Source of the DNA: Patescibacteria group bacterium
GTDB taxonomy: Bacteria; Patescibacteriota; Microgenomatia; UBA8517
Direction of reading: 5' to 3'
NCBI GenBank assembly: GCA_041742135.1
Contig: JBGSJG010000004.1
Coordinates: 111,975 to 169,772, forward strand
DNA length: 57,798 nucleotides
The translations under genes were made by a program, and so were the position numbers. The notes beneath the pieces were generated by a model. It saw only the letters and a list, made by a program, of their open reading frames with translations. It made no database searches and was not told the DNA's origin. This document shows positions 1 through 57,798 of the stretch, piece after piece. The stretch's first letter is position 1. The number at the start of each line of letters is the position of its first letter.

Positions 1-647
1 TTTTTGCAAATTTCATTTTCAGTAAAGTAAACAAAGTAATCGTTTTGGCCTTGGAATTTAGTTATGTTCGCTTTTGCCGCCCAGTAGTTTTCAAAATTGC
101 CGTGATAATTTAAATGCTCCTCGTAAATCGGCAAGAGTACTGCAATGTGGGGCGAAAAGTGCGTATCCATAAGCTGATAGCTTGAAAGCTCCATTACGAA
201 AACTGTCGAAGATGTGGCGTTTTCGAGATAGTCCAACGCAGGCTTTCCCACGTTTCCGATAAGCCGTACATCTGGTTTAAGTAACCCCAAGATGTGAGCA
301 ATCAGAGAAGAAGTCGTACTTTTGCCTTTTGTGCCAGTGATGCCGATGACAGTACCGGGGCAGGCTTCAAAAAAAATATTTGTAAGCGTAGTTAAGTGCT
401 TTGCTTTACTAAAAATCTCATCTGGGGGGATGCCGGGGGATTTAATTACGGTATCAAAACCCTCAATGTCAGACAAATATGAATTTTCAGAAAACGTTTT
501 GTATTTTAAACCGGAAAGTGCTTCACGATTCTTGTCCGCAATGGCGATGTTCACATCTTTGTAATTTTTTTCAAGGTAGCCAAGCACGCTTTTGCCTTCG
601 CGGCCATAGCCTACAATTAAAATATTTTTGCCACGAATTTCACTCAT
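1..647 (-). CDS. murD: UDP-N-acetylmuramoylalanine--glutamate ligase (MurD family), N-terminal part; runs off the left edge
   Basis: My own translation from ATG 647-645 gives MSEIRGKNILIVGYGREGKS...IKSPGIPP...GITGTKGKSTTS (Mur-ligase P-loop)...ELSSYQL...EEHLNYHG. It is absent from the ORF track because no stop lies inside the window. Confidence 0.85.
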   Translation of the reverse strand, partial: MSEIRGKNILIVGYGREGKSVLGYLEKNYKDVNIAIADKNREALSGLKYKTFSENSYLSDIEGFDTVIKSPGIPPDEIFSKAKHLTTLTNIFFEACPGTVIGITGTKGKSTTSSLIAHILGLLKPDVRLIGNVGKPALDYLENATSSTVFVMELSSYQLMDTHFSPHIAVLLPIYEEHLNYHGNFENYWAAKANITKFQGQNDYFVYFTENEICK

Positions 648-1920
648 ATTGCAATTGTTTCATTTTGTTTCGCAGTATAGCCTCGTAAGATTCGGGGAGA
701 AAATGATTTGTATCCCAGTCGTTCTTGATTTTTTGTAGTAACATTCGGTCTTTCGGGTTTTCGATTAGCTTTAGAGCCATTTTACTTTCTTCTTCGCTCC
801 CTACGCAGTCTAATGGTTTATGAGTACCTTCGCCAGTTAGATCTTTGATGTATTGTTTGATTTTTCCGTTTTCAAAATAATCTTTGTCGCCAAAGATTCT
901 TTTTCGTCTGTTTTCGTCTACGATGGCACTAAAAACTAAGTACACAAATGCGCATTTGGCGCACTCACCACACCAATATGCATTTCTTGAAACATTACAG
1001 CTGTTAAAAGCTTTGTCGAATTTTTCGCTCAAGGCAAAAAGAGCAGCAATTTGGAGCTCGCCCAATGGGCGCACGAAACTAAAATAATTAATATGTCTTG
1101 AGAGATACTTGCTGGAATATTCTCTAAAGTCTTTTTCGTACTCAAATGATTTTGAATATTGGTGATTCACGGTTAGCCCTTGGTAGCTTAGGTTTGCCTC
1201 GCCGGCGCTACTTTCGTTGGAAACAATAACGTTTTTATATCCATGTAAGTGTGCCACTAAAGTGCCGACAAACGAAAGATAAGCCGAAAAAGGCGTGTGT
1301 CCATTTAAATATCCCTGTTCATTTAACTGAAGTAGCAGTGGATCTATTTCTCGGGTTACGAGTATCTTAGTTTGGTTTCCAGCAATTTCTGCAATGCTCA
1401 AAGCAGCAACTGTGGGGTTAATCATCAGTAGAGTACTTGATGGCAAAAGGTCCGCCGTTACAGCAGAATCTTTACCGCCCCCAATAAGTACTAATTCGCC
1501 GGTCGCATCTGAATCGTCTGATATTTCATATTGTTTTGGCGACCGCGATTCAATAGATAAAAGCGATTTTTGGGTAATGTCAATTTTGTTAACATAAAAA
1601 AATTCTCCCAAACCATGCAGGTAAATATTTTTCCACCAACTAATCTGATCAGCAGTTAGGTGCCCAGCTTTGATGACTATTGTGGGGGAGCATACTGCTT
1701 TCCAGTAACTTATTAATTCAATCAAGCCGAGATTGAAAACAAAAACATCCAAGTTGGCAAGCGCTTTTTCTCCGAGTGGCACGGTAGTTTTGGGGTAAAA
1801 ATCGAGGTCTGGCTCAGCATGGAAGTGAAACTCAATTTCAAGCTCTGGTCCCGATATTTTGTATTTAAAATTTTCGTAAACGAAAACAGGGTGCTTTTGC
1901 CGAAGTTGATTAAAATCCAT
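640..1920 (-). CDS. PP-loop (adenine nucleotide alpha-hydrolase-like) ATPase; candidate MurL-type glutamate epimerase partner of the MurD-like ligase
   Basis: LIGGGKDS is a variant of the SGGxDS PP-loop. The C-terminal WCGECAKC cysteine cluster resembles QueC-type enzymes. The stop overlaps the downstream murD-like start by 8 nt. Confidence 0.55.
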   Translation of the reverse strand: MDFNQLRQKHPVFVYENFKYKISGPELEIEFHFHAEPDLDFYPKTTVPLGEKALANLDVFVFNLGLIELISYWKAVCSPTIVIKAGHLTADQISWWKNIYLHGLGEFFYVNKIDITQKSLLSIESRSPKQYEISDDSDATGELVLIGGGKDSAVTADLLPSSTLLMINPTVAALSIAEIAGNQTKILVTREIDPLLLQLNEQGYLNGHTPFSAYLSFVGTLVAHLHGYKNVIVSNESSAGEANLSYQGLTVNHQYSKSFEYEKDFREYSSKYLSRHINYFSFVRPLGELQIAALFALSEKFDKAFNSCNVSRNAYWCGECAKCAFVYLVFSAIVDENRRKRIFGDKDYFENGKIKQYIKDLTGEGTHKPLDCVGSEEESKMALKLIENPKDRMLLQKIKNDWDTNHFLPESYEAILRNKMKQLQYE

Positions 1921-1954
1921 TGACTATATTATACCGCTTAGGCTAAACTTCGCC

Positions 1955-3457
1955 ATGCGTTATAGCTCAAAAGTCGTTGAGCGGTTAGTAAACCAGTATA
2001 AAGAAATCTCACTTCTTGGTAAAGTCAGTGCACTTTTAGGATGGGATTTGAATGTTAATCTTCCCTCGCGTGCTTCTGAAACTCGTGCGAGCCAGGAAGC
2101 ATTTATTACTAAATTAATTTCCCAGAGATGGAAGAGTGAAGCGTTTAAGGCTGATTTAGCTTCAGCAAACAAGCTTAAAAACTTAAACCCGCACGAATTG
2201 GCAATAATTAGAAACTTAAATCATTCGGCTAAGTTTTATCACAAAGTTCCAGAAGAGTTGATTGTCGAGTTTTCTGAAGCTTCATCGAGGGCTTTTGTGG
2301 CTTGGAGAAGCGCTCGGGAAAAGTCAGATTTTAGTATTTTTGCTCCGCATTTGTCTAAGCTCGTCGAAATTAATAAGCTTATAGCTGGCCACATTGGATA
2401 CAAGAAAAATCCATATGACGCGCTTTTGGATATGTATGAGCCGGGGTTGACAGCGAAGGAGTGCACACAGATCTTTGCAGGGCTAACAGAGGGAATAGGC
2501 GATTTACTCAAGTCAATCAAAAAATCTAAAACGTATAAAACCCAGAAGAGTTCGGAGGATCAAGAATTCCCAGTTGAGAGCCAGAAACAAATTGCCAACT
2601 TTGTTTTAAATAAAATTGGCTACGATTTTAATTCCGGGAGGATGGATGTTTCGGCTCATCCTTTTACGACTGAGCTCGGCGCACACGATATTCGGATTAC
2701 CAATCGATACAGTCCGCACAATTTTATTGAATCCATAATGGTCGCAATGCACGAAGGCGGCCACGCGCTTTATGAGCAGGGTGTGGACGAGGAATTTGTA
2801 AACACACCGCTTGAAGGAGGAGTGTCGCTTGGAATCCATGAATCTCAGTCTAGATTTTGGGAAAACCAAGTTGGCAGAAGTGAAGAGTTTGTTGATTATA
2901 TTGCTGCAACTCTTAAAGCATTTTACCCGGCACAGCTGGCCCATGACGACGCAAGATCGATGTATCTAAAATTTAATGCAGTCCGGCCGAGTTTGATCCG
3001 TGTGGAAGCGGACGAAGTTACTTATAACCTGCACATTGCCTTGCGATTCGAACTTGAAGAGGCATTAATTAATGGAAAAATCAAGGTTGACGATTTGCCG
3101 AAAATTTGGAACGCCAAAATGAAAAAATTCTTGGGAGTCGTTCCAAGTAGTGATGCCGAAGGGGTTTTGCAAGATGTGCATTGGTCGTACGGAAGCTTTG
3201 GTTATTTTCCAACTTATACGTTGGGCAACTTGTATGCTGCACAGTTTACGCATTTTATGAAGAAAGAAATTGATGCCCCCAGCGCGATAAAATCAGGAAA
3301 CCTTGGCATAATTTTGTCGTGGCTTCGGGAAAATATTCACAAGCATGGTAGTTACTATTGGCCGAATGAGTTATGTAAAAGAGTCACCAAAAAAGGGCTA
3401 GACCCAAAATACTTCTTGGACTATTTGAGCCAAAAATACGCGGCTTTGTACGTTTAA
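1955..3457 (+). CDS. Carboxypeptidase Taq (M32) metallopeptidase
   Basis: 500 aa with HEGGHALYEQG (HExxH), HESQSRFWEN and DVHWS motifs typical of family M32. Confidence 0.9.
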   Translation: MRYSSKVVERLVNQYKEISLLGKVSALLGWDLNVNLPSRASETRASQEAFITKLISQRWKSEAFKADLASANKLKNLNPHELAIIRNLNHSAKFYHKVPEELIVEFSEASSRAFVAWRSAREKSDFSIFAPHLSKLVEINKLIAGHIGYKKNPYDALLDMYEPGLTAKECTQIFAGLTEGIGDLLKSIKKSKTYKTQKSSEDQEFPVESQKQIANFVLNKIGYDFNSGRMDVSAHPFTTELGAHDIRITNRYSPHNFIESIMVAMHEGGHALYEQGVDEEFVNTPLEGGVSLGIHESQSRFWENQVGRSEEFVDYIAATLKAFYPAQLAHDDARSMYLKFNAVRPSLIRVEADEVTYNLHIALRFELEEALINGKIKVDDLPKIWNAKMKKFLGVVPSSDAEGVLQDVHWSYGSFGYFPTYTLGNLYAAQFTHFMKKEIDAPSAIKSGNLGIILSWLRENIHKHGSYYWPNELCKRVTKKGLDPKYFLDYLSQKYAALYV

Positions 3458-3498
3458 TTATTGACTAGGCGTGATTTGGTTTGTATAGTGAGTAACGT

Positions 3499-3819
3499 AT
3501 GGCAACAGTGAACATTAATGATGCGGATTTTGCTTCGAAGGTTCTTGGCGCTGATAAACCAGTCTTGGTTGATTTTTGGGCTCCTTGGTGTGGGCCTTGC
3601 CGAATGGCAGAGCCAGTTATGGAGGAATTATCTGAAGAATACAAAGACAAGATTGACATAGTGAAGCTTAACGTCGACGAAAATCAGGATAACCCAATCA
3701 AATATGGAGTAATGTCTATTCCTACCACTATTTTATTTAAGGGCGGACAGGAGATTGGCAGACAGGTTGGCTTTGCAGGGAAAAAAGGTTTTGAAGATTT
3801 GATTAAAAAAGGAATTTAA
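3499..3819 (+). CDS. trxA: Thioredoxin
   Basis: 106 aa with the WAPWCGPC active site. Confidence 0.95.
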   Translation: MATVNINDADFASKVLGADKPVLVDFWAPWCGPCRMAEPVMEELSEEYKDKIDIVKLNVDENQDNPIKYGVMSIPTTILFKGGQEIGRQVGFAGKKGFEDLIKKGI

Positions 3820-3842
3820 AATTTAAAGGGAGGTGATTTAAT

Positions 3843-4187
3843 TTGGGAGATAATAATGCAAACGATATGACTGCAAGCACAACAATGGGTACGCCTGTGG
3901 CGACTGACCCTTCAGTAATGGGAGGTGCGCCTACAATGACTCCTAACCCTACACCGGTGGTAGAAGATATGCCGGGATCAGCAGTAACTGGAGCAACAGC
4001 ACCTACACCTATGCCAACTGCGCCAGCTATGGGTGTGGACACCGCTCCGACGATGGGAACAACAGCACCAGCTGCAGTTGATCCATCGGCTATGCCAGGG
4101 AGTGCCTTGCCAACAACGCCAATGGCAGAAACCCCAGTAGTTTCAACTGAAACACCGGGAGATGCTAGTGGAACAGGGGGATTGTAA
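3843..4187 (+). CDS. Met/Pro/Thr/Ala-rich low-complexity protein between trxA and trxB
   Basis: TTG start 6 nt after a strong GGGAGGTGA Shine-Dalgarno (3828-3836). The stop abuts the trxB ATG (TAATAATG). There is no recognisable domain, and Met recurs in MG/MP/MT contexts. Confidence 0.55.
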   Translation: MGDNNANDMTASTTMGTPVATDPSVMGGAPTMTPNPTPVVEDMPGSAVTGATAPTPMPTAPAMGVDTAPTMGTTAPAAVDPSAMPGSALPTTPMAETPVVSTETPGDASGTGGL

Positions 4188-4189
4188 TA

Positions 4190-5161
4190 ATGAACCAGAA
4201 ATTTTTCGATAGACCGCAAGCGGGGCAGCCTTGGGATGTTGCAATAATTGGTTCAGGCCCCGCTGCGTTTACAGCTTCTATTTATACTACTCGTGGAGCA
4301 GCTTCAACTTTAATTTTTTCCGGAGCAAACTGGGGAGGGCAGTTAATGCTTACAACCGATGTTGATAATTTCCCCGGCTTTCCCGAAGGAATTCAGGGCC
4401 CCGAGCTTATGGCAAAAATGCGCTCTCAAGCTGAGAGATTTAACGCTGAAATTATCAATGAAGAGGTAACTAGTGTTGACTTTTCGGCTAAGCCTTTCAA
4501 ATTAACATCAGATTCGGGAGAATACTTGGCGAACTCTGTAATTATCGCTACAGGCTCTGCTACGCGTTGGCTAGGTGTACCCGGCGAAGAAAAGCTACGT
4601 GGACGAGGAGTGTCTTCTTGTGCGCCGTGTGATGCACCATTTTTTAAAGATAAAAAAGTAGTTGTAGTGGGAGGAGGAGACTCCGCGATGGAGGAAGCAT
4701 TGGTATTAACCAAATATGCTTCTGAAGTAACAATCATTCATAGGCGCGATGCCTTTAAGGCTTCGCAAGCAATGCAAAAGCGTGTTATGGAAAACTCCAA
4801 AATTAAAGTCATCTGGAACTCGGAAGTTACTGAATTTAAAGGTGAAGATAGCCTACAAAAAGTTGCAATCAAAAATACGGATGGGACTACTTCTGAAGTT
4901 GAGGCACAAGGGGCTTTCGTAGCAATTGGCCACATACCCATGAGTGAAATCCTTAAAGACCAAATTGAGCTTGACGAAAAAGGTTATGTCAAAAAGATTC
5001 CATCAGAAAAGTTTCAGATGTCAACCAACCGCGACGGCGTTTTTGTGGCTGGGGACATTCATGATCACCACTATCGCCAAGCAATAACGGCTGCGGCATT
5101 TGGCTGCATGGCCGGCATGGAAGCGCTTAGTTATATGGATAAAGAAGCACCGTCTTGGTGA
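4190..5161 (+). CDS. trxB: Thioredoxin-disulfide reductase
   Basis: GSGPAAFTASIYTTRG FAD motif, CAPC redox centre, GGGDSAMEEA NADPH motif. Ends with TGA. Confidence 0.95.
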   Translation: MNQKFFDRPQAGQPWDVAIIGSGPAAFTASIYTTRGAASTLIFSGANWGGQLMLTTDVDNFPGFPEGIQGPELMAKMRSQAERFNAEIINEEVTSVDFSAKPFKLTSDSGEYLANSVIIATGSATRWLGVPGEEKLRGRGVSSCAPCDAPFFKDKKVVVVGGGDSAMEEALVLTKYASEVTIIHRRDAFKASQAMQKRVMENSKIKVIWNSEVTEFKGEDSLQKVAIKNTDGTTSEVEAQGAFVAIGHIPMSEILKDQIELDEKGYVKKIPSEKFQMSTNRDGVFVAGDIHDHHYRQAITAAAFGCMAGMEALSYMDKEAPSW

Positions 5162-5253
5162 GATGCTTGAGTATCCTTGCCCCGTGGCGAGCAAAGCGAG
5201 CTTTACGGGGTAGACAAACAGCCGCCAACCTATTAAAATAACGTCTACGCTAA

Positions 5254-6000
5254 ATGGCAAAAGAACAAGGTGGATTTTACGAAAAAGTAGCTCCAATTTT
5301 ACTAGTTGTTGTTGTTGGTTTGGCTTTTGCAGTAGGAGTTTTATGGCAAAAAGTGAGTGACCTTTCAAAAGGTGGCACAGCTAACCCAACTGCAGTTAAT
5401 AATGCTAATAATCAGGTTGCTCAAGGCCCTACAAGTGGCAAATTGGATGAGGCAGCAGCAGCCAAGCTTCCAAAAGCTACCGCAGAGGATCATATTGATG
5501 GGTCGCTCGATGCAGATGTTATTTTGATTGAATACTCAGATTTTGAATGTCCATTTTGCGCAAGTTTTCATCCTACAGCAAAGCAAGCAGTCGCTGATTA
5601 CGGTGGCAAGCTGGCCGTGGTTTACAGGCATTTTCCACTGGATTCAATCCACCCTAAGGCTCGCCCTGCAGCAGTTGCGTCGGAGTGTATATTTGAGCTT
5701 TCTGGCAAAGACGCCTTCTGGAAATTTGCAGACACTGTGTTTGGAGATAAGACTAAACTTACCGATTTGTCGGCAACGGCAGTTGGTCTTGGTGTAAACA
5801 AGGCAGCTTTTGACTCGTGTGTTACTTCCAAGAAACATGACGCAAAAGTGGAAGCTCAGTACCAAGGTGGAATTACTGCTGGCGTGAATGGAACCCCCGG
5901 TAACTTTGTAGTTAACAAAAAAGGGGAAGTATGGCTACTCCCCGGTGCGGTGCCTCTGGAAATGCTCAAGAGCACAATTGACGAAGCTCTTGCAAGTTAA
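5254..6000 (+). CDS. Membrane-anchored DsbA-family thiol:disulfide oxidoreductase
   Basis: N-terminal TM helix (ILLVVVVGLAFAVGVLW), CPFC active site and DsbA-like length. Confidence 0.85.
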   Translation: MAKEQGGFYEKVAPILLVVVVGLAFAVGVLWQKVSDLSKGGTANPTAVNNANNQVAQGPTSGKLDEAAAAKLPKATAEDHIDGSLDADVILIEYSDFECPFCASFHPTAKQAVADYGGKLAVVYRHFPLDSIHPKARPAAVASECIFELSGKDAFWKFADTVFGDKTKLTDLSATAVGLGVNKAAFDSCVTSKKHDAKVEAQYQGGITAGVNGTPGNFVVNKKGEVWLLPGAVPLEMLKSTIDEALAS

Positions 6001-6528
6001 CTATCTTCCCAAGTTTTCAAGAATCTTATAAGCTACTACTGCCGCAGTTCCCCAAACATTAAGTGATTTATTAATTCCAAACATAGGAAGCTCAACTATT
6101 GTGTCGGCTCTATCTAGTACTTCTTTTGAAACCCCGTCTGTTTCGTGGCCAATAACAATTGCCACAGGAAAAGGGGAGACCAAGTCTTTATAGCTAATTG
6201 AGCGCTTGTTTTGCTCTACAGCTACAACATTTACCCCATCTTCTTGGAGTTTTTTAATTACATCTGCGGCGCTGTCTTGTTTTTCCCAAGGAGTCCAGTT
6301 TTCCGTTCCCACAGCGGCTTTATGGATCCGCGAATTTGGAGGAAACTCAGATTCGCCACAAATGAAAACTTTCTCGGCAGAAACGGCATCCGCGAGGCGG
6401 AAAAGGGAGCCAATGTTGTACGTATCCCAGACGTTGTCGAGCACGAGATAAATTGGATTTCTTTTTATGTTTTTGATTTCTTCAGGCGTTGGTTCTGACG
6501 CCCTAAGCTCTTTTGAATTTAACTTCAT
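6001..6528 (-). CDS. SpoU/TrmH-family RNA 2'-O-methyltransferase
   Basis: IVIGHETDGVS and LNVWGTAAVVAYK motifs of the SPOUT class. Confidence 0.85.
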   Translation of the reverse strand: MKLNSKELRASEPTPEEIKNIKRNPIYLVLDNVWDTYNIGSLFRLADAVSAEKVFICGESEFPPNSRIHKAAVGTENWTPWEKQDSAADVIKKLQEDGVNVVAVEQNKRSISYKDLVSPFPVAIVIGHETDGVSKEVLDRADTIVELPMFGINKSLNVWGTAAVVAYKILENLGR

Positions 6529-6569
6529 AACGTATTTTACACGAATTTACGCTATTTTTACCTATTGTT

Positions 6570-7709
6570 TTATGCAAGAGAAATCAGTGCCGGAGGAACT
6601 GGCAAATCGGCGCGTGTTGGAATGTATGCCCTTTTTGCTGTTGGTTTTTGGACACGTCTTGCGATTTCGTGGATTATTTTTCGCATAAGTTTTTTTGATT
6701 CCAATTCATTTTCTTTTATTGCCAAGTTCCAATCCAATCCCGGCCCGGTGTTCGCTTCTAGCAAATACACATTTCCGTTGTTACTTATTATAAAGTCCAG
6801 CGCGAATAGCGAAGTCTTTTTGTTTAATATCTCTGAGATGTTTTTCGCCATCAATAAGACCTTTTTGGGAACGCTAGTTTTTGGGATATAAGTCAAAAGT
6901 CCGCCTTCGTGTTCATTGCATTTATAATCACCTTTTTTGGCAACTCGCGTGTAAGTTTGGATGATCTTATTATCCAGATATATTAATCTTATATCGGTGG
7001 GAGCTGGAACGTTTTGGTTGCTAAAGCCTTTGTCAAAATTAACAAACGGCTGCAGGACAAAAGAGATTTTTTTGTTGGTCTTTACAATATTCGCAATTTT
7101 CGAAATCTCGTGCGAATTAAATTTATAAATCCTAAGGCCGCCTGCGCCAAACCTGTCTTTTAATATTACTTCAGGCGAAAAATCACTTTTTTGAGAGTGG
7201 TGGGCGATTTTTTTCGCTAAGATATTCGCCGCGTCCATCACGCCCTTTTTGGTGTTTGTAAGTACACTTACTGTGGGAATAGAAAACTTCTTAAATTTGT
7301 CGTAAGTTTTTTGTTTGTCAAAGCAAAGCTCGTATAGATAGGGATTATTAAAAGGCCGAATCTTGTTTGAAGAAAACATCAGCTCGCGTTTGGTTCTCAT
7401 GCCAGCCGTGGTGGGGGAGAATTTGTCGAATATTGTTTTTGAGTATGCTGGGGTTTTAATGCGCGACCAATTGTGGTTTTTTGTAATCCAATAGCTGCCA
7501 ACTCGCCCGGCGCCTGTAATATCTGCTGAAGTTGAAAATGCGGTATTAAGGCCTTTTTTGCGACAGACATCCAAAAAATAACTATAAACTTGGTTGTAAC
7601 TTTCACTTGCCGAGCCGATTTTAAAAGGCGTGATTGAGTTAGCTTTTGCGCTAGTTGCAAGCTTTTCAGAGTAGACGACGATAAGATCAAAGACGGTATT
7701 TTTTTTCAT
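6570..7709 (-). CDS. ATP-grasp domain protein
   Basis: KDRFGAGGLRIY glycine-rich loop, and D..ISNNGNVYLLEANTGPG resembling the ATP-grasp C-terminal motif. Confidence 0.6.
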   Translation of the reverse strand: MKKNTVFDLIVVYSEKLATSAKANSITPFKIGSASESYNQVYSYFLDVCRKKGLNTAFSTSADITGAGRVGSYWITKNHNWSRIKTPAYSKTIFDKFSPTTAGMRTKRELMFSSNKIRPFNNPYLYELCFDKQKTYDKFKKFSIPTVSVLTNTKKGVMDAANILAKKIAHHSQKSDFSPEVILKDRFGAGGLRIYKFNSHEISKIANIVKTNKKISFVLQPFVNFDKGFSNQNVPAPTDIRLIYLDNKIIQTYTRVAKKGDYKCNEHEGGLLTYIPKTSVPKKVLLMAKNISEILNKKTSLFALDFIISNNGNVYLLEANTGPGLDWNLAIKENELESKKLMRKIIHEIARRVQKPTAKRAYIPTRADLPVPPALISLA

Positions 7710-7841
7710 AAAAAGGGCAAAAATTAAAAAACAAAAATCAAGTTAGAAGAATTTCTCCTGCGCAGTTACCTATTATAACATTAATTGAGCTCGAGAGAAG
7801 AATTGCATAAAATCATGCGTGTGTTGATGTAAATTTACTTC

Positions 7842-8399
7842 TTAAATTAAGCTATTGGAGGAGAGCTTTGTAGTGTGGCTTAATGCTACAGAACCAATCT
7901 TGGCTGTTCTTAAAAACATTATTGAATCAGGGGTTGCCACAGTAGAACGTATTGTGGGAATAGGCTCCTTCAGATTAGCTGTTAAAGCAACACCATTTGA
8001 AAAACGCATTTCAAAACCTGTCGTCTTATCGTCACGCTCACTAATACTAGGGCCTATTTCCTTTTTCCAAGTCAACGTGAGACCACCAGGGGCTTGTGGG
8101 TTATCGTTACTGCTTAGTGCCATCATGGCTGGCAGATACCTTTCGGTTGCGAAAGTTCCAAGAACATCGCTGATTGTAGTATTTTCAGGTAGTTGTGCAC
8201 TCTCGCCTCGGTCTAGACTTGGTTTTAGCCCTTTAAGTAGAAGCGCATCACGTTCGTGTGCTTCAGCCATTTCCCTGAAAGTGACACTATTGGGATCTCT
8301 TTCGCGAAGACGCGTAGCCTGTTCCGTGTGGTGAGTCGTAAGTCCATCCAAAAAACTACCAAGCTCTATGTGCTCAGATTCAACTGGTGTTTCACTCAT
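7842..8399 (-). CDS. Hypothetical protein
   Basis: 185-aa ORF with no motif I recognise. Confidence 0.5.
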   Translation of the reverse strand: MSETPVESEHIELGSFLDGLTTHHTEQATRLRERDPNSVTFREMAEAHERDALLLKGLKPSLDRGESAQLPENTTISDVLGTFATERYLPAMMALSSNDNPQAPGGLTLTWKKEIGPSISERDDKTTGFEMRFSNGVALTANLKEPIPTIRSTVATPDSIMFLRTAKIGSVALSHTTKLSSNSLI

Positions 8400-8440
8400 A
8401 CTTCAAATATTTTACCTTATCCGAATATTAAGTCAAACGG

Positions 8441-8635
8441 CTACATTCCAAGAAGCTCGAGGGCTTTATAAACCAGAACTCCGGGCCAGACGAAGGCTTT
8501 GATTATTCCAAGAATGGTTTCACCAGCCGAGCCTGCGTGTTGCAGAAAATAAATTAATGCACCGACAAGCCCAAAGAAATAAACAGTGCCTCCACCAGCT
8601 CCGCCAGATTTATTTTTCCAGTTTTTGATTTTCAT
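8441..8635 (-). CDS. Small two-TM membrane protein
   Basis: 64 aa, a Gly-rich segment followed by two hydrophobic stretches. Confidence 0.45.
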   Translation of the reverse strand: MKIKNWKNKSGGAGGGTVYFFGLVGALIYFLQHAGSAGETILGIIKAFVWPGVLVYKALELLGM

Positions 8636-8660
8636 ACAAATAATATATCACAGAAGTAGG

Positions 8661-8732
8661 TGAGCCCAGGAGGATTCGAACCTCCAACTTACTCCTTAAA
8701 AGGGAGTCACTCTACCATTGAGTTATGGGCCC
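8661..8732 (-). tRNA. tRNA-Lys (anticodon UUU)
   Basis: Manual cloverleaf: acceptor GGGCCCA/TGGGCTC, D stem ACTC/GAGT, anticodon stem ACTCC/GGAGT with loop CTTTTAA, T arm GGAGG-TTCGAAT-CCTCC. Confidence 0.9.
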
Positions 8733-8878
8733 GCGAGCAACGCGAGCGAGCACACATGGTTCTGAGTTTTACTCAGGTTCATATGGGCCATGCTCAAATC
8801 ATCACCAAACGGATTATATTATAAGGGTAAATGTAGTTTTGGACAAATCTCTGTTAAAATAAGGGGCTTTTGCCATAA

Positions 8879-8949
8879 TGCCCGGTCGTCTAATGGTAGG
8901 ACACAAGACTTTGGATCTTGGTATTGGGGTTCGAATCCCTGCCGGGCAG
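8879..8949 (+). tRNA. tRNA-Gln (anticodon UUG)
   Basis: Acceptor TGCCCGG/CCGGGCA (U1:A72), anticodon stem CAAGA/TCTTG with loop CTTTGGA, T loop TTCGAAT. Confidence 0.9.
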
Positions 8950-9302
8950 CAATCCTTCGCCAAGGCTACGGAGTTGCAGGCTATGAACTATTGCTACATC
9001 TTGCTAAGCGACAAATCACACATCTTTTATTTTGGTTCGACTAAAGACATAAAATTAAGACTTAAACAACACAATGGTGGTGAAGTAGTGTCTACTAAAC
9101 CACACATCCCATGGCGGTTGGTTTGGTACTGCGCATTCCCAACATTAAAAGAAGCAAGACAATTTGAACATTACTTAAAAACAGGATCAGGTAAGTCCTT
9201 TGCCTACAAAAGGCTGGTATCAGTAGTCTTGGCGAAAGATTTCGAATCCGGTAGAATAGGTAGTCCGAAGACGAAGTCGTAGGATACCCTGCCGGGCAGC
9301 AA
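8937..9302 (+). mobile_element. Minimal GIY-YIG insertion at the 3' end of tRNA-Gln, bounded by a 16-nt direct repeat
   Basis: ccctgccgggcagcaa occurs at 8937-8952 (tRNA 3' end) and again at 9287-9302. A degenerate ttcgaatcc T-loop fragment lies at 9241-9249. The only cargo is the GIY-YIG ORF. Confidence 0.55.
8983..9282 (+). CDS. GIY-YIG nuclease-superfamily protein (UPF0213/YhbQ-like)
   Basis: MNYCYILLSDKSHIFYFGSTKDIKLRLKQHNGG...PW.LVW...EARQFEHYLK. The ATG at 8983 is chosen because the track ORF start (8878) lies inside tRNA-Gln. Confidence 0.8.
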   Translation: MNYCYILLSDKSHIFYFGSTKDIKLRLKQHNGGEVVSTKPHIPWRLVWYCAFPTLKEARQFEHYLKTGSGKSFAYKRLVSVVLAKDFESGRIGSPKTKS

Positions 9303-9327
9303 AAAGTTCATTTAATAATCTGATTTC

Positions 9328-10029
9328 ATGAAATACGCACTAGTCACAGGTGGAGGAAGAGGCTTGGGAAAAGGACTTGTAGATTATCTTCTTGATCAAG
9401 GGTACTTCGTGTTTGCTGGTGTGCGAGCAGTAAAATCCGAATATAAAAATAAAGATAATATTGAATATGTTCCCCTCGATGTTACGAGCGACCAATCGAT
9501 AGAAAAAGCGAGGGACATAGTTGCCACAAGATGTGAAACTTTAGATTTATTGATCAATAATGCGGGCGTTAACAAGGATTCGATATCGAATGGTAAGAGC
9601 GAATACGTCTGCCATGTTAACGAGGCCAGCAGAGAGCTGCTTTTGCAGATGTTTAATATAAATACGATTGGACCACTGATGGTTGCTAAGCATTTCTTGC
9701 CTCTACTCAAAGCCGAACCTTCGTTCATCGTCAATATATCTAGCTGCCGAGCTTCGTTTCACGATGAGTTTGAAAGTGTTAATCCTAACTATGGTTATGC
9801 TGCAAGCAAAATCGCCTTAAACATGTTTACATTTGGGCTTGCCAAGGAGCTTCCGTCAAATGTAAAAGTATTTTCAGTTCACCCCGGCGATGTACGGACG
9901 GACATGAACAAAGAGGGAGAACAGAAACCGTATGAGCAAGCAGAGAGAATTATTGCGATAACCCGCAAATGGAAAGAAGAGTTTAATGGCAAATTTATGC
10001 GCTGGAGTGGTGAACCATATCCGCTTTAA
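9328..10029 (+). CDS. Short-chain dehydrogenase/reductase (SDR)
   Basis: TGGGRGLGKG cofactor motif, NNAG, and the YGYAASK catalytic YxxxK. Confidence 0.9.
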   Translation: MKYALVTGGGRGLGKGLVDYLLDQGYFVFAGVRAVKSEYKNKDNIEYVPLDVTSDQSIEKARDIVATRCETLDLLINNAGVNKDSISNGKSEYVCHVNEASRELLLQMFNINTIGPLMVAKHFLPLLKAEPSFIVNISSCRASFHDEFESVNPNYGYAASKIALNMFTFGLAKELPSNVKVFSVHPGDVRTDMNKEGEQKPYEQAERIIAITRKWKEEFNGKFMRWSGEPYPL

Positions 10030-10080
10030 AAAAGTATTTTTTTGCGAGCGAGGCCAACCAGGACAATGATATAATTGATC

Positions 10081-10830
10081 ATGGAAATAATTTCATTTTT
10101 AATAGCAATTTTTGTGATCGGCCTGGCTTCGTTAAAGCAAATAAACGAATACGAGCGAGGTGTGGTCTATACCATGGGAAGATTTACTGGAATTATTGAG
10201 CCAGGTTGGAGAGTAATTATCCCAATTTTCCAAAGTTTTAGAAAAGTTGATATTCGAACCAAGGCTGTTGACGTGCCCAAGCAGGAGACAATAACTCGCG
10301 ATAACGTTTCGATAAAAATGAATGCTGTAATTTATTACAAAATAAGTGACGCGGGCAAATCCATTAACGAGGTTGAGGATTACTTCAATGCAATTTCCCA
10401 GCTAGCCCAGACTACTATGCGACGAATCGCGGGAGAGGTCACTTTAGATGAACTTTTACAAAACCGCGAAAAAATAGCAACAGACATTTTGCATATTATT
10501 GATAAAACCTCCGATGCATGGGGAATCGATGTGGAGACTGTGGAGCTTAAAGACATTGAACTACCTGAAAGCATGGTCCGAACTATGGCAAAGCAGGCAG
10601 AAGCCGAGCGCGAGAAAAGAGCCACGATAATTAATTCCGAAGGAGAGGTTGTTGCTGCGGAGAATTTGTCCAAAGCGGCAAAAACTATGGCCAATTATCC
10701 GGGAGCGCTGCATCTTCGAACCTTAAACTCAATTAACGACATATCTTCTGATCAATCAAACACCGTGGTGTTTGCCGTACCCATTGAGATTCTCCACGCA
10801 ATCGAAGGCTTTGCCAAGAAGCTCAAGTAG
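10081..10830 (+). CDS. SPFH/band-7 (stomatin/prohibitin-like) membrane protein
   Basis: N-terminal TM, then an SPFH core (EYERGVVYTMGRF...ITRDNV...) and an AEAEREKRA coiled region. The ATG at 10081 is preferred over the TTG at 10075. Confidence 0.9.
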   Translation: MEIISFLIAIFVIGLASLKQINEYERGVVYTMGRFTGIIEPGWRVIIPIFQSFRKVDIRTKAVDVPKQETITRDNVSIKMNAVIYYKISDAGKSINEVEDYFNAISQLAQTTMRRIAGEVTLDELLQNREKIATDILHIIDKTSDAWGIDVETVELKDIELPESMVRTMAKQAEAEREKRATIINSEGEVVAAENLSKAAKTMANYPGALHLRTLNSINDISSDQSNTVVFAVPIEILHAIEGFAKKLK

Positions 10831-10855
10831 CATAGTGTATACTGACAAAATACCG

Positions 10856-12046
10856 ATGCTTGGAAAGCTCGATATCAAATTAATTTTCTTCACACTCGCA
10901 ATAATCTTGGGAATTGGTGCATTTGTTTTTTTGCTGTTTAAGTATTTTTCTTGGGATCGTGGCCCAATTACACCCGGACAAAAGGTGACGGTCTCGCGAG
11001 ATGGCCAAAATACGGCCACTTCAGAAGTTGATTATAGTGTTGAACCGTTTGTAGCAAACCTTTCAATTCCTTGGAGTATGGTATTTAGCGCGCCCGAGCG
11101 GGTTCTTGTGACCGAGCGCGCGGGAACAATTAAAGAAATTGTGAGTGGAAAGCTTAACACAAACGCTTTGATTTCTTTTTCTGAAGTTGCAGCAGAGGGG
11201 GAGGCTGGCCTCATGGGAATGGCACTTCACCCGGATTATTCTTCAAATAAGTATGTTTATGTTTGCATGGCTTATGACTCGGATGACGGGATTCGCGACA
11301 AAGTAGAAAGGCTGGTGGATAACGGAAATGAGATAGTCCGAGACAGAATTATTATTGAAAACATTCCGGCCGCTCAGTTTCATGCTGGATGCAGAATTAA
11401 TTTTGGTCCTGACAATAAGCTTTACATAACTACTGGGGATGCATCTAGTAAAAACCTTGCGCAAGACAAAAATTCACTCGCGGGCAAAATATTGAGAATT
11501 AATGATGACGGCACTATTCCGAACGACAACCCTTTTGGAAATGCGATTTGGTCCTTGGGGCACCGAAACCCACAGGGGATTGCATGGCACAGCTCTGGCG
11601 TGATGTTTGCCACGGAACACGGCCCCTCAGGCTTTGATGGTCCCGGTGGAGGTGACGAATTAAATGTAATTAAAAAAGGTACCAATTACGGTTGGCCACT
11701 GGTCAGTCACGATAAATCTCAAGAGGGCATGGAGAGCCCAAAACTTGTTTTTACTCCTGCAGAGGCACCATCGGGAGCCTTGTTTTATACGGGTGATGTT
11801 TTCCCACAGTTTAAAAATAATTTTTTCTTCACGGCCCTGAAAGGTGAAGGGTTGTTCAGTGTTGTTGTAAATAATCAAGATGCGAGTGAAATACTTTCAT
11901 ACGAAAAATTAGACATAGATGTGGGGCGCGTGCGGGATGTGATAGAAGGCCCAGATGGTTTGATTTATTTTGCCACAAGTAACCGCGATGGGCGAGGCAA
12001 TGCCCAAGATGGCGATGACAAAATTTACAGATTGGAACCGAAGTAG
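10856..12046 (+). CDS. PQQ-dependent sugar (glucose/sorbosone) dehydrogenase-like beta-propeller, membrane anchored
   Basis: GLMGMALHPDY, GHRNPQGIAW and NYGWP motifs. The start is moved to ATG 10856 because the track start overlaps the SPFH gene. Confidence 0.85.
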   Translation: MLGKLDIKLIFFTLAIILGIGAFVFLLFKYFSWDRGPITPGQKVTVSRDGQNTATSEVDYSVEPFVANLSIPWSMVFSAPERVLVTERAGTIKEIVSGKLNTNALISFSEVAAEGEAGLMGMALHPDYSSNKYVYVCMAYDSDDGIRDKVERLVDNGNEIVRDRIIIENIPAAQFHAGCRINFGPDNKLYITTGDASSKNLAQDKNSLAGKILRINDDGTIPNDNPFGNAIWSLGHRNPQGIAWHSSGVMFATEHGPSGFDGPGGGDELNVIKKGTNYGWPLVSHDKSQEGMESPKLVFTPAEAPSGALFYTGDVFPQFKNNFFFTALKGEGLFSVVVNNQDASEILSYEKLDIDVGRVRDVIEGPDGLIYFATSNRDGRGNAQDGDDKIYRLEPK

Positions 12047-12049
12047 AAG

Positions 12050-13021
12050 TTACCTTTTTCCCTTAATAAATTTTCCTGCTTTGTGAAATATATTTTCACC
12101 CTTTGGCTTATTTGGAAGAAGACCTTCAGCCGCCAAAAAGCCAATTTCTTTCGAGTCAACTTCGGCAAGATGGATTACAGCATCAAAAGGCTCGTATTGC
12201 TCTCTTGGAATCTCTGGATGTGCTTCTAGGTAAACCTGTATGGTTTTTTCAAGTCGATAAACGTGCTTTCGGAAATTCGAATTATCGTCTTCATGCCAGC
12301 GCCTTCGTAATTTTTTGTCTGTTTCAATATTTTCAAATTCTCGCGCACGCTCGGCCAGTCTGTTGGCGATTTCGCCAAGTCCGGCATGCTTGATAACACT
12401 GTCCAGTAGTGGAGTAGGATGGGCAGCTCCTTCGATTCCAAAACGGGCTACGTAGCTAAACTTGGGATCGGCCAGGAACGCAACTGGCGTGTCTTTGAGT
12501 CTGCCATGTCCTTCTCTTTGTGGTCTGCCGCCCTGTTGGTAAACATGATAAAAGTCGGTTTCAAGAAGCGTATAAAATAGCTGTGCTCGGTAAAAACCAA
12601 CCTGCTTATCTCTTTCTTCAGGGCTCATGGCGTCAAGGGCTGCTTTGTCTTTTGGTAATTTGTCGATCCACAGCATATCCACGCTGTCTGCAATTAACTG
12701 TTTGGGAGACTTGTCGACTCCAGTTTCTTTCCTTTTTTCCCGAACATGAGCCGCCAAATCTGTATGTGGATTATTGCCTCCGAGTAAATATTCTTCTGAC
12801 TGTTTAACGAGTTGATCACGAACTAGATCAAGTTTCTCCCAAGGAATCTGTTCTCCAAATTCATGAACACAAAGACGTCGAAGATTGTCAGTAATATAGG
12901 GATTGTCTTGCGCTAAACCAATTGCCCAAAATAGTGTTCGTGTTATTTCCCGATCTTGGGCATTAAGCTGCTCTATGTTTCCTTCTTGTGTTTCTTTTGT
13001 GCTCACACTGAAGCATAACAC
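12050..13021 (-). CDS. Hypothetical protein
   Basis: 323-aa ORF with no motif I recognise. Confidence 0.5.
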   Translation of the reverse strand: MLCFSVSTKETQEGNIEQLNAQDREITRTLFWAIGLAQDNPYITDNLRRLCVHEFGEQIPWEKLDLVRDQLVKQSEEYLLGGNNPHTDLAAHVREKRKETGVDKSPKQLIADSVDMLWIDKLPKDKAALDAMSPEERDKQVGFYRAQLFYTLLETDFYHVYQQGGRPQREGHGRLKDTPVAFLADPKFSYVARFGIEGAAHPTPLLDSVIKHAGLGEIANRLAERAREFENIETDKKLRRRWHEDDNSNFRKHVYRLEKTIQVYLEAHPEIPREQYEPFDAVIHLAEVDSKEIGFLAAEGLLPNKPKGENIFHKAGKFIKGKR

Positions 13022-13029
13022 TAATCGGT

Positions 13030-14787
13030 TTAAGCCTCCAAGGTTGAGGTGTCTCCAAGGTCTTCGCCTAAATACTGCGCGCGAAGCATTCGGCGCATGA
13101 TTTTGCCACTTCGGGTTTTAGGAAGTTTCTCTACAATTACCACATCTGAAAGCTGAGCAAGTTTGCCCAAGTGCTCGATAACTGCGTCGTTAGCTTCGGA
13201 CTCTAGATTTTCCTCATTAACTTCTTGGCCTTTTTTAACAACCACAAAAGCTACTATTTTCTGGCCTTTTATAGGGTCGTCCACGCCAACCACTGCACTT
13301 TCTGAGATCGCCGAATGGGTGTTAATCGCATTTTCCACTTCTGCCGAGCCGATATTGTGGCCTCCAACATTAATTACATCATCTGCTCGCCCCAGAATTC
13401 TGATTCTGCCGTCTGCGTCGTGTATTGCAAAGTCGCCTGAAAAATAAAACCCGGCAACTGTGTCAAAATATTTGCGGTATCGCTCGGTGTTTTTCCAGCA
13501 ATCAACAAACATTCCAGGAGGCGAGTTTTTAATCACCAAGTAACCCTTCTTTCCGGGCCCAACTTCGCGTCCTGTTTTGTCTACGACGCGCGCGTCAACT
13601 CCAAAGCAAGGAAATCCAGCATATCCCGGCTTGCCTGGGGTTCCCTTGTAAGTCGTAATCATGTGGCCGCCAGTCTCTGTTTGCCACCAAGTATCGACCA
13701 AATGGCAGCGATTTTTGCCGATGTTTTCCAAGTACCACTCATACGCAGTTTCGTTTAAGGGCTCACCCACGGAGCCGATTATTTTAAGATCCGAAAAATT
13801 ATAATTTGATAAATCATCTCCCGCGGCGATATGCATTCGGATTGCAGTGGGGGAGGTATAAAAAATATTTACTTTATACTTTTCTAAAATATCCCACCAG
13901 ACTTTCGTGGAAGGATAATCAGGCGCCCCTTCAAATATTATTGAGGTAATTCCGCAAAGCAAGGGACCGTAAACCAAATAAGTATGCCCCGTAATCCAGC
14001 CCATGTCCGCCGTGCACCAGAAAACTTCGCTACCCGTAAGGTCAAAAGTGGTTTTTGTCGTCGCGTAAGCGTAAAGAGTGTAGCCCTCGGGTGCGTGGGT
14101 TATGCCTTTTGGCTTGCCGGTGGTGCCGGATGTGTAAAGAACAAATAGCTTTTCGCGATTAATATTTTCATCTTTCGTAAATGTCGAGGAGGCTTCGCTC
14201 ACGAGTTTATCTAAGTCGTATTCGTTTTCTTTAAGGCCTGTATTATCGCGCACCAAAACAAGAGTTTTAATGTCAGTAATTCCCTCAATAGCTTTTCTGG
14301 CGGTTGATAAAAGGTCTATTTTTCGACCCCGTCTTTGAGTAAAGTCTGCAGTTATGATGACTTTACTTTCCAGGTCTGTAAAGCGATCACGAAGAGCATC
14401 GGCGCTAAATCCCGCATAAACAACGTTATGAATTGCACCGATTCGAGCACAAGCTAAGATCAATGCTGCAGCTTCGATCACCGCGGGCATATAAAGCGTG
14501 ACTGTGTCCTGAGGTGCGACTCCTAGGGAGGTCAGCATGTTGGCCATTTTATTGACCAGTTCTAAAAGTTCTTGATAACTTATTCGCTTTTCCTCGCCGT
14601 CCTCGTTAAGCCACAAAAAAGCCGTGCGGTCCCCGAGGCCTTTTTCTATGTTTCGCTCAAGACAGTTGTAAGAAATATCAATTGAAGAGTCAGGCTCCCA
14701 AACTAATTCTTCTTTCCAGCTCTGCCAGTATTGCTCTGAGTTAGTAAGAGAAAACTGGTGTTTTTTTTGGTATGAAGTTTTATCCAC
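13030..14787 (-). CDS. acs: Acetyl-CoA synthetase / AMP-forming acyl-CoA synthetase
   Basis: LYTSGTTGKPKG AMP-binding motif, WWQTETGG, and C-terminal LPKTRSGKIMRR. Confidence 0.9.
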   Translation of the reverse strand: MDKTSYQKKHQFSLTNSEQYWQSWKEELVWEPDSSIDISYNCLERNIEKGLGDRTAFLWLNEDGEEKRISYQELLELVNKMANMLTSLGVAPQDTVTLYMPAVIEAAALILACARIGAIHNVVYAGFSADALRDRFTDLESKVIITADFTQRRGRKIDLLSTARKAIEGITDIKTLVLVRDNTGLKENEYDLDKLVSEASSTFTKDENINREKLFVLYTSGTTGKPKGITHAPEGYTLYAYATTKTTFDLTGSEVFWCTADMGWITGHTYLVYGPLLCGITSIIFEGAPDYPSTKVWWDILEKYKVNIFYTSPTAIRMHIAAGDDLSNYNFSDLKIIGSVGEPLNETAYEWYLENIGKNRCHLVDTWWQTETGGHMITTYKGTPGKPGYAGFPCFGVDARVVDKTGREVGPGKKGYLVIKNSPPGMFVDCWKNTERYRKYFDTVAGFYFSGDFAIHDADGRIRILGRADDVINVGGHNIGSAEVENAINTHSAISESAVVGVDDPIKGQKIVAFVVVKKGQEVNEENLESEANDAVIEHLGKLAQLSDVVIVEKLPKTRSGKIMRRMLRAQYLGEDLGDTSTLEA

Positions 14788-14841
14788 TGCTTTATTCAGT
14801 CAGTCAATTTAACATTTTGAAGTTTGAAAGGCAAACCTTCT

Positions 14842-15408
14842 TTAGACCCTTCTGAATTGCATGAGGCTGACGCCCTTTTCCATCAGTCTTCTGGGAGGGT
14901 GTTCATAGCATATTTCGAATTCGGGCACGGTTTGTCCAACCATGCCATATGCGTTAAAAGCCCTCTCGTAAGCTACGATTCCAGAATTAAGATAAGCAAC
15001 ATATGCATACGTATCACCTTGCAAGTCCCATTCTAATAACTCATTTACTCGTGCCGCCACAGTTTGAGGGCTGACCAGAGAATATGGGGGATCTGCAACA
15101 ACAGTTTGGAAACCGTGTTGATAAGCGTGAGGGCCGGATTTAAGCTTTTTGTTGTCGAACAAGGTGCGGTTGGCATCAAAATATTCATGGTTTGCGCCTT
15201 GAAGCCTGTGATCCAGATCGAAGATGGTAACATCGCTTTTCCCAGTGGCTACCAAGCACTCACCCACAGAAGGCGTAAAGAGGCATGCTGTTCTTCCTGC
15301 ACACAATTCAGCCAGAGCATTTATAGTCCCACGAGTGAAAAAATACTGCTCGTTGGACCGATTTTCTGGTAATGCACATACGCCTGTAGTTGCCAATCTC
15401 TCGCTCAT
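14842..15408 (-). CDS. Putative methyltransferase with a DPPY motif
   Basis: VVADPPYSL resembles motif IV of N6-adenine/amino-methyltransferases. Small (188 aa), and the rest is not diagnostic. Confidence 0.45.
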   Translation of the reverse strand: MSERLATTGVCALPENRSNEQYFFTRGTINALAELCAGRTACLFTPSVGECLVATGKSDVTIFDLDHRLQGANHEYFDANRTLFDNKKLKSGPHAYQHGFQTVVADPPYSLVSPQTVAARVNELLEWDLQGDTYAYVAYLNSGIVAYERAFNAYGMVGQTVPEFEICYEHPPRRLMEKGVSLMQFRRV

Positions 15409-15415
15409 GTTGCAT

Positions 15416-15443
15416 ATTATAGGATATATTTTGTGAAGTGCAA
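15416..15443 (-). promoter_or_regulatory. Sigma70-like promoter giving a (near-)leaderless mRNA for the 14842-15408 gene
   Basis: On the minus strand: TTGCAC (15443-15438), a 16-nt spacer, TATAAT (15421-16), then 7 nt to the ATG at 15408. Confidence 0.5.
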
Positions 15444-15579
15444 AGCAGGTTAAGGCTAAGCAGAATCGTCGGGGTTATAATTGACTAGCGTATTAAGTGT
15501 TTTTTTTGCAGTCTCGGAGTTAGTCTTGCGGCTTCGATTACTTTCTTCGCGGGTTTTCCTCTACGGGAAAGAATAGCGC

Positions 15580-16155
15580 TTAAGCATCCAGTTCTGGGTC
15601 AAACCCTCTAAACTGACGGTAAAGTCGGCCGTTTTTATTTTCGTCACCTTCAATTATGTAGACGTCCATTGTAATATCACGCCTGCCTGCCATTTGTTTT
15701 TTTGCCAATGAATTCAAAGCACTAAAAAGAGTGCCGCATTGCAAAGTCTCATCTTCTGGGTTTAGCCCCAAAAATAAGTTTTTTATAGGGTGTGCGAAGC
15801 CAGACGGTCGCAGATATCCTTCTTCAGAAATCACTGCGCCAGAAAACAACTCAGGCAAATTAGATATTGAAAAACCGCGAGTACACCGCTCGTCTGAAAG
15901 GATAACGCCTTTTTGGCGTAAATATTTAGCAATTTTAGGCGAACGATAAGCTCCTCCAACACAAGCAACGAACGCGCCATCGAGGTCTTCGAGTTCAGGA
16001 TTGGGTTGGTCAGGCAGACCTGCCAATCCGGTATAAAAGGCATCAATGTCTGTTTTTTGAATCTTAAAATCGGGGTTGGCTAAAAGATTGCCTATACAAA
16101 CCTGAAAAACATCAACAGCACTGAAGCGTTCGGCTGGAACAATGTCCTTTAGCAT
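15580..16155 (-). CDS. Hypothetical protein
   Basis: Start moved to the internal ATG (MLKDIV...), because the track start at 16209 overlaps tRNA-Glu and its duplicated 3' end. Confidence 0.5.
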   Translation of the reverse strand: MLKDIVPAERFSAVDVFQVCIGNLLANPDFKIQKTDIDAFYTGLAGLPDQPNPELEDLDGAFVACVGGAYRSPKIAKYLRQKGVILSDERCTRGFSISNLPELFSGAVISEEGYLRPSGFAHPIKNLFLGLNPEDETLQCGTLFSALNSLAKKQMAGRRDITMDVYIIEGDENKNGRLYRQFRGFDPELDA

Positions 16156-16161
16156 ATTTTG

Positions 16162-16218
16162 TGTGACCCCACTGGAATTCGCGGTGCAAAAACTAAATTG
16201 TGACCCCACTGGAATTCG
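16162..16218 (-). repeat. 20-nt direct duplication of the tRNA-Glu 3' end
   Basis: tgtgaccccactggaattcg occurs at 16162-16181 and at 16199-16218. The second copy is the real tRNA 3' end, and the spacer is 17 nt. Confidence 0.8.
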
Positions 16219-16273
16219 AATCCAGGTTCCGAGAATGAAAGTCTCGTGTCCTAGGCCTCTAGACGATGGGGCC
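16201..16273 (-). tRNA. tRNA-Glu (anticodon UUC)
   Basis: Acceptor GGCCCCA/TGGGGTC, anticodon stem CGAGA/TCTCG with loop CTTTCAT, T arm CTGGA-TTCGAAT-TCCAG. Confidence 0.9.
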
Positions 16274-16400
16274 TCGTCGAAATAAACTACACTTTCCGTC
16301 TCGCGTTGCGAGACTTATCGTTTCGCTATTTCTCCTCTCAATCTTGCGTGCAAGATTGTTTAAGGCTGGGGTATTTTAACATAAAACGAGGCCTTTTGCC

Positions 16401-17072
16401 TCAGAGAGGAGTCTCGCCAATGTATTCTTCCTGAAGCCTGAGAATCTTCCTTGCCGTTGGATTTTTCTTTAGCATTTTTACGATATCTTTTCGCATATGC
16501 AGGAGTCCGGGGAGCACGGATATCAGAACAATAGCCCCGACTATTGGCAATAAGTAGCGATCAACATGGGGGATACGGCTCCCCAAAAAGTATCCAGCGG
16601 CTGAAAGGCCTGCTCCCCACAAAAGCCCGCCAATAATGTTGTAGGTTAAGAATTTCGTGTAATGCATACCAGTCATCCCTGCAACGATTGGCACGAATGT
16701 GCGAACTGCAGGAACAAAGCGGGCGAGAATTAAAGTTTTGCCGCCGTGTTTATCATAAAATTTTTGGGCTTTTTCGAGATATTTCTTCTTGAAGAAAAAT
16801 GTTTCCTTTTGGCGCATGAGCCATGTCCCTGCCTTGGCCCCAGTCCAATAGCCTACAGAATCACCCAAAATTGCCGCAAGTGCAAACAGAGGAATGAGAA
16901 GCCTTTCATCAAAAATGCCCTGCGAAGCCAGAAAACCCGCGGTAAAAAGCAAACTATCTCCGGGAAGGAAAAAACCAAAGAACAGACCACTCTCGGCAAA
17001 TACCATGGCAAAAAGGCCAATATAACCAACAGTCTGGATGATTTCAGTTAGCCCGCCGTGCAAAATGTCCAT
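16401..17072 (-). CDS. DedA-family membrane protein
   Basis: FAESGLFFGFFLPGDSLLF signature, multiple TM helices, ~220 aa. Confidence 0.9.
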   Translation of the reverse strand: MDILHGGLTEIIQTVGYIGLFAMVFAESGLFFGFFLPGDSLLFTAGFLASQGIFDERLLIPLFALAAILGDSVGYWTGAKAGTWLMRQKETFFFKKKYLEKAQKFYDKHGGKTLILARFVPAVRTFVPIVAGMTGMHYTKFLTYNIIGGLLWGAGLSAAGYFLGSRIPHVDRYLLPIVGAIVLISVLPGLLHMRKDIVKMLKKNPTARKILRLQEEYIGETPL

Positions 17073-17131
17073 TACTTAGTATACTCTCACCACTTCATTT
17101 TTGTGGGAAGTTTTGGTAATATCTTGTTTAC

Positions 17132-18097
17132 GTGCTTATAAAGAAACAGCTTTTCAAACACCACATCCGACTATTTTTGACTGGTTTTGGAATGGGGAGT
17201 GCCGATATCGTGCCTGGGGTTTCGGGTGGCACAATCGCTTTTATCTTTGGCATCTATGAAGAATTAATTTTTTCGATTAAGAAGCTTTCGGGTGAAACAT
17301 TAAAACTTGTTCTTCGAGGAAAAATACATCAGGCTATAAAAAGCATCCCTTTTAATTTTCTAGTTCCTTTGGGTACAGGTATTTTAAGTGCGCTCTTACT
17401 TCTTGCAAGCCTAATTAAGCATCTTCTTGCAAGCTCGCCAGAGATAGTTTGGTCATTCTTTTTTGGGCTCATTGTGGCTTCGATTTTAATTGTTAGAAAA
17501 AGAGTTGTTAGCTGGGACAAGCACGATATTGTGGCATTTTTGGTCTCCTCAATTGGAGCATATGTCCTTGTCGGCTTTGTGCCTGTAGCTACGCCAGAAA
17601 CCTATTTAGCGTTTTTCCTCTCAGGAGCAATTGCTATTGTGGCAATGATTTTGCCCGGGGTTTCAGGCTCATTTTTGCTAGTACTTTTAGGAAAATACGA
17701 GCAGATTTTGCATGCGGTAGTGGAAAAAGACATCATCGTGCTCTTGGTGTTCATGGCTGGTGCGGCTCTCGGGATCTCGCTTTTTTCGCGAGTGTTGACT
17801 TGGTTATTCGCCAAGCATCACGATATTGCGATCGCGGTTTTGTCTGGGTTTATGCTTGGATCACTACGCAAAGTTTGGCCGTGGAAAGAAACTGTTGGGG
17901 TAGTGGAGCATAATATTCTTCCGGCACTCGATTATCGTCTGGTCTTTTCTTTGGGGCTAATGGCAATTTCAATTTTTTTGATGCTTAAACTGGACAAGAT
18001 TCAAGCTACTAGGGAGCAAATGGAAGACATTGAAGACAAAGATTTCAAAAAAACTCACGAGGCTGCAGTTAAATCTCAAAAGCCCGGAGTTGTATAA
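17132..18097 (+). CDS. DUF368-family membrane protein
   Basis: Duplicated PGVSGG(T/S) motifs (IVPGVSGGTIAF and ILPGVSGSFLL), polytopic. Confidence 0.85.
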   Translation: MLIKKQLFKHHIRLFLTGFGMGSADIVPGVSGGTIAFIFGIYEELIFSIKKLSGETLKLVLRGKIHQAIKSIPFNFLVPLGTGILSALLLLASLIKHLLASSPEIVWSFFFGLIVASILIVRKRVVSWDKHDIVAFLVSSIGAYVLVGFVPVATPETYLAFFLSGAIAIVAMILPGVSGSFLLVLLGKYEQILHAVVEKDIIVLLVFMAGAALGISLFSRVLTWLFAKHHDIAIAVLSGFMLGSLRKVWPWKETVGVVEHNILPALDYRLVFSLGLMAISIFLMLKLDKIQATREQMEDIEDKDFKKTHEAAVKSQKPGVV

Positions 18098-18286
18098 TTG
18101 GTTATGTTTATATTCGAAGGCTTCATTGTTTTGTTTGTGGCAGCCGCACCGCTTGCAGGTCTTTTGATTTTTAATCGGAAGAAATATAACCTCCCTAAAT
18201 ACATGCTTGTCATGGCTATGATTGCCCTTCTGGCATCGACTGTTATAGCCATCGGGCTCATTGGAATCCTCTCGGGTGGCAGTTGA
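18098..18286 (+). CDS. Small two-TM membrane protein
   Basis: 62-aa hydrophobic ORF starting right at the DUF368 stop. Confidence 0.4.
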   Translation: MVMFIFEGFIVLFVAAAPLAGLLIFNRKKYNLPKYMLVMAMIALLASTVIAIGLIGILSGGS

Positions 18287-18376
18287 TTGTGACATATGGT
18301 ACAATACGTCAGTATTTTGGTGAGGGGATTATGAGTAATCAGATTTCGCCTCCTAAAAGCGTTGGGGGTGAGCAGA

Positions 18377-18637
18377 TTGAATAATAAGAAACTTTACGTA
18401 GGGAACCTTCCTTACTCCGTTGATAAAGATGCCTTACAGGCACTTTTCGCCGAATTTGGTGATATCGTTGATAGTGTTGTCATAACAGACAAATACACAA
18501 AACGCTCCAAAGGCTTTGGTTTCGTCGAATTTGCAACTGAAGAAGCTGCAACAAAGGCGATTGAAGCTATGGGTGAAAAAGATGTCGAGGGTAGGAAATT
18601 GGTTGTAAACGTAGCTCGAGCTCCTCAGGAGAGATAA
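18377..18637 (+). CDS. RRM-type RNA-binding protein
   Basis: KLYVGNLPYS (RNP-2) and KGFGFVEF (RNP-1). The TTG at 18377 follows a GGGGGTGAG Shine-Dalgarno; the track start at 18362 is in the same frame. Confidence 0.9.
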   Translation: MNNKKLYVGNLPYSVDKDALQALFAEFGDIVDSVVITDKYTKRSKGFGFVEFATEEAATKAIEAMGEKDVEGRKLVVNVARAPQER

Positions 18638-18685
18638 GCTACATTTTTTTTGAAACCAACTATCTTTCGAAGATTTGTTGATTGA

Positions 18686-18720
18686 AAAAGCCCCGCTTTT
18701 AGTTAAGTGGGGCTTTTGCT
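18686..18720 (+). terminator. Intrinsic terminator after the RRM gene
   Basis: aaaagcccc (18686-94) pairs with ggggctttt (18709-17) and is followed by a T-rich tail. Confidence 0.6.
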
Positions 18721-18767
18721 GTAAAAGGCTATTTGAATTTTGTTTTGACTGGTGGTATATTCGGGGC

Positions 18768-19115
18768 ATGGTTGAACGAAGAGTTTCGCTGGATGCTACA
18801 TATGTTGGTCAGCTGCAAGGCGACGATTTAAGCAGCGCGATGGCCGACTTGCCCTTTTCTTCTTGGGTGGCCGCTAAAACAGTCGTGCTGTCTACCCCAG
18901 AAGAAAGAGCGGCCAAATTTGCGATTGGTGTCGATAAGCTGGAAAGTGTGATCGAAGGAAGGATTCCGAGTTGGAAAGCTGAATATTATAATGCACTAGC
19001 TTCTTACGCAAGCTTACCTGAAGGTGTCCTTGTTGATATAGGTCGTGCTATTCATGTTGTCGAAACTAACGGGCTTCGCCCAACCCCAGAATTAGAAAGA
19101 CTTAGCCTTGAATAA
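18768..19115 (+). CDS. Hypothetical protein (first gene of the orphan operon)
   Basis: ATG at 18768 (MVERR...). The upstream part of the track ORF contains the terminator hairpin. Confidence 0.5.
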   Translation: MVERRVSLDATYVGQLQGDDLSSAMADLPFSSWVAAKTVVLSTPEERAAKFAIGVDKLESVIEGRIPSWKAEYYNALASYASLPEGVLVDIGRAIHVVETNGLRPTPELERLSLE

Positions 19116-19128
19116 GTAATTTTTCCAC

Positions 19129-19488
19129 ATGTCCCCACTCAAGTTCTATCCAGTTGGTTCTCCAGAAGAAGCAATTTGCCTTGACGACAGAGAAGAGCTG
19201 ACTGCGCGCGCTTGGCAGGACGTATTTGGAGCTGCTTCAGACACTTTTTTAAGTGTTTTAAAAAGAGGATGTGTTGATTATCGCCGCGGGATTCCTCCCG
19301 AAAATAGCGCATCTAGATATATATCGGTCTCTGAATTCCCGAAAATAGTTAGTGGATTTGCAAGGGCAGGGGAGGTTCAGTCGTGGGCGCGAGGCGCGGA
19401 CTTTACTGGTGCGGAGACGATTTTGCAAAAGCCGGTCAAAGGTGCGGTTGTAGAATTTGTTTATACAAAAGGCAAGGAAAGGGCTTAG
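19129..19488 (+). CDS. Hypothetical protein
   Basis: 119-aa ORF, 13 nt after the previous stop. Confidence 0.5.
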   Translation: MSPLKFYPVGSPEEAICLDDREELTARAWQDVFGAASDTFLSVLKRGCVDYRRGIPPENSASRYISVSEFPKIVSGFARAGEVQSWARGADFTGAETILQKPVKGAVVEFVYTKGKERA

Positions 19489-19489
19489 T

Positions 19490-19879
19490 ATGTCTCTTGA
19501 AATAGAAAATGGAGTGACCAAGGAGACTCGTTCTTATGCTCCAGGTGAGCCGGTCAGCATTAACCAACTTACTCGTTATCTTGAAACTACGGTTCCTACT
19601 TTAATGGGTGCTATTGATGCACTTGAAATTCCAGTAGAGACCACGGAAGACTTGCGTGGAAAAGCTGGGAAAGTGAGAGAAGTATCTGTCGACTACTTCC
19701 CAAAAATAATTGCCTACCTATCGCAGAGAGTTCGCTACAACTCACCTGGACATTATAATGAATGGGCTTTAGATGCTGAAATAGATTTAGAAAACGGCAG
19801 ACTTGTGGTAAATCGAGGTGGAGATTGGAATTACAAACTTACCCACACTCAAGCTTCTCAATCAGTTAGTACTAAATAA
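19490..19879 (+). CDS. Hypothetical protein
   Basis: The internal ATG (MSLEIENG...) lies 1 nt after the previous stop. Confidence 0.5.
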   Translation: MSLEIENGVTKETRSYAPGEPVSINQLTRYLETTVPTLMGAIDALEIPVETTEDLRGKAGKVREVSVDYFPKIIAYLSQRVRYNSPGHYNEWALDAEIDLENGRLVVNRGGDWNYKLTHTQASQSVSTK

Positions 19880-20097
19880 TGGCAGAAAGAGGACCAGACT
19901 TCGGTATTGAACATTTTATTTCTCCCGACGCCACAAATGAGGTTGTTTCCTGCTGGGGAGATGTAAAAAGACAATGGGCTAGGCCAGTTGTGCTCGGGTG
20001 CGTGGAAGCACCTGAAGGCTATACTGATGAAATGCTAGCAAACATCGGGCGCGCCCTCATTCTTCTTGACCAGATTGATAAAATGGAAAGAGAATAG
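19879..20097 (+). CDS. Hypothetical small protein
   Basis: 72 aa with an ATG overlapping the previous stop (TAATG). Confidence 0.45.
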   Translation: MAERGPDFGIEHFISPDATNEVVSCWGDVKRQWARPVVLGCVEAPEGYTDEMLANIGRALILLDQIDKMERE

Positions 20098-20190
20098 CTA
20101 ATTGCCTAGTTAGCATTGTTCGATTGCTGATGGGATTTCTTCAGGAAATCGCCGTGGCGAATAAATGTACTGATTTAATATAATATCTTC

Positions 20191-20979
20191 ATGCCAGAAT
20201 ACGATCTGGACCAAGATTTAGATAAACAACAAATTTTAGTAGAGGATATTGCCAGGCGAATGGCAGAAAGATATGGGCTAAGAGCTCCAGAAATTAGAGT
20301 TTTAGAGTATCCAGCCAATCTCCCCCCTGATGCAGGAGGTGTGACTACAAGAGAGAAAGACCACTTTATTATTAGATTTAATAAGCCACGATATTTAACC
20401 GATGGTCAGGATGGGTATGTCCACGAGGTGGCTCACACGCTTTACATGGAAAACAATCCATTCTTTTCGAATTGGCACAACATAGAGGGTGAAATCGAAT
20501 GGGCATTGGCAGAATATGTGGTTTTGGGAAAGAATATTTTCCCAACCTTGGGAAGGCTGACGGCGGCCAATTTAAGTAACGAGCTTGTCGCCACATACTT
20601 TGGCTGCAACGGTCGAGAAATCGAAGCTGTAGCTGATCCTCGCGTGGGCATGGGGACTTTGATGAAAAATTGGCATTATCATGCAAAGGCAGTAGAGGTG
20701 AGTGTTGCCAAAGGCAAGGAGCAAGACATGGATGGTAGATTTTCTCAAACCCTTGAGCTATTAAGCAATTTAAGCATGGCCACAGACATGGCTTCCATTA
20801 TGGGAAGACTGGCGGGGTGGTTCACAAGCGGCCAGATAGTAAACGATAGGGGACTCTTTGTGCAGTCTCCTGCTAAATTGGGAATGCCAGTTTTCTCGGC
20901 GTACAGTGAGTCAACAGACGATGAGAGTTTTAAAGCTTTGCTGGTTGAGAAACTAAACTTAGCCGTCAATCAAGACTAA
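20191..20979 (+). CDS. Hypothetical protein with an HExxH motif (possible Zn-metallopeptidase fold)
   Basis: YVHEVAHTLY contains HEVAH. Nothing else is diagnostic. Confidence 0.5.
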   Translation: MPEYDLDQDLDKQQILVEDIARRMAERYGLRAPEIRVLEYPANLPPDAGGVTTREKDHFIIRFNKPRYLTDGQDGYVHEVAHTLYMENNPFFSNWHNIEGEIEWALAEYVVLGKNIFPTLGRLTAANLSNELVATYFGCNGREIEAVADPRVGMGTLMKNWHYHAKAVEVSVAKGKEQDMDGRFSQTLELLSNLSMATDMASIMGRLAGWFTSGQIVNDRGLFVQSPAKLGMPVFSAYSESTDDESFKALLVEKLNLAVNQD

Positions 20980-21000
20980 AAACTGATATATAATTCCCAC

Positions 21001-21609
21001 ATGACTCCAGAAATTAATATGCCACCTGAGGATTTGATGCAGCAGGTCGAGGATTATGCCCTGCAATTTCTTGGCCAAGGCAGAAAAGATTGGGATGAGC
21101 CACACACACGCGCCGTAGCACATTATGCAGTAGATATCGCCGCTAGAAACGGACTAGACACTTGGGTCATGGCAACTGCTGCTTGGTTTCATGACATTGG
21201 TTACTATGGATTGTTCGAAGGCGAGGAATCTAAAAGCCATGGCAAAGTCGTGGATGCTAAAGCCCAGCACATGATAAATGGGGCACAAATGGCAAGGGAG
21301 TTTTTGGAAAGAGAGGGCGTAATAAATAGATTTACTCCAGAGCAGCGCGAGAGGATTGTTCACTTAGTTTCTGTACATGACAAGCTGGATGAGCTGGAAG
21401 CTCCAGATGAAATTGCCTTGATGGAAGCAGACACGCTTGGGGCAATTGATCTGGCGCGCGTAACGCCTACCTTTGACAAGGAAGGAATGGAAAAGTACAT
21501 TCGCGGGCTTGAGGGTAAACGAAGGCCGAAGTTTAGAACTAAAGAAGGAATTACGCATTACGATAGGTTGATAGCAGACTTCAAAGTTCATGCAGCAAGT
21601 ATGGAGTAA
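21001..21609 (+). CDS. HD-domain phosphohydrolase
   Basis: H..(29 aa)..WFHDIGY, then a later VSVHDKLDE, which is the HD superfamily metal-ligand pattern. Confidence 0.75.
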   Translation: MTPEINMPPEDLMQQVEDYALQFLGQGRKDWDEPHTRAVAHYAVDIAARNGLDTWVMATAAWFHDIGYYGLFEGEESKSHGKVVDAKAQHMINGAQMAREFLEREGVINRFTPEQRERIVHLVSVHDKLDELEAPDEIALMEADTLGAIDLARVTPTFDKEGMEKYIRGLEGKRRPKFRTKEGITHYDRLIADFKVHAASME

Positions 21610-21618
21610 CTTCAGAAA

Positions 21619-22224
21619 ATGGATATGCGGACTCAATTGACCGTAATTATGTCGAGTGCTATATTCATCGAAATGAATGATTTACAGGAAAGCTTTGAAA
21701 GATATATGCAACCGGCACGTAATCTGCAGTGGGCTAAAACTGAAACAGATAGAAATAAAGCTCAAAAAAAGTTGGACAACAAACGTAGAGAGTTACTTAA
21801 CAAAATGGATGGTCTTAAATCGAACTTAATAATAGTTGAAGCGACGATTGTAGGTTTGGTCGCAGCTTTAGGGACTAACGGGACTGACTTGTTTCTCAAA
21901 TTATCTTTAACATTCTTAATAATTAGTATTCTTTCTGGTGTATTTTCATATTATTTTTCTGTGGATGCTAGTTATTGGTTTACTTTTACCGAACAAGCAT
22001 GGCTTGACACGCATTACAAAAATTTATTTCGGTTTATCGATAAGAAAAGATACGACGAATTTTTATTGTTCCTGGGAGAGATAGATGTCAATAGAGGAGG
22101 TTCCGGTACGACAAATAAAATATTACAAAGAACAGGATTGAGCGCAGATAGGCTTGATATATCTTTCTATGTTGGGTTTTTGATTGCAATGCTTTTCCTA
22201 AGCTATTCTATTTGGATTAGCTAA
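21619..22224 (+). CDS. Hypothetical membrane protein
   Basis: Three hydrophobic helices after a charged N-terminal coiled segment. Confidence 0.5.
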   Translation: MDMRTQLTVIMSSAIFIEMNDLQESFERYMQPARNLQWAKTETDRNKAQKKLDNKRRELLNKMDGLKSNLIIVEATIVGLVAALGTNGTDLFLKLSLTFLIISILSGVFSYYFSVDASYWFTFTEQAWLDTHYKNLFRFIDKKRYDEFLLFLGEIDVNRGGSGTTNKILQRTGLSADRLDISFYVGFLIAMLFLSYSIWIS

Positions 22225-22311
22225 CAGATAGATTGACTAACTTCCCCTCACTTGTTATAATTCCGTTACCTTAAAAATAAGTTAACTTCTCGCCTTTGGC
22301 GAGTAACAACA

Positions 22312-22344
22312 ACAGGTATCCTTTTTAGGAAGCCTGTTTTTTTT
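22312..22344 (+). terminator. Intrinsic terminator closing the orphan operon
   Basis: acaggtatcc...ggaagcctgt hairpin followed by T8. Confidence 0.6.
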
Positions 22345-22369
22345 GACTTACAAGAGTCCAAAGGCAGTA

Positions 22370-22393
22370 CTTTGACAGTCAGACAGCGATTGG
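22370..22393 (+). other. 16S processing-stem 5' arm (pairs with 24076-24099)
   Basis: ctttgacagtcagacagcgattgg is complementary to ccaatcgctgtcagactgtcaaag at 23 of 24 positions, with one central A.A mismatch. Confidence 0.8.
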
Positions 22394-22441
22394 AATTGGT
22401 CCCGGGATTGTATAAACTTCGGTTTATACTTCAAATCCACT

Positions 22442-23922
22442 TTTTTGAGGGTTTGATCCTGGCCCAGGGTAAACGCTGGCGGCGTGCTTTAGGCATGCAA
22501 GTAGAACGAGAAATCCCGCTTCGGCGGGATGGAAAGTTGCGAACGGCTGAGTAACACGTAGGCATCTACCTCTAAGTGAGGGATAGTCCACCGAAAGGTG
22601 GGGTAATACCGCATAACACCGAAAGGTCAAAGCGCTTAACTGCGCGCTAAGAGAGGAGCCTGCGCACCATCAGCTTGTTGGTGAGGTAATGGCTTACCAA
22701 GGCTATGACGGTTAGGGGACATGAGAGTGTGTACCCCCAGAGTGGGACTGAGACACGGCCCACACACCTACGGGTGGCAGCAACCGGGAATCGTGCGCAA
22801 TGGACGAAAGTCTGACGCCGCGACGCCGCGTGAAGGATGAAGGCCTTAGGGTTGTAAACTTCTTTTGCCACGTAAGAAACGACGTGGAGAATAAGCACCG
22901 GCTAACTTCGTGCCAGCAGCAGCGGTAATACGAAGGGTGTAAGCGTTGCCCGGATTTATTGGGCGTAAAGTGTTTCGTAGGCGTTTCGGCAAGTTGTTCT
23001 TTAAAGCCCTCGGCTCAACCGAGGAAAGGGGAATGATACTACCGGAATTGAAGAATGTTGGAGTTACTGGAACTATCGGTGTAGGGGTGAAATCCGTTGA
23101 TATCGATAGGAACTCCGAAGGCGAAGGCGAGTAACTAAGCATTTCTTGACGCTGAGGAACGAAAGCTAGGGGAGCGAAAGGGATTAGAGACCCCTGTAGT
23201 CCTAGCCGTAAACTTTGTCCGCTAGCTTGTCCCGATTTATCGGGGCGGGCGTAAGCTAACGCGTGAAGCGGACCGCCTGGGGAGTACGGTCGCAAGACTA
23301 AAACTCAAAGGAATTGACGGGGACCTGCACAACCAGTGGATTATGTGGTTTAATTCGAGACGAACCGAAGAACCTTACCCAGACTTGACATGCTACCGTT
23401 TAGGCACCTGGAAACAGGAGCCGATCTTAATTTATTAGGAAGGTAGCACAGGTGTTGCATGGCCGTCGTCAGCTCGTGCCGTGGGGTGTTCCCTTAAGTG
23501 GGGTAACGAGCGCAACCCCTGTCCTGATTTAAATATTATCAGGAGACTTTTCGATTTTCGTATCGGGAGGAAGCGGGGACGACGTCAGGTCAGCATGGCC
23601 CTTATGTCTGGGGCTACACACATAATACAATGGCATCGACAATGGGTTGCCAAGCCGTAAGGCGGAGCTAATCCCATAAAACGATGTCTCAGTGGGGATT
23701 GAGGGCTGCAATTCGCCCTCATGAACGCGGAATTGGTAGTAATCGGGAGTCAGCTAAATCCCGGTGAATACGTTCTCAGGTCTTGTACACACCGCCCATC
23801 AAGTTAGTAAAGTTGGGGGCACCCGAATGGCCGCTGAGCGGTCAGAAGGTGAAACCAGCGATAAGAATTAAGTTGTAACAAGGTATCCGTTCTGGAAGGA
23901 GCGGATGGATCACCTCCTTTCT
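22442..23922 (+). rRNA. rrs: 16S ribosomal RNA (~1.48 kb, no insertion seen)
   Basis: 5' GAGGGTTTGATCCTGGCCCAG..., an internal GTGCCAGCAGCAGCGGTAATAC, and 3' GGATCACCTCCTTTCT. Ends are approximate. Confidence 0.95.
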
Positions 23923-24075
23923 TGGAGTGATAAGTCCCGCTAATTACGGGAAATAACACCCGCAGTTTAAAGTCATGGTTTTCTGTTTCTGATTAGTAAT
24001 AGTCAAGAAAAAAACCAAACTCCTTCTTTTTCTGTTTTAGAATTCTAAACAGAAGGAGATTGTAGGGAAACCTTT

Positions 24076-24099
24076 CCAATCGCTGTCAGACTGTCAAAG
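24076..24099 (+). other. 16S processing-stem 3' arm
   Basis: See 22370-22393. Confidence 0.8.
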
Positions 24100-24122
24100 A
24101 CTATTTTTCTTCAAACCGTTTT

Positions 24123-25268
24123 TTGGTATACAATGAATCACCAATGGAGGATTCTGCCCAGAAGCGACCACAGTTTAGTGTTGAAGAAATGCCACCCGTA
24201 AACCCTGAAACCGTTGCACCGCCCGTGCCTGAAGTAGCACCGCAAGGCGCAGAACCAGTATCAGTTGAAACTATCCCTCAGTTTACGCCCCCTCCGCCAC
24301 CACCTGTACCCACACCAAACCCAATTGTGTCTGAAAGTCAGCCTGTAGTACCTCCAGCAGTTCATCAAGCCCACAAACCAAATGCTCTCAGAGCCTTATT
24401 CTTTTTAATTCCGGCTCTTCTTTTGGTGGCTACAATCTATTTTGTTGCCAAATTTACGGGAAATAATTATGTAATGCGAGAGCCAGCACCGATTGCAACT
24501 GCTACACCTGAACTTGTTCCAGCTTCGCCGACGCCACTGCCGACTGCTATTCCTGTACCCGTTAAGACATACATAAATTCTCAGATGTTTTTGCAAATTT
24601 CGATTCCCGAAAGCTACGAAGTGATGTCGGAAGATGGGGAATTTGTGAGTCTGGGAAAAAACGACACGGAACTATTGACCATATCAACCAATTTGGATGA
24701 CTACGACGAGGGAAACCAAGATCATTCCAAAGTGGGCGATTTTCTTTTTGTTACTTACGCAGAGACCGCAGAAGAAGAAGCTGAATTTAGTGCGATCGTC
24801 GAAAGCGTAATATTCTTGGTAGATACTTCCGACTGGGAAACTTTTGATAACACTACTTATAACTACATGATTAAATATCCTTCGGAATGGGAAATTACCA
24901 ATACTGAGAATAAAACTGGAAAAATTGGTGAGCGAACAGAGATAAGTAAAGACGCGACCAACAAGACCTTAAACAACCTTGTGATTCTCACACAGAGCAA
25001 TTTAAATAATGCTGCCTTTACCGCGAGCCAAATTGTTTCTTCTACAAGAACACTTTCTGGGTGGAAAGGAACGCCGAAAAACGAGCTTAAAAAAATTGGA
25101 GGAGGGGATGCACAAGTGATCCAAGGAGAGCTTGGAGGCAAGTGGCATGCATATGTGGTGATTTGGTACAAAAATACAGTAGTTCAGATGACTTGGGAGG
25201 ATACTGTGGCACGTCCCCAACAGCAAATCTTCGATAATATCCTGGCTTCATTTGAGTTTACAAATTAA
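24123..25268 (+). CDS. Pro-rich, single-TM anchored hypothetical protein
   Basis: Pro-rich N-terminus, a TM helix (LFFLIPALLLVATIYFVAKF), then a ~260-aa extracytoplasmic region. The start could instead be ATG 24144. Confidence 0.55.
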   Translation: MVYNESPMEDSAQKRPQFSVEEMPPVNPETVAPPVPEVAPQGAEPVSVETIPQFTPPPPPPVPTPNPIVSESQPVVPPAVHQAHKPNALRALFFLIPALLLVATIYFVAKFTGNNYVMREPAPIATATPELVPASPTPLPTAIPVPVKTYINSQMFLQISIPESYEVMSEDGEFVSLGKNDTELLTISTNLDDYDEGNQDHSKVGDFLFVTYAETAEEEAEFSAIVESVIFLVDTSDWETFDNTTYNYMIKYPSEWEITNTENKTGKIGERTEISKDATNKTLNNLVILTQSNLNNAAFTASQIVSSTRTLSGWKGTPKNELKKIGGGDAQVIQGELGGKWHAYVVIWYKNTVVQMTWEDTVARPQQQIFDNILASFEFTN

Positions 25269-25309
25269 TTGCTTGACCTAGGGCTTTAGGACTGTTATCT
25301 TAACTTTGT

Positions 25310-26080
25310 ATGACAGCTGAGGCAATTAATTTTACACCTACACCAGCTCCACCTCCTGAGGCACCAAGGCAAGATGTCAGATACGTCACTACACCTACGC
25401 TTGAAAGCCAGCTTGCTGTGCTTGGAATGACTCTTGGCCCCGAGCCAACTCCAACACCAGCCCCAGTTGAAACACCAGATGAACCAGATCCATACAGGGA
25501 AACGGACCAAGCGAATGTTCGCGCTATTGAGTCTCCAACAAATAATGAAGAATTTGGACTTCAAAACCCATTAATAATAGCTGTTGCAAAGCTTGATATC
25601 AGGTTAGCTCCTGATCTCACTTTTGTAGTTTTGGGAGGGTCAGACGGACCATTTGGTTTGGCATATAATGCAAGTTGCATCGTCGATCAGCTTGAAGATG
25701 AAGACGTTTTAGGCGACAGGCTAACACAAGACTTGCCACAACGCGATGGGTTATTTAGTTCCGGGCCCGGTTCTGTGAGGTCAGTTCAAGTTTGGCCAGT
25801 GGGAGTAAGAGTGGAGAGTGTGGAGGCAACAGTTTTAGCAAACGAAGTTCCATTGACGATAAATGGTCAAGATTTCAGGCTTCCGATATTGACAGCCCGT
25901 GGAGTTACTTTTAACGGGCAGTACACTGACTGTCCTACAGTAGGCGAGCGCTTTAGTGGGCAAATTGGTCAAGTTCTCAGTGGAGTCGATGCGGCCGCAA
26001 TCGGGGAGACTCTCGGTTCGGTTTTGGGGGATGCGTTCTCAGGTTTTCAAGAGGGTTTTGGTGAAGGCCGCAGTAATTAA
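25310..26080 (+). CDS. Hypothetical protein
   Basis: 256-aa ORF with a PT-rich N-terminus and no recognisable domain. Confidence 0.5.
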   Translation: MTAEAINFTPTPAPPPEAPRQDVRYVTTPTLESQLAVLGMTLGPEPTPTPAPVETPDEPDPYRETDQANVRAIESPTNNEEFGLQNPLIIAVAKLDIRLAPDLTFVVLGGSDGPFGLAYNASCIVDQLEDEDVLGDRLTQDLPQRDGLFSSGPGSVRSVQVWPVGVRVESVEATVLANEVPLTINGQDFRLPILTARGVTFNGQYTDCPTVGERFSGQIGQVLSGVDAAAIGETLGSVLGDAFSGFQEGFGEGRSN

Positions 26081-27219
26081 TCCTTAACCTTCTTGCTCCA
26101 TCTTTGTCTTGAAACTTCAAGCACAGTGTTTTTATTTTGGTTAGCATTTGCAGGAAGTGGTAACGTGTGAGCTAAAAATGGCCTTGTTGAGTGGCCGTCA
26201 ATCATAAGCTTCACCGCAATCTGGAAGTTCTCAAGATTTACCAAATCATTTTGCGAGAAAACCTCGGCATATTCTTTGTGAATAATCTGTGCGTCATCCG
26301 CGCCCACTCCAAAGCTGATTAAAGACCCGGCGTTTCCCAGAATTGCTTTTTGCACAGGATCGGGAATTTGGGCCATGTATTGGTTGGCAAGCATCAGGTT
26401 AAGCCTGTATTTTCGGGCCTCAGACAAAATTTTAATAAAGCTGTTGGTGGCAAAATTTTGAAACTCGTCCACAAAAAGGTGAAAATCGAGTCTTTGCTCC
26501 TCGGGCATATCCACTCTATGCATCGCAGCCAGCTGGAACTTGGTAATAAGCGTGGCCCCAAGTAGCGCCGCGTTGTCTTCCCCAAGTCTACCTTGTGACA
26601 AGTTGGCTAAAAATATCATCTTTTTATCCATCACTTCGGAAAGTGAGATTGTGCTTTTGGGCTGGCTGATAATTGATCTGATCATGGGCGAAGTTACAAA
26701 CTGGCCGACTTTGTTCTGAATTGGCGAGATGGCTTCAGCTTGCAGGGACTCAGGCATTTGGTTAAACTCTCGAAGCCAAAACTGCTTTAAGGTTTCGTCG
26801 TGCATTTTTTCAACTACCTTTTTGCGGTAGCCTTCGTCGCCCAAGATGCTTAAGACATCGGCAAGAGTTGAGCCTTCTATCTCAGTCAAAGTTAGGAGTG
26901 AATTTCGAAGGATATACTCCATACGCGCGCTCCAGACATTGGCCCATACTTTGGTAAATATCGACATGAGGCCACTGACTACAAGCTCGGCTTCCTCTTT
27001 GGTGGTGACTTCCAAGGGGTTAATAATAACCGGGTAGTCTCGGTCCGCGGGGTTAAAATAAATCGTGTCATTAATGCGATTTTTGGGAATGTAATTAAGC
27101 ACTGTCTCGCAAAGGTCACCATGAGGATCAATTACGGCAACTCCTCGGCCTTTTTTAAGATCATCAATAACCATGTTGGCGATAAGGGTTGATTTTCCAG
27201 TTCCAGTTTTTCCTACCAC
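26077..27219 (-). CDS. P-loop ATPase, type IV secretion coupling-protein/HerA-like (C-terminal half of a split gene)
   Basis: Walker A VVGKTGTGKST at the extreme N-terminus, IDPHGDL, Walker B LFVDEFQNF, and ARKYRLNLMLANQY. Confidence 0.75.
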   Translation of the reverse strand: MVGKTGTGKSTLIANMVIDDLKKGRGVAVIDPHGDLCETVLNYIPKNRINDTIYFNPADRDYPVIINPLEVTTKEEAELVVSGLMSIFTKVWANVWSARMEYILRNSLLTLTEIEGSTLADVLSILGDEGYRKKVVEKMHDETLKQFWLREFNQMPESLQAEAISPIQNKVGQFVTSPMIRSIISQPKSTISLSEVMDKKMIFLANLSQGRLGEDNAALLGATLITKFQLAAMHRVDMPEEQRLDFHLFVDEFQNFATNSFIKILSEARKYRLNLMLANQYMAQIPDPVQKAILGNAGSLISFGVGADDAQIIHKEYAEVFSQNDLVNLENFQIAVKLMIDGHSTRPFLAHTLPLPANANQNKNTVLEVSRQRWSKKVKD

Positions 27220-27267
27220 CCAAACGTGGCGCCTGCGATCTTTATCCTTAATGCCAAAAGTAGCGTC

Positions 27268-28209
27268 TTAATTTTTGTGCTGTGCTCGGCCAAAAAAGTT
27301 AACTCGCTCGCGTTCATCCTCGTCCATTCCTAAAGACACTGGTAAGTTTTCTGGAGTTTCGGACAAAACTGCATTGCCCCAAGAAATGGATGGAACTTTT
27401 ATTTTCTCCCCGGGCAAATGCCAAAGCGTGGCAATTTCGTGAATATTTAAAATATCGTTTGTGTCTACACGCCGCAAAACTAAACTTTCAAAGGAGTGGT
27501 CTCGGGCCAAAAACTTTTTGCCACGGGTAGAAAGTGCGTTGCCATCTGTTTTATTAAATACACCAAAGGCGCTGGTCAAGTCTGATAAGAGCGCGCCGTT
27601 GGTTGAAGCGATTCGGATGGAAACTCCAAAGCCGGGGAAGCTAATTTTTTCTTTAATAATTCCGGCATCGGGAAGAGGGGATACATTGCCTTCGCGGTCC
27701 TTTATGCCTCGCTCAAGCATTTTTTGGGTGTTGGTTTGCCAACTGCCAGAAATTGCGGTGAGAGCAAATTGAACAACTGCAAATTCTTCGGCCGTGGACT
27801 TGGACATAACAGAAAGAATTGAAGAAAGCGGGTCACTGTCAACAAAAGTTGAATAAGTTGCCAGTGGATAATAATTGCCGCGGGCAAGTTTTAAAGCTCG
27901 AACGGGAATGGGGTTTGTGATGGGGTCTGCCACCTTCTGGCTTAAGACAAGCGGATAGTTGGATTGTAGTTGTGCTTCAACAAAAGGAGCCAGATCGCTA
28001 CTTGTGGTTACAGCAAAGTGAATTTGCTGATTTATTAAATATATTTCAAGGGCTAAAGGGTCTGGCCGTTGGCCAGACATTCTGTCCCAAAAAGAAATCG
28101 TGTTTATTTGCGTTAATGCTGAAAGAAAAGTTTGAGCCGCCTCAGGAGTGTACTCATTGCCACGAGGAACTTTGATTAGTAGAGTAGTAAGCTCGGCCAT
28201 TGGCTTCAT
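27268..28209 (-). CDS. N-terminal half of the split T4CP/HerA-like ATPase
   Basis: It ends ...GRAQHKN-TAA in the same frame as, and 16 sense codons upstream of, the GTG of 26077-27219. Confidence 0.6.
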   Translation of the reverse strand: MKPMAELTTLLIKVPRGNEYTPEAAQTFLSALTQINTISFWDRMSGQRPDPLALEIYLINQQIHFAVTTSSDLAPFVEAQLQSNYPLVLSQKVADPITNPIPVRALKLARGNYYPLATYSTFVDSDPLSSILSVMSKSTAEEFAVVQFALTAISGSWQTNTQKMLERGIKDREGNVSPLPDAGIIKEKISFPGFGVSIRIASTNGALLSDLTSAFGVFNKTDGNALSTRGKKFLARDHSFESLVLRRVDTNDILNIHEIATLWHLPGEKIKVPSISWGNAVLSETPENLPVSLGMDEDERERVNFFGRAQHKN

Positions 28210-28222
28210 TGTAGCAGAAAGA

Positions 28223-28780
28223 TCACAAACCAGACTGGCTATCGTAAATTGGATTTTGTTGCATTTGTTGCAAAAGAATGGCTTTAAGCTCCTCAGCTTT
28301 CGCTTTTTTGAGCCCCGGGATGCTTAGCTTGTTTTCCAGCGCTCCGATAAATTCTAAGTCTCTTCTTTTGCCTCCTCGAGTTGTTGTAAGAGCGGTGTCG
28401 CGGCCGCCAGAAGCGTTTTCGATTAATATTGTAGCGATTCCAAAGATACGATCCAGAAAATCCTGTGAAATTAAAATATTTTGAATCACTCCATAACGAA
28501 TGTATTTGCGTTGCTTACTTAAAACACCCTGATAAATGGTGATAGTGTCTGGGCCTAAAGTGAAGTGGAAGTTAATCTTTGAAAGAATGGGGAATACTAC
28601 GACGAATATAAGAAAAAGCGGGAAAATGAGTGTGTACCAAGATATATAAATTTGGCCATATCGTATACCGAGTAAAAAATAAACAATAATCCACGGAATC
28701 TTTTTTAGGATGAGTTTGGCTATCCAAGAAGTCGTGATTGGAAAATCCTTATCACTGGCTAGCTGCATGGTACTCATCAT
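28223..28780 (-). CDS. bPH_2 (YdbS/YdbT-like, membrane-flanked PH domain) protein
   Basis: Two N-terminal TM helices, then YIRYGVIQNILISQDFLDRIFGIATILIENASGG. Confidence 0.75.
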   Translation of the reverse strand: MMSTMQLASDKDFPITTSWIAKLILKKIPWIIVYFLLGIRYGQIYISWYTLIFPLFLIFVVVFPILSKINFHFTLGPDTITIYQGVLSKQRKYIRYGVIQNILISQDFLDRIFGIATILIENASGGRDTALTTTRGGKRRDLEFIGALENKLSIPGLKKAKAEELKAILLQQMQQNPIYDSQSGL

Positions 28781-29318
28781 TTCTCTTGATTGTTTTGGAT
28801 CTTACTTTGGCCAAAAGCTCATCCCTCAGGCCTTCTGCTGCAGCTTTTTCCACCCCGTCAATGTGAGCTGCCATGCCGGAAGTGAAAGTGGCGCTTGAAA
28901 GGTGAACATCGTAAAGCCCAAAAATTCTGTCAAAAATATCCTGATCCACATAAACATCTTGAACGCGCTCGTAGGGGATTGTAATTTCTTTTGGAGTTAT
29001 TGGTCCTTTTTTAATTACGATGTAATCCGTCGAGAGCTCGTAATAATAAACCGCAAAGTACCATCTTTGGTAAAAATATGTAATTAAAACACTTAAGCTA
29101 ACGATGAAGAAAATAACCCCAAAAAACGTTCCCGCTCCAAAAGGAAGCTGGCCTGGATCTAGTGACGCAAATAGGGGAATAAATATTATGAGTGAAAACA
29201 AAAAAAGCAGAGAATAGCCAATAGACCCTGAAATAGTCTTCTTGATTATTTTACTGTAACTAAGGGGGAATTTTTCGCGTGTTGGGCTTGTGGCGATTTG
29301 CATAATAAAATTATACAC
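28752..29318 (-). CDS. bPH_2 (YdbS/YdbT-like) protein, tandem paralogue
   Basis: Two TM helices, then IPYERVQDVYVDQDIFDRIFGLYDVHLSSAT. Overlaps the downstream paralogue by 29 nt. Confidence 0.75.
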   Translation of the reverse strand: MYNFIMQIATSPTREKFPLSYSKIIKKTISGSIGYSLLFLFSLIIFIPLFASLDPGQLPFGAGTFFGVIFFIVSLSVLITYFYQRWYFAVYYYELSTDYIVIKKGPITPKEITIPYERVQDVYVDQDIFDRIFGLYDVHLSSATFTSGMAAHIDGVEKAAAEGLRDELLAKVRSKTIKRNDEYHAASQ

Positions 29319-29368
29319 CTATCGTAAATTTACTTCTTAGCCTCAGTGTGTTAACATTTTCGTACTTC

Positions 29369-29388
29369 GGGTGCGTGGCTCAGTGGTA
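29369..29388 (+). pseudogene. Orphan copy of the first 20 nt of tRNA-Ile
   Basis: gggtgcgtggctcagtggta is identical to 29427-29446. It is followed by unrelated sequence containing the hairpin cacttc...gaagtg, with no T arm. Confidence 0.7.
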
Positions 29389-29426
29389 AGCAAAGCTTGG
29401 CCACTTCGCTCATCTGAATGAAGTGA

Positions 29427-29501
29427 GGGTGCGTGGCTCAGTGGTAGAGCGCTTTCCTGATAAGAAAGAGGTCCCTGGTTCGATCCCAGGCGCACCCACC
29501 A
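29427..29501 (+). tRNA. tRNA-Ile (anticodon GAU), CCA encoded
   Basis: Acceptor GGGTGCG/CGCACCC, anticodon stem CTTTC/GAAAG with loop CTGATAA, T arm CCTGG-TTCGATC-CCAGG, then ACCA. Confidence 0.9.
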
Positions 29502-29580
29502 GGACCTTCTGATGGTCAAAGATGCAGTTGACCACTATGCTTTACTGTTTGCTAAGATATTTTTACTCCTGTCCAGGAAT

Positions 29581-29769
29581 ATGTCGTATCAAAACTTCTG
29601 TGATATTTGCGGCAAGAAAATTGAGAAAGATTATGATAAGCCAACGTGGGTGGATGTTTCGCTTCGATGGCCTGGGAAAAGTCTCGATGTTTGCATTAAA
29701 TGTTGGGGTGATAAGAAAAAATGGGCAAGGATACAAGCTTTTGAAACTAGCAATACTAGTGTAAAATAG
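29581..29769 (+). CDS. Small CxxC...CxxC zinc-ribbon-like protein
   Basis: MSYQNFCDICGKK...DVCIKCWG, 62 aa from the internal ATG. Confidence 0.4.
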   Translation: MSYQNFCDICGKKIEKDYDKPTWVDVSLRWPGKSLDVCIKCWGDKKKWARIQAFETSNTSVK

Positions 29770-29773
29770 CACC

Positions 29774-29998
29774 ATGCCACAAACAGTAACTATAGATAAA
29801 AAAACCGCTGAAAGTTTGATTGATGCCATATTATCTTTGAAAAAAGAAATTGCGCTTTTACGCCAGAGCCGGGAAGCTCAATATGGCTCTATGGAATGGT
29901 GGCACAAAAGCACTAAGCAGGGTTTAAAAGATATTGAAAATGGGGATTATGAAGCCTTTGGCAACGTAGAAGACCTTATTAAAAGCTTGCATGAATGA
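29774..29998 (+). CDS. Type II antitoxin (partner of the RelE/ParE-like toxin)
   Basis: 74 aa, with a 4-nt ATGA overlap onto the toxin gene. Confidence 0.6.
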   Translation: MPQTVTIDKKTAESLIDAILSLKKEIALLRQSREAQYGSMEWWHKSTKQGLKDIENGDYEAFGNVEDLIKSLHE

Positions 29999-30255
29999 AA
30001 CCTGTCTATTCCAAAGAATTCAAGAAAAAATATAAAAAGCTTCCAGCATCGGCAAAAAAGCAGGTAGATAAGCAAATCAGATTTATTTTTATAGATTTTA
30101 GGCACCCCTCTTTGAAGTCCAGAAAGATGAGTGGATATAAAGACGTGTATGAAGCCAGAGTCAGTAAAGGTTATAGATTAAGGTATCGAGTACAAAAGGA
30201 AATTGTATCGCTTCTCACAGTTGGCCCTCACGATGAAGGATTGGGAAAAAAGTAA
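29995..30255 (+). CDS. RelE/ParE-superfamily toxin
   Basis: 86 aa. The pattern K..KKL......I...I..HP......K.SGYKDVYEARVSKGYRLRY......I.LL.VGPHD matches RelE/ParE. Confidence 0.7.
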   Translation: MKPVYSKEFKKKYKKLPASAKKQVDKQIRFIFIDFRHPSLKSRKMSGYKDVYEARVSKGYRLRYRVQKEIVSLLTVGPHDEGLGKK

Positions 30256-30265
30256 ACCACAAAAA

Positions 30266-30291
30266 CCCCCCCGTTTTACCGGGGGGGTTTT
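30266..30291 (+). terminator. Intrinsic terminator after the TA module
   Basis: C7 (30266-72) pairs with G7 (30281-87) and is followed by TTTT. Confidence 0.75.
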
Positions 30292-30380
30292 CTTATCTAA
30301 TAGTACTTCTGTCGTGTAATTCTTATATCGAGTATCTCTTGGCTCGAGTATTAAATAGATATTATTTAAGAATCAAATTT

Positions 30381-30443
30381 AGTGTTTCGTTCCTCGCCAA
30401 TTACGGCGAAGAGACTCATCAGTCCCGCTAAGCGGGAGACACT
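30381..30443 (-). ncRNA. Hammerhead ribozyme, type III topology
   Basis: The minus strand reads AGUGUC|UCCCGC-UUA-GCGGGA-CUGAUGA-GUCUCUUCGCC-GUAAUU-GGCGAGGAAC-GAA-ACACU. The full conserved core, a GUC cleavage triplet and three helices are all in the correct register. Confidence 0.8.
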
Positions 30444-31040
30444 GAAGGCACTGCACGCGAGAAACTGAATTGGAAAGGGGGGGATAAAATAGAATCGTCA
30501 TTGGACGAAACTAAACCTTTTTCCAACCGCTCGCTGCAGTTAGTAGGCTTGAAAACGCATTGTTTTCCGGCCTTACTGCATTGTGCAGTGGGAGACTAAG
30601 TAAATAGTCTCAGGTCTAGCCAGTAAACTCATAGAGAGTTCACTTTCTAAGTATCTCCTCATTCCAATCAGTTCTCGCATGCAGGGGTTGGTCGCCAGTG
30701 GCGACCCACCTCATTCCCCAAGGGGAATGACCTACCAAGCCTCACGCTGCCCGGTCCTCATCTTCCCAGCTTCTGGAAAGAGAGAAACGAGTTTTGCGAA
30801 ACTCGGCAGACTTGCAAGCGAAAAACCGCTTTTTGTTAACCAACCATTGTGATTAGACCTTTTTGGAAATCCTTGAGGGATTTGGTCTAAATGGTTAACA
30901 AAGTGTTAAAGCTAGCCTATTGTCCGTTGTCTTGGAACACCCCTTTATGGATGGGTTGGCTAGTGAAAGTCAAACAATCACCTCATGGTCCCGACGGGAC
31001 GACCTTTCCGCAGAGCGGCAAGGCATGAGGTGCAAAACAG
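30444..31040. ncRNA. Large, densely structured non-coding region of unknown class
   Basis: ~600 nt without an ORF, carrying at least 12 perfect or near-perfect hairpins plus a ~33-bp long-range helix (30451-30486 with 30652-30684). Polarity is unresolved. Confidence 0.4.
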
Positions 31041-31042
31041 AG

Positions 31043-32956
31043 TTACTGGTTCAAGCCAGTCAGCAAGCTGACGAAAGCTTGAAGCTCGGCGACAGCCCAA
31101 TCAGGCCGCTGTAACTCAGGACGTACCAGAGTATGAGCCGAAAAACTTGGCTCTTCCTGCGGCTGACCTGAAGTCGCCAGTAATTGCAATTGCGTCTCGC
31201 GCGTCCGCGTTGGTGTGCCGAGGAAATAATTGGTTGCGAATATTTCGCCACCAGCCTCGAACACTACAGTCCGATCACAGTACCATGTGGGGTTTTCGAC
31301 GTCGCTGTCGATGTTGACCAGATAGGTAAACCTACCTTGGTCAAAGACCCACAAGTTACCATCTGTAACGTACGCAACAGCGCCGTTACGCGATATTGCT
31401 GGTTGGCTTGCGCCTCCCAGGGTAGCGGGCCAGTCTGGCGATTCAACGACTAAAATCGTGTCGTTGGTAGCCGTTTGAACCGTATAAGCGGTTATGTCGT
31501 TCTGAACCTGAGGCTCAGTAGACATGCCGCCTTCGGCTGGCTGGATGTCGCGGACTGCGCCGGTTTCAAGGTTTATCACCTTGATTCGACCGTCTTGGAC
31601 ATAGCCGATTTCTAGGTTGTTCACCCAGAATGGCTGAATTGCATTGGCGATAGTTCTCGTTAAAGAACCACCGTCGTGTGTGGCTTTGACGCCCCAAACT
31701 CCCTCTGTTGAGAGGAACTCGTAGGCGACATCGCCCTGATCGTTCACCGCCGGATTGCGGTAGAGCCCTGCTGTTGGTGTGACGACCCAGCTATTCGCCA
31801 GATCCTCAAACCTTGCCATTCGGATCTCCCAAAGGAGTCCGACCTGCCGCGCGAACGCGACGTATTCACCCGAAGGTGAAAGTGATGGATCGATGTCGAC
31901 GTTGTCCGTAGTCGCCCACGAGCTGACCGCGCGATTGCCGCTAGTCAAGATTCGTAGTTGAACTTCGTTGTCGACCCGACGCAGGTAAACAGATGGCTCC
32001 GTACAATAGACCGGAGCGGGGGGCGGAGGTTCAGGCATAGCCTCGAACCAACAATCGTACACCGGCATGCCGCCCTGCACAGTCCATGTTGCATACATGG
32101 TTGAGCCAGCAATTTCTCGCTGAATCGTTTGACCTTGATCAAACCATGTACCGTGGCGGAAAGGACCGACGTAGCCTTGGCGGACGCCCATATATGTCCA
32201 AACCCGGAGGGTGTGGCCATCTACGACGTATTCGCCGTCAGCGAACTGAGCGTGTTCGAGACCGCGCGCCGGACATGTAACTGTCGGCAAAGTCTCGGTT
32301 GGCCCCTGCGGTTGCTGTGTCGGCGGAATGACCGTCGGCGTTTCGGTCGGCGGTTGCACCGTCGGGGTACTACTGGGCTCGACCGTGGGTGTAAACGTCT
32401 CCGTTGGAGGAGTCGTTTCCGTTGGTGTTGCACTGGGCTCGACCGTACTGGTCGGGCTTGGCGTGTTCGTGCTGGTTGGCACAAACGTGTTCGTTGCCGT
32501 TGGCGGAATCTCCACCAAATTCATGGAAATCGTACCAACAATCGACGCGACTTCGTCGGGGCCTAGGACCACAAATATCGTGATCGTATTGCCCAAAGTC
32601 AGTCGACCTTGTATTGGAGTTTCCTTGCCGGAATACTCCTCAACATTTAGCGCCCAGATCTCTCCTCCATCGCTTCTTCCCACTACGTGGGTGTTTTCGT
32701 GTTCCGAACCAGGATCGTTAATGACCAATCCTGAGATGTCGAACTCACGACCGACAAGGTCACTAGGAACTTGGTAGTTCCCAATGACGTGTTCTGATCC
32801 TTCTTGGCCACGCGGCCAAGGAGGACCACCACCGATCGAGAACGAAATTTCCGTCCCCGTTGCTCCTACCGGCGCCAAATGCAGCCCGGTGCCACAGAAT
32901 AGGACTGCGCCTATTACTGCGGCGAGCAGTACGAACAAAATGTACCGATTGCGCAT
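31043..32956 (-). CDS. Secreted protein: signal peptide, PT-rich linker, TolB/PD40-like beta-propeller
   Basis: GGAGG 5 nt before ATG 32956 (MRNRYILFVLLAAVIGAVLF). PTxTPTxxP linker. PSLSPSGEYVAF and PAISRNGAVAY are PD40-like repeats. GC-rich. Confidence 0.7.
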   Translation of the reverse strand: MRNRYILFVLLAAVIGAVLFCGTGLHLAPVGATGTEISFSIGGGPPWPRGQEGSEHVIGNYQVPSDLVGREFDISGLVINDPGSEHENTHVVGRSDGGEIWALNVEEYSGKETPIQGRLTLGNTITIFVVLGPDEVASIVGTISMNLVEIPPTATNTFVPTSTNTPSPTSTVEPSATPTETTPPTETFTPTVEPSSTPTVQPPTETPTVIPPTQQPQGPTETLPTVTCPARGLEHAQFADGEYVVDGHTLRVWTYMGVRQGYVGPFRHGTWFDQGQTIQREIAGSTMYATWTVQGGMPVYDCWFEAMPEPPPPAPVYCTEPSVYLRRVDNEVQLRILTSGNRAVSSWATTDNVDIDPSLSPSGEYVAFARQVGLLWEIRMARFEDLANSWVVTPTAGLYRNPAVNDQGDVAYEFLSTEGVWGVKATHDGGSLTRTIANAIQPFWVNNLEIGYVQDGRIKVINLETGAVRDIQPAEGGMSTEPQVQNDITAYTVQTATNDTILVVESPDWPATLGGASQPAISRNGAVAYVTDGNLWVFDQGRFTYLVNIDSDVENPTWYCDRTVVFEAGGEIFATNYFLGTPTRTRETQLQLLATSGQPQEEPSFSAHTLVRPELQRPDWAVAELQAFVSLLTGLNQ

Positions 32957-33621
32957 GATTACCTCCTCACGCGCTAAAAAAAACGAATGCCACACAGGCA
33001 CTCCACTACGCTCTTGCGAGTTTCGAGGAGTACAGCACTACCAACTGTCCCACCGGTGGGATCAAACAGCCGGCAATGCTTTTCTCCGAAGAGATCCTGT
33101 ATGGCAAGGAAAGGACAACTATTAACCTTTGCTTAATTCATAACCCCAAAAATAAAAATTACGGATTATTCAAATTAAGAAGATTTTATTAATTCATCCT
33201 CTCTTTGCCACACAGGAAAGTCCCACTTAATTGGGATTAAAAACATGCCGTGTTTATCCACGGTTTGACTTTCTTTCTTTAAAAATTTCGCTTGCTTGTC
33301 AATGTACGAGTCAAATAGTTTCAAAAATCCCACTCGCTTCGAACGGGTTTTAATTTCTTTGACTTACTGCTCTGGAAACTCATGTTCCAGAAGGGGAGGG
33401 TCGACCAATAGATCCACCGGCCCCTCCTCTGAAACCTGAAAATCGAGTATCTGTCTGAATTCGAGAATTACTTAAATCGTTAATTATATTTGATTCACCC
33501 TCGATCGTTATATAGAAGATTAAAGAAGGATTGATTTGTAACTGGCACTATATACCATAGAGTGATAATTGTCAAGCGCCGCAGGCGTCCTGAGTATGTC
33601 GAAGGATGATAAAATCAAGAT

Positions 33622-34769
33622 ATGCCGCGTCTTGTAGTAATTACTTTTGCTAGAGCTGGCTTGGGCCACTTGCGCGTAGCTAATGCAATTATTGAAAGCG
33701 TTCCAGCAGGCACTGAAACTGTCTTTTTTAGCACGACCGACCGAGCTACCTCATTTTTTCATAGGCTAAGCTCAATTAACCCCGTTATGCGCTACTTGGC
33801 TGAGGCCATGCAGCACGGACTACTTGAAGCTGTTTTCACGCTTTTATACACAGCCTCAATCCGAGCTCGGGCTGGTCGCCTTCTGCCTCAAATTGAGGCG
33901 GTAGTTAATCAGCAAAAAGTGAGGCCAACCGAGCTCGTTTTTATCTCAACTCATTTTGGGCTGGCCCACCAGCTCAGCGAGCTTGGAATGTGGCCGGGGC
34001 GGATCTAACAATAGTGCCTAGCCGGCTTACTAAACTTCGCCTTGGTGCCCCTAACTCCAAAGTTGTCCATTACCCACTTAGTCTTAAACTGGGAAAGTAT
34101 TTGGCAGCGGACAAGTTTTCTTACCGCCAAAAACAACTAGATCCAGCGAGTCGGGCTAAGGTAAAAATAAGCCTGCCGGTTTCGGGAGCCGCAGTAGGGT
34201 TACGGTTTTATGAAGAAATATCCGAGCGGCTAAATAGTTTGGAATCAAGATTTACGTTTTATATAACTTCGCGGGATTCTGACTTTACCAAAATATTTCT
34301 GGCGAAAATGGCAAAACGCCCGTATGCAAAAATTCACGCCTTCGAGCATGACCGGCAGGTGGTAGCAAGCTATGATCGGACGATTCGCACAAACACCATC
34401 GCCCTTGAGATTACCAAGCCTTCTGAACAGGCTTTCAAAGCATTGTATTCTCCTCGGCAAGTTGGTGGCGTGGTTCTACTGTTTACGCGGCCAATCGGAA
34501 GGCAAGAGCAGGATAACTTGTGGTACTTGGGGCGAAATGGTTTGATTCCGTCGAGAGAGGATCAGGCGGCTCTTTGGCGGCATGAGCTCGGAGTTATCGC
34601 AAAAGCTAAAAATTGGCGAGGGCTTCGCCTGCCGAGTGAGCCTAAAAAAGCTGCAAAGTTTATCAACTGGTGTTTGGAGACTGGAGTTTTTTCTAGCATG
34701 CTTAGCTACACTGCAAAAGCAAAAAGTAGTGGAGTGACGAAGCTTTGGGATTATGTAGATAAATTATAA
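33622..34769 (+). pseudogene. MGDG-synthase/GT28-like glycosyltransferase interrupted by a frameshift near 33990
   Basis: N-terminal ARAGLGHLRVANAI (GxGH) in ORF 33622-34008. The protein continues in the -1 frame from 33990 (ADLTIVPSRLTKL...). The combined length of ~385 aa is typical for this family. Confidence 0.45.
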
Positions 34770-34771
34770 AT

Positions 34772-35866
34772 ATGGCTGAAGACAAAGCTTTGAGTAGAAG
34801 GGATTTTTTGAAGCTAAGTGGGGCAGCAACTGCCCATGCAGCGCTTACTTTAACTGGAGTTGCAGCAGTTGCTGAATCCTTTCAGGTTCAGCCGGAAAGT
34901 ATTGCTCAGCGGGTTGAAAATATGCCACTTTCAGAGCTCGAGGCTTTAGTTTACGAAAAAACTCCCGTGGTGCCTGATATTGCCGAAATTTCGGAACGAC
35001 TTCAGGGGATTGCTCGGATTGAGCCTGGAGGTAAACTCATGAAAGCAGGTTCTTCTGTGGCCCAAGGGATGCTTAAAAGCGCTTTTGGTGAAGACGCTGA
35101 GGTTAATCTGGGGCGGGAACAAGGTGTTTTCGATGAAGTGCAAAGATACTTTCATTTTCCGGAAGGCGCCATTGAGGCGGCTAGTGTGGTTGGTTCGGAT
35201 ATGGACACCCTTTTGTACGAGTCTATGTATTGCCGCGGCCCGATGCCGTGCCCTCCCAATACTAGCGTAATAGATGCATATATAGACTACTACCATCCTT
35301 GGGTATCAATTAATTTTGTAGGTAGCAACTTGGTGCGTAGAGATGTGCCCTTTGAAGTTTTTGAAGGATTTGTCGAAACTTATATTAATCACTTTGTGCA
35401 CAAAGGGGTCATCCCTATAATGACGACTTTTCCACATCCTAGAAGTTCTGAACACGAGCCTTATAACACTTGGTTTAATGATCCTCAACCGATTGGCGGA
35501 AGAGGTATGACAAAGGAGGAGGAAGCTACCGAGCAAATTGAATACAGAAGCTCTATGCTTCCTGAAAACGCTCTCAAATACAATGCGATTTTGATTGAGG
35601 TTGCAAAAAAGTATCAAGTTCCGATAATTAACCTCCAAAGAGGCGTAGTCGAATCTGCCGCAAATAATGGTACTTGGCTAGCAATGCCCCCTCGAATGCC
35701 GGAAATTGATCCTGAACATTTTTCTCATTCTATTGGTGAAGCTAGGTCAACTTTGACCTTGCCGCCGACTGGAGGTCGGTTTGAAAATGGTGAACAGGCG
35801 GTGAGTTACTTTACGCTTTTGACCTTGAGTGAGCTGATCCGGGCCCAAGCTAGCGTCGTTGACTAA
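34772..35866 (+). CDS. Tat-exported hypothetical protein
   Basis: Canonical twin-arginine signal LSRRDFLKLSGAATAHAAL. Confidence 0.65.
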   Translation: MAEDKALSRRDFLKLSGAATAHAALTLTGVAAVAESFQVQPESIAQRVENMPLSELEALVYEKTPVVPDIAEISERLQGIARIEPGGKLMKAGSSVAQGMLKSAFGEDAEVNLGREQGVFDEVQRYFHFPEGAIEAASVVGSDMDTLLYESMYCRGPMPCPPNTSVIDAYIDYYHPWVSINFVGSNLVRRDVPFEVFEGFVETYINHFVHKGVIPIMTTFPHPRSSEHEPYNTWFNDPQPIGGRGMTKEEEATEQIEYRSSMLPENALKYNAILIEVAKKYQVPIINLQRGVVESAANNGTWLAMPPRMPEIDPEHFSHSIGEARSTLTLPPTGGRFENGEQAVSYFTLLTLSELIRAQASVVD

Positions 35867-35993
35867 TTAATTTCACTGCTATATAATACGCTTACCCAAA
35901 TTTATTGGGGGCTAAGTTCGGAAACTTAATGAGAATCATATATCTGTTCAAATTAAATAAGCGCACATAGCGTGCGTGAACCTCAGATAGTTT

Positions 35994-36019
35994 AACCGAG
36001 CTTACGGCTCGGTTTTTTT
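35994..36019 (+). terminator. Intrinsic terminator
   Basis: aaccgagc-ttac-ggctcggtt followed by T7. Confidence 0.75.
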
Positions 36020-36096
36020 GTACCTTAAATATAAGGGAGTTTGGGCCCATAAGAACCTGCTCACGCAGAACCTTGTGGCCCCGAATGATTACATTC

Positions 36097-36170
36097 GGGC
36101 CCATAGCTCAGTTGGCTAGAGCGCGTCATTTGCAATGACGAGGTCAAGGGTTCGAGCCCCTTTGGGTCCA
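36097..36170 (+). tRNA. tRNA-Ala (anticodon UGC)
   Basis: Acceptor GGGCCCA/TGGGTCC with the G3:U70 identity pair, anticodon stem CGTCA/TGACG with loop TTTGCAA, T loop TTCGAGC. Confidence 0.9.
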
Positions 36171-36233
36171 CATTTAATTGAAAGATTAGAGTTTGTAAAA
36201 ACAAGTTTTACAGATTTTAATTTTTTAATTAAA

Positions 36234-36260
36234 GTCTTGTACTTTAACAACTGGAAGAAA
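36234..36260 (+). other. 23S processing-stem 5' arm (pairs with 39675-39700)
   Basis: gtcttgtactttaacaactggaagaaa is complementary to tttcttccagttattaagtacaagac, with a small internal loop. Confidence 0.7.
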
Positions 36261-36323
36261 GGTGATTCCGTATATGCCTCCTAAGGGTTGGCATGTCCGT
36301 CCCGCTTCGGCGGGATTGTACGG

Positions 36324-39656
<3,333 letters not shown>

Positions 39657-39720
39657 TCGTATAATGAAACATTATTTCTTCCAGTTATTAAGTACAAGAC
39701 AAAGTTGGACCTTAAAATTG

Positions 39721-39837
39721 TCTCGGTGATTTAGGCGTCGTCGAACTACCTAATACATTCCGAACTTAGAAGTAAAAGGCGACTGCGGGGACGATAGTTG
39801 TCCGGCAACGGACCGCGAAAATACCTCATTGCCGGGG
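39721..39837 (+). rRNA. rrf: 5S ribosomal RNA
   Basis: CCGAACTTAGAAGT loop-B/helix-III block. The terminal helix TCTCGGTGA/TTGCCGGGG closes with G.U pairs. Confidence 0.85.
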
Positions 39838-39879
39838 CAATTTTGAGGTTCAACAAAAATCGAAAGGTGGAAATGAAAC

Positions 39880-40977
39880 TTGTCAAAAACACAAAATAAT
39901 TCTCCAATGACGATGGGTGATTTACTGGCTAATTCTGGCCAGACCATCAAAGGCTTAACTCGTGGTGAAAAAGTCAAAGCGAAGCTTTTGCGTGTCTCGG
40001 AAAAATCAGCCGCATTTGATATTGGAGGCAAAAGCGAAGGCATTGTCTCAGAGCTTAACTTCATGGAAGCACGCAAATTAATTAATTCACTTGCCGTGGG
40101 GGATGAAATTACGGCAGTTGTTATGGAAGCTGAAAATCGAGACGGTGTGACACTTTTGTCCCTTCGTGGGGCAGCCCAAGATGATTTTTGGAAAAAGCTT
40201 AACAAAATTCAAAAAAGCGGTGAGACTTTGGAGGTTATGGTTAAGGCTGTTAACCCTCATGGTTTTGTAGTGGCCTTGGATGCCGAAACAGCATTCGTGC
40301 CTAGTTCTCAGCTTGGAGCTGTCTTGGCCAAAAAAGGCGAAGACGCAGTAGGAGCCAAAATTAAAGTAAAAGTAATTGATATTGATAAGGATAACTTGCG
40401 AATTGTATTATCCGAAAAAGCAGTTTCTGAAGCGGCAGAGATTGAAAAAATTGCCGGAGCTTTGGGCAATATTAAAGATGGCCAAAAATTTACAGGCAAA
40501 GTTACAACTATCACTGATTTTGGTGCATTCGTAGAAATTCGTGTTCCAGTTGATAAAAAGACAATAGCTATTGAAGGACTTGTCCACGTTTCGGAGCTTT
40601 CTTGGAATAAAGTTGGCAAACCCTCAGATGTGGTCTCAGTGGGGGATGAAGTGGAAGTAATTGTTTTGGGCATGGAGCGCGGCAAGCTTTCGCTTTCAAT
40701 GAAACAAGCAGGTAGCGATCCATGGGAAACCATTGATACTAAATATCATGCTGATGACAAAGTGTCTGGAAAAGTAATTAGAGTAAGCGATTTTGGAGTT
40801 TTTGTTGAACTTGAGCCTGGAATTGAAGGCCTTATCCACATTACCAAAATCCCACCAGCCACAACTCTTAAAGAAGGTCAGATGGTCAGTTGCTACGTTG
40901 AAGAAGTCAATAAAAAAGAATCCCGTTTAGCACTCGGCCTTATCATCACTACTTCAAAACCACTTGGCTACAAGTAA
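39880..40977 (+). CDS. rpsA: 30S ribosomal protein S1 (four S1 domains)
   Basis: Repeated S1 motifs (GKVTTITDFGAFVEI, GKVIRVSDFGVFVEL). TTG start ~10 nt after AAGGTGG. Confidence 0.9.
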   Translation: MSKTQNNSPMTMGDLLANSGQTIKGLTRGEKVKAKLLRVSEKSAAFDIGGKSEGIVSELNFMEARKLINSLAVGDEITAVVMEAENRDGVTLLSLRGAAQDDFWKKLNKIQKSGETLEVMVKAVNPHGFVVALDAETAFVPSSQLGAVLAKKGEDAVGAKIKVKVIDIDKDNLRIVLSEKAVSEAAEIEKIAGALGNIKDGQKFTGKVTTITDFGAFVEIRVPVDKKTIAIEGLVHVSELSWNKVGKPSDVVSVGDEVEVIVLGMERGKLSLSMKQAGSDPWETIDTKYHADDKVSGKVIRVSDFGVFVELEPGIEGLIHITKIPPATTLKEGQMVSCYVEEVNKKESRLALGLIITTSKPLGYK

Positions 40978-40991
40978 GGTATAATAATTTA

Positions 40992-41423
40992 ATGAAACGT
41001 GGCTTCACTTTTATCGAAGTATTGGTCGTGGTTGTAATTATTGGCGTTTTAGTAGCTATTGTGGGGTTTAGTCTTTCTGGAGCAAAAGCCAATGCAGAGG
41101 ACAACGCAAGGCGCGCAGATTTGGCCAAAATCGCTTCTGGGCTTGCGAAGTATCGCTCGGATTGTGGTCATTTTCCGGCTTCAGTTACATTTGGAAGCTC
41201 GTTAGTTGGGGATGATTCGTCTGCAAGCTGTGATGACATCACTAATATTTATCTTAATCCCGTGCCTCAAGATCCAGATTCAGGAAGATCATATGATTAT
41301 GTCCGAATCGGGCAAGGTTACTTTGTGTGTGCTTCTTTAGCGGGGGGTGGTAGCGATGTTGCCGCGGGTTGTGGTGGGTTGTCGTGTGGTAACGGAGTTT
41401 GTAATTACTCAGTAAAACCATAG
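40992..41423 (+). CDS. Type IV pilin / pseudopilin with an N-terminal methylation motif
   Basis: MKRG|FTFIEVLVVVVIIGVL is a class III signal peptide. Confidence 0.85.
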   Translation: MKRGFTFIEVLVVVVIIGVLVAIVGFSLSGAKANAEDNARRADLAKIASGLAKYRSDCGHFPASVTFGSSLVGDDSSASCDDITNIYLNPVPQDPDSGRSYDYVRIGQGYFVCASLAGGGSDVAAGCGGLSCGNGVCNYSVKP

Positions 41424-41425
41424 CA

Positions 41426-41797
41426 ATGGGCGAAAGGTTGCCTGATGCTGTTACGAAAGTCGCTTCATTTTGGCGAGATTATTCTTCATTAATTGATGAT
41501 GGTTTTGTGGTTGTCGATTCAAGTAACGCTCGAAAAATGCAACCTGTTATAAGTTTGTTTTCTTCAAGTTTTCCTGCTCGGAAGATGCGAGGACCTCTTG
41601 TCTGTCACTATTTGCCACAAAAGGACGGACTTCGTGTGTTACTGGCCGATGCCAGCCGTGTCGAATTACGAGTTCACAACACTGAACCTGAGCTGGATGT
41701 TGCCGCTCTAATAGGAGAAGGCTTTGAGGACATAACAAGCTTTGTTCTTAATGATGAACCGCTCACAAAGCATGTTTTTGTTCGTAAGCAGTATTGA
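41426..41797 (+). CDS. Hypothetical protein
   Basis: 123-aa ORF, 2 nt after the pilin stop. Confidence 0.5.
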   Translation: MGERLPDAVTKVASFWRDYSSLIDDGFVVVDSSNARKMQPVISLFSSSFPARKMRGPLVCHYLPQKDGLRVLLADASRVELRVHNTEPELDVAALIGEGFEDITSFVLNDEPLTKHVFVRKQY

Positions 41798-41808
41798 TAT
41801 AATGCCTC

Positions 41809-43119
41809 ATGGTGAATAAGATCCAATTTGTATGTAAAGAGTGCGGACATGAGTCAGCCAAGTGGTTGGGGCGTTGCCCCAACTGTAACGCATGGGCAAG
41901 TTTTGTTGAATTTTCGGAAAGTAAGGGCCCAAAATCTAAAAACAAAGTCGAAGCAAAAAAGACTTCATACTTAAGTGAAATAACCGAAAAAAGGGCTCAA
42001 TACACATCGACAACAATCGATGAATTGGACAATGTTCTCGGTGGTGGCTTGGTTAGCGGGCAAGTTGTCTTAATTGCCGGCGAGCCCGGGATTGGTAAGT
42101 CAACACTCCTATTGGCCTTGGTCAACGGTATGGGAGCCTCGATTTATGTATCGGGCGAAGAGTCGGTAAACCAGATTAAGCTTCGCGCCTCTCGGATGGG
42201 AGTAGCGGCTTCGGCTGTGGCATTTTTGGATGAAACAGACATAGATGTTGTTATTGCCACCTTGGAAGCTGAAGCTAAAAGAATCGATTTTAAGGTAATA
42301 GTTATAGATTCCGTACAGACAATGTACACAGATGATCTTGGTGGTGTTCCGGGGTCTGTGGGCCAAGTAAAATCAGTCACTTTCAAACTTATTGAGTTTT
42401 CCAAGCGCGCAGGTATTCCTGTGGTACTTGTCGGCCATGTCACTAAAGACGGAACTGTTGCGGGGCCTTCTACTTTGGCTCATATGGTGGACACTGTTTT
42501 ATGGCTTGAAGGCGATAAACTTAGTCCACTTCGAATTCTTCGGTCAATTAAAAACCGCTTTGGGGCAACTGACGAGGTGGGGATCTTCCAGATGCAAAAT
42601 GCAGGGCTAATTAGCGCCAAAGATGCCGAGTCAATATTTCTCGATCTTGCCCGTAAAGACGTTCCCGGGTCGGCCTTAAGCTGCATCATGGAGGGGACAA
42701 GGCCCATACTGGTGGAGATCCAAGCGCTTGTGGTGCCCACTAAGCTGGCAATGCCCCGAAGGGTTGTGCATGGAATTGACCCTAAAAAGCTTGAGCTTAT
42801 TATCGCGGTCTTGGCGCGCTACTCGGGCTTAAAATTGTATGAGCGAGACGTATTCGTGAACGTTGCTGGTGGGATTAAAACTCGCGAGCCCGGCATTGAC
42901 CTAGCCGTCGCTTTCGCGATTGCTTCATCATACAAAGACAAGCCACTTCCGGCCAAGTCGATTGTCGTAGGAGAGCTGGGCCTTTTAGGTGAGATTCGTG
43001 AAAGTAGGGAAGAGGCCAAAAGAATCAAGCGTGCGGCAAAGCAAGGAATAACTAATAGTATAACGGCAGGCAAATATAGGTATATTCGTGACGCGATCCT
43101 TAGCTGCTTCAAAAATTAG
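41809..43119 (+). CDS. radA: DNA repair protein RadA/Sms
   Basis: Zn finger CKECGHESAKWLGRCPNCNAW, Walker A GEPGIGKST, KNRFG, and a Lon-like C-terminus. Confidence 0.9.
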   Translation: MVNKIQFVCKECGHESAKWLGRCPNCNAWASFVEFSESKGPKSKNKVEAKKTSYLSEITEKRAQYTSTTIDELDNVLGGGLVSGQVVLIAGEPGIGKSTLLLALVNGMGASIYVSGEESVNQIKLRASRMGVAASAVAFLDETDIDVVIATLEAEAKRIDFKVIVIDSVQTMYTDDLGGVPGSVGQVKSVTFKLIEFSKRAGIPVVLVGHVTKDGTVAGPSTLAHMVDTVLWLEGDKLSPLRILRSIKNRFGATDEVGIFQMQNAGLISAKDAESIFLDLARKDVPGSALSCIMEGTRPILVEIQALVVPTKLAMPRRVVHGIDPKKLELIIAVLARYSGLKLYERDVFVNVAGGIKTREPGIDLAVAFAIASSYKDKPLPAKSIVVGELGLLGEIRESREEAKRIKRAAKQGITNSITAGKYRYIRDAILSCFKN

Positions 43120-43227
43120 TTATCCACAATTTTTAGGTGACCCGAATTTAATAAGTAGATTAAACTCATTTTTTTATTTAGCATTTACTATAAGATATTG
43201 CGAATTGGATTTGTCGTATTATAGGAT

Positions 43228-43256
43228 TTGACAGAGGATATTGGCGGTGTTATATT
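43228..43256 (+). promoter_or_regulatory. Consensus-like sigma70 promoter in the radA-LPXTG intergenic region
   Basis: TTGACA (43228-33), a 17-nt spacer, TATATT (43251-56). Confidence 0.5.
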
Positions 43257-43261
43257 CAAGA

Positions 43262-43340
43262 TGCATAAAAAAAAGAGCATCACTATCGATTGTTTTTCTC
43301 GCGTAACGAGAAAACTCCACGAATAGCAATGCTCTTTTTA
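43262..43340 (+). ncRNA. Candidate ~80-nt small RNA (promoter plus nested hairpin plus T-run)
   Basis: The outer stem aaaaagagcat/atgctcttttt (43270-80 / 43329-39) encloses the hairpin ttttctcg-cgtaa-cgagaaaa. It could equally be a bidirectional terminator. Confidence 0.3.
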
Positions 43341-43442
43341 GAAAAATCATTAATTATCTCAAAGACAGGCAAACTGAGATAATAAATGTAAGTCTAAGAC
43401 TAGCCATGTGTACCATGGTTTGTCAAGAGGTGTCTTTGGTTT

Positions 43443-43499
43443 GTGCCTTAAAGGGACGGGTGGTATGTAGGGCAGGCGTACTACCCGTTCCTTTAGGGC
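43443..43499 (+). other. 20-bp RNA hairpin with three G.U pairs (plus-strand specific)
   Basis: tgccttaaagggacgggtgg pairs with ctacccgttcctttagggca. All 3 non-Watson-Crick positions are G.U on the plus strand and would be A.C on the minus strand. Confidence 0.5.
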
Positions 43500-43567
43500 A
43501 TAGTTATTCTTCTTTACAAAATCTGCTCGTGTGATATACTATCCAATTTCCTACAGAAGGTAGATTT

Positions 43568-44140
43568 ATGAAAACAACAATCAGTTTACTAACAATATCA
43601 GTAGTAAGTTTACTTTTAAGCGGCAGTGTGTCCGCTCAATCAAGCGGAGGCACTTGGTCTCAGTGTGTTGATGGCCGAGCAATTGCTCGATGCGAAACTT
43701 ACAACTGTCCTCAAGGTGACACCAACGATGATGGTAAATGTACTCTGAGCGATACAAACGCCAGACTCACAGATTCCAGAAATGATTCTTTTTGTGCAAA
43801 CCCAATTTCTGGCTGTGGTCAGGTAATTTACTATCCAAGTGGCTCAAGCGCTTCATGCTTGGAGCGGCCTGAAGAAGCTGGGCTTAACTGTGATTTGTAC
43901 GCGGTCGCAGAGCCGAACTTTACGCCGGGAGCAACATCCACACCAAGAGCGACGGCAAGCGCCACACCTACAGCACGCCCTACAGCAACAGCCTCAGCAA
44001 CTCCAAAGTCTGGAATTGGCGGAGCAGGGGGAGACAACGAGCTACCTAAAACCGGGCCTGAAGATTATCTTCCAGTATTTGCAGTTCTTTCTTTGGGGGC
44101 ACTCGGAATCTTTCTCTACGAAAAATATAAAGTAGTTTAA
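43568..44140 (+). CDS. Secreted Cys-rich protein with an LPXTG cell-wall sorting signal
   Basis: Signal peptide, then C-terminal LPKTG, a hydrophobic helix and a KYK tail. Confidence 0.85.
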   Translation: MKTTISLLTISVVSLLLSGSVSAQSSGGTWSQCVDGRAIARCETYNCPQGDTNDDGKCTLSDTNARLTDSRNDSFCANPISGCGQVIYYPSGSSASCLERPEEAGLNCDLYAVAEPNFTPGATSTPRATASATPTARPTATASATPKSGIGGAGGDNELPKTGPEDYLPVFAVLSLGALGIFLYEKYKVV

Positions 44141-44141
44141 T

Positions 44142-44858
44142 ATGCGGCCTCACGGGACGGTCTATAGATCCACGGCGACAGAGACACACGGTTCACTTCC
44201 GATTGCGCTTACAAAAAAGCAAAAGAAACGATTCAAATTCATAAGCTTTTTGGGGTCAAATTTTTCCAGCCTTGCTTTGGCGTTTGTGGTCTTTTTTTAC
44301 GGCCCACAGTTTGAAATGGATCTAAATTATCAAGCTGGGCTGGCTCATGTAGAGGCGCAGGAAATCGAAGAAAAATTAGCTCAAGCTCCTGAGGTGTTCA
44401 CTGCCAATATTCAAAATGAAAAAAGCGACGAGTTTGCTATTTCAATTCCAGCAATTGGTGCTAGTGCTCAAGTGATTGCCGATGTCGACCCATACTCTGA
44501 AGAAGAATATAAAATTGCCCTTCGAGAAGGGATTGCCCACGCCAAAGGAACAGCGCGCCCCGGGGATGGAGGCCGAGTTTATTTATTTGCCCATTCAACA
44601 AGCTCTCCGACTTATTTTTCAGAATACAACGCTGTTTTTTATCAGCTGCGCTTGCTTTCAGCAGGCGACATGATTTTTGTTAATCACGAAGGCAAGGCGC
44701 ATTTATACAGGGTAACTGAGAAAGTTATTGTCGAAGCTTCTGATACTCACTGGTTAACTGAAACCGCAAGTGAGGAAGAGCTGGTGCTTCAAACCTGTGA
44801 TCCACCAGGAACCATTGACCGCAGACTTCTGGTGATTGCCAGGCCTCTCGAGGTATAA
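44142..44858 (+). CDS. Sortase (transpeptidase)
   Basis: N-terminal TM, LFAHS (catalytic His), LVLQTCDP (Cys), LLVIARP (Arg). Starts 1 nt after its likely substrate gene. Confidence 0.85.
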   Translation: MRPHGTVYRSTATETHGSLPIALTKKQKKRFKFISFLGSNFSSLALAFVVFFYGPQFEMDLNYQAGLAHVEAQEIEEKLAQAPEVFTANIQNEKSDEFAISIPAIGASAQVIADVDPYSEEEYKIALREGIAHAKGTARPGDGGRVYLFAHSTSSPTYFSEYNAVFYQLRLLSAGDMIFVNHEGKAHLYRVTEKVIVEASDTHWLTETASEEELVLQTCDPPGTIDRRLLVIARPLEV

Positions 44859-44867
44859 TGCCGGCAA

Positions 44868-45710
44868 ATGCCGGAGCAAGGCCGCGGCTTAAGTCGCAAG
44901 GATTTTTTAAAAGCATTGGGGCTTGGGAGCATTGCAACTGGGCTGGGACTGATTTTTGAGCATGCGTATAATTATGTCCCGTCGGTATCGGATCGGTATT
45001 TTTCCGCTGACTTGAATGGACTAATAGAAGATCGTGATTTTGTTAAGAACGGTTATGGGCTCGAAATTTACACTTCCGTTCCTCCTCTTGCTCAAAGAGA
45101 GATAACTGGGACAGCGCCTTCGAATCAGGAATTGTCAGTTAGCCTTCGTGAGATTAGGTCCGCTGTGAGTAAGTATCCTTTAAATTATTTTATGAACAAC
45201 GGGATTAGGGGGGTGTCTGTGATGGCGGGGCTTAAAAACGGAGGAGTTGGTTTCGCCGGGATTGCTCTTCGGTCTGGGATTGTCGCTATTAGCCCGATGG
45301 GGCCTCTTGGGAGGCTACACCACGAGTTTTATCATTTAACAGACGAAGGGGGACTGGTGCAAGGCCTTGATTCGTGGTTGAGAAACTCTCGGTGGGAAGG
45401 TATGTTCGGTTGTAAGTGTGAATACGATCAAGATAGGACTGACCTCGGGATTTACGTAACTTCGTTGGGAGCGATTCATCCAAGGGAGGATAGAGCTGAA
45501 ATTGCAAGATTTTTGATGGAACCTGAGTTTCACAGGTCGCTCGTTGATTCTTTGTCAGCTTTAGACTCGCGTGCACAGGAGGAGTTGGTGTTAAAAATTG
45601 CAGAGATAAAAGAGCATTACGCGTTGTGGAGTGATGGAAGAATGGACGAGCAGTATTGGACTGACCTGAGGAATGGTTTGGTGGGTGAGGATTATTGGAA
45701 AGATCGCTAA
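44868..45710 (+). CDS. Putative Tat-exported HExxH protein
   Basis: LSRKDFLKALGLGSIATGL is an RK variant of the twin-arginine motif. HHEFYH contains HExxH. Confidence 0.55.
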   Translation: MPEQGRGLSRKDFLKALGLGSIATGLGLIFEHAYNYVPSVSDRYFSADLNGLIEDRDFVKNGYGLEIYTSVPPLAQREITGTAPSNQELSVSLREIRSAVSKYPLNYFMNNGIRGVSVMAGLKNGGVGFAGIALRSGIVAISPMGPLGRLHHEFYHLTDEGGLVQGLDSWLRNSRWEGMFGCKCEYDQDRTDLGIYVTSLGAIHPREDRAEIARFLMEPEFHRSLVDSLSALDSRAQEELVLKIAEIKEHYALWSDGRMDEQYWTDLRNGLVGEDYWKDR

Positions 45711-45782
45711 TATCTGTTGACAAGTGATTCTGTCATGTTAAAATACATTAGCTTCGAAATTGTTCCGAATATTTAAAATTAA

Positions 45783-46964
45783 ATGACCGCGCAAGATGAT
45801 TCACTGGTAGTTGACGATCGTATCCTTCCTGATTCTGGCCTCCCAACCGAACAGGTTGAAGGAGTACTGGATGTTGCAAATGAAGGCTCAGGGCTTCTTC
45901 GCCCAACTTTTACTTCAAGTGATCACGATGTTTACATTTCTTCATCTCAAATTCGAAGATTCAATTTAATGACAGGAGACTTGGTCAATGGCTTGGCTCG
46001 AAGGCCTAAAGATAACGAGCGTTATTGGGGTCTTTTGAAAGTTGAAAAGGTTAACGGCAAAGATCCTTCTGAAACTGGTGAGCGTGCTGAATTTGAGAAC
46101 CTTTTGGCGATTTATCCTGATAGACAAATTATGCTTTCAACAGGCAAGGAACCAATGACAACCCGCGTTATGGATTTGATTTCTCCTATTGGATTTGGCC
46201 AAAGAGGGCTTATTGTTTCGCCTCCGAAGGCTGGAAAAACTTGGCTTATTAAAGACATCATCACTGGAATTGGAAAGAACCATCCAGAAGTGGTTTTGAT
46301 GGCGGTGCTTATTGGAGAGCGCCCCGAGGAAGTAACAGATATCAAACGCCATATGGAGAAGTCCACAGAAGGCAAGGGGATAGTCGCCGCATCGAACTTT
46401 GATGAAGACCCGGAAGATCAGACACGCGTGGGGGAGCTTGCTCTTGAGAGAGCCAAGCGCTTGGTAGAAGCTGGCCACGACGTTGTAATAGTGCTTGATT
46501 CTATAACTCGTATGGCACGCGCATACAATTTGGCTCTTCCCACAAGTGGAAGAACCTTAACTGGTGGTTTTGATCCAGCGGCTTTGCAACCTGCTAAGAA
46601 ATTCTTTGGAGCTGCACGCAATATTGAAAATGGTGGATCGCTTACAATTATTGGAACTTGTTTGGTTGAGACCGGCTCGCGCATGGATGACTTGATTTAT
46701 GAGGAGTTTAAAGGCACTGGGAATCTGGAACTTCATATGACCCGCAAACTTGCGGAAAGAAGAATCTTCCCAGCTATTGATGTCACGAGATCCGGGACGC
46801 GCCAGGAAGAGCTTTTGTATGGTGAGGAAAATCTCAAAAAAGTTCATACACTTCGCCGCATGCTTGAAATGGTCCATGAAGATGAGCGAACCGAGACACT
46901 CTTGGAACGCTTAAGCAAAACCGAGACCAACCAAGACTTCCTAGATAGCCTCAAAACTGTCTAA
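45783..46964 (+). CDS. rho: Transcription termination factor Rho
   Basis: RNA-binding GLLRP...DVYISSSQIRRFNLMTGD, Walker A PPKAGKT, and RIFPAIDVTRSGTR. Confidence 0.9.
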   Translation: MTAQDDSLVVDDRILPDSGLPTEQVEGVLDVANEGSGLLRPTFTSSDHDVYISSSQIRRFNLMTGDLVNGLARRPKDNERYWGLLKVEKVNGKDPSETGERAEFENLLAIYPDRQIMLSTGKEPMTTRVMDLISPIGFGQRGLIVSPPKAGKTWLIKDIITGIGKNHPEVVLMAVLIGERPEEVTDIKRHMEKSTEGKGIVAASNFDEDPEDQTRVGELALERAKRLVEAGHDVVIVLDSITRMARAYNLALPTSGRTLTGGFDPAALQPAKKFFGAARNIENGGSLTIIGTCLVETGSRMDDLIYEEFKGTGNLELHMTRKLAERRIFPAIDVTRSGTRQEELLYGEENLKKVHTLRRMLEMVHEDERTETLLERLSKTETNQDFLDSLKTV

Positions 46965-47011
46965 ATTTAACTTGCTTTGAACTTCTTTGTGTGCTAAGTT
47001 AAATCCTACAG

Positions 47012-48160
47012 ATGGACACACTTGGGTACAAACGTATCGCAAGACATCAACACTCTTCCAAGTTACGCAAAAACTTTTTATTACTTTCGAGTGATTTGAA
47101 GCTTTTTAGCCGTGAGCTAATTTCTTTTTTGGCAGGGACTTCTAAAGTTGCGGTGGTGAAATTTGCAACTGGCAAAGACTTCGCTGTAACTTCACTTTAT
47201 ACACAGAGAGGCAAGCTTTCTAAGCGCTTGATGCATTCAGGGATGGCGGGAATTGCGGCTTTTGGTGTGATGGTGGCACCTATTGTGGCGGAGGAATTTC
47301 CAGGCACTGGGCTTGATCCTTGGGAAGCTCCATCTCCATCTCAGGTATTGTCTGCTTCGGATTCCGAGATGACGGAAACGCTGATCGCGGAGCATGATTA
47401 CCGGGACCGAATCATCGATTATGAAGTCCGAGAGGGAGACACCGTTTCTACGATAGCCGAGAAGTTTGGAGTGACGATTGACACCATTCGTTGGCAAAAT
47501 AATCTACTTAGTCGAGATGCGATAAAAATCGGCCAAACTTTGGAAATTCTTCCGCTGTCCGGTGTATCGCATAAAGTGAAAAAAGGTGACACGGTTTATT
47601 CTGTAGCTAAAAAATACGACGTTGATGCCCAGGCTATCGTCAATTACCCCTTTAACGTATTCGTGAATGATGAAACTTTCGAGCTTGCTATTGGCCAAGT
47701 TCTTATTGTCCCCGGCGGAGTTAAGCCTGAGGAAGTTCAGTGGTCGCCAACTGCTCGAGTCCGCCAGACTACACCAGATGCGGGAACTGTAGTTGCTTCT
47801 GGGCAATTTGTCTGGCCGGCACAAGGAAGCATCACTCAATACTTTGCTTGGTACCACAAGGGCTTGGATATCGCCAACCGTGCAGCACCACCAATCTTGG
47901 CTGCGGACTCCGGTACCGTTGTGGTTGCTGGCTGGATGGACAATTATGGTTATGGAAATCGTGTGATTATAGATCACGGAAACGGCACACGAACGCTTTA
48001 TGCTCATATGTCGCGTATTTATGTAAACGTTGGCCAGACTGTTAATCGAGGGGACTCAATTGGCCAAATGGGCTCTACTGGTCGCTCGACAGGAACACAT
48101 CTTCACTTTGAGGTTATCCAGGGTGGATCAAATATCAATCCGCTTTCGGTTCTTCGCTAA
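47012..48160 (+). CDS. LysM-domain M23 peptidoglycan endopeptidase
   Basis: Two LysM repeats (YEVREGDTVSTIAEKFGV, HKVKKGDTVYSVAKKYDV) and the M23 motifs HKGLD and GTHLHFEV. Confidence 0.9.
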   Translation: MDTLGYKRIARHQHSSKLRKNFLLLSSDLKLFSRELISFLAGTSKVAVVKFATGKDFAVTSLYTQRGKLSKRLMHSGMAGIAAFGVMVAPIVAEEFPGTGLDPWEAPSPSQVLSASDSEMTETLIAEHDYRDRIIDYEVREGDTVSTIAEKFGVTIDTIRWQNNLLSRDAIKIGQTLEILPLSGVSHKVKKGDTVYSVAKKYDVDAQAIVNYPFNVFVNDETFELAIGQVLIVPGGVKPEEVQWSPTARVRQTTPDAGTVVASGQFVWPAQGSITQYFAWYHKGLDIANRAAPPILAADSGTVVVAGWMDNYGYGNRVIIDHGNGTRTLYAHMSRIYVNVGQTVNRGDSIGQMGSTGRSTGTHLHFEVIQGGSNINPLSVLR

Positions 48161-48921
48161 GCTATTGCAACCAACTTGCTTCTTCTGTGGTTTGAAATCC
48201 GAGTAAGAATCAGAACTGTCTCAAATAGAACAAGAAGTGGAAGGGCGCAAAGTACGTCAGCGAGAATCGAGTCCATTGGTAATAAAATAACAAAGAAAAA
48301 TGAACCTAGATAAATCCATGCGCGGCTTTTCCGTAACATTTCTTCTTTGATAAGCCCCACCTTTACAAGTAAGTAAAGAACTATTGGGATTTGAAAACTG
48401 ACCCCCATAAAAACGGCTGTAAGAAGTACGGTGTTGAGAAGCTTGCTAACATCTAAAATGTTACCTATCCCCAAAGAGATCGATCTTGCCAAAAATATTT
48501 CTATCTGCCACTTCATTACCCAGCCGCCAAATGCAAAGCCGGCGATAAAAAGCATGATTGAAAAAAGCAGCAAATTTACAAGCGCTTTAAATTCTTTTAT
48601 TTTAAGCGCAGGTCTTAAAAATGACAAAATCTGGGCAATAATTAGCGGAAGAGTAAGGGTAAGCCCGCATGCCACGCCGCAGCCCACTGCAAGATTGATA
48701 AACTGAAAAGGGGAAGTAAAAACAATATTCACTCCTTCAAGACTTAGAGTTTGAATAAGAAACCTAATTATTTGCTCGTAAAACACAAAACCAGAAATTG
48801 ATGCGATAGCAAAAACTAAGAGGGTAAGCAGAATTCTCTTGCGAACTTCAGAGATAAAATGGGTGTATTGATTTACTAACTTCTCCCAATCAGAAGACGT
48901 CAAAGGCTTTATTTGTTCCAC
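48157..48921 (-). CDS. tatC: Twin-arginine translocase subunit TatC
   Basis: HFISEVRKRIL (HLxELRxR-like), six TM helices, FLRPALKIKE loop. Confidence 0.85.
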   Translation of the reverse strand: MEQIKPLTSSDWEKLVNQYTHFISEVRKRILLTLLVFAIASISGFVFYEQIIRFLIQTLSLEGVNIVFTSPFQFINLAVGCGVACGLTLTLPLIIAQILSFLRPALKIKEFKALVNLLLFSIMLFIAGFAFGGWVMKWQIEIFLARSISLGIGNILDVSKLLNTVLLTAVFMGVSFQIPIVLYLLVKVGLIKEEMLRKSRAWIYLGSFFFVILLPMDSILADVLCALPLLVLFETVLILTRISNHRRSKLVAIA

Positions 48922-48948
48922 TGCACCATCATTCTAGCAAATCGAAGC

Positions 48949-49110
48949 TTAATCTTCCTTGGTCTCGTCCGTGTCTTTGGCTGATTTTTTAAATTCACGA
49001 ACAGCCTCTCCAAGACCTTTAAAGAATTCCGGAATTTTTTTACCACCGAATAAAAGAAGTATTATGAGGCCAACAACTAGAAGTTCAGTTGTTCCGATTG
49101 ATTGCAACAT
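48949..49110 (-). CDS. tatA: Twin-arginine translocase subunit TatA/E (53 aa, below the ORF-track cutoff)
   Basis: My own translation: [53 protein letters not shown]. Confidence 0.8.
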
Positions 49111-49112
49111 GG

Positions 49113-49328
49113 TTAATCAGACGCCTTTTTCTCAGATGTGTCGTCGCTTACAGTTTCTGAAACAGCATCAGTAAATGTCTTTTTAACCTGCTTTATTTCT
49201 TTGAGTGTTTCGCCGCTTGTACGAGCCAAGCGAGTAACAACTTTGCTACCAAAAAACAAAACCAAGATCAAAGCAATAATGATCATCTCGGTCGGACCAA
49301 TATTTTTAATAAAATTAAGTATTTGCAT
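49113..49328 (-). CDS. tatA: Twin-arginine translocase subunit TatA/E, second paralogue
   Basis: [36 protein letters not shown] fits the TatA hinge and amphipathic helix. Confidence 0.75.
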
Positions 49329-49376
49329 CTGGTGACATATTACAACTCCGAAAAATAAAATACAATAGGTAATGTG

Positions 49377-49577
49377 TTACTCCTCCACCATTTGAGCGCT
49401 AAACCAAGCGGCTCCATCCCAATATTCCAAGCTTTTTGTATCTGAGTTAAAACCAAATCTGCCTCGCTTGGCTGTTTTTGGTCGCTTTGAACTCGTCCAG
49501 GTTTCAATTGCGGGCAAGCCAGCCATTAACGAAAGACCATGCCCAATGTCTACGAGTAACTGATTGTGGTTCGACAT
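49377..49577 (-). CDS. 66-aa protein homologous to the C-terminal module of the giant protein
   Basis: IETWTSSKRPKTAKRGRFGFNSDTKSLEYWDGAAW aligns with [35 protein letters not shown] (about 20 of 38 identical). Confidence 0.65.
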   Translation of the reverse strand: MSNHNQLLVDIGHGLSLMAGLPAIETWTSSKRPKTAKRGRFGFNSDTKSLEYWDGAAWFSAQMVEE

Positions 49578-49596
49578 AAATCACTGCCATTATAAC

Positions 49597-52500
49597 TTAT
49601 ATTCTTTTCATCGGCAGTAAAAGCCAACGCTGCCCGTCCCAATATTCTAGGCTTGTGGTTTCGATGTTGAAGCCAATTACGCCGAGCTTTGGTTTTTTGG
49701 GTCTGCCCGCTGTGTTCCAAGAAGGAATCGTTTGGCGAGTCACAGTCGACAATGCGTTGTAGCTTGGAGTTAAGGACTTAACAATTTGTGGATTTCTATA
49801 AAAAATCACTTTTTTAGTAGGAATCAGTGGCACAGGCAGTACAGGAAGCGCTATCGCTTCTGACGGTGAGGCTGACTTACTTGAACTTGGTGAAGCTGAT
49901 TCGCTTGTGGTTACAGGCGAAGGCGACGCGCTGGCCGTTGGGCTTGGGCTTGCGGACGGAGAAACTGATGGTGATTCACTGCCTGCAGAAGGTGATGCAG
50001 ACGGCGAAACCGAGCCTGATGGGCTTATCGACGCCGACGGGGAGAGCGATGGTGAGCCGGACGCACTTTCGCTTGCCGATGGACTAAGCGATAGGCTTGG
50101 GCTAACGGACTGCGATTCCGACGCACTTGGTGATTGGCTCGCTGATGGGCTAGTGGAAGCCGACGGAGAAACTGATTCGCTGACACTGGCCGTTGGGCTA
50201 ACGGATGCAGAAGGGGACACTGATGCAGAAGGTGAAATCGACAACGATCCTGAAGCACTGGGCGAAATACTGGCAGAGATCGAGGCGCTTGCGCTAGTGC
50301 TTGCCGATGGCGAGATTGATAAAGATGGTGATAGGGACTGACTTTCGCTTGCAGAAGGGCTGATCGACGCGCTAGTGGAAGCACTCGCGCTAACTGATGC
50401 TGACGGCGAAATTGACACACTAGTGGACGAAGACGGACTTGTAGAAGCTGATGGAGATAGTGAGGCAGATATAGACGCGGAAGCCGAAGTGCTTGAGGAT
50501 GGTGAGATTGATGCAGAGATACTGCTAGATGGACTTCTTGAGGCAGATGGTGATACTGATTGACTCCCGGATGCCGAAGGTGAGACTGATGAGCTTGGTG
50601 AGACGGACGCGCTGGTGCTGGCACTTGGGCTTATGGATGAAGATGGAGAAACTGATGCAGAAGTTGATGTGGATGGTGAGACCGATAGTGAAACACTGGC
50701 TGATGGACTAGTTGATGCTGATGGACTTAAGGATGCAGATGTTGATGCCGATGGTGATACTGATGCACTGGTGCTTGCGGATGGGCTTATGGAAGCAGAC
50801 GCACTCGAAGAGGGCGATGCAGAGGCGCTTGGCGAAACTGATGCTGATACGGAAGAAGAGGGACTTGTGCTACTAGACGGCGAGATTGAGGCAGAGGTAG
50901 ATGCGCTAGGACTAATAGATGTTGAGACAGATGCTGATGGACTTATAGACGCACTGACCGAAGCAGAGGGACTAGTGCTCGCGCTTGGCGAGACAGAAGC
51001 GGAGATGCTTGTGGATGGGCTAGTACTTGCGGATGGTGACACAGATGCACTGGTTGACGAAGACGGAGACACGGATGCTGATATTGACGCAGATGGTGAT
51101 AGTGAAGCGGACACCGATGATGACGGGCTAATTGACGCACTTGGGCTTATTGACGCAGATATGCTGGCACTTGGAGAAATCGAGGCGGAGACGGATGAAC
51201 TTGGCGATACAGAGGCCGAAATCGAAGAAGATGGCGAAATAGAAGCTGATGGTGAAATTGAGGCAGAGGTGCTCGCGCTCGGACTGACGGATGCAGAAGG
51301 GGAAACAGATGTTGATACAGAAGAGGAGGGGGAAATTGACGCAGACAAAGATGCTGACGGAGAAATAGATGCAGACAGGGATGCTGAGGGAGACGTGCTG
51401 GCGCTTGGTGATACTGATGCACTGGTGCTCGAAGAAGGACTGACGCTACTAGACGGCGAGATTGAGGCAGAGGTAGATGCGCTAGGACTAATAGAAGCTG
51501 AGGCAGAAGCAGACGGACTTACGGATGCGCTTGTACTTGTGGACGGGCTGATACTTGCGGATGGTGAAATGCTCGCACTAGAAGATGTACTTGGTGAGAC
51601 CGAGGCGCTTGGGCTTATAGATGCTGAAATAGAAGCACTAGGCGAAACAGATGCTGATATTGACGCAGACGGTGAAATAGAAGCAGATGTTGATGCACTG
51701 GGTGATGTACTTGCGCTTGGTGAAACAGATGCACTGATACTCGAAGAAGGACTTGTAGATGATGATGGGCTAATTGACGCGCTTGCCGAAGCAGATGGAG
51801 ATCTGGAAGAAGAAGGTGAAATGGACGCGGAAACGGAGGAAGAAGGGCTGACACTTGCAGACGGAGATATGGAAGCTGAAGTAGATGCACTTGGAGAGAT
51901 TGACGCACTTGGACTTATCGATGCAGAGATACTGGAACTTGGAGAAACCGATGCGGAGACGGATGAACTTGGCGAGATAGAAGCCGAAATAGAAGAAGAC
52001 GGTGAAATAGAAGCTGAAGGGCTAATGGAAGCCGATATCGACGAGCTGGGTGATATCGATGAGCTGGGTGAAACAGATGCGCTAATGGACGAAGAGGGTG
52101 ATACCGATGCTGATACAGACGCAGACGGAGAAACTGACGCACTAATACTAGAAGATGGACTTGTACTCGCAGACGGCGAGATTGAAGCTGATGTTGACGG
52201 TGACGGCGATACTGAGGACGAAGGTGAAATGGACGCAGACACCGACGAGCTAGGTGAGGTACTGGCAGATGGTGAGATAGAAGCCGATATTGATGAACTT
52301 GGTGATATAGATGCACTGACAGACGATGATGGAGACACAGAGGCCGAGGTGCTTGCGCTCGGCGACACCGAGGAGCTGGGCGAAATGGATGCAGAGATAC
52401 TGGAACTTGGAGAAACAGACGCGCTTGGACTAATGGAGGCTGACACAGATGAAGAAGGCGAAACAGAGGCCGACATTGAAGAGCTTGGTGAAATTGAGGC

Positions 52501-55500
52501 GGATGCAGAAGATGACGGTGAAACAGATGCCGATGGGCTTATGGAAGCCGATATTGACGAGCTAGGGCTTATTGACGCAGACGGACTTATGGATGCAGAG
52601 CTAGACGAGGATGGGGAAATTGACGCAGACGGACTGATGGAAGCCGAGATCGAGGCTGAAGGTGAAGTGGAGGCTGATGGTGATATGGATGTGGACACGG
52701 ATGATGAAGGCGAAGTGCTGGCAGATGGAGAAGTAGATGCACTGATACTGGAAGAAGGACTGATGCTGGCAGAAGGCGAGATGGATGCACTTACTGATGC
52801 AGACGGTGATACAGATGCTGATAGCGAGCTTGACGGGCTAATGGAAGCCGAAACTGAGGAGCTCGGTGAAATGCTTGATGAGGGCGACACCGACGCGCTG
52901 ATTGATGAGGAAGGAGAAATCGAAGCGGATATAGAACTGGACGGACTCACAGATGCGGATACAGATGCAGATGGACTAACAGAGGCCGATGGAGATATGG
53001 ATGCTGACACAGAACTAGACGGTGAAGTGCTTGCACTTGGGGACACGGATGCTGAATGCGACGCAGAAGGAGAAATGGATGCGGATATAGATGAAGATGG
53101 ACTTATTGACGCAGATATTGACGACGATGGGCTGATAGATGCACTAGGTGATATTGACGCAGACACCGACGAGCTGGGAGAAACCGATGCCGATGGACTA
53201 GTAGATGCGGAAGCGGATGAACTCGGTGAAATACTGGCAGATGGAGAAACTGACGCACTGGCTGATGCACTGGGTGAAATCGAGGCAGATGGTGAGATCG
53301 AAGCCGATATTGATGAACTTGGGGAGACAGATGCACTTACAGACGACGATGGGGACACGGATGCCGACGCAGAAGCTGAAGGACTGATACTAGAAGAGGG
53401 TGAAATTGAAGCGGAGATGCTTGCGCTAGGCGAGACAGACGCGCTCGGGCTTATGGATGCCGATATTGATGAGCTGGGCGACACGGAAGATGAAGGCGAG
53501 ATTGACGCAGACAATGACGAGCTGGGTGAAGTACTGGCGGAGGGTGAGACCGAGGCTGAAATACTTGCTGAAGGGCTGATGCTGGCTGACGGCGAGACCG
53601 ACGCACTAATTGATGAGGAAGGAGAAATGGATGCGGATATAGAACTGGACGGACTTATAGAGGCGGATAAAGATGACGATGGGCTGATAGATGCGCTGGG
53701 TGAAATTGATGCGGATACAGAGCTGGATGGTGAAGTACTGGCGCTTGGGGATACCGAAGCTGAATGTGAAGCAGAAGGTGACACTGATGCGGATACAGAT
53801 GAAGATGGGCTTATTGATGCAGATATTGACGACGATGGGCTAGTGGATGCACTGGGCGAGATTGATGCAGATACGGAAGCTGATGGGGATACTGATGAAG
53901 ATGGCGACACCGAGGCAGAAGCGCTAGCAGAAGGGCTGGTTGACGCAGACGGACTAATAGAAGCTGAGATCGAGGCTGAAGGTGAAGTAGATGCTGATGG
54001 AGAAACAGATGCAGAAACTGACGAAGACGGTGACGTACTGGCGGATGGTGACACAGATGCCGATATTGATGAACTTGGGGAGACAGATGCGCTAACTGAT
54101 GCACTTGGAGACACAGAAGCAGAAATACTCGCACTTGGCGAGATTGAGGAGGAGGGTGAAATTGATGCTGAAACTGACGAACTCGGAGAAACCGATGCTG
54201 ATGGGCTTATAGAAGATGAAATACTGGAACTTGGTGACGTGGATGCACTAGGAGATATAGAGGCAGAAATTGATGAAGATGGTGACGTACTGGCAGAAGG
54301 CGATATTGATGAAGAAGCACTCGCTGAAGGGCTGATACTGGAGGATGGTGATACAGATGCGCTATTGGACGCAGAAGGTGAAACAGAGGCTGATATTGAA
54401 GAGCTTGGTGAAATTGATGCCGATATTGACGAGCTAGGGCTTATTGAGGATGACGGTGACACAGATGCAGACACAGATGATGATGGTGATGTACTAGAAC
54501 TTGGCGAGACTGAGGCTGATATTGAGGAGGACGGTGAAATTGAGGCCGACGGGCTAATAGATGCAGATGCTGAAGAGCTAGGTGAAATGCTGGCTGAAGG
54601 GCTTATTGATGCACTGATGGATGCGGAAGGAGAAACGGAAGCCGACGCTGATGCCGACGGAGATATGGATGCTGAAACACTGGCCGAAGGTGATATGGAT
54701 GCAGACGGGCTGACAGAGGCTGACACTGATGTGCTTGGGCTTATGGAAGCACTCGGACTAATGGATGCTGATGCCGAGGCTGAAGGTGAAACAGAGGCTG
54801 ATGGACTTATCGAAGCGCTCGGACTGATTGACGCCGATATTGATGAACTAGGTGAAACAGATGAACTTGGAGATACAGATGCAGAGACAGATGAAGAAGG
54901 CGAGATACTAGCGCTTGGACTTATGGATGCAGAGCTAGAGGCTGATGGTGATACTGACGCCGACGGGCTAATGGAAGCCGAAACTGAGGAGCTCGGTGAA
55001 ATGCTTGATGAGGGCGACACCGAAGCGCTGATTGACGCAGAAGGACTGATGCTGGAAGAAGGCGACACTGAAGCGGAAGTACTTGCACTCGGTGAAATTG
55101 ACGAGCTTGGTGAAACCGATGCTGAGATACTCGACGAAGGACTTACTGATGCAGACGGCGAAATTGATGCAGACACGGACGCAGACGGAGAAACGGAAGC
55201 TGATGGTGAAATTGATGCAGAAACCGACGAACTTGGCGAAATACTGGCTGATGGTGATACGGATGCTGAGATGGATGCGGACGGACTAAGTGAGGCGGAC
55301 GGTGATACACTGGCGCTTACAGAAGCAGATGGTGAAATTGAAGCACTTGGTGAAATAGAAGCGCTAACTGATGTTGACGGACTGACCGAAGCTGATGGAG
55401 AAATTGATGCACTGACAGAGGCCGAAGGACTGACAGAAGGGCTTCCTGCCGGAGCGGCTTTGACAATAAAAGAAAGCATGCCTCCTTTTTCGAAAGTTGT

Positions 55501-56334
55501 GTTGTTATAAACATCTGATATGGTTACAGATGTCGATGTAGATGAGGCTCTGGACATCACAAACATCGCTGATCCGCCGGAAAGCCCGTCATCATAGACT
55601 TCAGTCCAGCCGGAATCATATGTGGGATTAGCCGGGGCATCATATGCGGCGTATGGCACAGCCGAGAGGGTAATATCATCTGCTGTGGGGGTTGCAGCTA
55701 GTGTCTGGGATTGCCCCCCGTCACCAATATCTGTCGAGTCGGTTGTTGCAAAACCAGCTATGGGAGTAGTTGTGTCGTAGCCAGTGAAAGCAACTACATA
55801 GACAACCCAATTAAACATCGCCCCCATTGCGGGAGCTACAGTTATTGCCATTGATGAAGGAGAGCCGCCCACCTCAGCAGTAAAAACATTTCCTCGTACG
55901 GCCCACGATGATTCTTCTCTTGCCTGGCCCTCGAACGTATAGCTTAGCCCACCCCCTGAAATAGAGGGCTGCCCAAGGTCGCCTAAAGTCATCCACATGT
56001 TGGTCACAAAAACCACCAAGAGTGAGTTGGCAGGAGGAGTGAAAGAACCTGTTGAATAGTCTCCTGTTCCGTAACTAGAAGCAGAAACCCAAGAACCTAT
56101 ATCTGTACGGTCTAGGCCTGCCGCTGGTGACGGAGAGACGGATGAGCTGGGGGAGACCGATGCCGAAGCTGAAGCCGAAGGGCTTATCGACGCCGACAAC
56201 GATGCAGACGGAGAGATGGATGCACTTTCTGAAGCAGATGGTGAAACTGAAGCGGAATCAGAAGAACCACCACCAGAAAGCGCTATGTCAAACGCATTAG
56301 CGCCGTTATCGCGAAGTGTTATGTCAAATGCCAT
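49597..56334 (-). CDS. Giant (2,245 aa) serine-rich repeat surface/fibre-like protein
   Basis: Uninterrupted ORF. It has a ~230-aa unique domain, ~1,860 aa of SAS[VI]-SPS[AS]S[VIT]-SPS[AS]S[VIT] units, and an 86-aa unique C-terminus. Flanking genes are on the same strand. Confidence 0.8.
49858..55443 (-). repeat. Coding tandem repeat, 48-nt (16-aa) period, ~5.6 kb
   Basis: The period is seen in the translation. Units are strongly diversified at synonymous sites, with all six Ser codons used. A short extra block lies at 56125-56259. Confidence 0.85.
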
Positions 56335-56408
56335 AATATTGTTTCATTGCACCGGAGCAATTTGCCTTATAATAATACAATTGTAGCAAGCAGTAGCACT
56401 AAAAGAAG

Positions 56409-57512
56409 CTAGGAGGCAGTACTGTTATCGCTTCTTCCTACGTGAGTTCCGTTTTCGTAAACCTCGCCATACATGTTAATTGTATTGTCATACCAAGTAA
56501 GCGTATATGCTCCACCAGAAGTTGTAGTTGCGTTTCCGACGAATTCACCAGTGTCAGCGCGGTGAATTCCAACAGTCAACCCCGCTCCGTCTGCATCGAC
56601 GTAGCCTGAAACTGTGCCAGCAATCGTATAGGTGTGAGAATGGTAAGTTATCCAAAGTCCCAAACCGTATTGTTTGCTTGTACCAACTATTCGCCACTGG
56701 CGTGAACCCTCGATGTCCATTCGAGAAGTATCGGTGTCATTGGGCCATCGCTTGAAAGCGAAGCGACAGACACCGTTGTTAATCCACGAACCGTTCTCAC
56801 CAACGCCGGTGTAGAGTGAAGAAAATAACGTTTCCCAGCCACCAGCAGGTGATTCCGAACCAAGTCGTTCAGTAGATAATACTCGCCCGTCAAGGGTCAC
56901 TCCAATCCCACGGCAATAAATAATCGGAACAACTGACATCAGCCAATAATTGGTTTCCAATATTTTCGGGTCGACCGTCGCCGCTGCCTGAACAATCGTA
57001 CCAGTCGCACGATTATTGGCAAAAATCGGGAAATAAGTAGAACGAGCGTGAACCCCGTCGCCGCCACTTGCCTTGCTGCTGGTGTAATTCAAGAGCATCA
57101 TACACGACATGTTGCCAATATTATTATTTGAACCCGCATACCACTCCGCCGTAAAAGTGTTTTCACCCCGAGTGAGTGATAGGGCCGCTCCCCGATTACT
57201 ACCAGAATCAATACGGTGAACGATAGAAGTCATTCCTGCCGTCTGTCCGTCAGCGGTTGGTGTGTATCCAGTAGCGGTTTGACTACCAGCCTTATACGTT
57301 AAAGTAGTAGAAGTGCCAGTAGAATTAAAAGTTATCCAAATTCCCGACTGCACCATCGTCAGGGTTCCTGGCTCTTGCAAACTGCGAGTAACGCTGGCCA
57401 TTGATTTATCACCAGATGTCAAAACATTATCTGAATCTTCCCCAATGCCCATCATCAAACTATTCAATATAGTCGTACTGGAGGAATGGTCGTACTCATA
57501 GGTTACGGTCAA
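56409..57512 (-). CDS. Hypothetical beta-rich protein upstream of the giant gene
   Basis: 367-aa ORF rich in G/T/S/N with no motif I recognise. TTG start directly after the upstream TGA. Confidence 0.55.
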   Translation of the reverse strand: MTVTYEYDHSSSTTILNSLMMGIGEDSDNVLTSGDKSMASVTRSLQEPGTLTMVQSGIWITFNSTGTSTTLTYKAGSQTATGYTPTADGQTAGMTSIVHRIDSGSNRGAALSLTRGENTFTAEWYAGSNNNIGNMSCMMLLNYTSSKASGGDGVHARSTYFPIFANNRATGTIVQAAATVDPKILETNYWLMSVVPIIYCRGIGVTLDGRVLSTERLGSESPAGGWETLFSSLYTGVGENGSWINNGVCRFAFKRWPNDTDTSRMDIEGSRQWRIVGTSKQYGLGLWITYHSHTYTIAGTVSGYVDADGAGLTVGIHRADTGEFVGNATTTSGGAYTLTWYDNTINMYGEVYENGTHVGRSDNSTAS

Positions 57513-57798
57513 TCAGCCGCCCAGAAACCCAATCATCGTTGTACCGGTCGTGACGGCATTTAATGATTTAGCGGCTGTGAAAGTCTCCGCCGTAATATCC
57601 CACATCACCCGAAAACCAGCATTGGAATCTTGGGTATTATCAATCGTGTTATAGGCATAAGTACTTCCCGCCGAATCAAGTTTCAGGGTCAAAGTTCCGT
57701 CGGTGGTAGAGTTAGGCATTGTACTTCCCCATAATTCGAGAAACGCCTGCCGAATTGTAACGGAAGCCTCGGGCAAAAATGGAGTTGTGGCGTGAGTC
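57513..57798 (-). CDS. Hypothetical protein, C-terminal part (the frame stays open to the right edge)
   Basis: No in-frame stop between 57776 and the window end, so the true start is probably outside the window. Confidence 0.45.
   Translation of the reverse strand, partial: THATTPFLPEASVTIRQAFLELWGSTMPNSTTDGTLTLKLDSAGSTYAYNTIDNTQDSNAGFRVMWDITAETFTAAKSLNAVTTGTTMIGFLGG

Follow-up and report, generated by a model that had tools for sequence, protein, structure and literature searches.

Hammerhead ribozymes of bacteria and phages are clustered, flank genes, and cleave both in vitro and in vivo (PMC3088659). Processing of long transcripts has been proposed for them, and the genes they flank are not constant (PMC3088659). 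Their function in these hosts is still undefined (PMC6765202). In this study, we analyzed a hammerhead in a stretch of 57,798 nucleotides, hereafter the window, from a CPR bacterium that is a close relative of Candidatus Woesebacteria. The ribozyme is part of the chromosome of this bacterium. The window also contains a group I intron and genes for RadA, Rho, S1, TatC, a 364-aa TAT protein, and ParE. The rRNA genes and the intron initially suggested an organelle, an origin excluded by the housekeeping genes (RadA, Rho, S1, TatC) and by the closest genome, which is a Woesebacteria MAG.

The ribozyme of the window has the same core and three-way junction as the described bacterial and phage hammerheads (PMC3088659, PMC6765202). 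Moreover, it shares with them an intergenic position, or a position 3' of a gene on the coding strand, variable neighbors, and a proposed cutting of long transcripts into separate mRNAs. Its metagenomic relatives also show the same clustering. Unlike the described hammerheads, the window ribozyme is a single copy on a CPR chromosome, lies between the 16S and 23S rRNA genes in antisense orientation to both, and stands between a folded region of about 600 nt and a terminator that no downstream gene follows. In open-access full text, we found no paper dealing with hammerheads together with CPR or Patescibacteria.

Results

A type III hammerhead between the rRNA genes

Read on the minus strand from 30446 to 30378, the motif is UUC AGUGU C/UCCCGC UUA GCGGGA CUGAUGA GUCUCUUCGCC GUAAUU GGCGAGGAAC GAA ACACU AAA, where the slash marks the predicted cut. 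A preliminary description of this DNA had placed a complete type III hammerhead here; its coordinates proved exact, and no invariant core base and none of the three helices was missing (Table 1). Hence, the motif contains the sequence and helix features of the hammerhead class, namely the invariant core, an N-U-H cleavage site, and three helices around the core. The N-U-H site is G-U-C at 30440-30438, the U16.1:A15.1 pair is U30439:A30385, and H17 is not G. Stem II starts with G10.1:C11.1 (G30415:C30389). Stems I and II are closed by loops and stem III is open and bears the 5' and 3' ends, which is the type III topology. The earlier assignment of C17 to base 30438, with cleavage predicted between 30438 and 30437, agrees with the sequence and with two covariance model (CM) alignments. 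When the 69-nt RNA was folded, the z-score was -3.8 and all three helices appeared in the centroid. In a descriptor scan, the stem II pairs were absent from the MFE structure.

Table 1. Coordinates of the ribozyme, its parts, and the surrounding features in the window.
Feature	Position	Strand	Basis or remark
Type III hammerhead ribozyme	30378..30446	(-)	CM cores 30379-30445 (Rfam) and 30381-30443 (R1)
Predicted self-cleavage site, GUC triplet, between C17 (30438) and U1.1 (30437)	30437..30438	(-)	Sequence and CM alignments
Stem III 5' strand, AGUGU	30443-30439	(-)	Pairs with ACACU 30385-30381
Stem I hairpin, UCCCGC-UUA-GCGGGA, 6 bp, 3-nt loop	30423..30437	(-)	
Catalytic core C3-U4-G5-A6-U7-G8-A9, CUGAUGA	30416..30422	(-)	
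Stem II, GUCUCUUCGCC / GGCGAGGAAC, 10 bp with one bulged C, loop GUAAUU	30389..30415	(-)	
G12-A13-A14 (GAA)	30388-30386	(-)	
Stem III 3' strand, ACACU	30385-30381	(-)	5 bp with AGUGU 30443-30439
Putative conserved sigma-70-like promoter, block CTTCTTTAATCTTCTATATAACGAT	33504..33576	(-)	Consensus and conservation
ORF652/637, secreted or surface protein	31043..32956	(-)	Alternative GTG start 33001
Non-coding, strongly folded 3' region of the ORF652 transcript, about 600 nt	30447..31042	(-)	MFE z
Conserved terminator block, bidirectional, hairpin AAAACCCCCCCGG-UAAAAC-GGGGGGGUUUUU at 30291-30257	30248..30331	(-)	Starts 47 nt past the ribozyme

A tertiary contact between loops 1 and 2 gives natural hammerheads their speed at physiological Mg2+. 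In the window ribozyme, the stem lengths of 6 and 10 bp do not place the two loops side by side. With this difference in stem length and only 3 nt in loop 1, any contact is probably not the usual one, which makes activity in the cell uncertain. Of note, loop 1 (UUA) is complementary to UAA in loop 2, and similar 3-nt matches occur in the metagenomic ribozymes of L118 and L097, although these cases are few.

Support from covariance models

The Rfam hammerhead family RF00008 is seeded mainly from viroid, satellite, and plant sequences. Unlike these, the window element is encoded in the DNA of a bacterial chromosome and not in a circular RNA replicon, and no partner ribozyme of either polarity is present in the window. 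The alignment to RF00008 (Hammerhead_3) spans model positions 1-54 with all conserved positions matched. The E-value was 1.9e-5 for a 401-nt target and 1.6e-4 for one of 3.4 kb, in a scan against all 4227 families, and the hammerhead was the sole Rfam match with E<=1 in 30300-33700. The Rfam check suggested in the preliminary description therefore gave a mixed result: the E-value is significant, but the score of 33.1 bits is below the gathering score of 48.5 bits, which is why the motif is absent from a scan at the gathering threshold. The canonical orthologue described below had no RF00008 match at E<=0.1 or E<=0.5. Hence, the gathering cut-off appears poorly suited to bacterial members.

An independent covariance model, R1, was built from 82 metagenomic hammerheads, the window being excluded. 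R1 gave a single match in the window, with 29.6 bits (E~3.5e-7), a score below the 55-76 bits that most of its matches receive. In addition, a strict descriptor was run on 1.43 Mb of fetched bacterial loci. It detected two hammerheads only, one linked to a homologous gene (L001) and one at the syntenic site of a relative (L003), and none in 79 unrelated loci.

These data bear on the simplest alternative, namely that the motif is a functionless chance likeness to the hammerhead consensus. The Rfam score below the gathering cut-off fits this explanation, and so does the chance expectation of about 0.4 occurrences per window for the pattern CUGAUGA..CGAAA. Since the bare core is expected that often, the weight of the identification rests on the three helices and on the orthologues. 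We regard a chance likeness as extremely improbable in view of the E-values from two independent models, the hammerhead of the relative at the syntenic site, the one downstream of a homologous gene, and the lack of descriptor matches in the unrelated loci. The significance of both models, the syntenic and gene-linked hammerheads, and at least four ribozymes of the same shape (see below) support the identity of the motif. Judged from its sequence, it is a genuine type III hammerhead, evolutionarily conserved and, it appears, kept by selection.

Conservation in related CPR genomes

The locus has an orthologue in a Woesebacteria relative (L003/L186). Both share the order 16S, VirD4-like ORF710, tRNA-Ile, terminator block, hammerhead, folded spacer, secreted-protein gene, promoter block, 416-aa gene, tRNA-Ala, 23S, 5S, and S1. 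Amino acid identity between the two genomes is 76% for the VirD4-like ORF710 and 64% for S1. The terminator block is 72% identical to L186 4489-4570 over 82 nt (nhmmer E=6e-7), and the promoter block is 81% identical over 73 nt. The hammerhead of the relative (L003 258-206; L186 4006-4058) scored 67.7 bits with R1 and has the canonical 51-nt form. Every core base is common to both ribozymes, and the helices differ by five compensatory double changes, two in stem I and three in stem III, with no disruption of pairing.

The 51-nt type III form, as defined by the family alignment A5 and the model R1, has a stem I of 6 bp with a loop of approximately UGUGUA and a 4-bp stem II (GCUC-AAAA-GAGC). The window ribozyme shares with it the type III topology, an identical core, U16.1:A15.1, a 5-bp stem III, and a closed helix upstream; a helix ending near the 5' edge is a trait of the 51-nt subfamily, and in the window it ends at 30451. 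In contrast, loop 1 is UUA (3 nt), stem II has 10 bp and a bulge, and loop 2 is GUAAUU. Both elements of the would-be loop-loop contact are changed together. The window ribozyme is tied to the 51-nt form of the relative by position and descent, not by its loop and stem features.

The gene upstream of the ribozyme is not conserved, being ORF652 in the window and ORF438 together with NYN-like genes in L003, and the approximately 3 kb between the promoter block and the ribozyme and terminator are unrelated in the two genomes. Downstream, a 104-aa ORF (L186 4097-4411) lies between the hammerhead and the terminator block of the relative, where the window has only 47 nt.

A third CPR locus, L001, carries a homologue of ORF652 (53% identity across the C-terminal 319 aa). 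A hammerhead is located 190 nt past the stop codon of this homologue, and its orientation with respect to tRNA-Ala and 23S is that of the window ribozyme. At its 5' end, the L001 23S gene is just 69% identical to that of the window. Another locus with an ORF652 homologue, L002, has no hammerhead and shows a tRNA-Ile after the gene instead.

The putative transcription unit

The promoter block contains a -35 element, TTGACA, within 33576-33560 and a -10 element, TATAGT, at 33552-33547. It is followed by 25 nt (33528-33504) that are identical in the Woesebacteria relative. This block, at about 33575, is likely the start of the unit closed by the ribozyme and the terminator; a start there would imply a leader of about 580 nt ahead of the ATG at 32956. 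ORF652 codes for a signal or transmembrane segment, a Pro/Thr-rich linker, and a conserved C-terminal domain of about 330 aa. Sequence searches of Pfam, NCBIfam, and PDB gave no fold or family match. Look-ups of identical records found none for ORF652 (with either start codon), the 364-aa TAT protein, or ParE. Protein searches with the C-terminal domain or a three-sequence alignment found no relatives and missed even the two homologues detected with the full protein, and back-translated pattern scans found none in genome or metagenome contigs. The idea that ORF652 is a TnpB- or IscB-like nuclease whose guide RNA is encoded in the 600-nt region was also rejected, given the signal peptide, the Pro/Thr linker, and the lack of a nuclease domain.

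As described previously, the motif is immediately preceded by a structured region of about 600 nt (minus-strand MFE z=-12.4), and no ORF explains the motif: no minus-strand ORF of more than 40 aa overlaps it or the 600-nt region, where the longest ORF has 64 aa and is on the plus strand. On the other hand, the motif had been assigned to the left repeat of a GC-rich island, and three repeat searches revealed no flanking direct or inverted repeat. The island corresponds to the secreted-protein gene ORF652 and its 3' region. Within the folded region, a 13-bp long-range helix (30684-30672 / 30463-30451) closes a multi-branch domain of about 235 nt, which ends 7 nt ahead of stem III of the ribozyme. 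Many of the helices are perfect palindromes. The plus strand folds with z=-10.7, and the strand of the structure could not be chosen from G-U pairs, as the counts, 18 and 20, are uninformative. The region matched no Rfam 15 family (E<=1, scan of 30300-33700), and blastn found nothing similar to 30250-31045 in phages and plasmids. The pre-ribozyme spacers of the three CPR loci (the window, L186, and L001) are structured, with z-scores of -12.4 in the window and of -4.3 and -5.4 in the other two, and in each a long-range helix stops 2-7 nt short of the ribozyme. These spacers, with lengths of 600 nt (window), 440 nt, and 190 nt (L001), show no mutual sequence homology.

It is conceivable, though improbable, that the 600-nt region is a free-standing large non-coding RNA whose exact 3' end is provided by the hammerhead. 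The exceptional folding signal, the closed domain just ahead of the ribozyme, the lack of ORFs, and the structured spacers that precede the ribozyme in L186 and L001 as well are consistent with this possibility. However, the lack of similarity among the three spacers and of an Rfam match argues against it. Moreover, nothing promoter-like lies on the minus strand between ORF stop and region, and no 5' processing ribozyme was found. The plus strand folds nearly as well and with a similar number of G-U pairs, and perfect-palindrome helices are less typical of conserved functional RNAs.

The combination of a type III hammerhead with a structured non-coding segment of a few hundred nt recalls retrozymes and viroid-like circular RNAs. 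Unlike retrozymes, the window has a single ribozyme and no flanking direct repeats, and hence no way to excise a unit-length RNA. An interpretation as a retrozyme-like LTR was discarded because both the flanking repeat and the second ribozyme are lacking.

A strong intrinsic terminator is located about 90 nt downstream of the ribozyme, and no gene follows it on that strand. Its hairpin is also visible in alignments to terminator-like Rfam families.

A metagenomic hammerhead family

The alignment of the 82 metagenomic hammerheads (A5) has 98% of cells paired, and stem I shows double changes in all six of its pairs. The covariation score was 0.787, as compared to 0.17 in shuffles and at most 0.107 in slid controls. 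The upstream ORF on the same strand ends at a median of 51 nt before the ribozyme, and the next one starts at a median of 88 nt after it. The 45 nt upstream of the ribozymes fold with -13.1 kcal/mol, against -7.8 for shuffles (p=4e-12, optimistic like all family p-values because the sequences are related) and -4.9 for the 45 nt downstream. In 56 of 72 cases, this hairpin and the ribozyme are separated by 0-2 nt. Altogether, an upstream helix is linked to the ribozyme in 91 members of the family and at all three CPR loci. Some members of the family have GUUCUUU just downstream of the ribozyme, a sequence able to base-pair with loop 2 and with the 3' strand of stem II.

The short loop 1 (3 nt) and long stem II of the window ribozyme recur in at least four metagenome ribozymes (L118, L097, L131, and L141), which adjoin canonical hammerheads on the same strand. 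A scan of viral contigs for the variant of the window gave 0 matches. Metagenome contigs carry 2-5 hammerheads on one strand with small unrelated ORFs between them; these ORFs rule out that the arrays are tandem repeats.

By analogy with the recombination sites at the ends of gene cassettes, the hammerhead and the abutting hairpin might mark the edge of a swappable gene cassette and take part in its exchange, rather than act in RNA processing alone. The metagenomic arrays that part unrelated genes, together with the conserved promoter and ribozyme/terminator blocks around 3 kb of unrelated sequence, would suit such a role, as would the inconstant genes flanked by known hammerheads (PMC3088659). 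We nevertheless consider it very improbable: the locus lacks any associated recombinase, integrase, or repeat, and the opposite edge of the payload has neither a second ribozyme nor a matching element. Ordinary gene turnover would also yield variable content beside a conserved element. To our knowledge, a hammerhead-based mechanism of DNA or RNA exchange is not known in bacteria.

Discussion

The arrangement of the locus suggests a unit that would start at the promoter near 33575 and run through a leader of about 580 nt, the secreted-protein gene (32956-31043), and the folded region (31042-30447) into the ribozyme. Once transcribed, the ribozyme would fold and cut its own backbone after C30438. 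The upstream mRNA would be left with a 2',3'-cyclic phosphate 13 nt past the large closed helical domain, and a 5'-OH tail of about 180 nt, which includes the body of the ribozyme, the next 47 nt, and the terminator hairpin, would be released. This scheme presupposes that the ribozyme is transcribed from the 33575 promoter together with ORF652 and that cleavage actually occurs, by which the stability of the RNA may be affected. Most likely, cleavage by the ribozyme would set the 3' end of the RNA spanning the structured region. We think it probable that the ribozyme has been kept by selection and cuts the ORF652 transcript, forming its 3' end and uncoupling this mRNA from downstream sequences, a role that has long been suggested for cistron-separating hammerheads of bacteria and phages.

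Cleavage looks partly redundant at this locus, given the terminator about 90 nt downstream and the absence of a following gene on the strand. This redundancy is in line with the notion that the ribozyme, though still competent, now stands idle as a remnant of a processing site between cistrons. The ancestral ribozyme would have parted the secreted-protein mRNA from the 104-aa ORF that is retained in L186, this small gene would have been deleted here, and cleavage would now be without consequence. Family ribozymes are normally found between two co-directional genes, which also fits. Nonetheless, the core and the three helices are intact despite fully remodelled stems, which is unexpected for a drifting element of 63 nt in a genome whose S1 is only 64% identical to that of the relative. 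This argument is not decisive because the deletion could be of any age. On balance, we judge an idle leftover to be unlikely.

Returning to an active role in 3'-end formation, the link between hammerheads and upstream helices is reminiscent of a known device. The engineered RiboJ insulator consists of a hammerhead and a downstream hairpin that shapes the 5' end of the following mRNA. Like RiboJ, the window element joins a self-cleaving hammerhead to a stable hairpin and would give a defined, structured end independent of the neighboring sequences. Unlike in RiboJ, the hairpin of the window and of the natural family precedes the ribozyme, and it is the mRNA upstream whose 3' end it would cap. 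Accordingly placed elements might form a reusable 3'-end and insulator module with a slot for swapped genes and a post-cleavage switch, a wider reading that, taken with all its parts, we put forward as a tentative possibility. The helix and the 2',3'-cyclic phosphate would protect the mRNA 3' end, and neighboring cistrons would be insulated. Together with the promoter and the terminator, the module would frame an expression slot in the split rRNA region of Woesebacteria-like CPR, in which different secreted-protein genes may be exchanged. The 3-nt loop 1 and the long, bulged stem II might represent a second structural solution for the tertiary contact. Finally, pairing of GUUCUUU after the cut might undo the ribozyme fold, so that cleavage could not be reversed.

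Thousands of hammerheads have been described from bacteria and phages, and their role in these hosts is unsettled (PMC6765202). The locus described here provides a clean natural comparison, since two related CPR genomes retain the ribozyme, the promoter, and the terminator despite replacement of the upstream gene. The helices of the ribozyme were rebuilt one by one around an unchanged core, which is good evidence of selection for cleavage. Such selection would act in a group of organisms with small genomes and few RNases. For genome annotation, the finding means that the Rfam cut-off misses both the window ribozyme and its canonical orthologue. More generally, the link between ribozyme and upstream helix leads to a testable idea, namely that bacterial hammerheads may serve to make protected mRNA 3' ends.

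Results

Read on the minus strand, the element is UUC AGUGU C (predicted cut) UCCCGC UUA GCGGGA CUGAUGA GUCUCUUCGCC GUAAUU GGCGAGGAAC GAA ACACU AAA. All the hammerhead features listed in the preliminary description were found in register, and in sequence and structure the element has everything that defines a type III hammerhead. On its own, the 69-mer reaches a folding energy of -27.5 kcal/mol (z=-3.8), with three helices visible in the centroid.

Features of the ribozyme unit and its surroundings, in window positions
Feature	Position	Strand	Remark	Basis
16S rRNA	22441-23920		bacterial	
tRNA-Ile	29427-29501			
Two-way terminator hairpin	30291-30257		strong	
Spacer after ribozyme		minus	47 nt	
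Hammerhead	30446-30378	minus		
Stem III, open		minus	AGUGU/ACACU, with A15.1:U16.1 pair	sequence
G12-A14	30388-30386	minus		sequence
Stem II	30415-30389	minus	opens G10.1:C11.1; 10 pairs and one bulged C	sequence
Core C3-A9	30422-30416	minus		sequence
Stem I, closed	30437-30423	minus	6 bp	sequence
Predicted cleavage site	between 30438 and 30437	minus	30438 is C17 of the GUC triplet	sequence
Non-coding region	31042-30447	minus	about 600 nt	
ORF652	32956-31043	minus	637 aa (652 aa from upstream GTG)	
Leader	down to ATG at 32956	minus	about 580 nt	
Promoter-like site	33575-33547	minus	TTGACA-17-TATAGT	
tRNA-Ala	36097-36171			
23S rRNA	36327-39655		bacterial; with group I intron	

At gathering thresholds, an Rfam scan of the window returned rRNAs, tRNAs and the group I intron only, and no hammerhead. 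When matches are reported by E-value, Hammerhead_3 (RF00008) covers 30379-30445 (minus strand) over the entire model (33.1 bits; E=1.9e-5 in 401 nt and 1.6e-4 in 3.4 kb, against all 4227 families), and it is the sole Rfam match with E≤1 in 30300-33700. In this comparison with the Rfam hammerhead models, which the preliminary description had proposed as a check, the match is full-length and the score lies under the curated cut-off of 48.5 bits. By chance alone, the bare core pattern (CUGAUGA N6-36 CGAAA) would be expected 0.4 times per window. Therefore, the argument rests on the helices and on comparative data.

A metagenome scan with CTGANGAGCTCNNNNGAGCGAAA returned at least 120 loci. Among the matches listed, 102 of 128 are complete type III hammerheads, and 83 unique ones share an identical 51-nt layout. 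In an 82-row alignment, 98% of the cells pair and double changes occur in all six stem I pairs, with a covariation score of 0.787 versus 0.17 in shuffles and at most 0.107 in slid controls; stem II, being fixed by the search pattern, is uninformative in this respect. R1, a covariance model built from 82 other hammerheads with the window sequence left out, finds a single match in the window, which is the ribozyme (29.6 bits, rough E-value 3.5e-7). Unlike the common 51-nt form, the window ribozyme does not fit the loop or stem II consensus. A window-like shape is seen in some ribozymes that neighbour others on the same contig, for example at L118 783-841 (UCGGUC-UUA-GACCGA, stem II GCCUUCCG-UUGAUU-CGGCAAGGC), L097 527-601, L131 3477-3551 and L141 11859-11918. 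The window ribozyme is a new representative of an already known class.

Ribozymes of this family are intergenic: the same-strand ORF ends a median of 51 nt upstream, and the next one starts a median of 88 nt downstream. Most ORFs on the upstream side are small and lack annotation, and those downstream include housekeeping genes (PGK, topoisomerase I, S15, PurE, PilB). The CTGANGAGCTCNNNNGAGCGAAA-type pattern is also present on 59 IMG/VR viral contigs. Many contigs carry 2-5 same-strand ribozymes, 300-700 nt apart, and these were rejected as tandem repeats because small unrelated genes intervene. Same-strand hammerhead clusters between genes are an arrangement described by Perreault et al. (2011; PMC3088659). 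Roughly one in five pattern matches falls outside type III (L104, L108, L125, L120, L126, L128, L154, L181). With a closed hairpin after GAAA (e.g., CCAGCGTAAGCTGG) and an upstream sequence ending in UCUAA, they look like a different hammerhead topology that shares stem II.

For the S1 protein of the window, the best match is that of Candidatus Woesebacteria bacterium RIFCSPLOWO2_01_FULL_44_24b (64% identity), followed by proteins at about 33%, and therefore the window organism is a CPR bacterium of Woesebacteria type. In 1.43 Mb of fetched loci, a strict type III descriptor gave two matches only, one in L001 and one in L003, from a Woesebacteria relative (258-206, minus strand), and none in 79 unrelated loci; it skipped the window ribozyme because stem II is bulged. 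Combined from L003 and L186, which covers the same genome region and extends further, the gene order of the relative is 16S rRNA, two genes, VirD4-like ORF710, tRNA-Ile, terminator block, a 104-aa ORF, hammerhead, a 440-nt spacer, a secreted 438-aa LysM-type protein, NYN-like genes, promoter block, PIN toxin/antitoxin genes, a 416-aa gene (homologous to window 33641-34748), and tRNA-Ala, 23S, 5S, S1 and RadA. ORF710 is 76% identical to window 28200-26080. Two stretches at the ends of the unit are homologous, the terminator block (window 30331-30248 versus L186 4485-4570, 72% over 82 nt, nhmmer E=6e-7) and the promoter block (window 33576-33504 versus L003 3302-3230, 81% identical). In the latter, the -35 element is conserved, the -10 element nearly so (TATAGT in the window versus TATATT), and the 25 nt after them (window 33528-33504) are identical. 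The ~3 kb between the blocks are unrelated in the two genomes. These three points establish that the frame is conserved and the payload is not.

All core bases are common to both ribozymes. Relative versus window, two pairs differ in stem I (A-U to C-G, G-C to C-G) and three in stem III (A-U to G-C, C-G to U-A, C-G to G-C), each of the five being a double change with pairing preserved. In loop 1 of the window ribozyme, UUA replaces the longer UGUAUG, and in place of GCUC-AAAA-GAGC its stem II has 10 bp and the loop GUAAUU.

Two proteins encoded by single ORFs in the relative are each split in the window, the VirD4/TraG-like 710-aa coupling protein (26077-27219, 27268-28209) and the 416-aa protein (33622-34008, 33990-34769); frameshifts, pseudogenes or sequencing errors may account for this. 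At 29369-29388, 58 nt upstream of the window tRNA-Ile(GAT) gene, the 20 nt with which this gene begins are copied exactly. In the relative, tRNA-Ile is on the other strand, the one that carries the hammerhead (L186 4610-4681). Between tRNA-Ile and terminator, the window has a ParE toxin/antitoxin pair (29774-30255). Taken together, the duplication, the difference in strand and the ParE pair resemble the traces of an inversion or insertion. The window 23S intron lies at 38431-38685 (75.4 bits); in the relative, a group I-like match falls within the 16S gene (L186 9904-10117), whose 16S match spans about 2.3 kb.

In the window, 12 kb with genes separates 16S from 23S rRNA, some protein genes there being on the opposite strand. 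The window also holds 5S rRNA and ordinary chromosomal genes (RadA, Rho, S1, TatC, sortase, M32 carboxypeptidase), and a 2245-aa ORF at 49597-56334 (minus) overlaps a 1631-aa ORF at 50615-55510 (plus). The ParE genes are convergent with the ribozyme unit and end at 30255 on the plus strand. The GC-rich island comprises ORF652, a secreted-protein gene, and its 3' region; repeat searches found no left repeat of this island, inside which the ribozyme had been placed. In the ORF652 protein, a signal/TM segment and a Pro/Thr-rich linker are accompanied by a conserved C-terminal domain. The leader of the gene (32957-33576, minus) contains three terminator-like hairpins (33347-33329, 33263-33248, 33003-32985), the last immediately before the ribosome-binding site, and is a candidate for attenuation or another form of control at the RNA level.

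Among 5.8 billion clusters, the full 637-aa protein has two homologues (318-363 bits), a count that rests on the full-length query, as the C-terminal domain alone and a three-domain alignment returned none; the Pro/Thr-rich linker, or a word-index problem, may distort candidate selection. In L001, a 23S 5' end and tRNA-Ala, both on the opposite strand, come before the P0001 gene (1511-3265), whose stop codon is followed after 190 nt by a Hammerhead_3 match (3456-3507; 28.7 bits, E=0.0066). Its 23S 5' end shares only 69% identity with that of the window. L001 is from a distant organism with the same gene-then-ribozyme order beside rRNA genes. In L002, the P0002 gene is followed by tRNA-Ile and then by a homologue of the window 27268-28209 gene, and no hammerhead was found in this locus.

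Folding bears out the structured region of ~600 nt proposed 5' of the ribozyme, with z-scores against shuffles of -12.4 (minus strand) and -10.7 (plus strand); G-U counts do not discriminate between the two. The region contains no ORF above 64 aa, belongs to no Rfam family and is matched by nothing in collections of phages or plasmids. Within it, a ~235-nt multi-branch domain, closed by a 13-bp helix (30684-30672 with 30463-30451) and further pairs, stops 7 nt short of stem III. The spacers of the three CPR loci fold with z=-12.4, -4.3 and -5.4, and in each a long-range helix closes just before the ribozyme. Across 91 family members, the same is seen on a smaller scale: the 45 nt upstream average -13.1 kcal/mol, lower than the -7.8 of shuffles (Wilcoxon p=4e-12) and the -4.9 of the 45 nt that follow the ribozyme; the hairpin 3' end is 0-2 nt from the ribozyme in 56 of the 72 members with a stable upstream hairpin. 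Since this helix abuts the ribozyme, the cleaved upstream RNA would terminate with a closed helix followed by a few nucleotides and a cyclic phosphate.

On the downstream side, GUUCUUU(A/G) is frequent in the first 25 nt after the hammerhead (L083-L202) and is complementary to loop 2 and the stem II 3' strand (AAAGAGC). Runs of at least 6 pairs occur in 23% of 94 cases versus 5.6% in shuffles, statistics that are optimistic because the sequences are related. The window has a weaker counterpart at 30374-30364 (GAUUCUU versus GAGGAAC). Such pairing could unfold the ribozyme after cleavage.

Discussion

From the motif, its conservation and the architecture of the unit, we infer that transcription would run from the conserved promoter through the leader and ORF652 into the folded region, where the ribozyme would fold and cut after C30438. 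At its 3' end the mRNA would retain structure and a cyclic phosphate, which may affect its stability, and a ~180-nt tail that begins with a 5'-OH and comprises the ribozyme body and terminator would be set free. The main weak points of this mechanism are that no gene follows downstream, that a terminator lies close by and that the stems are unusually proportioned, the last of which may bear on activity at cellular Mg2+. Because the downstream gene is absent and the terminator close by, the window ribozyme might instead be an idle leftover, now inconsequential, which we consider improbable. We favor cleavage of the ORF652 transcript.

A review (PMC6765202) still describes what hammerheads do in bacteria as undefined. 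The exchange of payload within a conserved frame and the rule of an upstream helix are useful leads rather than surprises.

Follow-up and report, generated by a model that had tools for sequence, protein, structure and literature searches.

A hairpin-rich stretch of about 600 nt between a propeller gene and a hammerhead ribozyme in a Patescibacteria genome: a candidate ribozyme-trimmed 3′ UTR

INTRODUCTION

In the genome of a Patescibacteria group bacterium, about 600 nt of ORF-free, hairpin-rich sequence (positions 30444–31040) separate the stop codon of a gene for a secreted propeller protein from a hammerhead ribozyme, which raises the question of whether this stretch is an RNA in its own right or a part of the message of the neighbouring gene. 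To our knowledge, very few bacterial hammerheads have an established biological role. An initial annotation, made from the letters of the DNA, had likened the stretch to the large orphan RNAs GOLLD, ROOL, OLE and HEARO. Here, we analyse the stretch within the window (the whole 57,798-nt piece of DNA), in homologous loci, and against a survey of hammerheads across Patescibacteria. An enlarged structured 3′ UTR agrees better with the observations than an RNA of ornate tertiary structure does, and we assign a probability of about one half to the reading that the 600 nt are an oversized structured 3′ UTR, whose 3′ end a ribozyme cut defines and helices protect.

RESULTS

The stretch is non-coding and exceptionally folded

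The ORF list bears out the earlier statement that 30444–31040 holds no ORF longer than 64 aa. Specifically, the longest ORF touching the region has 64 aa (30920..31114, plus strand, entering the propeller CDS), and the next two have 57 aa and 45 aa; none of the ORFs touching it has a Pfam match at E ≤ 1, and an SD-like motif precedes just two marginal ORFs, of 25 aa and 45 aa. The 600-nt ORF-free stretch really is exceptionally folded, with an MFE of −254 kcal/mol on the minus strand and −239 kcal/mol on the plus strand. Relative to dinucleotide shuffles, the z-scores are far from zero (−11.52 minus, −9.21 plus), and none of 100 shuffles is equally stable. Furthermore, perfect local hairpins with 7 bp or more in the stem number four in the region, where 0.37 are expected, and 2 of 1000 shuffles reach this count. 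A z-score of about −10 is not expected from a decayed coding sequence, and tblastx of 30444–31040 against 208 related loci, a comparison by which decay might have shown itself, gives no match. Although small ORFs lie past the hammerhead in two homologous loci (70 aa in L001, 53 aa in L008), we thus consider it highly improbable that the region is what remains of a coding sequence or that it hides a small gene missed by annotation.

The stems listed in the initial annotation are all present, including those at 30592–30611, 30690–30706 and 30788–30805, but the description of all of them as exact does not hold for cttcccag/ctggaaag (30762–30780), which contains one C·A on the plus strand and one G·U on the minus strand. 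The interrupted helix of about 33 bp that pairs 30451–30486 with 30652–30684 and closes a multibranch domain is likewise present in the sequence. Most local hairpin stems are composed of Watson–Crick pairs only, and the helices common to the folds of both strands contain nine G·U pairs on the minus strand and eight on the plus strand, so that the wobble positions give no strand assignment, as had been noted before. No GNRA or UNCG loop can be read from the fold on either strand of 30444–31040, and triloops are common. Two loop or linker motifs, CAAUG and AUGAGG, each occur four times in the region; they were dropped from consideration, showing no enrichment over shuffles.

In a 200-nt scan of the whole window, similar z-scores on both strands are found at the rRNAs, some tRNAs, the propeller transcription unit and 43201–43600. 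The scan also returns a few isolated strong z-scores on single strands elsewhere in the window. A second hairpin-rich, ORF-free gap spans 43120–43570 (z −6.9), and the long gaps at 19880–20190 and 48922–49596 are unstructured. No hairpin of the region recurs elsewhere within the 57.8-kb window, and a REP- or MITE-type repeat identity was rejected for want of a second palindrome copy there.

The stretch matches no known RNA family

No family of Rfam 15 matches 30446–31040 on either strand at E ≤ 10. Covariance models of group I and group II introns, RNase P, tmRNA, SRP RNA and 6S RNA find no match in the region, in agreement with the initial annotation, which had recognised none of them. The sole intron match in the window is a group I intron in the 23S gene (38431–38685). 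Window-wide, neither the gathering threshold nor E ≤ 0.05 brings up a match to GOLLD, ROOL, OLE, HEARO or raiA, and around the region the Rfam searches bring up the hammerhead alone.

The collection of homologues that the initial annotation had proposed came out empty in every set searched. Searches with blastn, nhmmer and tblastx return no homologue of the region in the eight propeller loci, in 128 loci comprising 1.7 Mb (the eight propeller loci and 120 hammerhead-bearing loci, mostly from CPR bacteria), or in 80 RadA-anchored loci, among which the nearest genomes have 50–55% RadA identity; blastn against a phage database finds nothing. A scan of metagenome contigs with a DNA pattern gives ten stretches, nine without similarity to the window and one with a match of only 34 nt, at the hammerhead core. 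A scan of genome contigs with a pattern from the window's hammerhead gives two unrelated CPR hammerheads, which serve as context only.

The region does share with GOLLD, ROOL, OLE, HEARO and raiA a length of several hundred nt, the absence of ORFs, many helices, a nearby tRNA and mobile-looking surroundings. However, unlike them, it lacks sequence or architecture that relatives conserve, as well as tertiary motifs of the GNRA type; together with the frequent triloops, the mostly Watson–Crick stems and the failed Rfam and homologue searches, this speaks against the proposed resemblance. Physically, the region occupies the stretch from a stop codon to a hammerhead on the same strand, the place of a 3′ UTR.

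A type III hammerhead follows the stretch

The hammerhead that the initial annotation had placed beside the region is genuine; it is of type III and lies on the minus strand at 30445..30379 (Rfam RF00008, 33.1 bits, with an E-value of 5e-5 in the local search and 0.0027 for the whole window). It lies on the strand of the propeller gene, 605 nt past its stop, and a terminator comes next. The score is below the RF00008 gathering score of 48.5, a reduction attributable to a long and bulged stem II. All core nucleotides are readable: CUGAUGA at 30422–30416 conforms to CUGANGA, GAAA occupies 30388–30385, A30385 pairs with U30439 (A15.1–U16.1), and a cleavable NUH site, GUC↓U, places the predicted cut between 30438 and 30437. 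Stem III (5 bp, 30439–30443 with 30381–30385) is open, and stem I (UCCCG(C)/(G)CGGGA) and stem II (10 bp, one bulge) are closed by loops. Covariation is apparent in the six propeller-linked hammerheads, which have different yet pairing stems I and III, and the 169 hammerheads parsed from CPR bacteria include 113 distinct stem I and 58 distinct stem III sequences. A second ribozyme upstream, relevant to the idea of a circular RNA, was sought in 31000–33700, with no match at E ≤ 1.

The stretch lies in a predicted, structured minus-strand transcription unit

The best promoter site in 29900–33700 is a σ70-type promoter, TTGACA-17-TATAGT (33547..33575, minus strand), which agrees with the consensus at 11 of 12 positions, and from which we infer a transcription start near 33540. 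In L001, L004 and L006, the sequence ahead of the homologous gene conserves the hexamers, the spacer and the start region of this promoter. The promoter is followed by a structured 5′ UTR of about 580 nt (32957..33540, minus strand; z −7.41 for 33002–33621 minus), in which a terminator-like hairpin with U8 (33003..32985, minus strand) directly precedes the RBS; the 5′ UTRs of the homologues, downstream of the conserved promoter, are also long, at about 410–540 nt. The CDS (31043..32956, minus strand) begins with ATG at 32956 after GAGGAGG and encodes a secreted protein in which a PT-rich linker joins an N-terminal signal or TM helix to a TolB-like β-propeller at the C-terminus. The protein has no Pfam match; its AF2 model has a pLDDT of 70–87 over about residues 360–570, and the best Foldseek matches of the model are TolB (E 8e-9). 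The propeller gene has tRNA-Ile on one side and tRNA-Ala/23S on the other, and it runs antisense to both.

Excess structure extends into the CDS. In particular, shuffling of synonymous codons gives z-scores of −3.0 to −4.9 in 130-codon segments, and in 100-codon segments the mean z is −3.3 on the sense strand versus −1.8 on the antisense strand. The same procedure gives mean z-scores of −1.1 to +0.8 for six control genes of the window and a negative mean for seven of seven propeller homologues. The leader, the CDS (to its synonymous sites) and the tail are all structured in excess, a pattern that points to selection for structure.

From the stop to the predicted cleavage site, the putative structured 3′ UTR comprises 605 nt (30438..31042, minus strand; spacer z −9.4). 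In the predicted minus-strand fold, it contains a three-way element (30979..31032), in which a 9-bp stem, CACCUCAUG/CAUGAGGUG, encloses two hairpins, and after it a composite long hairpin of 11 + 7 + 6 bp that is free of G·U pairs (30832..30902). A run of local hairpins follows (30686..30831), consisting of 30816–30831, a composite element at 30731–30810 that folds differently on each strand, 30711–30730 and 30686–30710. Last comes the multibranch domain (30451..30684), the closing helix of which has a 3′ strand that stops 13 nt short of the ribozyme cleavage site. Beyond the ribozyme, a bidirectional intrinsic terminator, CCCCCCCG-TTTTAC-CGGGGGGG (30259..30295, both strands), with T or A runs on each side, is common to the propeller unit and the convergent ParE operon; Rfam leader models of the terminator type align here. 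An imperfect direct repeat of about 35 nt flanking the 3.1-kb unit (30328–30362 and 33443–33478) was seen by eye and discarded: a repeat search did not recover it, and a comparable check in L001 was unconvincing.

The order of gene, structured spacer and hammerhead recurs in homologous loci

The propeller family is tiny, with seven representatives at E < 1e-10 among the 1.84 billion searched. Scans of genome contigs and metagenome contigs found no propeller relatives, and when the C-terminal domain served as query in a word-indexed protein search, no match came back, though true relatives exist. In six of seven assessable loci (the window, L001, L004, L005, L006 and L008), the propeller gene, a structured ORF-free spacer and a type III hammerhead follow one another in sense orientation; L002 retains only a degenerate hammerhead relic. 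The spacers measure 155–605 nt from stop to cleavage site (155–327 nt outside the window) and have z-scores of −9.4, −5.1, −6.5, −13.2, −7.1 and −3.4. They have no sequence in common. In all six loci, a helix-closed domain lies directly 5′ of the hammerhead, a few nt from the cut (11–13 nt where counted).

The recurrence bears on a reading in which the hairpins are DNA-level or non-adaptive palindromes, generated by a mutational process such as template switching or left by decayed mobile repeats and devoid of RNA function. Stems that are mostly Watson–Crick-only, wobble pairs without strand bias, the other hairpin-rich gap of the window and the lack of sequence conservation would suit such an origin. 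However, the hairpins have no copies in the window, unlike REP or MITE elements, and the two other long gaps are unstructured; moreover, structure recurs in six homologous spacers despite full sequence turnover and reaches into the synonymous sites of the CDS. The last two observations favour selection on the transcript, and an origin as functionless palindromes appears distinctly improbable.

The genomic setting suggests another reading, namely that the hairpin array and the bidirectional terminator form a two-strand insulator that halts polymerases arriving from the 16S/tRNA-Ile/ParE side and would also limit sense–antisense duplexes, the gene being antisense within a split rRNA operon. The near-symmetric structure of the two strands (z −9.2 and −11.5; nine and eight G·U pairs) and the antisense position between tRNA-Ile and tRNA-Ala/23S are in line with an insulator, as is the location of the L001 and L002 genes, which also adjoin tRNA-Ala/23S or tRNA-Ile. 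Against this stand L006 and L008, which keep the layout outside any rRNA operon, the strong terminator that already separates the two units, and the structure signal of the CDS, which is stronger on the sense strand. We regard insulation as improbable, albeit a little less so than functionless palindromes.

Hammerheads across Patescibacteria follow genes and folded sequence

In a survey of 169 parsed hammerheads in about 130 Patescibacteria loci, the cut lies a median of 76 nt past the stop of the nearest upstream sense open frame (at least 60 codons), compared with 123.5 nt in a weak antisense control. An SD motif and start codon come next on the same strand in 93 cases, compared with 43 in the antisense control, and the 150 nt before the cut have a mean z of −2.9, compared with −0.9 for controls. 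Patescibacteria hammerheads are thus generally co-directional with the flanking genes and downstream of sequence that folds better than controls. The 605-nt spacer ranks in the top few percent of the surveyed spacers by length. At L129, the layout of gene, GC hairpin, hammerhead, RBS and gene is repeated twice.

Three other CPR loci, L044, L082 and L060, have promoters of their own (TTGACA-17-TATACT type) before ORF-free structured stretches of 360–470 nt with a hammerhead at the end. These units lend some weight to the view that the 600 nt form a large non-coding RNA that stands alone, either freed from the mRNA or transcribed from a weak internal promoter, with a hammerhead-set 3′ end. Such an RNA would be a lineage-specific orphan with a function of its own, e.g. 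as a scaffold, a sponge or the partner of a protein. Its size and extreme structure, the missing Rfam match, the precise 3′ end predicted from the ribozyme and a weak candidate promoter, TTGACT-17-CATAAA (about 30975..30946, minus strand), are compatible with this view. Yet no minus-strand promoter matching at least 9 of 12 positions occurs inside the region, the collections searched hold no homologue, spacer length and sequence vary among the homologous loci, the stems are near-perfect with no GNRA or UNCG loops, and no sequence motif is enriched. A stand-alone RNA is therefore possible but unlikely.

A broader proposal is more doubtful than that: the hammerhead may release or end a lineage-specific functional RNA of about 600 nt, the whole transcript of about 3.1 kb may have a role at the RNA level beyond coding, and the L044, L082 and L060 units may belong to the same undescribed class of ribozyme-matured non-coding RNAs. 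As an RNA of an episymbiotic CPR bacterium, the transcript could, for example, be unusually long-lived, resist nucleases or be exported.

DISCUSSION

The reading that we prefer, a hammerhead-trimmed structured 3′ UTR, implies the following course of events. Transcription would proceed from the promoter at 33575..33547 through the leader of about 580 nt, the CDS (32956..31043), the 605-nt hairpin array and the hammerhead, and would stop at the bidirectional terminator, at about 30266–30287. The hammerhead would cut itself after C30438, removing the ribozyme and the terminator tail and leaving an mRNA that ends in a 2′,3′-cyclic phosphate, 13 nt behind the helix of about 33 bp. This helix, together with about 14 stable helices, would act as a barrier to 3′-to-5′ exonucleases, and the message would therefore possess a defined, long-lived 3′ end independent of the terminator. 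Both the cleavage in vivo and the stabilisation of the mRNA by the helices are steps that we infer from the arrangement.

Several observations fit the 3′ UTR reading less well. One or two hairpins would be enough to block an exonuclease, and the relatives make do with 155–330 nt. Watson–Crick-only stems without a G·U strand preference would also fit selection at the DNA level or on two strands. The gap at 43120–43570 is hairpin-rich too (z −6.9), and part of the fold signal may therefore be a genomic habit. Furthermore, L044, L082 and L060 suggest that stand-alone RNAs of the hammerhead-terminated type may exist, and the Rfam score of the hammerhead falls short of the gathering threshold.

For the type III hammerheads that flank genes in transcripts of bacteria or prophages, Perreault et al. 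(2011, PMC3088659) proposed a role in processing long transcripts to mRNAs the length of a gene. The hammerhead described here shares with them the catalytic core, the three-stem junction, the intergenic location and the co-directionality with a gene. It differs in that a single hammerhead, preceded by a 605-nt hairpin array, ends a monocistronic unit, and in belonging to one chromosomal Patescibacteria gene family rather than to prophage integrase neighbourhoods. A full-text literature search for ‘hammerhead’ and ‘Patescibacteria’ found no paper treating such an arrangement.

Protection of mRNA by 3′ stem-loops has precedents in the REP hairpins of Escherichia coli operons and the 3′ ‘positive retroregulator’ of Bacillus thuringiensis cry, which block 3′ exonucleases and lengthen mRNA half-life. 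These stabilisers consist of one or a few hairpins, the REPs being repeated genome-wide, and we know of none that includes a ribozyme. The preferred reading shares with them the stable stem-loops, placed at the 3′ end of the mRNA or close to it, whereas the array described here consists of 605 nt of unique, unrepeated helices and has an end made by predicted self-cleavage. In eukaryotes, RNase P cuts the MALAT1 and MEN-β RNAs at a tRNA-like element, and a triple helix protects them; they have no homology to the region, but, as predicted for the present case, an endonucleolytic cut just past a structured element gives a protected, non-canonical 3′ end. RiboJ is an engineered ribozyme insulator that is placed 5′ of a gene, and it shares with the preferred reading that self-cleavage parts neighbouring RNA segments and gives each a defined end. 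The hammerhead at L129 immediately precedes the RBS of the gene after it, whereas the hammerhead of the window has no following gene.

The locus, its homologues and more than 120 hammerhead-bearing stretches of Patescibacteria offer a concrete and testable arrangement, in which a stable fold lies immediately 5′ of the cut. The end of a gene is close by on the 5′ side in many loci, and an RBS often comes after the ribozyme. If the 600 nt were instead a free-standing RNA, they would represent a new class of large RNA with a ribozyme-made 3′ end. If the preferred reading is true, ribozymes of CPR bacteria make structure-protected mRNA ends and punctuate operons, as a natural counterpart to engineered ribozyme insulators, and the 605-nt array would be an extreme case, found on a rare surface-protein gene of which the whole mRNA is selected for structure.

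A hammerhead ribozyme lies downstream of the propeller gene

Next to the hairpin-packed region of about 600 nt (30444-31040), Rfam places a type III hammerhead on the minus strand (30445..30379), bearing out the adjacent ribozyme described in the initial annotation. At 33.1 bits, the match falls short of the Rfam gathering score (48.5). Its core is readable in the sequence, with CUGAUGA at 30422-30416, GAAA at 30388-30385, a 5-bp stem III and a GUC/U site, and cleavage is therefore predicted between 30438 and 30437.

The hammerhead belongs to a minus-strand unit that starts at a near-consensus promoter (TTGACA-17-TATAGT, 33575..33547, 11 of 12 positions). The promoter is followed by a strongly structured leader of ~580 nt (32957-33575 including the promoter, z = −7.4), the propeller coding sequence (31043-32956, 637 codons), 605 nt of structured sequence between its stop codon and the predicted cut, the hammerhead, an AT-rich stretch of ~85 nt, and a G7/C7 hairpin with T and A runs on its flanks. 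This last hairpin is a bidirectional terminator common to the propeller unit and the convergent ParE operon. The leader, in which Rfam finds no match, ends just 5′ of the ribosome-binding site (RBS) in a terminator-like hairpin with U8 (33003..32985); this arrangement may be an attenuator or a novel leader RNA. An imperfect direct repeat of ~35 nt (30328-30362 and 33443-33478; AUUUAA..CUCGA..AGAUACUCGAU on the minus strand), spotted by eye and missed by the repeat tool, brackets the whole 3.1-kb unit.

The 600-nt region is highly structured and lies outside known RNA families

The predicted fold of the 597-nt sequence is more stable on the minus strand (−254.0 kcal/mol, z = −11.52) than on the plus strand (−239.4 kcal/mol, z = −9.21), and none of 100 dinucleotide shuffles is as stable, so that the proposed excess of structure over chance holds. 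Four local hairpins have perfect stems of 7 bp or more, where 0.37 would be expected, a count reached by 2 of 1000 shuffles. All stems listed initially are present, although cttcccag/ctggaaag is inexact, with one C.A on the plus strand that becomes G.U on the minus strand. As had been stated, wobble positions do not assign a strand, because helices common to both folds contain nine G.U pairs on the minus strand and eight on the plus strand. In a 200-nt folding scan of the whole window, the rRNAs, some tRNAs, the propeller unit and the gap 43201-43600 reach comparable scores on both strands, and isolated strong scores on a single strand are few elsewhere. The gap (43120-43570, between radA and the next ORF) is a second ORF-free, hairpin-packed stretch (z = −6.9, plus strand), includes a perfect hairpin of ~28 bp and has no Rfam match.

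The longest ORFs between the propeller stop (31043) and the hammerhead are 64, 57 and 45 aa, in agreement with the 64-aa maximum first reported. ORFs of the region have no Pfam match at E ≤ 1, and SD-like motifs precede only two marginal ones (25 and 45 aa). A decayed coding sequence, the origin that a translated match was to reveal, is highly improbable: the region has no translated similarity to any of 208 fetched loci.

Rfam gives no match inside the region at E ≤ 10, which rules out membership of any Rfam family and accords with the initial failure to recognise one. Within the window the region has no repeat copies, and no short motif is enriched in it. The homologues sought for covariation did not appear in phages, propeller loci, hammerhead-bearing CPR loci, loci fetched by RadA similarity or one metagenome scan. 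The suggested likeness to GOLLD, ROOL and OLE finds no support in the fold: unlike these RNAs and group I/II RNAs, the region lacks GNRA and UNCG loops on both strands, has many triloops, and its local hairpin stems are mostly Watson-Crick-only. The initial observation is confirmed and its interpretation upheld in part: the region is structured and outside known families, yet probably not an ornate orphan RNA.

The gene-spacer-hammerhead order recurs in homologous propeller loci

The propeller family is very small: of 1.84 billion cluster representatives, seven match at E < 1e-10. Queried with the C-terminal 328 aa, a word-indexed protein search gave no match, whereas full-length and exhaustive searches recover P0001 at ~1e-103; negatives from the word-indexed search therefore need cautious reading.

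Sense-strand hammerheads lie downstream of the homologous genes in locus L001 (3456-3507, gene stop 3265), L004 (2294-2348, stop 2117), L006 (7212-7273, stop 7055; 48.2 bits), L008 (3029-3083, stop 2881) and L005 (~330 nt past the stop, identified by eye and with a parser). L002 retains only a degenerate relic, and L003, whose contig ends 216 nt past the stop, is left out of the count. The order gene, spacer, hammerhead is therefore present in six of the seven assessable loci, the window included. The sequences of stems I and III vary among loci, and their pairing is always kept. From stop to cleavage site the spacers measure 605 nt in the window (z = −9.4), 198 nt in L001 (−5.1), 184 nt in L004 (−6.5), 164 nt in L006 (−7.1), 155 nt in L008 (−3.4) and 327 nt in L005 (−13.2). 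All six are strongly structured and close with a helix-closed domain a few nucleotides 5′ of the cut (11-13 nt where counted in folds), and they share no alignable sequence. The promoter, with its spacer and start region, is conserved in L001, L004 and L006, where it lies 410-540 nt upstream of the start codon, indicating that long leaders are a family trait too.

The propeller mRNA is structured on its sense strand

We shuffled synonymous codons with protein and codon usage held fixed. All five 130-codon segments of the window propeller gene give z values of −3.0 to −4.9, against means of −1.1 to +0.8 for six control genes in the same window, and all seven homologous propeller genes have negative means (−0.9 to −3.4). 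The excess is larger in sense (mean z −3.3) than in antisense (−1.8), and GC content is 0.55 in the gene versus ~0.43 in its surroundings. The whole propeller mRNA is unusually structured, and selection for this structure acts on the sense strand; the sense-biased coding excess and the better minus-strand fold of the 600-nt region are the only internal evidence on polarity. It is improbable that the hairpins are DNA-level or neutral palindromes, as structure recurs despite sequence turnover and synonymous sites are structured too.

The unit lies antisense within a split rRNA operon

In the propeller protein, a signal or TM helix and a PT-rich linker precede an all-beta domain at the C-terminus. 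The protein has no sequence match in Pfam or PDB; in a medium-confidence structural model, the C-terminal domain matches TolB propellers (Foldseek E = 8e-9).

The unit is antisense inside an rRNA operon (22441-39837) ordered 16S, tRNA-Ile, unit, tRNA-Ala, 23S, 5S, in which ~12 kb of protein genes divide 16S (22441-23920) from tRNA-Ala/23S/5S. These genes include a TrwB/TraG-like coupling protein (26077-27219), two bPH_2 proteins and a ParE toxin; tRNA-Ile is stranded mid-way, and the 23S gene carries a group I intron (38431-38685). In L001 and L002 the propeller gene likewise adjoins tRNA-Ala/23S or tRNA-Ile. Such a position could suit an insulator that works on both strands against convergent or antisense transcription in the operon, a reading that we regard as decidedly unlikely, since L006 and L008 share the layout outside rRNA operons.

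The 20 nt that begin tRNA-Ile(GAT) occur a second time exactly 58 nt upstream (29369-29388 and 29427-29446), perhaps as the scar of an integration or rearrangement beside this tRNA. The best RadA matches, from Patescibacteria, Microgenomates and Woesebacteria MAGs, are only 50-55% identical, indicating a CPR bacterium without a close sequenced relative. At 49597-56334, a minus-strand ORF of 2245 aa, which probably encodes a giant repetitive surface protein, overlaps a 1631-aa ORF on the other strand (50615-55510); across this interval GC content is elevated and the GC skew very strong (+0.37).

Similar hammerheads are widespread in CPR genomes

Scanning one genome per species with the core and stem II common to L004 and L008 (CTGANGAGTCCAAAAGGACGAAAC) matched more than 120 stretches at the least; among the matches listed, most are labelled Patescibacteria or CPR lineages and the remainder 'bacterium' or other taxon names. 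The variant CUGANGAGUCCAAAAGGACGAAAC occurs in at least 120 stretches (L009-L128), mostly Patescibacteria MAGs, with multiple copies on some contigs. Many of these hammerheads are followed after 6-10 nt by a conserved GUUCUUUGAAAA-like motif. In L129, a further CPR locus, this motif lies directly 5′ of the RBS, and the layout gene, GC hairpin, hammerhead, RBS, gene occurs twice over.

Among the matches listed, the parser recovered 169 hammerheads, whose stems I and III come in 113 and 58 distinct sequences, respectively. In this set the median distance to the cut from the closest sense open frame upstream (60 codons or more), measured from its stop, is 76 nt (123.5 nt in the antisense control, which we consider weak). 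An SD motif and start codon follow on the same strand in 93 of the 169, compared with 43 for the antisense control. With ORFs of 100 aa or longer, the upstream gene runs in the direction of the hammerhead in 61 cases and against it in 27. The 150 nt 5′ of the cut have a mean z of −2.9, with 45% below −3, against −0.9 and 12% in controls. Spacers of at least 580 nt are rare (~3% of the matches listed), making the window an extreme case.

Three loci have a TTGACA-17-TATACT-type promoter followed by an ORF-poor structured RNA of 360-470 nt with a hammerhead at its end (L044, ~7220-7633; L082, minus strand, ~7200-7567; L060, ~3470-3939; z = −8 to −10; no Rfam match). These units are candidate ribozyme-matured non-coding RNAs or leaders, and they lend some weight to the view that the 600-nt region is itself a large non-coding RNA, processed or independently transcribed, which we nevertheless judge unlikely.

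Hammerhead pairs 540-770 nt apart surround single small ORFs of 79-224 aa (L079, 4078-4666; L074, 262-819; L023, 5104-5685; L064, 1843-2639). In L079 and L074 a longer direct repeat contains the ribozyme, suggesting single-gene cassettes that have been duplicated or are mobile.

A proposed hammerhead-processed mRNA with a large structured 3′ UTR

Hammerheads flanking prophage genes have been proposed to process transcripts into gene-length mRNAs (Perreault et al. 2011, PMC3088659). A full-text literature search returned no paper containing both 'hammerhead' and 'Patescibacteria' that treats such an arrangement.

The most likely mechanism, to which we give a probability of roughly one half, is that the 600-nt region is an oversized structured 3′ UTR of a hammerhead-cut mRNA, whose helices block 3′ exonucleases. 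Anatomy, orientation, recurrence in homologues and across CPR genomes, and selection for structure in sense are results of the analysis; cleavage in vivo and stabilisation are inferred. Specifically, the hammerhead would cleave 3′ of C30438 in vivo and strip the ribozyme-plus-terminator tail off the mRNA, leaving a cyclic-phosphate end 13 nt behind a ~33-bp helix. This helix, together with a chain of helices, would bar 3′ exonucleases and thereby may stabilise the mRNA. The mechanism does not account for the length of 605 nt; it is quite unlikely that the transcript is a large RNA matured by the ribozyme, or one that is functional and hyper-structured. The locus fits best among hammerhead-processed bacterial transcripts, with a structured 3′ UTR of exceptional size.

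Follow-up and report, generated by a model that had tools for sequence, protein, structure and literature searches.

A 66-aa gene of a Patescibacteria group bacterium is a stand-alone copy of the domain that closes the giant protein encoded next to it, and its closest genomic partner is a tatA-tatC gene set, a point absent from the first-pass annotation of this DNA. Sequence conservation indicates that the small gene is an ancient duplicate under selection. As a tentative explanation, the shared domain may form the base through which a glycosylated fibre docks and oligomerises, with the small protein as a free partner tied to Tat. The window (the whole stretch of DNA analysed) is 57,798 nt long, and the features considered here are all on its minus strand:

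48157–48921, minus strand: tatC, 254 aa (PF00902, E 1.3e-37, 130 bits)
48949–49110, minus strand: tatA2, 53 aa, a canonical TatA/E-like protein as judged from its translation
49113–49328, minus strand: tatA1, 71 aa (PF02416, 35.8 bits with a cut-off of 21), in the same frame as the small gene
49377–49577, minus strand: the small gene, 66 aa, the stand-alone copy of a ~65-aa all-beta domain
49597–56334, minus strand: the giant protein, 2245 aa, with an N-terminal globular head, ~1850 aa of SPSAS-type repeats and a C-terminal domain
49600–49797, minus strand: the C-terminal ~65-aa domain of the giant, of the 'giant type' ...IPSWNT.GRPKK.K.G..GFN..T..LE.W.G..WL.LPMK(K/R)I
55435–56157, minus strand: the head domain of the giant (residues 60–300), two beta-sandwich lobes
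56409–57512, minus strand: a 367-aa ORF, the C-terminal half of an interrupted paralogue of two 636/643-aa proteins

The ATG of the small gene lies 19 nt past the TAA of the giant gene, in a different reading frame; a longer N-terminus is ruled out by a TGA that stands in frame six bases ahead of this ATG. The first-pass annotation had proposed a stand-alone copy of the C-terminal module from an estimated ~20 of 38 identical residues, and this was borne out by BLASTP, where the 66-aa protein and the last 77 aa of the giant share 20 of 41 residues in an ungapped match (E 2e-14) that far exceeds chance. At the DNA level, the cores of the two genes form a 70-nt direct repeat, 220 nt apart, and as they are just 71% identical the duplication is not recent. 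An alignment of 37 relatives extended the homology about 25 residues N-terminal of the 40-aa core, with a (K/R)N motif and the next strands aligning, so that the 66-aa protein is equivalent to the complete ~65-aa domain at the end of the giant. Read-through, frameshifting or an invertible cassette as a link between the giant and small genes were rejected given the differing frames, the TGA before the ATG, the presence of only weak, short inverted repeats and the giant/small spacing, which differs among loci. Three DNA runs of one study contain the stretch, with no differing letters, and no RNA runs containing it were found.

Orthologues of the small protein, 64–82 aa long, occur at 14 genome loci, and a small-type ORF is present at 45 of 49 metagenome loci, which form 33 groups at 95% identity. 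These proteins carry a 'small type' signature (IG.GLS.M.GLP in the N-terminal half and a W..A.M... tail), the giant-type tail closes Ser/Pro/Ala-rich (S/P/A-rich) giants at 18 loci, and each type has its own conserved residues. When 14 small and 18 giant domains were compared (leaving out the truncated small gene of genome G196 and a fragment from G006), mean identity was 58.8% among the small proteins (45–87%), 50.6% among the giants and 43.5% between the two types, with same-locus pairs at 34–51%. The small orthologues are thus closer to each other than to the C-terminus of the neighbouring giant, which marks the small gene as real and old. Since it is short, without family annotation and next to a repeat-rich gene, and since the G196 copy is truncated, the 66-aa ORF might be thought functionless, either a decaying partial duplicate of the 3' end of the giant gene or a gene-calling artefact; this is contradicted by the intact, constant-length orthologues across the genome loci and dereplicated metagenome groups, their type-specific residues, a confidently predicted fold and the modest DNA identity to the copy in the giant gene, and we regard it as extremely improbable. 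Departures from the usual form include a 184-aa variant in genome G110 and, in another relative, a 154-aa ORF in which the small protein is fused to TatA via translated spacer sequence. Read modestly, these data define a new small-protein family.

The giant itself is a Ser/Pro/Ala-repeat protein, and across giants the N-terminal head is variable and the C-terminal base conserved. The head was modelled with AF2 from 25 sequences (pLDDT 89.2, pTM 0.88), and a Foldseek search of the PDB with this model returned nothing at E≤0.001. By VIA, its first lobe is weakly like trimeric fibre-tip heads, the best match being the head of the Tuc2009 receptor-binding protein (RBP) at Z 6.7, followed by Pgp3, YomS/XepA, STIV A223, BclA and C1q/TNF, all at Z<8. 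Pfam yielded no family for the heads of six other giants, for the protein of locus L069 or for the 184-aa variant, apart from a CxxCxxCC match in an ORF that is probably over-extended. Hydropathy revealed no signal peptide or transmembrane segment in the giant, where the maximum over 19 residues within the first 100 aa is 0.63, compared with 2.26 for TatA and 2.42 for TatC. The adjacent 367-aa protein, put forward in the first-pass annotation as a possible partner, is cut from its 285-aa N-terminal half by an in-frame TGA at 57513–57515 and matches no Pfam or PHROG family; as half of a paralogue, without a homologue in 11 related loci from 10 genomes, it was rejected as a member of the conserved unit.

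Glycosylated, hair-like surface fibres are formed by BclA of the Bacillus exosporium and by the serine-rich repeat proteins (SRRPs) Fap1 and GspB of Gram-positive cocci. The giant shares with these a head, a repetitive stalk that is probably glycosylated, an anchoring end and nearby genes for dedicated cytoplasmic glycosyltransferases, and the first lobe of its head weakly resembles BclA/C1q heads (Z 4.9–5.1). It differs in that the stalk is of the SPSAS type and not collagen GXX or SRR1/2, and in its reversed polarity, the head being N-terminal. SRRPs are recognised by a long N-terminal signal peptide, a C-terminal LPXTG sortase motif and accessory SecA2/SecY2 export; the giant has no signal peptide, it ends in ...LLLPMKRI and not in LPXTG plus a transmembrane segment, and accessory Sec genes were not seen at the locus, so it does not belong to the SRRPs. 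We know of no free paralogue of a base domain in either the BclA or the SRRP systems.

The AF2 model of the small protein (pLDDT 82.4) is all-beta with six strands. Foldseek returned nothing in the PDB at E≤0.001 (best E≥0.4), and a sequence search against solved structures gave no match below E 0.5. The best structural neighbours, which top the Foldseek list, are the N-terminal domain of Mtd (1yu0), the terminal domain of CBA120 TSP3 (5w6f) and the trimerisation domains of collagen XV/XVIII (3n3f, 9bnb); these resemble the predicted fold in size and in all-beta hairpin topology, with no sequence-profile match. By VIA, Mtd residues 5–49 gave Z 4.5 (42 residues aligned, rmsd 2.1), TSP3 residues 583–623 also Z 4.5, collagen XV Z 3.6 and the other collagen XV/XVIII entry Z 3.2, and all of these values (Z≤4.5) are too low to tell kin from a common arrangement. 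In ESM features the nearest proteins are small ones of Uroviricota, and among named clusters PTL_trimer and Mtd_N (0.90 and 0.88), which serve as leads only; the domain has no Pfam match to the Mtd_N or phage-tail-like trimerisation domains (PF18454, PF26696).

The small protein (residues 23–61, E 5.3e-8) and the C-terminus of the giant (E 2e-7) both match phrog_1325, a significant match to a PHROG that has no assigned function, and ten to twelve further PHROGs match the core at E 1e-4 to 0.5, mostly at profile positions ~40–80, near the N-termini, all but two of them likewise without function. Among cultured phages, 103 records contain proteins annotated as minor tail, tail or tail-fibre proteins that match the core, with 46–56% identity over residues 24–58, and 6 of the 71 metagenome relatives scanned carry Phage_T7_tail, Peptidase_S74 or Collar domains alongside the core. 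A 24-kb viral contig encodes, within a block of tail-fibre genes, a 509-aa protein that ends in a full small-type domain, and close-relative searches of IMG/VR recovered two loci and one locus. The statement in the first-pass annotation that such motifs occur in phage tail and fibre proteins is supported, and the 40-aa core falls in an extensive repeat family, with 1062 cluster representatives. The motif is not peculiar to attachment ends, where that annotation had placed it, since the module is often internal (residues ~156–190 of 426 in gp25 of Streptomyces phage Thestral) or tandem (up to 16 stretches). The phage repeat, RP..P..G..(F/Y)N..T...E.(W/Y).G..W, as seen in Thestral gp25, PHROG 1325 and DUF7360, is the same 35–40-aa core, but phage virion proteins have it internally, at the N-terminus or in tandem, whereas the window encodes a longer form, of ~65 aa, both as the end of a cellular giant and by itself beside tat genes. 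For DUF7360 (PF24059, gathering score 27.6 bits), the small protein gave no match at E≤1 and the giant's C-terminus none at E≤0.1, and 13 of the 37 aligned relatives touched it weakly (best E 3.5e-5), so that by sequence a distant relationship is likely. DUF7360 has no recorded function, and no paper mentioning it was found in the literature searched. A modest reading of these matches would give a base or docking-end role to an unannotated domain common in phage tail proteins.

The domain, which has many conserved Trp, Phe and basic residues, could instead be a non-covalent wall or glycan anchor that fixes the fibre base to the envelope, the small protein then being a free copy, similar to a lectin, that would prime the same sites or compete for them. 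The 37-relative alignment has invariant W, R-P, G, N and W positions and a basic RPKK.K stretch, the placement at the C-terminus, opposite the variable head, is conserved, and there are weak sequence echoes of DUF2510; the motif presumably resembles wall-binding repeats. We consider such an anchor improbable, as no known wall-binding family was matched and as the exit of two signal-less proteins and the linkage to tatA would be left unexplained. In phages, moreover, the module is an internal part of tail proteins and frequently forms extended tandem arrays, as would be expected of a structural repeat more than of a unit that binds a ligand.

In the window the genes are ordered giant, small, tatA1, tatA2 and tatC, separated by 19, 48, 2 and 27 nt. 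The interval from 48000 to 50000 contains no terminator-like site. The small protein gave no match to TatA/B/E (PF02416) or TatC (PF00902). The order giant–small–tatA–tatC recurs in the Candidate Phyla Radiation (CPR), with named relatives in Woesebacteria, Levybacteria and WWE3, and two tandem TatA-like ORFs follow the small gene at most metagenome loci. In a sample of 301 genomes of the class, the module is present in 15 and TatC in 33; TatC occurs in 11 of the 15 module genomes versus 22 of the 286 others, and in all 11 with both, tatC starts about 0.5–0.7 kb beyond the small gene (in G001, beyond the end of the giant). A large module-ended ORF adjoins a small full-profile ORF in 11 of the 15 module genomes, the small ORF being truncated in one of them, G196, and four more genome loci, including one in a WWE3 MAG of another class, have the same giant–small–tatA–tatC order. 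At 16 TatC loci of genomes lacking the module, TatC never has a module or an S/P/A-rich ORF as its neighbour. In the metagenome groups, a giant-type ORF ends less than 400 nt upstream of the small gene in 25 of 30; on the downstream side, 27 of 28 informative groups have tatA at less than 800 nt, and 16 of 18 have tatC at less than 2 kb. The literature searched, which covered non-subscription journals, yielded no account of such an arrangement.

The TatC proteins of these loci also group together in a phylogenetic tree, where 13 of the 14 linked TatCs, that of the window included, and one more, whose upstream side is cut off by a contig end, form a single clade (UFBoot/SH-aLRT 100/100, branch 0.75). 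The clade covers six families and WWE3, the unlinked TatCs of those families lie outside it, and the linked TatC that does not belong to it is that of G110, the genome with the 184-aa small variant. Other exceptions concern gene content: G001 has giant–tatA–tatA–tatC and no small gene, G196, with the giant and the truncated small gene, encodes no TatC at all, L112 has two tatA genes and no tatC within 5 kb, and L128 has the giant and small genes with no tat genes within 3.7 kb downstream. The giant does not adjoin the small gene in five groups (L086, L089, L104, L123 and L126), and in L104, L123 and L126 the small gene is still by tatA, with the giant 1.8–4.7 kb away or unseen.

Phage fibre genes are trailed by small genes for tail-fibre assembly, and the small protein might similarly be an assembly helper only, either a transient template or chaperone on which the C-terminal domain of the giant starts to fold and trimerise, or a cap, with the tat genes merely travelling in the same transferred block and having no functional tie to it. 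Its position directly downstream of a fibre gene, the kinship of the module to tail-fibre proteins, the weak fold likeness to trimerisation units and the retention of giant and small genes without adjacent tat genes in L128 are all in keeping with this. Fibre chaperones, however, are not known to be paralogues of the fibre end, and no tail-fibre assembly chaperone family was among the Pfam, NCBIfam and PHROG matches of the small protein. The small gene also adjoins tatA more constantly than it does the giant, stays with tatA where the giant is distant or unseen, and is accompanied by a cassette-specific TatC clade that speaks of long co-inheritance, and a role in assembly alone is in our judgement rather unlikely.

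Proteins with an ordinary twin-arginine (RR) signal bear on the same question. Using an N-terminal S/T-R-R-x-F-L-K motif followed by a hydrophobic stretch as the criterion, at least five clear RR-signal proteins were found elsewhere in the genome among 10 regex matches, one of them confirmed by Pfam TAT_signal. The Tat system thus has a conventional job, ordinary substrates can account for its retention, and the linkage of small and tat genes could be one of co-inheritance. The idea that the Tat system of these genomes serves the giant alone was rejected because of these substrates and because all 16 module-less TatC loci are free of giants. The small protein and seven giants have neither an RR motif nor a hydrophobic N-terminal region, and thus are not classical Tat substrates; the small protein also lacks a signal peptide and a transmembrane helix.

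In the preferred, docking-base explanation, the giant is built like a fibre, in which the N-terminal head varies, a long Ser/Pro/Ala stalk follows and the C-terminal base is conserved, and the stalk would probably be decorated in the cytoplasm by neighbouring soluble glycosyl- and methyl-transferases. The shared domain would be the docking and oligomerisation unit of the base, comparable to the small beta units that join or attach phage tail fibres, and the small protein would co-assemble with the base or take the same docking site, acting in connection with the downstream Tat translocase as part of one operon-like unit. Since Tat moves folded proteins, it would be a natural route for a signal-less fibre that is glycosylated in the cytoplasm. 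We infer the glycosylation of the stalk, oligomerisation, contact between the small and giant proteins, and a role of Tat in export or anchoring. When the last 77 aa of the giant and the 66-aa protein were co-folded, both with alignments, the scores were 0.04 and 0.12, below the mark of 0.32 and thus speaking neither for nor against contact. A glycosylation kit shared with phages adjoins the unit, and its phage relatives were found at 13 IMG/VR loci (GT2 48–68% identical), of which 7 encode S/P/A-rich proteins and none the module, a contrast that would fit a C-terminus serving as an address.

Known systems provide partial parallels for a Tat connection. In Bacillus subtilis, phoD-tatAd-tatCd places a substrate gene directly upstream of a dedicated tatA-tatC pair, and in E. 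coli signal-less subunits are exported by Tat as 'hitchhikers' (HybC with HybO, DmsB with DmsA). The window has the same cargo–tatA–tatC order in one unit and, as with hitchhikers, a signal-less, pre-folded and probably pre-modified protein that would need an exporter of folded proteins. PhoD and the hitchhiker carriers differ in bearing a twin-arginine signal at the N-terminus, which is missing from both the giant and the small protein, and the genome also contains the ordinary RR substrates described above. All Tat targeting known to us proceeds by such a signal, on the substrate or on its partner. A bolder version has the small protein docking on the TatA1/TatA2/TatC set and pairing with the C-terminal domain of the giant as a new Tat address, so that it would escort, or anchor at the translocon, a megadalton-scale, signal-less fibre glycosylated in the cytoplasm; this would amount to Tat transport that needs no signal peptide and is directed from the C-terminus, with a phage tail-fibre joint as its building block, and we think it quite doubtful.

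CPR bacteria (Patescibacteria) live attached to other cells, and to our knowledge the building and export of their huge surface proteins are largely unknown. The locus is a compact and widely conserved four-part unit, comprising a variable-head fibre, a stand-alone copy of the base domain, a pair of TatA proteins and a TatC from a dedicated clade, and its context hints at an undescribed way of mounting probably sugar-coated fibres on an ultra-small bacterial cell. If the Tat link is functional, the locus would provide the first example of a signal-less glycoprotein that Tat handles with the help of a dedicated small partner, and would explain how a phage-style fibre, decorated in the cytoplasm, was adapted to the cell surface.

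The 66-aa gene (hereafter the small gene) lies between a giant Ser/Pro/Ala-repeat gene and a set of tat genes, the five together making up a cassette on the minus strand:

49597-56334, minus strand: giant gene, 2245-aa ORF
49377-49577, minus strand: small gene, 66-aa ORF, starting 19 bases past the TAA of the giant gene
49113-49328, minus strand: tatA1 (PF02416)
48949-49110, minus strand: tatA2, canonical, 53 aa, between tatA1 and tatC
48157-48921, minus strand: tatC (PF00902)

The first-pass annotation had proposed that a module of about 40 aa at the C-terminus of the giant protein recurs as this stand-alone gene, and this is confirmed, with 20 of 41 residues identical in an ungapped BLASTP alignment (E 2e-14). 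At the DNA level the two cores make up a direct repeat of 70 nt whose copies are only 71% identical, and the reading frames of the two ORFs differ. An in-frame TGA six bases 5' of the ATG excludes a longer form of the small ORF. The spacers downstream of the small gene are 48 nt (to tatA1), 2 nt (to tatA2) and 27 nt (to tatC), and no terminator-like site was found across this stretch. The small gene and tatA1 share one frame and are parted by a single TAA within 49329-49379, and in a close relative, P0155 (83% identical), a single 154-aa ORF comprises the small protein, a translated 16-codon spacer and TatA; known from one 991-bp contig, this ORF is a curiosity that could be either a genuine fusion or an artefact of sequencing. 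Two tandem tatA genes are found in most related loci. TatA1 of the window (71 aa) is more divergent than TatA2, and has a weak side match (E 0.0026) to a family of phage holins.

A 367-aa protein encoded upstream had been suggested as the partner of the module, a role that was not borne out, as it is specific to this genome and absent from related cassettes. An in-frame TGA has split a paralogue, of which this protein is the C-terminal half: ORFs of 285 and 367 aa abut in one frame with only the TGA at 57513-57515 between them (window 56409-57798 and beyond; G000:C4:168383-174736, where G000 is the window's own genome), and when joined they constitute a third paralogue of the adjoining 636- and 643-aa proteins. 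At the position aligned with the TGA, the 636-aa paralogue carries Trp, so that the TGA is a recoded stop or else arose by a TGG>TGA nonsense change. None of the four ORFs belongs to a Pfam family, and the 367-aa ORF has no PHROG match.

A profile built from the small protein, two relatives of 64-66 aa and the giant tail matched 1062 of 1.84 billion cluster representatives at E<=1e-3, of which 160 remain at the stricter cut-off of E<=1e-10; among the best 150 matches, 55 are of 200 aa or less and 95 are longer. The matches include (a) proteins with the whole 65-aa profile at the C-terminus, either stand-alone (64-67 aa) or in longer proteins of up to ~560 aa, (b) fragments of Ser/Pro/Ala-repeat proteins ending in ...IP.WN..GRP......G..GFN..T..LE.W.G..WL.LPMKKI, and (c) larger proteins in which the 40-aa core is repeated in tandem, in 3-16 copies. 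In a 37-member alignment the homology between small and giant types extends ~25 residues upstream of the core, so the 66-aa protein corresponds to the entire C-terminal domain of the giant. Its AlphaFold2 model, from the same alignment, is all-beta with six strands (mean pLDDT 82.4). Over 53 well-filled columns, mean identity is 58.8% among 14 small proteins, 50.6% among 18 giant tails and 43.5% between the two types (34-51% for pairs of one locus), a pattern indicating that the duplication is older than the divergence of these lineages. Judged by these alignments, conservation is higher in the small copy; its signature is IG.GLS.M.GLP in the N-terminal half and a W..A.M tail. There is also a longer variant of 123-190 aa, in which several N-terminal 'H(S/T)(T/A)D..K' repeats precede the full domain (L037 9503-10057 in genome G110; P0024, P0027, P0037, P0044, P0053, P0064 and P0073).

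Neither of the window's two copies gave a Pfam or NCBIfam match, and both match phrog_1325 (E 5e-8 for the small protein, 2e-7 for the giant's C-terminus) and, more weakly, some ten other PHROGs, nearly all of unknown function and matched mostly around profile positions 40-80. Pfam DUF7360 was matched weakly by 13 of 37 aligned relatives (best E 3.5e-5). Of the 95 longer relatives, the 71 of up to 1100 aa were scanned against Pfam: 54 have no family, explicit phage-tail domains are present in six (Phage_T7_tail, two; Peptidase_S74, three; Collar, one), and Gly_rich_2, C1q and Laminin_G_3 occur in others. By tblastn, core residues 24-58 are matched at 46-56% identity in 103 of 50,697 cultured-phage records (102 of them from Streptomyces phages, the other from a Micrococcus phage), in genes annotated as minor tail, tail or tail-fibre proteins; in phage Thestral the core is at residues ~156-190 of the 426-aa gp25, encoded by the last tail gene ahead of the lysis genes. 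On a 24-kb IMG/VR contig, the full small-type domain forms the C-terminus of a 509-aa protein whose gene sits among tail-fibre and tail-fibre-assembly genes. The core belongs to a known, unannotated phage-tail repeat family, so the domain itself is not new. Structure searches were weak and point in the same direction, offering leads rather than proof: Foldseek with the small-protein model gave no match at E<=0.001, its best rows being CBA120 tailspike 3, collagen XV/XVIII trimerisation domains, a streptococcal phage hyaluronidase and Mtd; VIA gave weak scores of Z 4.5 to both Mtd residues 5-49 and TSP3 residues 583-623; and the nearest ESM-Atlas clusters are 64-68-aa hypothetical proteins, mostly of tailed phages (0.94-0.96), the nearest named ones being PTL_trimer (0.90) and Mtd_N (0.88). 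The module is a beta unit of the tail-fibre type; it may plausibly serve to hold or to attach trimers. Outside the window, a weak copy of the core (E 5.6e-4) is present ~2120 residues into a 4837-aa ORF (G000:C4:210636-225146, minus strand) that has an N-terminal helix-turn-helix and one TM segment.

The giant protein begins with short repeats (residues 1-60), followed by a globular head to ~300, a stretch of SPSAS-type repeats ~1850 residues long and, last, the 65-aa domain. For the head (residues 60-300), 23 homologues of 199-372 aa were found, and its confident model is all beta (pLDDT 89.2, pTM 0.88). Foldseek found no clear match for it; with VIA, the best row for its first lobe was the receptor-binding head of lactococcal phage Tuc2009 (Z 6.7), and Pgp3, YomS/XepA, STIV A223, BclA and C1q/TNF heads also appeared, all at Z <8. 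Other giants have the same tail and unrelated heads, which makes the N-terminus the variable end and the C-terminus the constant one. Upstream of the giant gene is a cluster of genes for soluble GT2, GT75-like and methyltransferase enzymes. The 654-aa GT2 has relatives (48-68% identical) in 13 IMG/VR loci, seven with S/P/A-rich ORFs adjoining the enzymes; the module is absent from all 13 and the S/P/A-rich proteins there have different tails, so that the C-terminal domain sets the cellular fibres apart from those of phages. Some of these phage proteins (L070 3859-8592 and L075 8887-11874, both IMG/VR contigs) end in tandem ~13-aa 'Y(T/S).RG(T/N)S(Y/W)..(K)' repeats, which look like a different, phage-side attachment end. 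That the domain is an anchor binding wall or glycan, with the small protein as a free competitor, is improbable. Opposite the giant's repeats a 1631-aa frame rich in Asp, Gly, Glu and Thr is open (50615-55510, plus strand), as is also seen opposite other giants, so that it is most likely a by-product of codon usage in the repeats together with strong GC skew (0.3-0.4), and not a gene.

In a sample of 301 genomes from the class, 15 contain the module and 33 contain TatC, with TatC present in 11 of the 15 module genomes versus 22 of the remaining 286. In each of the 11 genomes with both, tatC starts ~0.5-0.7 kb past the small gene (past the giant's end in G001), and BLAST maps of 11 loci from ten of them show the order glycosylation genes - giant - small - tatA - tatC, with outer flanks that vary between families. 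G001 has no small gene: its giant ends in a small-type tail (...WLAAPLS) directly ahead of two tatA genes (L042 9250-9830), the outcome expected of deletion between two direct-repeat modules. G196, with no TatC in the genome, has a small gene cut short ahead of the final G..W (L040 12300-12800). The named relatives are MAGs of Candidatus Woesebacteria, Levybacteria, an unclassified Patescibacteria bacterium and WWE3, and the giant - small - tatA - tatC order is repeated in four further loci. Beside tatC at 16 TatC loci of module-less genomes, no module and no S/P/A-rich gene was found; at one of these loci the contig ends shortly upstream of tatC. In a maximum-likelihood tree of 30 TatCs, 13 of the 14 encoded in cassettes and the contig-edge one form a single clade (UFBoot 100, SH-aLRT 100, branch 0.75) that covers six families and WWE3, and the unlinked TatCs of four of those families fall outside it. 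The only linked TatC outside the clade is that of G110, where a 184-aa variant stands in place of the 66-aa form.

A metagenome scan gave 49 loci, 45 with a small-type ORF; these make 33 groups at 95% identity, which are not independent lineages, as all are relatives at 45-61% identity and some contigs are probably duplicates of genome loci. Among informative groups, the small gene has the end of a giant-type ORF <400 nt upstream of it in 25 of 30 (the giant is distant or not seen in L086, L089, L104, L123 and L126); on the downstream side, tatA follows within 800 nt in 27 of 28 and tatC within 2 kb in 16 of 18; L128 lacks tat genes and L112 lacks tatC. The small gene is tied to tatA at least as firmly as to the giant. 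This conservation contradicts the idea that the 66-aa ORF is a non-functional remnant, which is extremely improbable.

The linkage shows co-inheritance and suggests a common function. No signal peptide, RR motif or TM-grade hydrophobic stretch was found in any giant examined or any small protein (positive controls of the hydropathy scan: TatA 2.26, TatC 2.42), the sole borderline case being the Ala-rich N-terminus of L062 (1.74). All Tat targeting known to us depends on a twin-arginine signal at the N-terminus, either of the cargo itself or of a carrier. A signal-independent, partner-mediated Tat route for glycosylated fibres is rated as improbable. The genome encodes at least five textbook RR-signal proteins (S/T-R-R-x-F-L/I-K/R, then a hydrophobic stretch):

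34772-35866 of the window, plus strand: RR-signal protein matching the TAT_signal model
C1:129564-130418 of G000: RR-signal protein
C4:84912-86435 of G000: RR-signal protein
C4:282438-283550 of G000: RR-signal protein
C8:21200-22669 of G000: RR-signal protein

By their signals, these five are conventional cargo of the genome's only TatC, so its Tat translocase has ordinary work. That the small protein only helps transiently in assembly, or acts as a cap, and plays no part in Tat is rather unlikely. In the literature searched, no description was found of the conserved ~65-aa extended form as a stand-alone small protein, of its pairing with the C-terminus of giant mucin-like proteins, or of its near-constant place ahead of a dedicated tatA-tatA-tatC set in CPR bacteria. 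The reading we tentatively favour is that the fibre would be glycosylated in the cytoplasm, with the C-terminal domain forming its docking and oligomerisation base and the small protein serving as the free partner of that base; the giant and small proteins may then operate as a unit with the Tat translocase of their cassette, for export or anchoring.

Follow-up and report, generated by a model that had tools for sequence, protein, structure and literature searches.

Gene organization and genomic context

The DNA analysed here, a stretch of 57,798 nucleotides that we refer to as the window, contains a minus-strand open reading frame (49597..56334) that runs without interruption from an ATG start to a TAA stop and encodes a serine-rich modular fibre protein of 2,245 amino acids, here called the giant. 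These boundaries match the ORF listing exactly, as an earlier sequence-only reading of this DNA had reported. Serine makes up 48% of the product (S 1077, A 302, P 253, I 166, V 144, T 93). The division into four parts proposed in that reading also holds: a short Ser-X linker at aa 25-70, a unique domain at aa 71-297, a Ser-rich array at aa 298-2159 and a unique tail at aa 2160-2245. The linker (56125..56262, minus strand) comprises 23 Ser-X dipeptides.

The window contains 16S, 23S and 5S rRNA genes together with housekeeping genes. Its Rho protein shares 88% identity with Rho from the MAG Woesebacteria RIFCSPLOWO2_01_FULL_44_24b, and we therefore assign the DNA to a Woesebacteria (CPR) chromosome, which bears out the CPR host that had been supposed. 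Within the 10 kb downstream of the giant are two tatA genes, tatC, an M23/LysM peptidase gene, rho, a sortase gene accompanied by a gene for its own LPKTG substrate, radA, a pseudopilin gene and the gene for S1. No portal, terminase, capsid or tail gene was found in the window's 49 kb downstream of the giant.

The Ser-X array

The largest part of the protein (aa 298-2047; 50194..55443, minus strand) consists of 875 consecutive Ser-X dipeptides, or 1,750 residues, in which the register is never broken; it is the putative stalk or spacer and the candidate region for O-glycosylation. Proline delimits 220 units, among them 123 decapeptides of the form S-P-S-[SA]-S-[IVT]-S-A-S-[IV] and 86 hexapeptides of the form S-P-S-[AS]-S-[IVT]. 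Decapeptides and hexapeptides mostly alternate, with additional decapeptides interspersed, and this explains the 16-residue period described earlier; the ~116 periods of 16 aa likewise agree with the previous count of units on the order of a hundred. The reported degeneration toward the C-terminus corresponds to aa 2048-2159 (49858..50193, minus strand), where the array loses its register and acquires E, Q, G and L substitutions.

All six Ser codons are used at every Ser position but one, in proportions that roughly equal the window background, and where units have an amino acid in common their codons agree as often as chance predicts, whatever the lag (at lag 16, 0.231 vs 0.222), in keeping with the heavy synonymous divergence noted earlier. 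Tandem repeat detection with TRF recovered short, weak pieces only, and array copies are mostly 60-65% identical in DNA, with a few segments of 100-300 nt at 74-86%. More than 330 TCA or TCG codons lie one mutation away from a stop, yet all 2,245 codons are stop-free. The array is therefore old and kept by selection, as had been argued, since its synonymous sites are saturated and no stop has entered. Ser-X runs are also retained in the giants of all relatives (126-685 dipeptides), where the alternation is kept and the identity of the X residue differs.

Repeats are a known cause of misassembly, and an opposite-strand ORF of 1,631 aa (50615..55510, plus strand) overlies the array, so we considered an artefact in which the repeat was collapsed or expanded or the wrong strand was annotated. 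The plus-strand frame is a mirror image of the array; the domains that bear homologues are in frame on the minus strand. Units that share just ~60-65% of their DNA, with no exact repeat longer than 62 nt, in-frame unique domains with homologues at both ends, and orthologues of 1,087-2,323 aa at the same locus in independent assemblies of related genomes together make an artefact exceedingly improbable, and we rejected this explanation.

The array might instead form a compact and regular beta-structure of the silk-like or beta-solenoid kind, a rigid rod of ~50 nm in place of a flexible stalk, in which the Pro/Ala/Val/Ile side would be the core and the Ser side a hydroxyl-rich surface. Such a fold would suit either origin of the gene discussed below and is consistent with the strict two-residue register across 1,750 residues, the aliphatic residue at the end of each unit, the regular spacing of Pro and the alternation preserved in all relatives despite variation in X. 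It is at odds, however, with the frequency of Pro and with the variable order of the units, in which runs of alternating decapeptides and hexapeptides are broken by three decapeptides in succession and turns would be of unequal length; we consider both the rod and its proposed packing improbable. We favour an extended stalk or tether, which at full extension might reach up to ~0.5 um and whose serines would be O-glycosylated by glycosyltransferases like those beside related giants. Among the loci fetched for comparison (L numbers), a ~590-aa GT2, other glycosyltransferases, methyltransferases and sugar-nucleotide enzymes are encoded adjacent to giants in L009, L192, L201, L102/L196 and L006; in L102, L192, L196, L201 and L009 the sequence before the giant contains genes for glycosylation and sugar nucleotides; and a poly-Ser fibre of the same layout occurs with glycosyl- and methyltransferase genes in the IMG/VR contig L006/L107. 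From these neighbouring genes, the Ser-X region is probably O-glycosylated.

Partner gene and phage-type modules

Directly upstream of the giant lies a partner gene (56409..57797, minus strand) for a protein of ~640 aa. This gene runs off the window, which includes its last ~460 codons. The giant, whose start is at 56334, directly follows the partner's end at 56409 on the same strand. The partner product comprises three beta-sandwich domains and a prealbumin-like domain; Foldseek against the PDB returned low-TM, generic multi-sandwich matches, among them reelin, GFLV capsid, single-chain TNF trimers and lambda gpJ. An in-frame TGA interrupts the partner at 57513-57515, at a position where homologues have Trp, and an in-frame stop is also present in one close relative. 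In the window TGA serves as a genuine though infrequent stop, terminating 3 of 37 long ORFs, and an alternative genetic code was rejected for this reason; we read the codon as a mutation or sequencing error and not as recoding.

The first 19 residues of the giant (56278..56334, minus strand) form a two-strand motif that fits the pattern M-x-[FH]-D-[ILV]-x-L-[RV]-[DN]-x-G-x(1-3)-[FL]-[DN]-[IV]-x-[LIF] and is also encoded in the gene following a partner-family gene in phage and MAG contigs. Examples of the motif after partner-family genes are provided by L007 (MAFDLTLRGPSGFDVQL), L006 (MAHDIVLRDNGSGALDISF) and L009 (MSFDITLVNNGASGFDINI), as well as by L013 and L018, and further comparisons were made with L111 (MAFDISLRDNGSGSFDISL) and L126 (MAFDVILRDNGTPSFDIAL). 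The order partner followed by giant or fibre gene recurs in L006, L007/L008, L009, L013, L018 and L188 and in about half of 69 IMG/VR loci; 19 of the IMG/VR loci pass the strict motif pattern and ~32 of the 69 match by eye. Phage structural genes accompany some of these pairs, the L018 contig carrying an SPP1-type portal and L188 a terminase-portal arrangement and a tape measure gene. Given the conserved adjacency of the two genes, the motif may dock the giant onto its ~640-aa multi-sandwich partner.

The domain at aa 71-297 (55444..56124, minus strand) is an all-beta sandwich, as judged from its AF2 model (pLDDT 94), its homologues and its BFVD matches. Structure searches with this model, which the sequence-only reading had proposed for the unique domain, gave BFVD matches at TM 0.6-0.78 (best E=7e-14) that include actinophage minor tail proteins, and no significant match in the PDB, where Foldseek detected only a weak jelly-roll likeness (TM 0.27). 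None of its 42 homologues has a Pfam domain. Searches of aa 1-304 against Pfam and PHROGs yielded nothing beyond a sub-threshold STIV penton match, and tblastn of aa 71-297 against 50,697 GenBank phages gave no match. The family also exists as stand-alone proteins of ~240 aa in phage structural modules and at one prophage edge. L190, the closest relative, encodes an orthologue that combines the same N-domain with a LamG-like insert, and also a second giant in tandem. With hhalign, the family showed no significant similarity to the two globular domains present in the L102 giant, so that homology of the heads across lineages is not demonstrable. On the basis of its fold, the domain could be a binding head like that of phage minor tail proteins, with its ligand on another cell.

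The C-terminus of the giant shares a W..RP..P..G..GFN..T..LE.WDG..W motif with tail fibres and minor tail proteins, having been found in minor tail proteins of Streptomyces phages and in structural proteins of cyanophages. Against PHROGs the tail matched only entries of unassigned function, and the C-terminal module had no sequence match in the PDB.

Every recognisable module of the giant, and the partner, is best documented in phage genomes, and this brings forward the main rival explanation, in which the giant is a fibre on the tail or head of a temperate phage, integrated whole or as a remnant beside the Woesebacteria tat operon, with virion assembly in the cytoplasm and release by lysis. 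The Ser-X stalk would then be a glycosylated spacer bearing the receptor-binding head. Support comes from the many IMG/VR and phage-like contigs, such as L018 and L188, in which a partner-family gene precedes a fibre gene with the N-terminal motif, from stand-alone homologues of the N-domain within phage structural modules and at the edge of a prophage, and from the likeness of the N-domain fold to phage proteins including actinophage minor tail proteins. The C-terminal motif of Streptomyces-phage and cyanophage proteins, the L006/L107 fibre with its glycosyl- and methyltransferase genes, and the partner stops here and in the close relative, as in a decaying prophage, point in the same direction. 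The giant also has no signal peptide, and a phage protein needs none. Finally, the window covers 1.4 kb upstream of the giant, which leaves room for a prophage on that side, and tail-fibre-like genes stand just upstream of the giants in L102 and L196. We regard a phage fibre as possible but on balance doubtful in view of the conservation of the locus described below.

A conserved chromosomal block with tat genes

All giants encoded at the corresponding locus of related genomes terminate, like this one, in a conserved C-terminal module of 66-68 residues (here aa 2178-2245; 49600..49803, minus strand). Four smaller genes follow the giant on the same strand. The first, mini (49377..49577), starts 19 nt past the giant's stop and encodes a free-standing protein of 66 aa, paralogous to the entire C-terminal module, with no Pfam match. 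It is succeeded by a tatA/B-like gene of 71 aa (49113..49328; PF02416, E=4.8e-9), a tatA gene of 53 aa (48949..49110; PF02416, E=1.1e-15) and tatC (48157..48921; PF00902, E=1.3e-37), which synteny identifies as the last gene of the block. No terminator-like site was found between the giant and tatC, and the genes are thus arranged as in an operon. The mini paralogue, the tat operon, the N-terminal docking motif and the neighbouring glycosyl- and methyltransferase genes had not figured in the sequence-only reading.

The block giant, mini, tatA, tatA, tatC occurs in the same orientation in no fewer than 12 Patescibacteria genomes, drawn from several CPR lineages. A Ser-rich giant with the same C-terminal module, followed by mini, tatA and tatC, is found in L100, L101, L102, L189, L190, L191 (a single-cell genome), L192, L195, L196 (Daviesbacteria), L197 and L201 (WWE3), the order giant, mini, tatA, tatC being kept in L192. 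A scripted search recovered mini and tatC from ten further loci, and in nine of the ten a giant ends 13-121 nt before mini. The C-terminal tails of the giant and its L102 counterpart are 48% identical (E=2e-22). Pairwise identity of mini correlates with that of TatC (r=0.91, 55 pairs), as does that of the giant C-tail (r=0.74, 45 pairs), where the pairs are non-independent and three of the loci are nearly identical. On both sides of the block the flanking genes differ between lineages, and some genomes carry two or more giants in tandem. Full-length mini homologues in Patescibacteria genomes are 50-60% identical over residues 1-63, whereas viral contigs yielded no full-length homologue, the best reaching 56% over core residues 25-58 and 35% where residues 6-65 were covered. 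The block has been inherited vertically in Microgenomates, WWE3 and relatives.

These results stand against a phage fibre. At least 12 CPR genomes share this block in one orientation, with the giant directly next to mini, tatA and tatC and with sequences that co-diverge with TatC, which would not be expected of independent prophages. Tandem giants, and full-length mini homologues that turned up in Patescibacteria genomes and in no viral contig, also speak against this origin. In L102, L192, L196, L201 and L009 no phage hallmark gene (portal, terminase, capsid or integrase) was found in the sequence preceding the giants, which extends to at most 10 kb. Because the block is conserved and co-diverges in these genomes, we favour a resident cellular gene, and because it is vertically inherited the fibre is most likely a cell-surface appendage and not a recent phage acquisition. 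The sequence-only reading had left the choice between a host-attachment fibre and a phage or tailocin fibre, and each has gained support, the phage side from the modules and the partner and the cell side from the conserved block that co-diverges with TatC. Our preferred interpretation, in which we place about even confidence, is that the giant is a chromosomally fixed and very long modular fibre built from phage-fibre modules, most likely a surface appendage of an episymbiotic cell. In this appendage the C-terminal 66-aa module and mini may form a base that assembles or anchors the fibre.

Export signals and serine-rich repeat proteins

The N-terminus of the giant has no signal peptide, the highest Kyte-Doolittle 19-residue mean being 0.6 with no hydrophobic core, and the ORF can be extended upstream by at most three codons. 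RR occurs nowhere in the protein, which excludes a twin-arginine motif, and no LPxT[GAN], LAxTG or NPxTN was found; the C-terminus reads ...WLLLPMKRI*, with no transmembrane segment detected. The earlier impression that the giant has no obvious Sec or Tat signal and no LPXTG is thereby substantiated, and inspection by eye of N-terminal stretches of its relatives shows no such signal or transmembrane segment either. A surface location would thus require export by a route that is not evident.

The resemblance to Gram-positive serine-rich repeat proteins (SRRPs) that had been remarked upon stands for the Ser-X repeat and fails for export and anchoring. Membership of this adhesin group (GspB, Fap1, SraP or PsrP type), with cytoplasmic glycosylation, export by an accessory SecA2/SecY2 system and sortase attachment to the wall, was considered against the established defining features of the group, in part as given in PMC2952246. 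The giant shares with SRRPs a long Ser-X dipeptide repeat and the order short repeat, globular region, long repeat, its Ser-X regions flanking the putative binding region (23 dipeptides, the domain at aa 71-297, 875 dipeptides). In addition, a sortase gene lies 5 kb away and glycosyltransferase genes occur near related giants; the latter suggests cytoplasmic O-glycosylation and the need for a special export route. It differs in having Pro in every unit, once per 6 or 10 residues, in a CPR host, and in having phage-fibre modules at both termini and as its globular domain in place of SRRP binding regions. It has neither a KxYKxGKxW-type signal, nor any other N-terminal signal peptide, nor LPXTG or a transmembrane tail, and gene calls over the 10 kb downstream include no secA2, secY2, asp or gtfA/B, the sequence upstream running off the window. 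With signal peptide, LPXTG and aSec locus all absent from the visible part of the genome, SRRP membership is very unlikely and was rejected.

A more speculative proposal, which we think has a small chance of being correct, is that the C-terminal 66-aa module and mini act as a sorting or assembly tag that couples a signal-less, cytoplasmically glycosylated fibre to a dedicated TatA/TatC translocase encoded downstream. Such a system would be a CPR counterpart of the SRRP accessory Sec, derived from phage tail-fibre parts and making the host-attachment filaments of ultra-small episymbionts. As in substrate-linked minimal Tat operons (phoD-tatAd-tatCd of B. subtilis), a candidate cargo gene here stands just upstream of tatA-tatC on the same strand, and the Tat-dependent fimbriae ('tafi') reported from Haloarcula (PMC11821415) are a precedent for a Tat-dependent surface filament. 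The present locus differs from both in that neither the giant nor mini, which starts MSNHNQLLVDIGHGLSLMAGLP, has a twin-arginine signal, and the putative link to Tat is one of synteny. Elsewhere in the window, the product of 44868-45710 starts MPEQGRGLSRKDFLKALGLGSIATGLGL and looks like a canonical Tat substrate, so Tat has other clients.

Relation to phage fibres and significance

To our knowledge, host attachment and recognition in CPR/Patescibacteria are largely unknown outside type IV pili. A full-text literature search for serine-rich, giant or surface proteins in CPR found no paper describing such a protein. The giant locus, present in Woesebacteria, Daviesbacteria, WWE3 and relatives, offers a concrete and conserved candidate for host attachment, with a fibre of possibly half a micrometre and swappable lectin-like heads. 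It also presents a puzzle in secretion, as a protein of 2,245 aa with no known export signal is fixed beside a tat operon. The sharing of fibre modules between phages and a chromosomal gene of their likely hosts is relevant both to receptor mimicry and to how parts of phages become domesticated.

Phage tail fibres and minor tail proteins, including Streptomyces phage Andris gp24, actinophage minor tail proteins and the fibres that follow the partner family in IMG/VR, have the same modular layout as the giant: they combine a short, conserved motif for attachment at the N-terminus with repeats that act as spacers, interchangeable heads of beta-sandwich or LamG-like type and the terminal motif given above. 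The fold of aa 71-297 and the position of the partner directly upstream are also held in common. The giant differs in that it belongs to a chromosomal block with mini, tatA and tatC conserved across CPR lineages, that no phage hallmark gene was seen next to it, and that the tail-fibre motif stands at its extreme C-terminus and is duplicated as a 66-aa gene. We know of no characterised tail fibre with a spacer that is not far shorter than 875 Ser-X dipeptides, and among the fetched loci only the giant's own relatives, with their 126-685 dipeptides, come near this number. In the 735-kb phage LR756501, giant collagen-like (G-T-S)n fibre proteins of 1,312 and 2,816 aa, which are of low complexity and rich in Ser/Thr, adjoin tandem partner-family paralogues; these differ from the giant in their Gly-X-Y rather than Ser-X repeat, in the absence of the N-terminal motif and in their context within a huge phage genome.

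Architecture of the giant protein and its serine array

The giant serine-rich protein is encoded on the minus strand (49597..56334) by a listed ORF of 2,245 codons with an ATG start and a TAA stop; serine makes up 1,077 of its residues (48%), and S, A, P, I, V and T together account for 2,035. The four-part layout first read from the sequence (aa 26-70, 71-297, 298-2159 and 2160-2245) is correct. Within the third part, aa 298-2047 form 875 consecutive Ser-X dipeptides, where X is A, P, I, V, S or T, with zero breaks in register. Proline delimits 220 units in this array, including 123 decapeptides of the form S-P-S-[SA]-S-[IVT]-S-A-S-[IV] and 86 hexapeptides of the form S-P-S-[AS]-S-[IVT]. These two types mostly alternate and thereby generate the 16-residue period noted earlier, with extra decapeptides scattered through the array and adjacent hexapeptide pairs almost never seen. 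The 1,631-aa ORF on the plus strand (50615-55510), rich in D, E, G, A and L, is a mirror artefact of the serine array that gene callers may pick up. At the related locus L006, a gene is called on the wrong strand across a poly-Ser fibre.

Age and selective maintenance of the array

The sequence-only reading considered the array to be old and selectively maintained, and codon comparisons bear this out. Where two units agree in an amino acid, codon matches between them do not exceed the chance level at any of the lags covered (2-800 residues), so that the heavy synonymous divergence between units, already remarked on, amounts to saturation. More than 330 TCA or TCG codons in the giant's frame are each one mutation from a stop, and the frame contains neither a stop nor an odd-length indel. 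Saturated synonymous sites combined with an intact frame indicate long-lasting purifying selection on the array. The reported use of all six Ser codons, in approximately the background proportions of the window, holds for Ser positions with the exception of decapeptide position 8, where AGY codons are nearly absent (2 of 120, as against about a quarter of Ser codons elsewhere in 50194-55443). DNA identity between array copies is mostly 60-65%, with a few segments of 100-300 nt at 74-86%; no exact repeat exceeds 62 nt, and TRF recovered fragments only. Assembly collapse of the array was also considered and is argued against by the divergent copies and the intact frame.

Phage-fibre modules in the non-repeat regions

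The non-repeat parts of the giant are phage-fibre modules. The globular domain (aa 71-297) has 42 homologues. Pfam recognises a domain in none of them, and most are stand-alone proteins of ~240 aa that begin where the giant's domain begins. Such homologues lie in a structural module resembling that of podoviruses (portal, GP7 capsid, Bbp16/19), on a contig with a terminase and at a prophage edge. The AlphaFold model of the domain is an all-beta sandwich (pLDDT 94). The structure search proposed in the earlier reading returned no significant match in the PDB for this model, and the strong matches were to predicted phage proteins, namely one from Sinorhizobium phage phiN3 (E=7e-14, TM 0.78, rmsd 2.8 A) and minor tail proteins of Mycobacterium and Gordonia phages (TM 0.6-0.73).

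Directly upstream of the giant on the minus strand lies a partner gene (56409..57797, continuing past the window end) that belongs to a ~640-aa family of >166 members. A close homologue is modelled as an all-beta protein with three sandwich domains and a prealbumin-like C-terminal domain (pLDDT 88); the PDB matches of this model are generic only. Members of the family were found on 79 IMG/VR contigs. The family is also represented beside an SPP1-type portal gene in contig L018 and between portal and tail genes in the siphovirus-like contig L188. The 735-kb phage LR756501 (L004, LR756501.1, 256-18222) has two tandem partner paralogues, of 656 and 687 aa, which adjoin giants with a collagen-like (G-T-S)n repeat that are 1,312 and 2,816 aa long.

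At about half of the partner loci, the next gene opens with the N-terminal motif found in the first 19 residues of the giant (MAFDLTLRGPSGFDVQL, MAHDIVLRDNGSGALDISF, MSFDITLVNNGASGFDINI and MAFDISLRDNGSGSFDISL are among the examples compared). The products of these genes are repeat-rich, range from 63 to 2,106 aa and often end in a W.G..W motif. Two of them are Ser-rich with the same layout as the giant: the L006 fibre has poly-Ser and a LamG-like head, and the L009 fibre, encoded in a Patescibacteria MAG, shares the giant's repeat (a 13-residue stretch) but has a different head. The partner itself carries an in-frame TGA at 57513-57515 (minus strand) where homologues have Trp (GFLGG*LTVTYEYD vs GGWINVTYEF); otherwise TGA does serve as a true stop codon in the window, though rarely (3 of 37 long ORFs). 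In L019, the relative that shares 66% identity with the partner is interrupted by a TAA in frame at a different site (position 565-567). Judged from these reading frames, the partner looks to be decaying while the giant remains intact.

The giant ends in the motif W..RP..P..G..GFN..T..LEYWDG..W, which also occurs in minor tail and tail-fibre proteins of Streptomyces phages, in cyanophage structural proteins and in PHROG 1325. Its entire last 66 residues have a stand-alone paralogue, mini, an unannotated 66-aa gene (49377-49577, minus strand) that starts 19 nt beyond the giant's stop. Mini matched nothing in Pfam. Searched against 1.84 billion representative proteins, it gave 288 relatives, many of which carry a ~40-residue core in tandem; in some, this array adjoins a T7 tail-fibre N-terminal domain or a pectate-lyase-like helix. 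A good Pfam model for this core appears to be absent. Among the large relatives P0166, P0167, P0169 and P0170, the core reaches 11 copies in 933 aa and 13 copies in 4,979 aa; another protein has a signal peptide and four copies followed by a pectate-lyase-like domain. A prophage virion fibre would account for the modules, for the partner gene and for the giant's lack of an export signal; we hold it to be the less likely of the two main readings.

A conserved chromosomal block with mini and the tat genes

After mini come two tatA/B genes and then tatC. These genes share one strand and are spaced 2-48 nt apart, and the run from the giant to tatC contains no terminator-like site. The order of one or more giants with the C-terminal module, mini, tatA and tatC recurs in related loci, including L100-L102; L103, of the same group, starts at tatA-tatC and its upstream side is missing. 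Two named Woesebacteria MAGs, including that of the closest relative, also have the block, as do one MAG each of Daviesbacteria and WWE3, a single-cell genome and others; the genes flanking the block on either side vary between lineages. The giants of related blocks measure 1,087-2,323 aa with unbroken Ser-X runs of 126-685 dipeptides, and differ in their X residues and globular heads. The closest relative has an orthologue with the same N-domain and a LamG-like insert, followed by a second giant.

Mini corresponds to a 64-68-aa gene before tatA/tatC in many Patescibacteria genomes; its full-length relatives are in such genomes, and viral contigs gave weaker or partial matches only. Pairwise identity of TatC correlates with that of mini (r=0.91 over 55 pairs, which are not independent) and with that of the giant tails (r=0.74 over 45 pairs, likewise not independent). 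These correlations fit joint vertical descent of mini, the giant tails and TatC. We therefore favor, with about even confidence, the reading of the giant as a surface fibre with a chromosomally fixed gene, put together from phage-fibre modules and probably glycosylated. A cellular fibre explains the retention of the block in many lineages, its co-divergence with TatC and the tandem giants, as well as the glycosylation islands upstream, where phage hallmark genes would be.

Glycosylation and export

No glycosyltransferase gene was found near the giant in the window, which is cut on the upstream side. A ~590-aa GT2 enzyme is encoded beside related giants in L009, L192 and L201 (WWE3). Giants in L009, L192, L102/L196 (L196 being Daviesbacteria) and L006 are accompanied by additional glycosyltransferases, by SAM methyltransferases and by sugar-nucleotide enzymes. 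At the level of gene neighbourhood only, these enzymes support putative O-glycosylation of the giant's serines. The Ser-X repeat is of the type found in the serine-rich repeat glycoprotein adhesins of Gram-positive bacteria, but membership of the giant in that family fails on three defining features. Both kinds of part that make up the giant, phage fibre modules and an adhesin-type Ser-X repeat, are known; literature searches found no description of an 875-dipeptide stalk with a duplicated C-terminal module and a conserved tat-operon link in CPR bacteria.

The giant has no signal peptide, as first read, and the reported absence of Sec, Tat and sortase signals stands for the giant itself, which lacks an RR motif and LPXTG; nor was a transmembrane segment found in it. 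No export signal is apparent in the printed N-terminal stretches of its relatives. The giant's fixed place before tatA-tatC is reminiscent of substrate-linked Tat operons, the connection to Tat being one of position alone. At 43568-44858, this CPR genome has a sortase-substrate pair of the classical type. The substrate, 190 aa long, has a Sec signal peptide and a linker rich in Thr, Ala and Pro, and also carries LPKTG, a transmembrane segment and a KYKVV tail; the sortase gene comes directly after it. The adjacent gene (44868-45710), 3.2 kb from the tat operon, encodes a 280-aa protein that starts MPEQGRGLSRKDFLKALGLGSIATGLGL and has a Tat-type signal (SRKDFLKALG...) with RK replacing RR; by this signal its product is likely an ordinary Tat client. 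The presence of canonical Sec/LPKTG and Tat-like signals nearby implies that the organism uses them.

Host assignment

The host had been taken to be a CPR cell, and this is upheld by Rho: the protein shares 88% identity with its counterpart in Candidatus Woesebacteria RIFCSPLOWO2_01_FULL_44_24b, the next best matches all being Woesebacteria or Microgenomates. The window carries housekeeping genes including tRNAs, rho, radA, S1 and tatC, together with 16S, 23S and 5S rRNA genes, the 23S gene containing a group I intron (38431-38685). Many TPA_asm MAG contigs, including L024, L026, L027 and L100-L103, are labelled 'uncultured Gammaproteobacteria', 'Pseudomonadales' or 'Oligoflexia' and bear a Woesebacteria-like Rho and TatC with the Ser-rich locus; from this gene content, their taxonomic labels look wrong. 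The 16S (22441-23920) and 23S (36327-39655) genes of the window are separated by 12 kb containing protein-coding ORFs, tRNA-Ile and tRNA-Ala.
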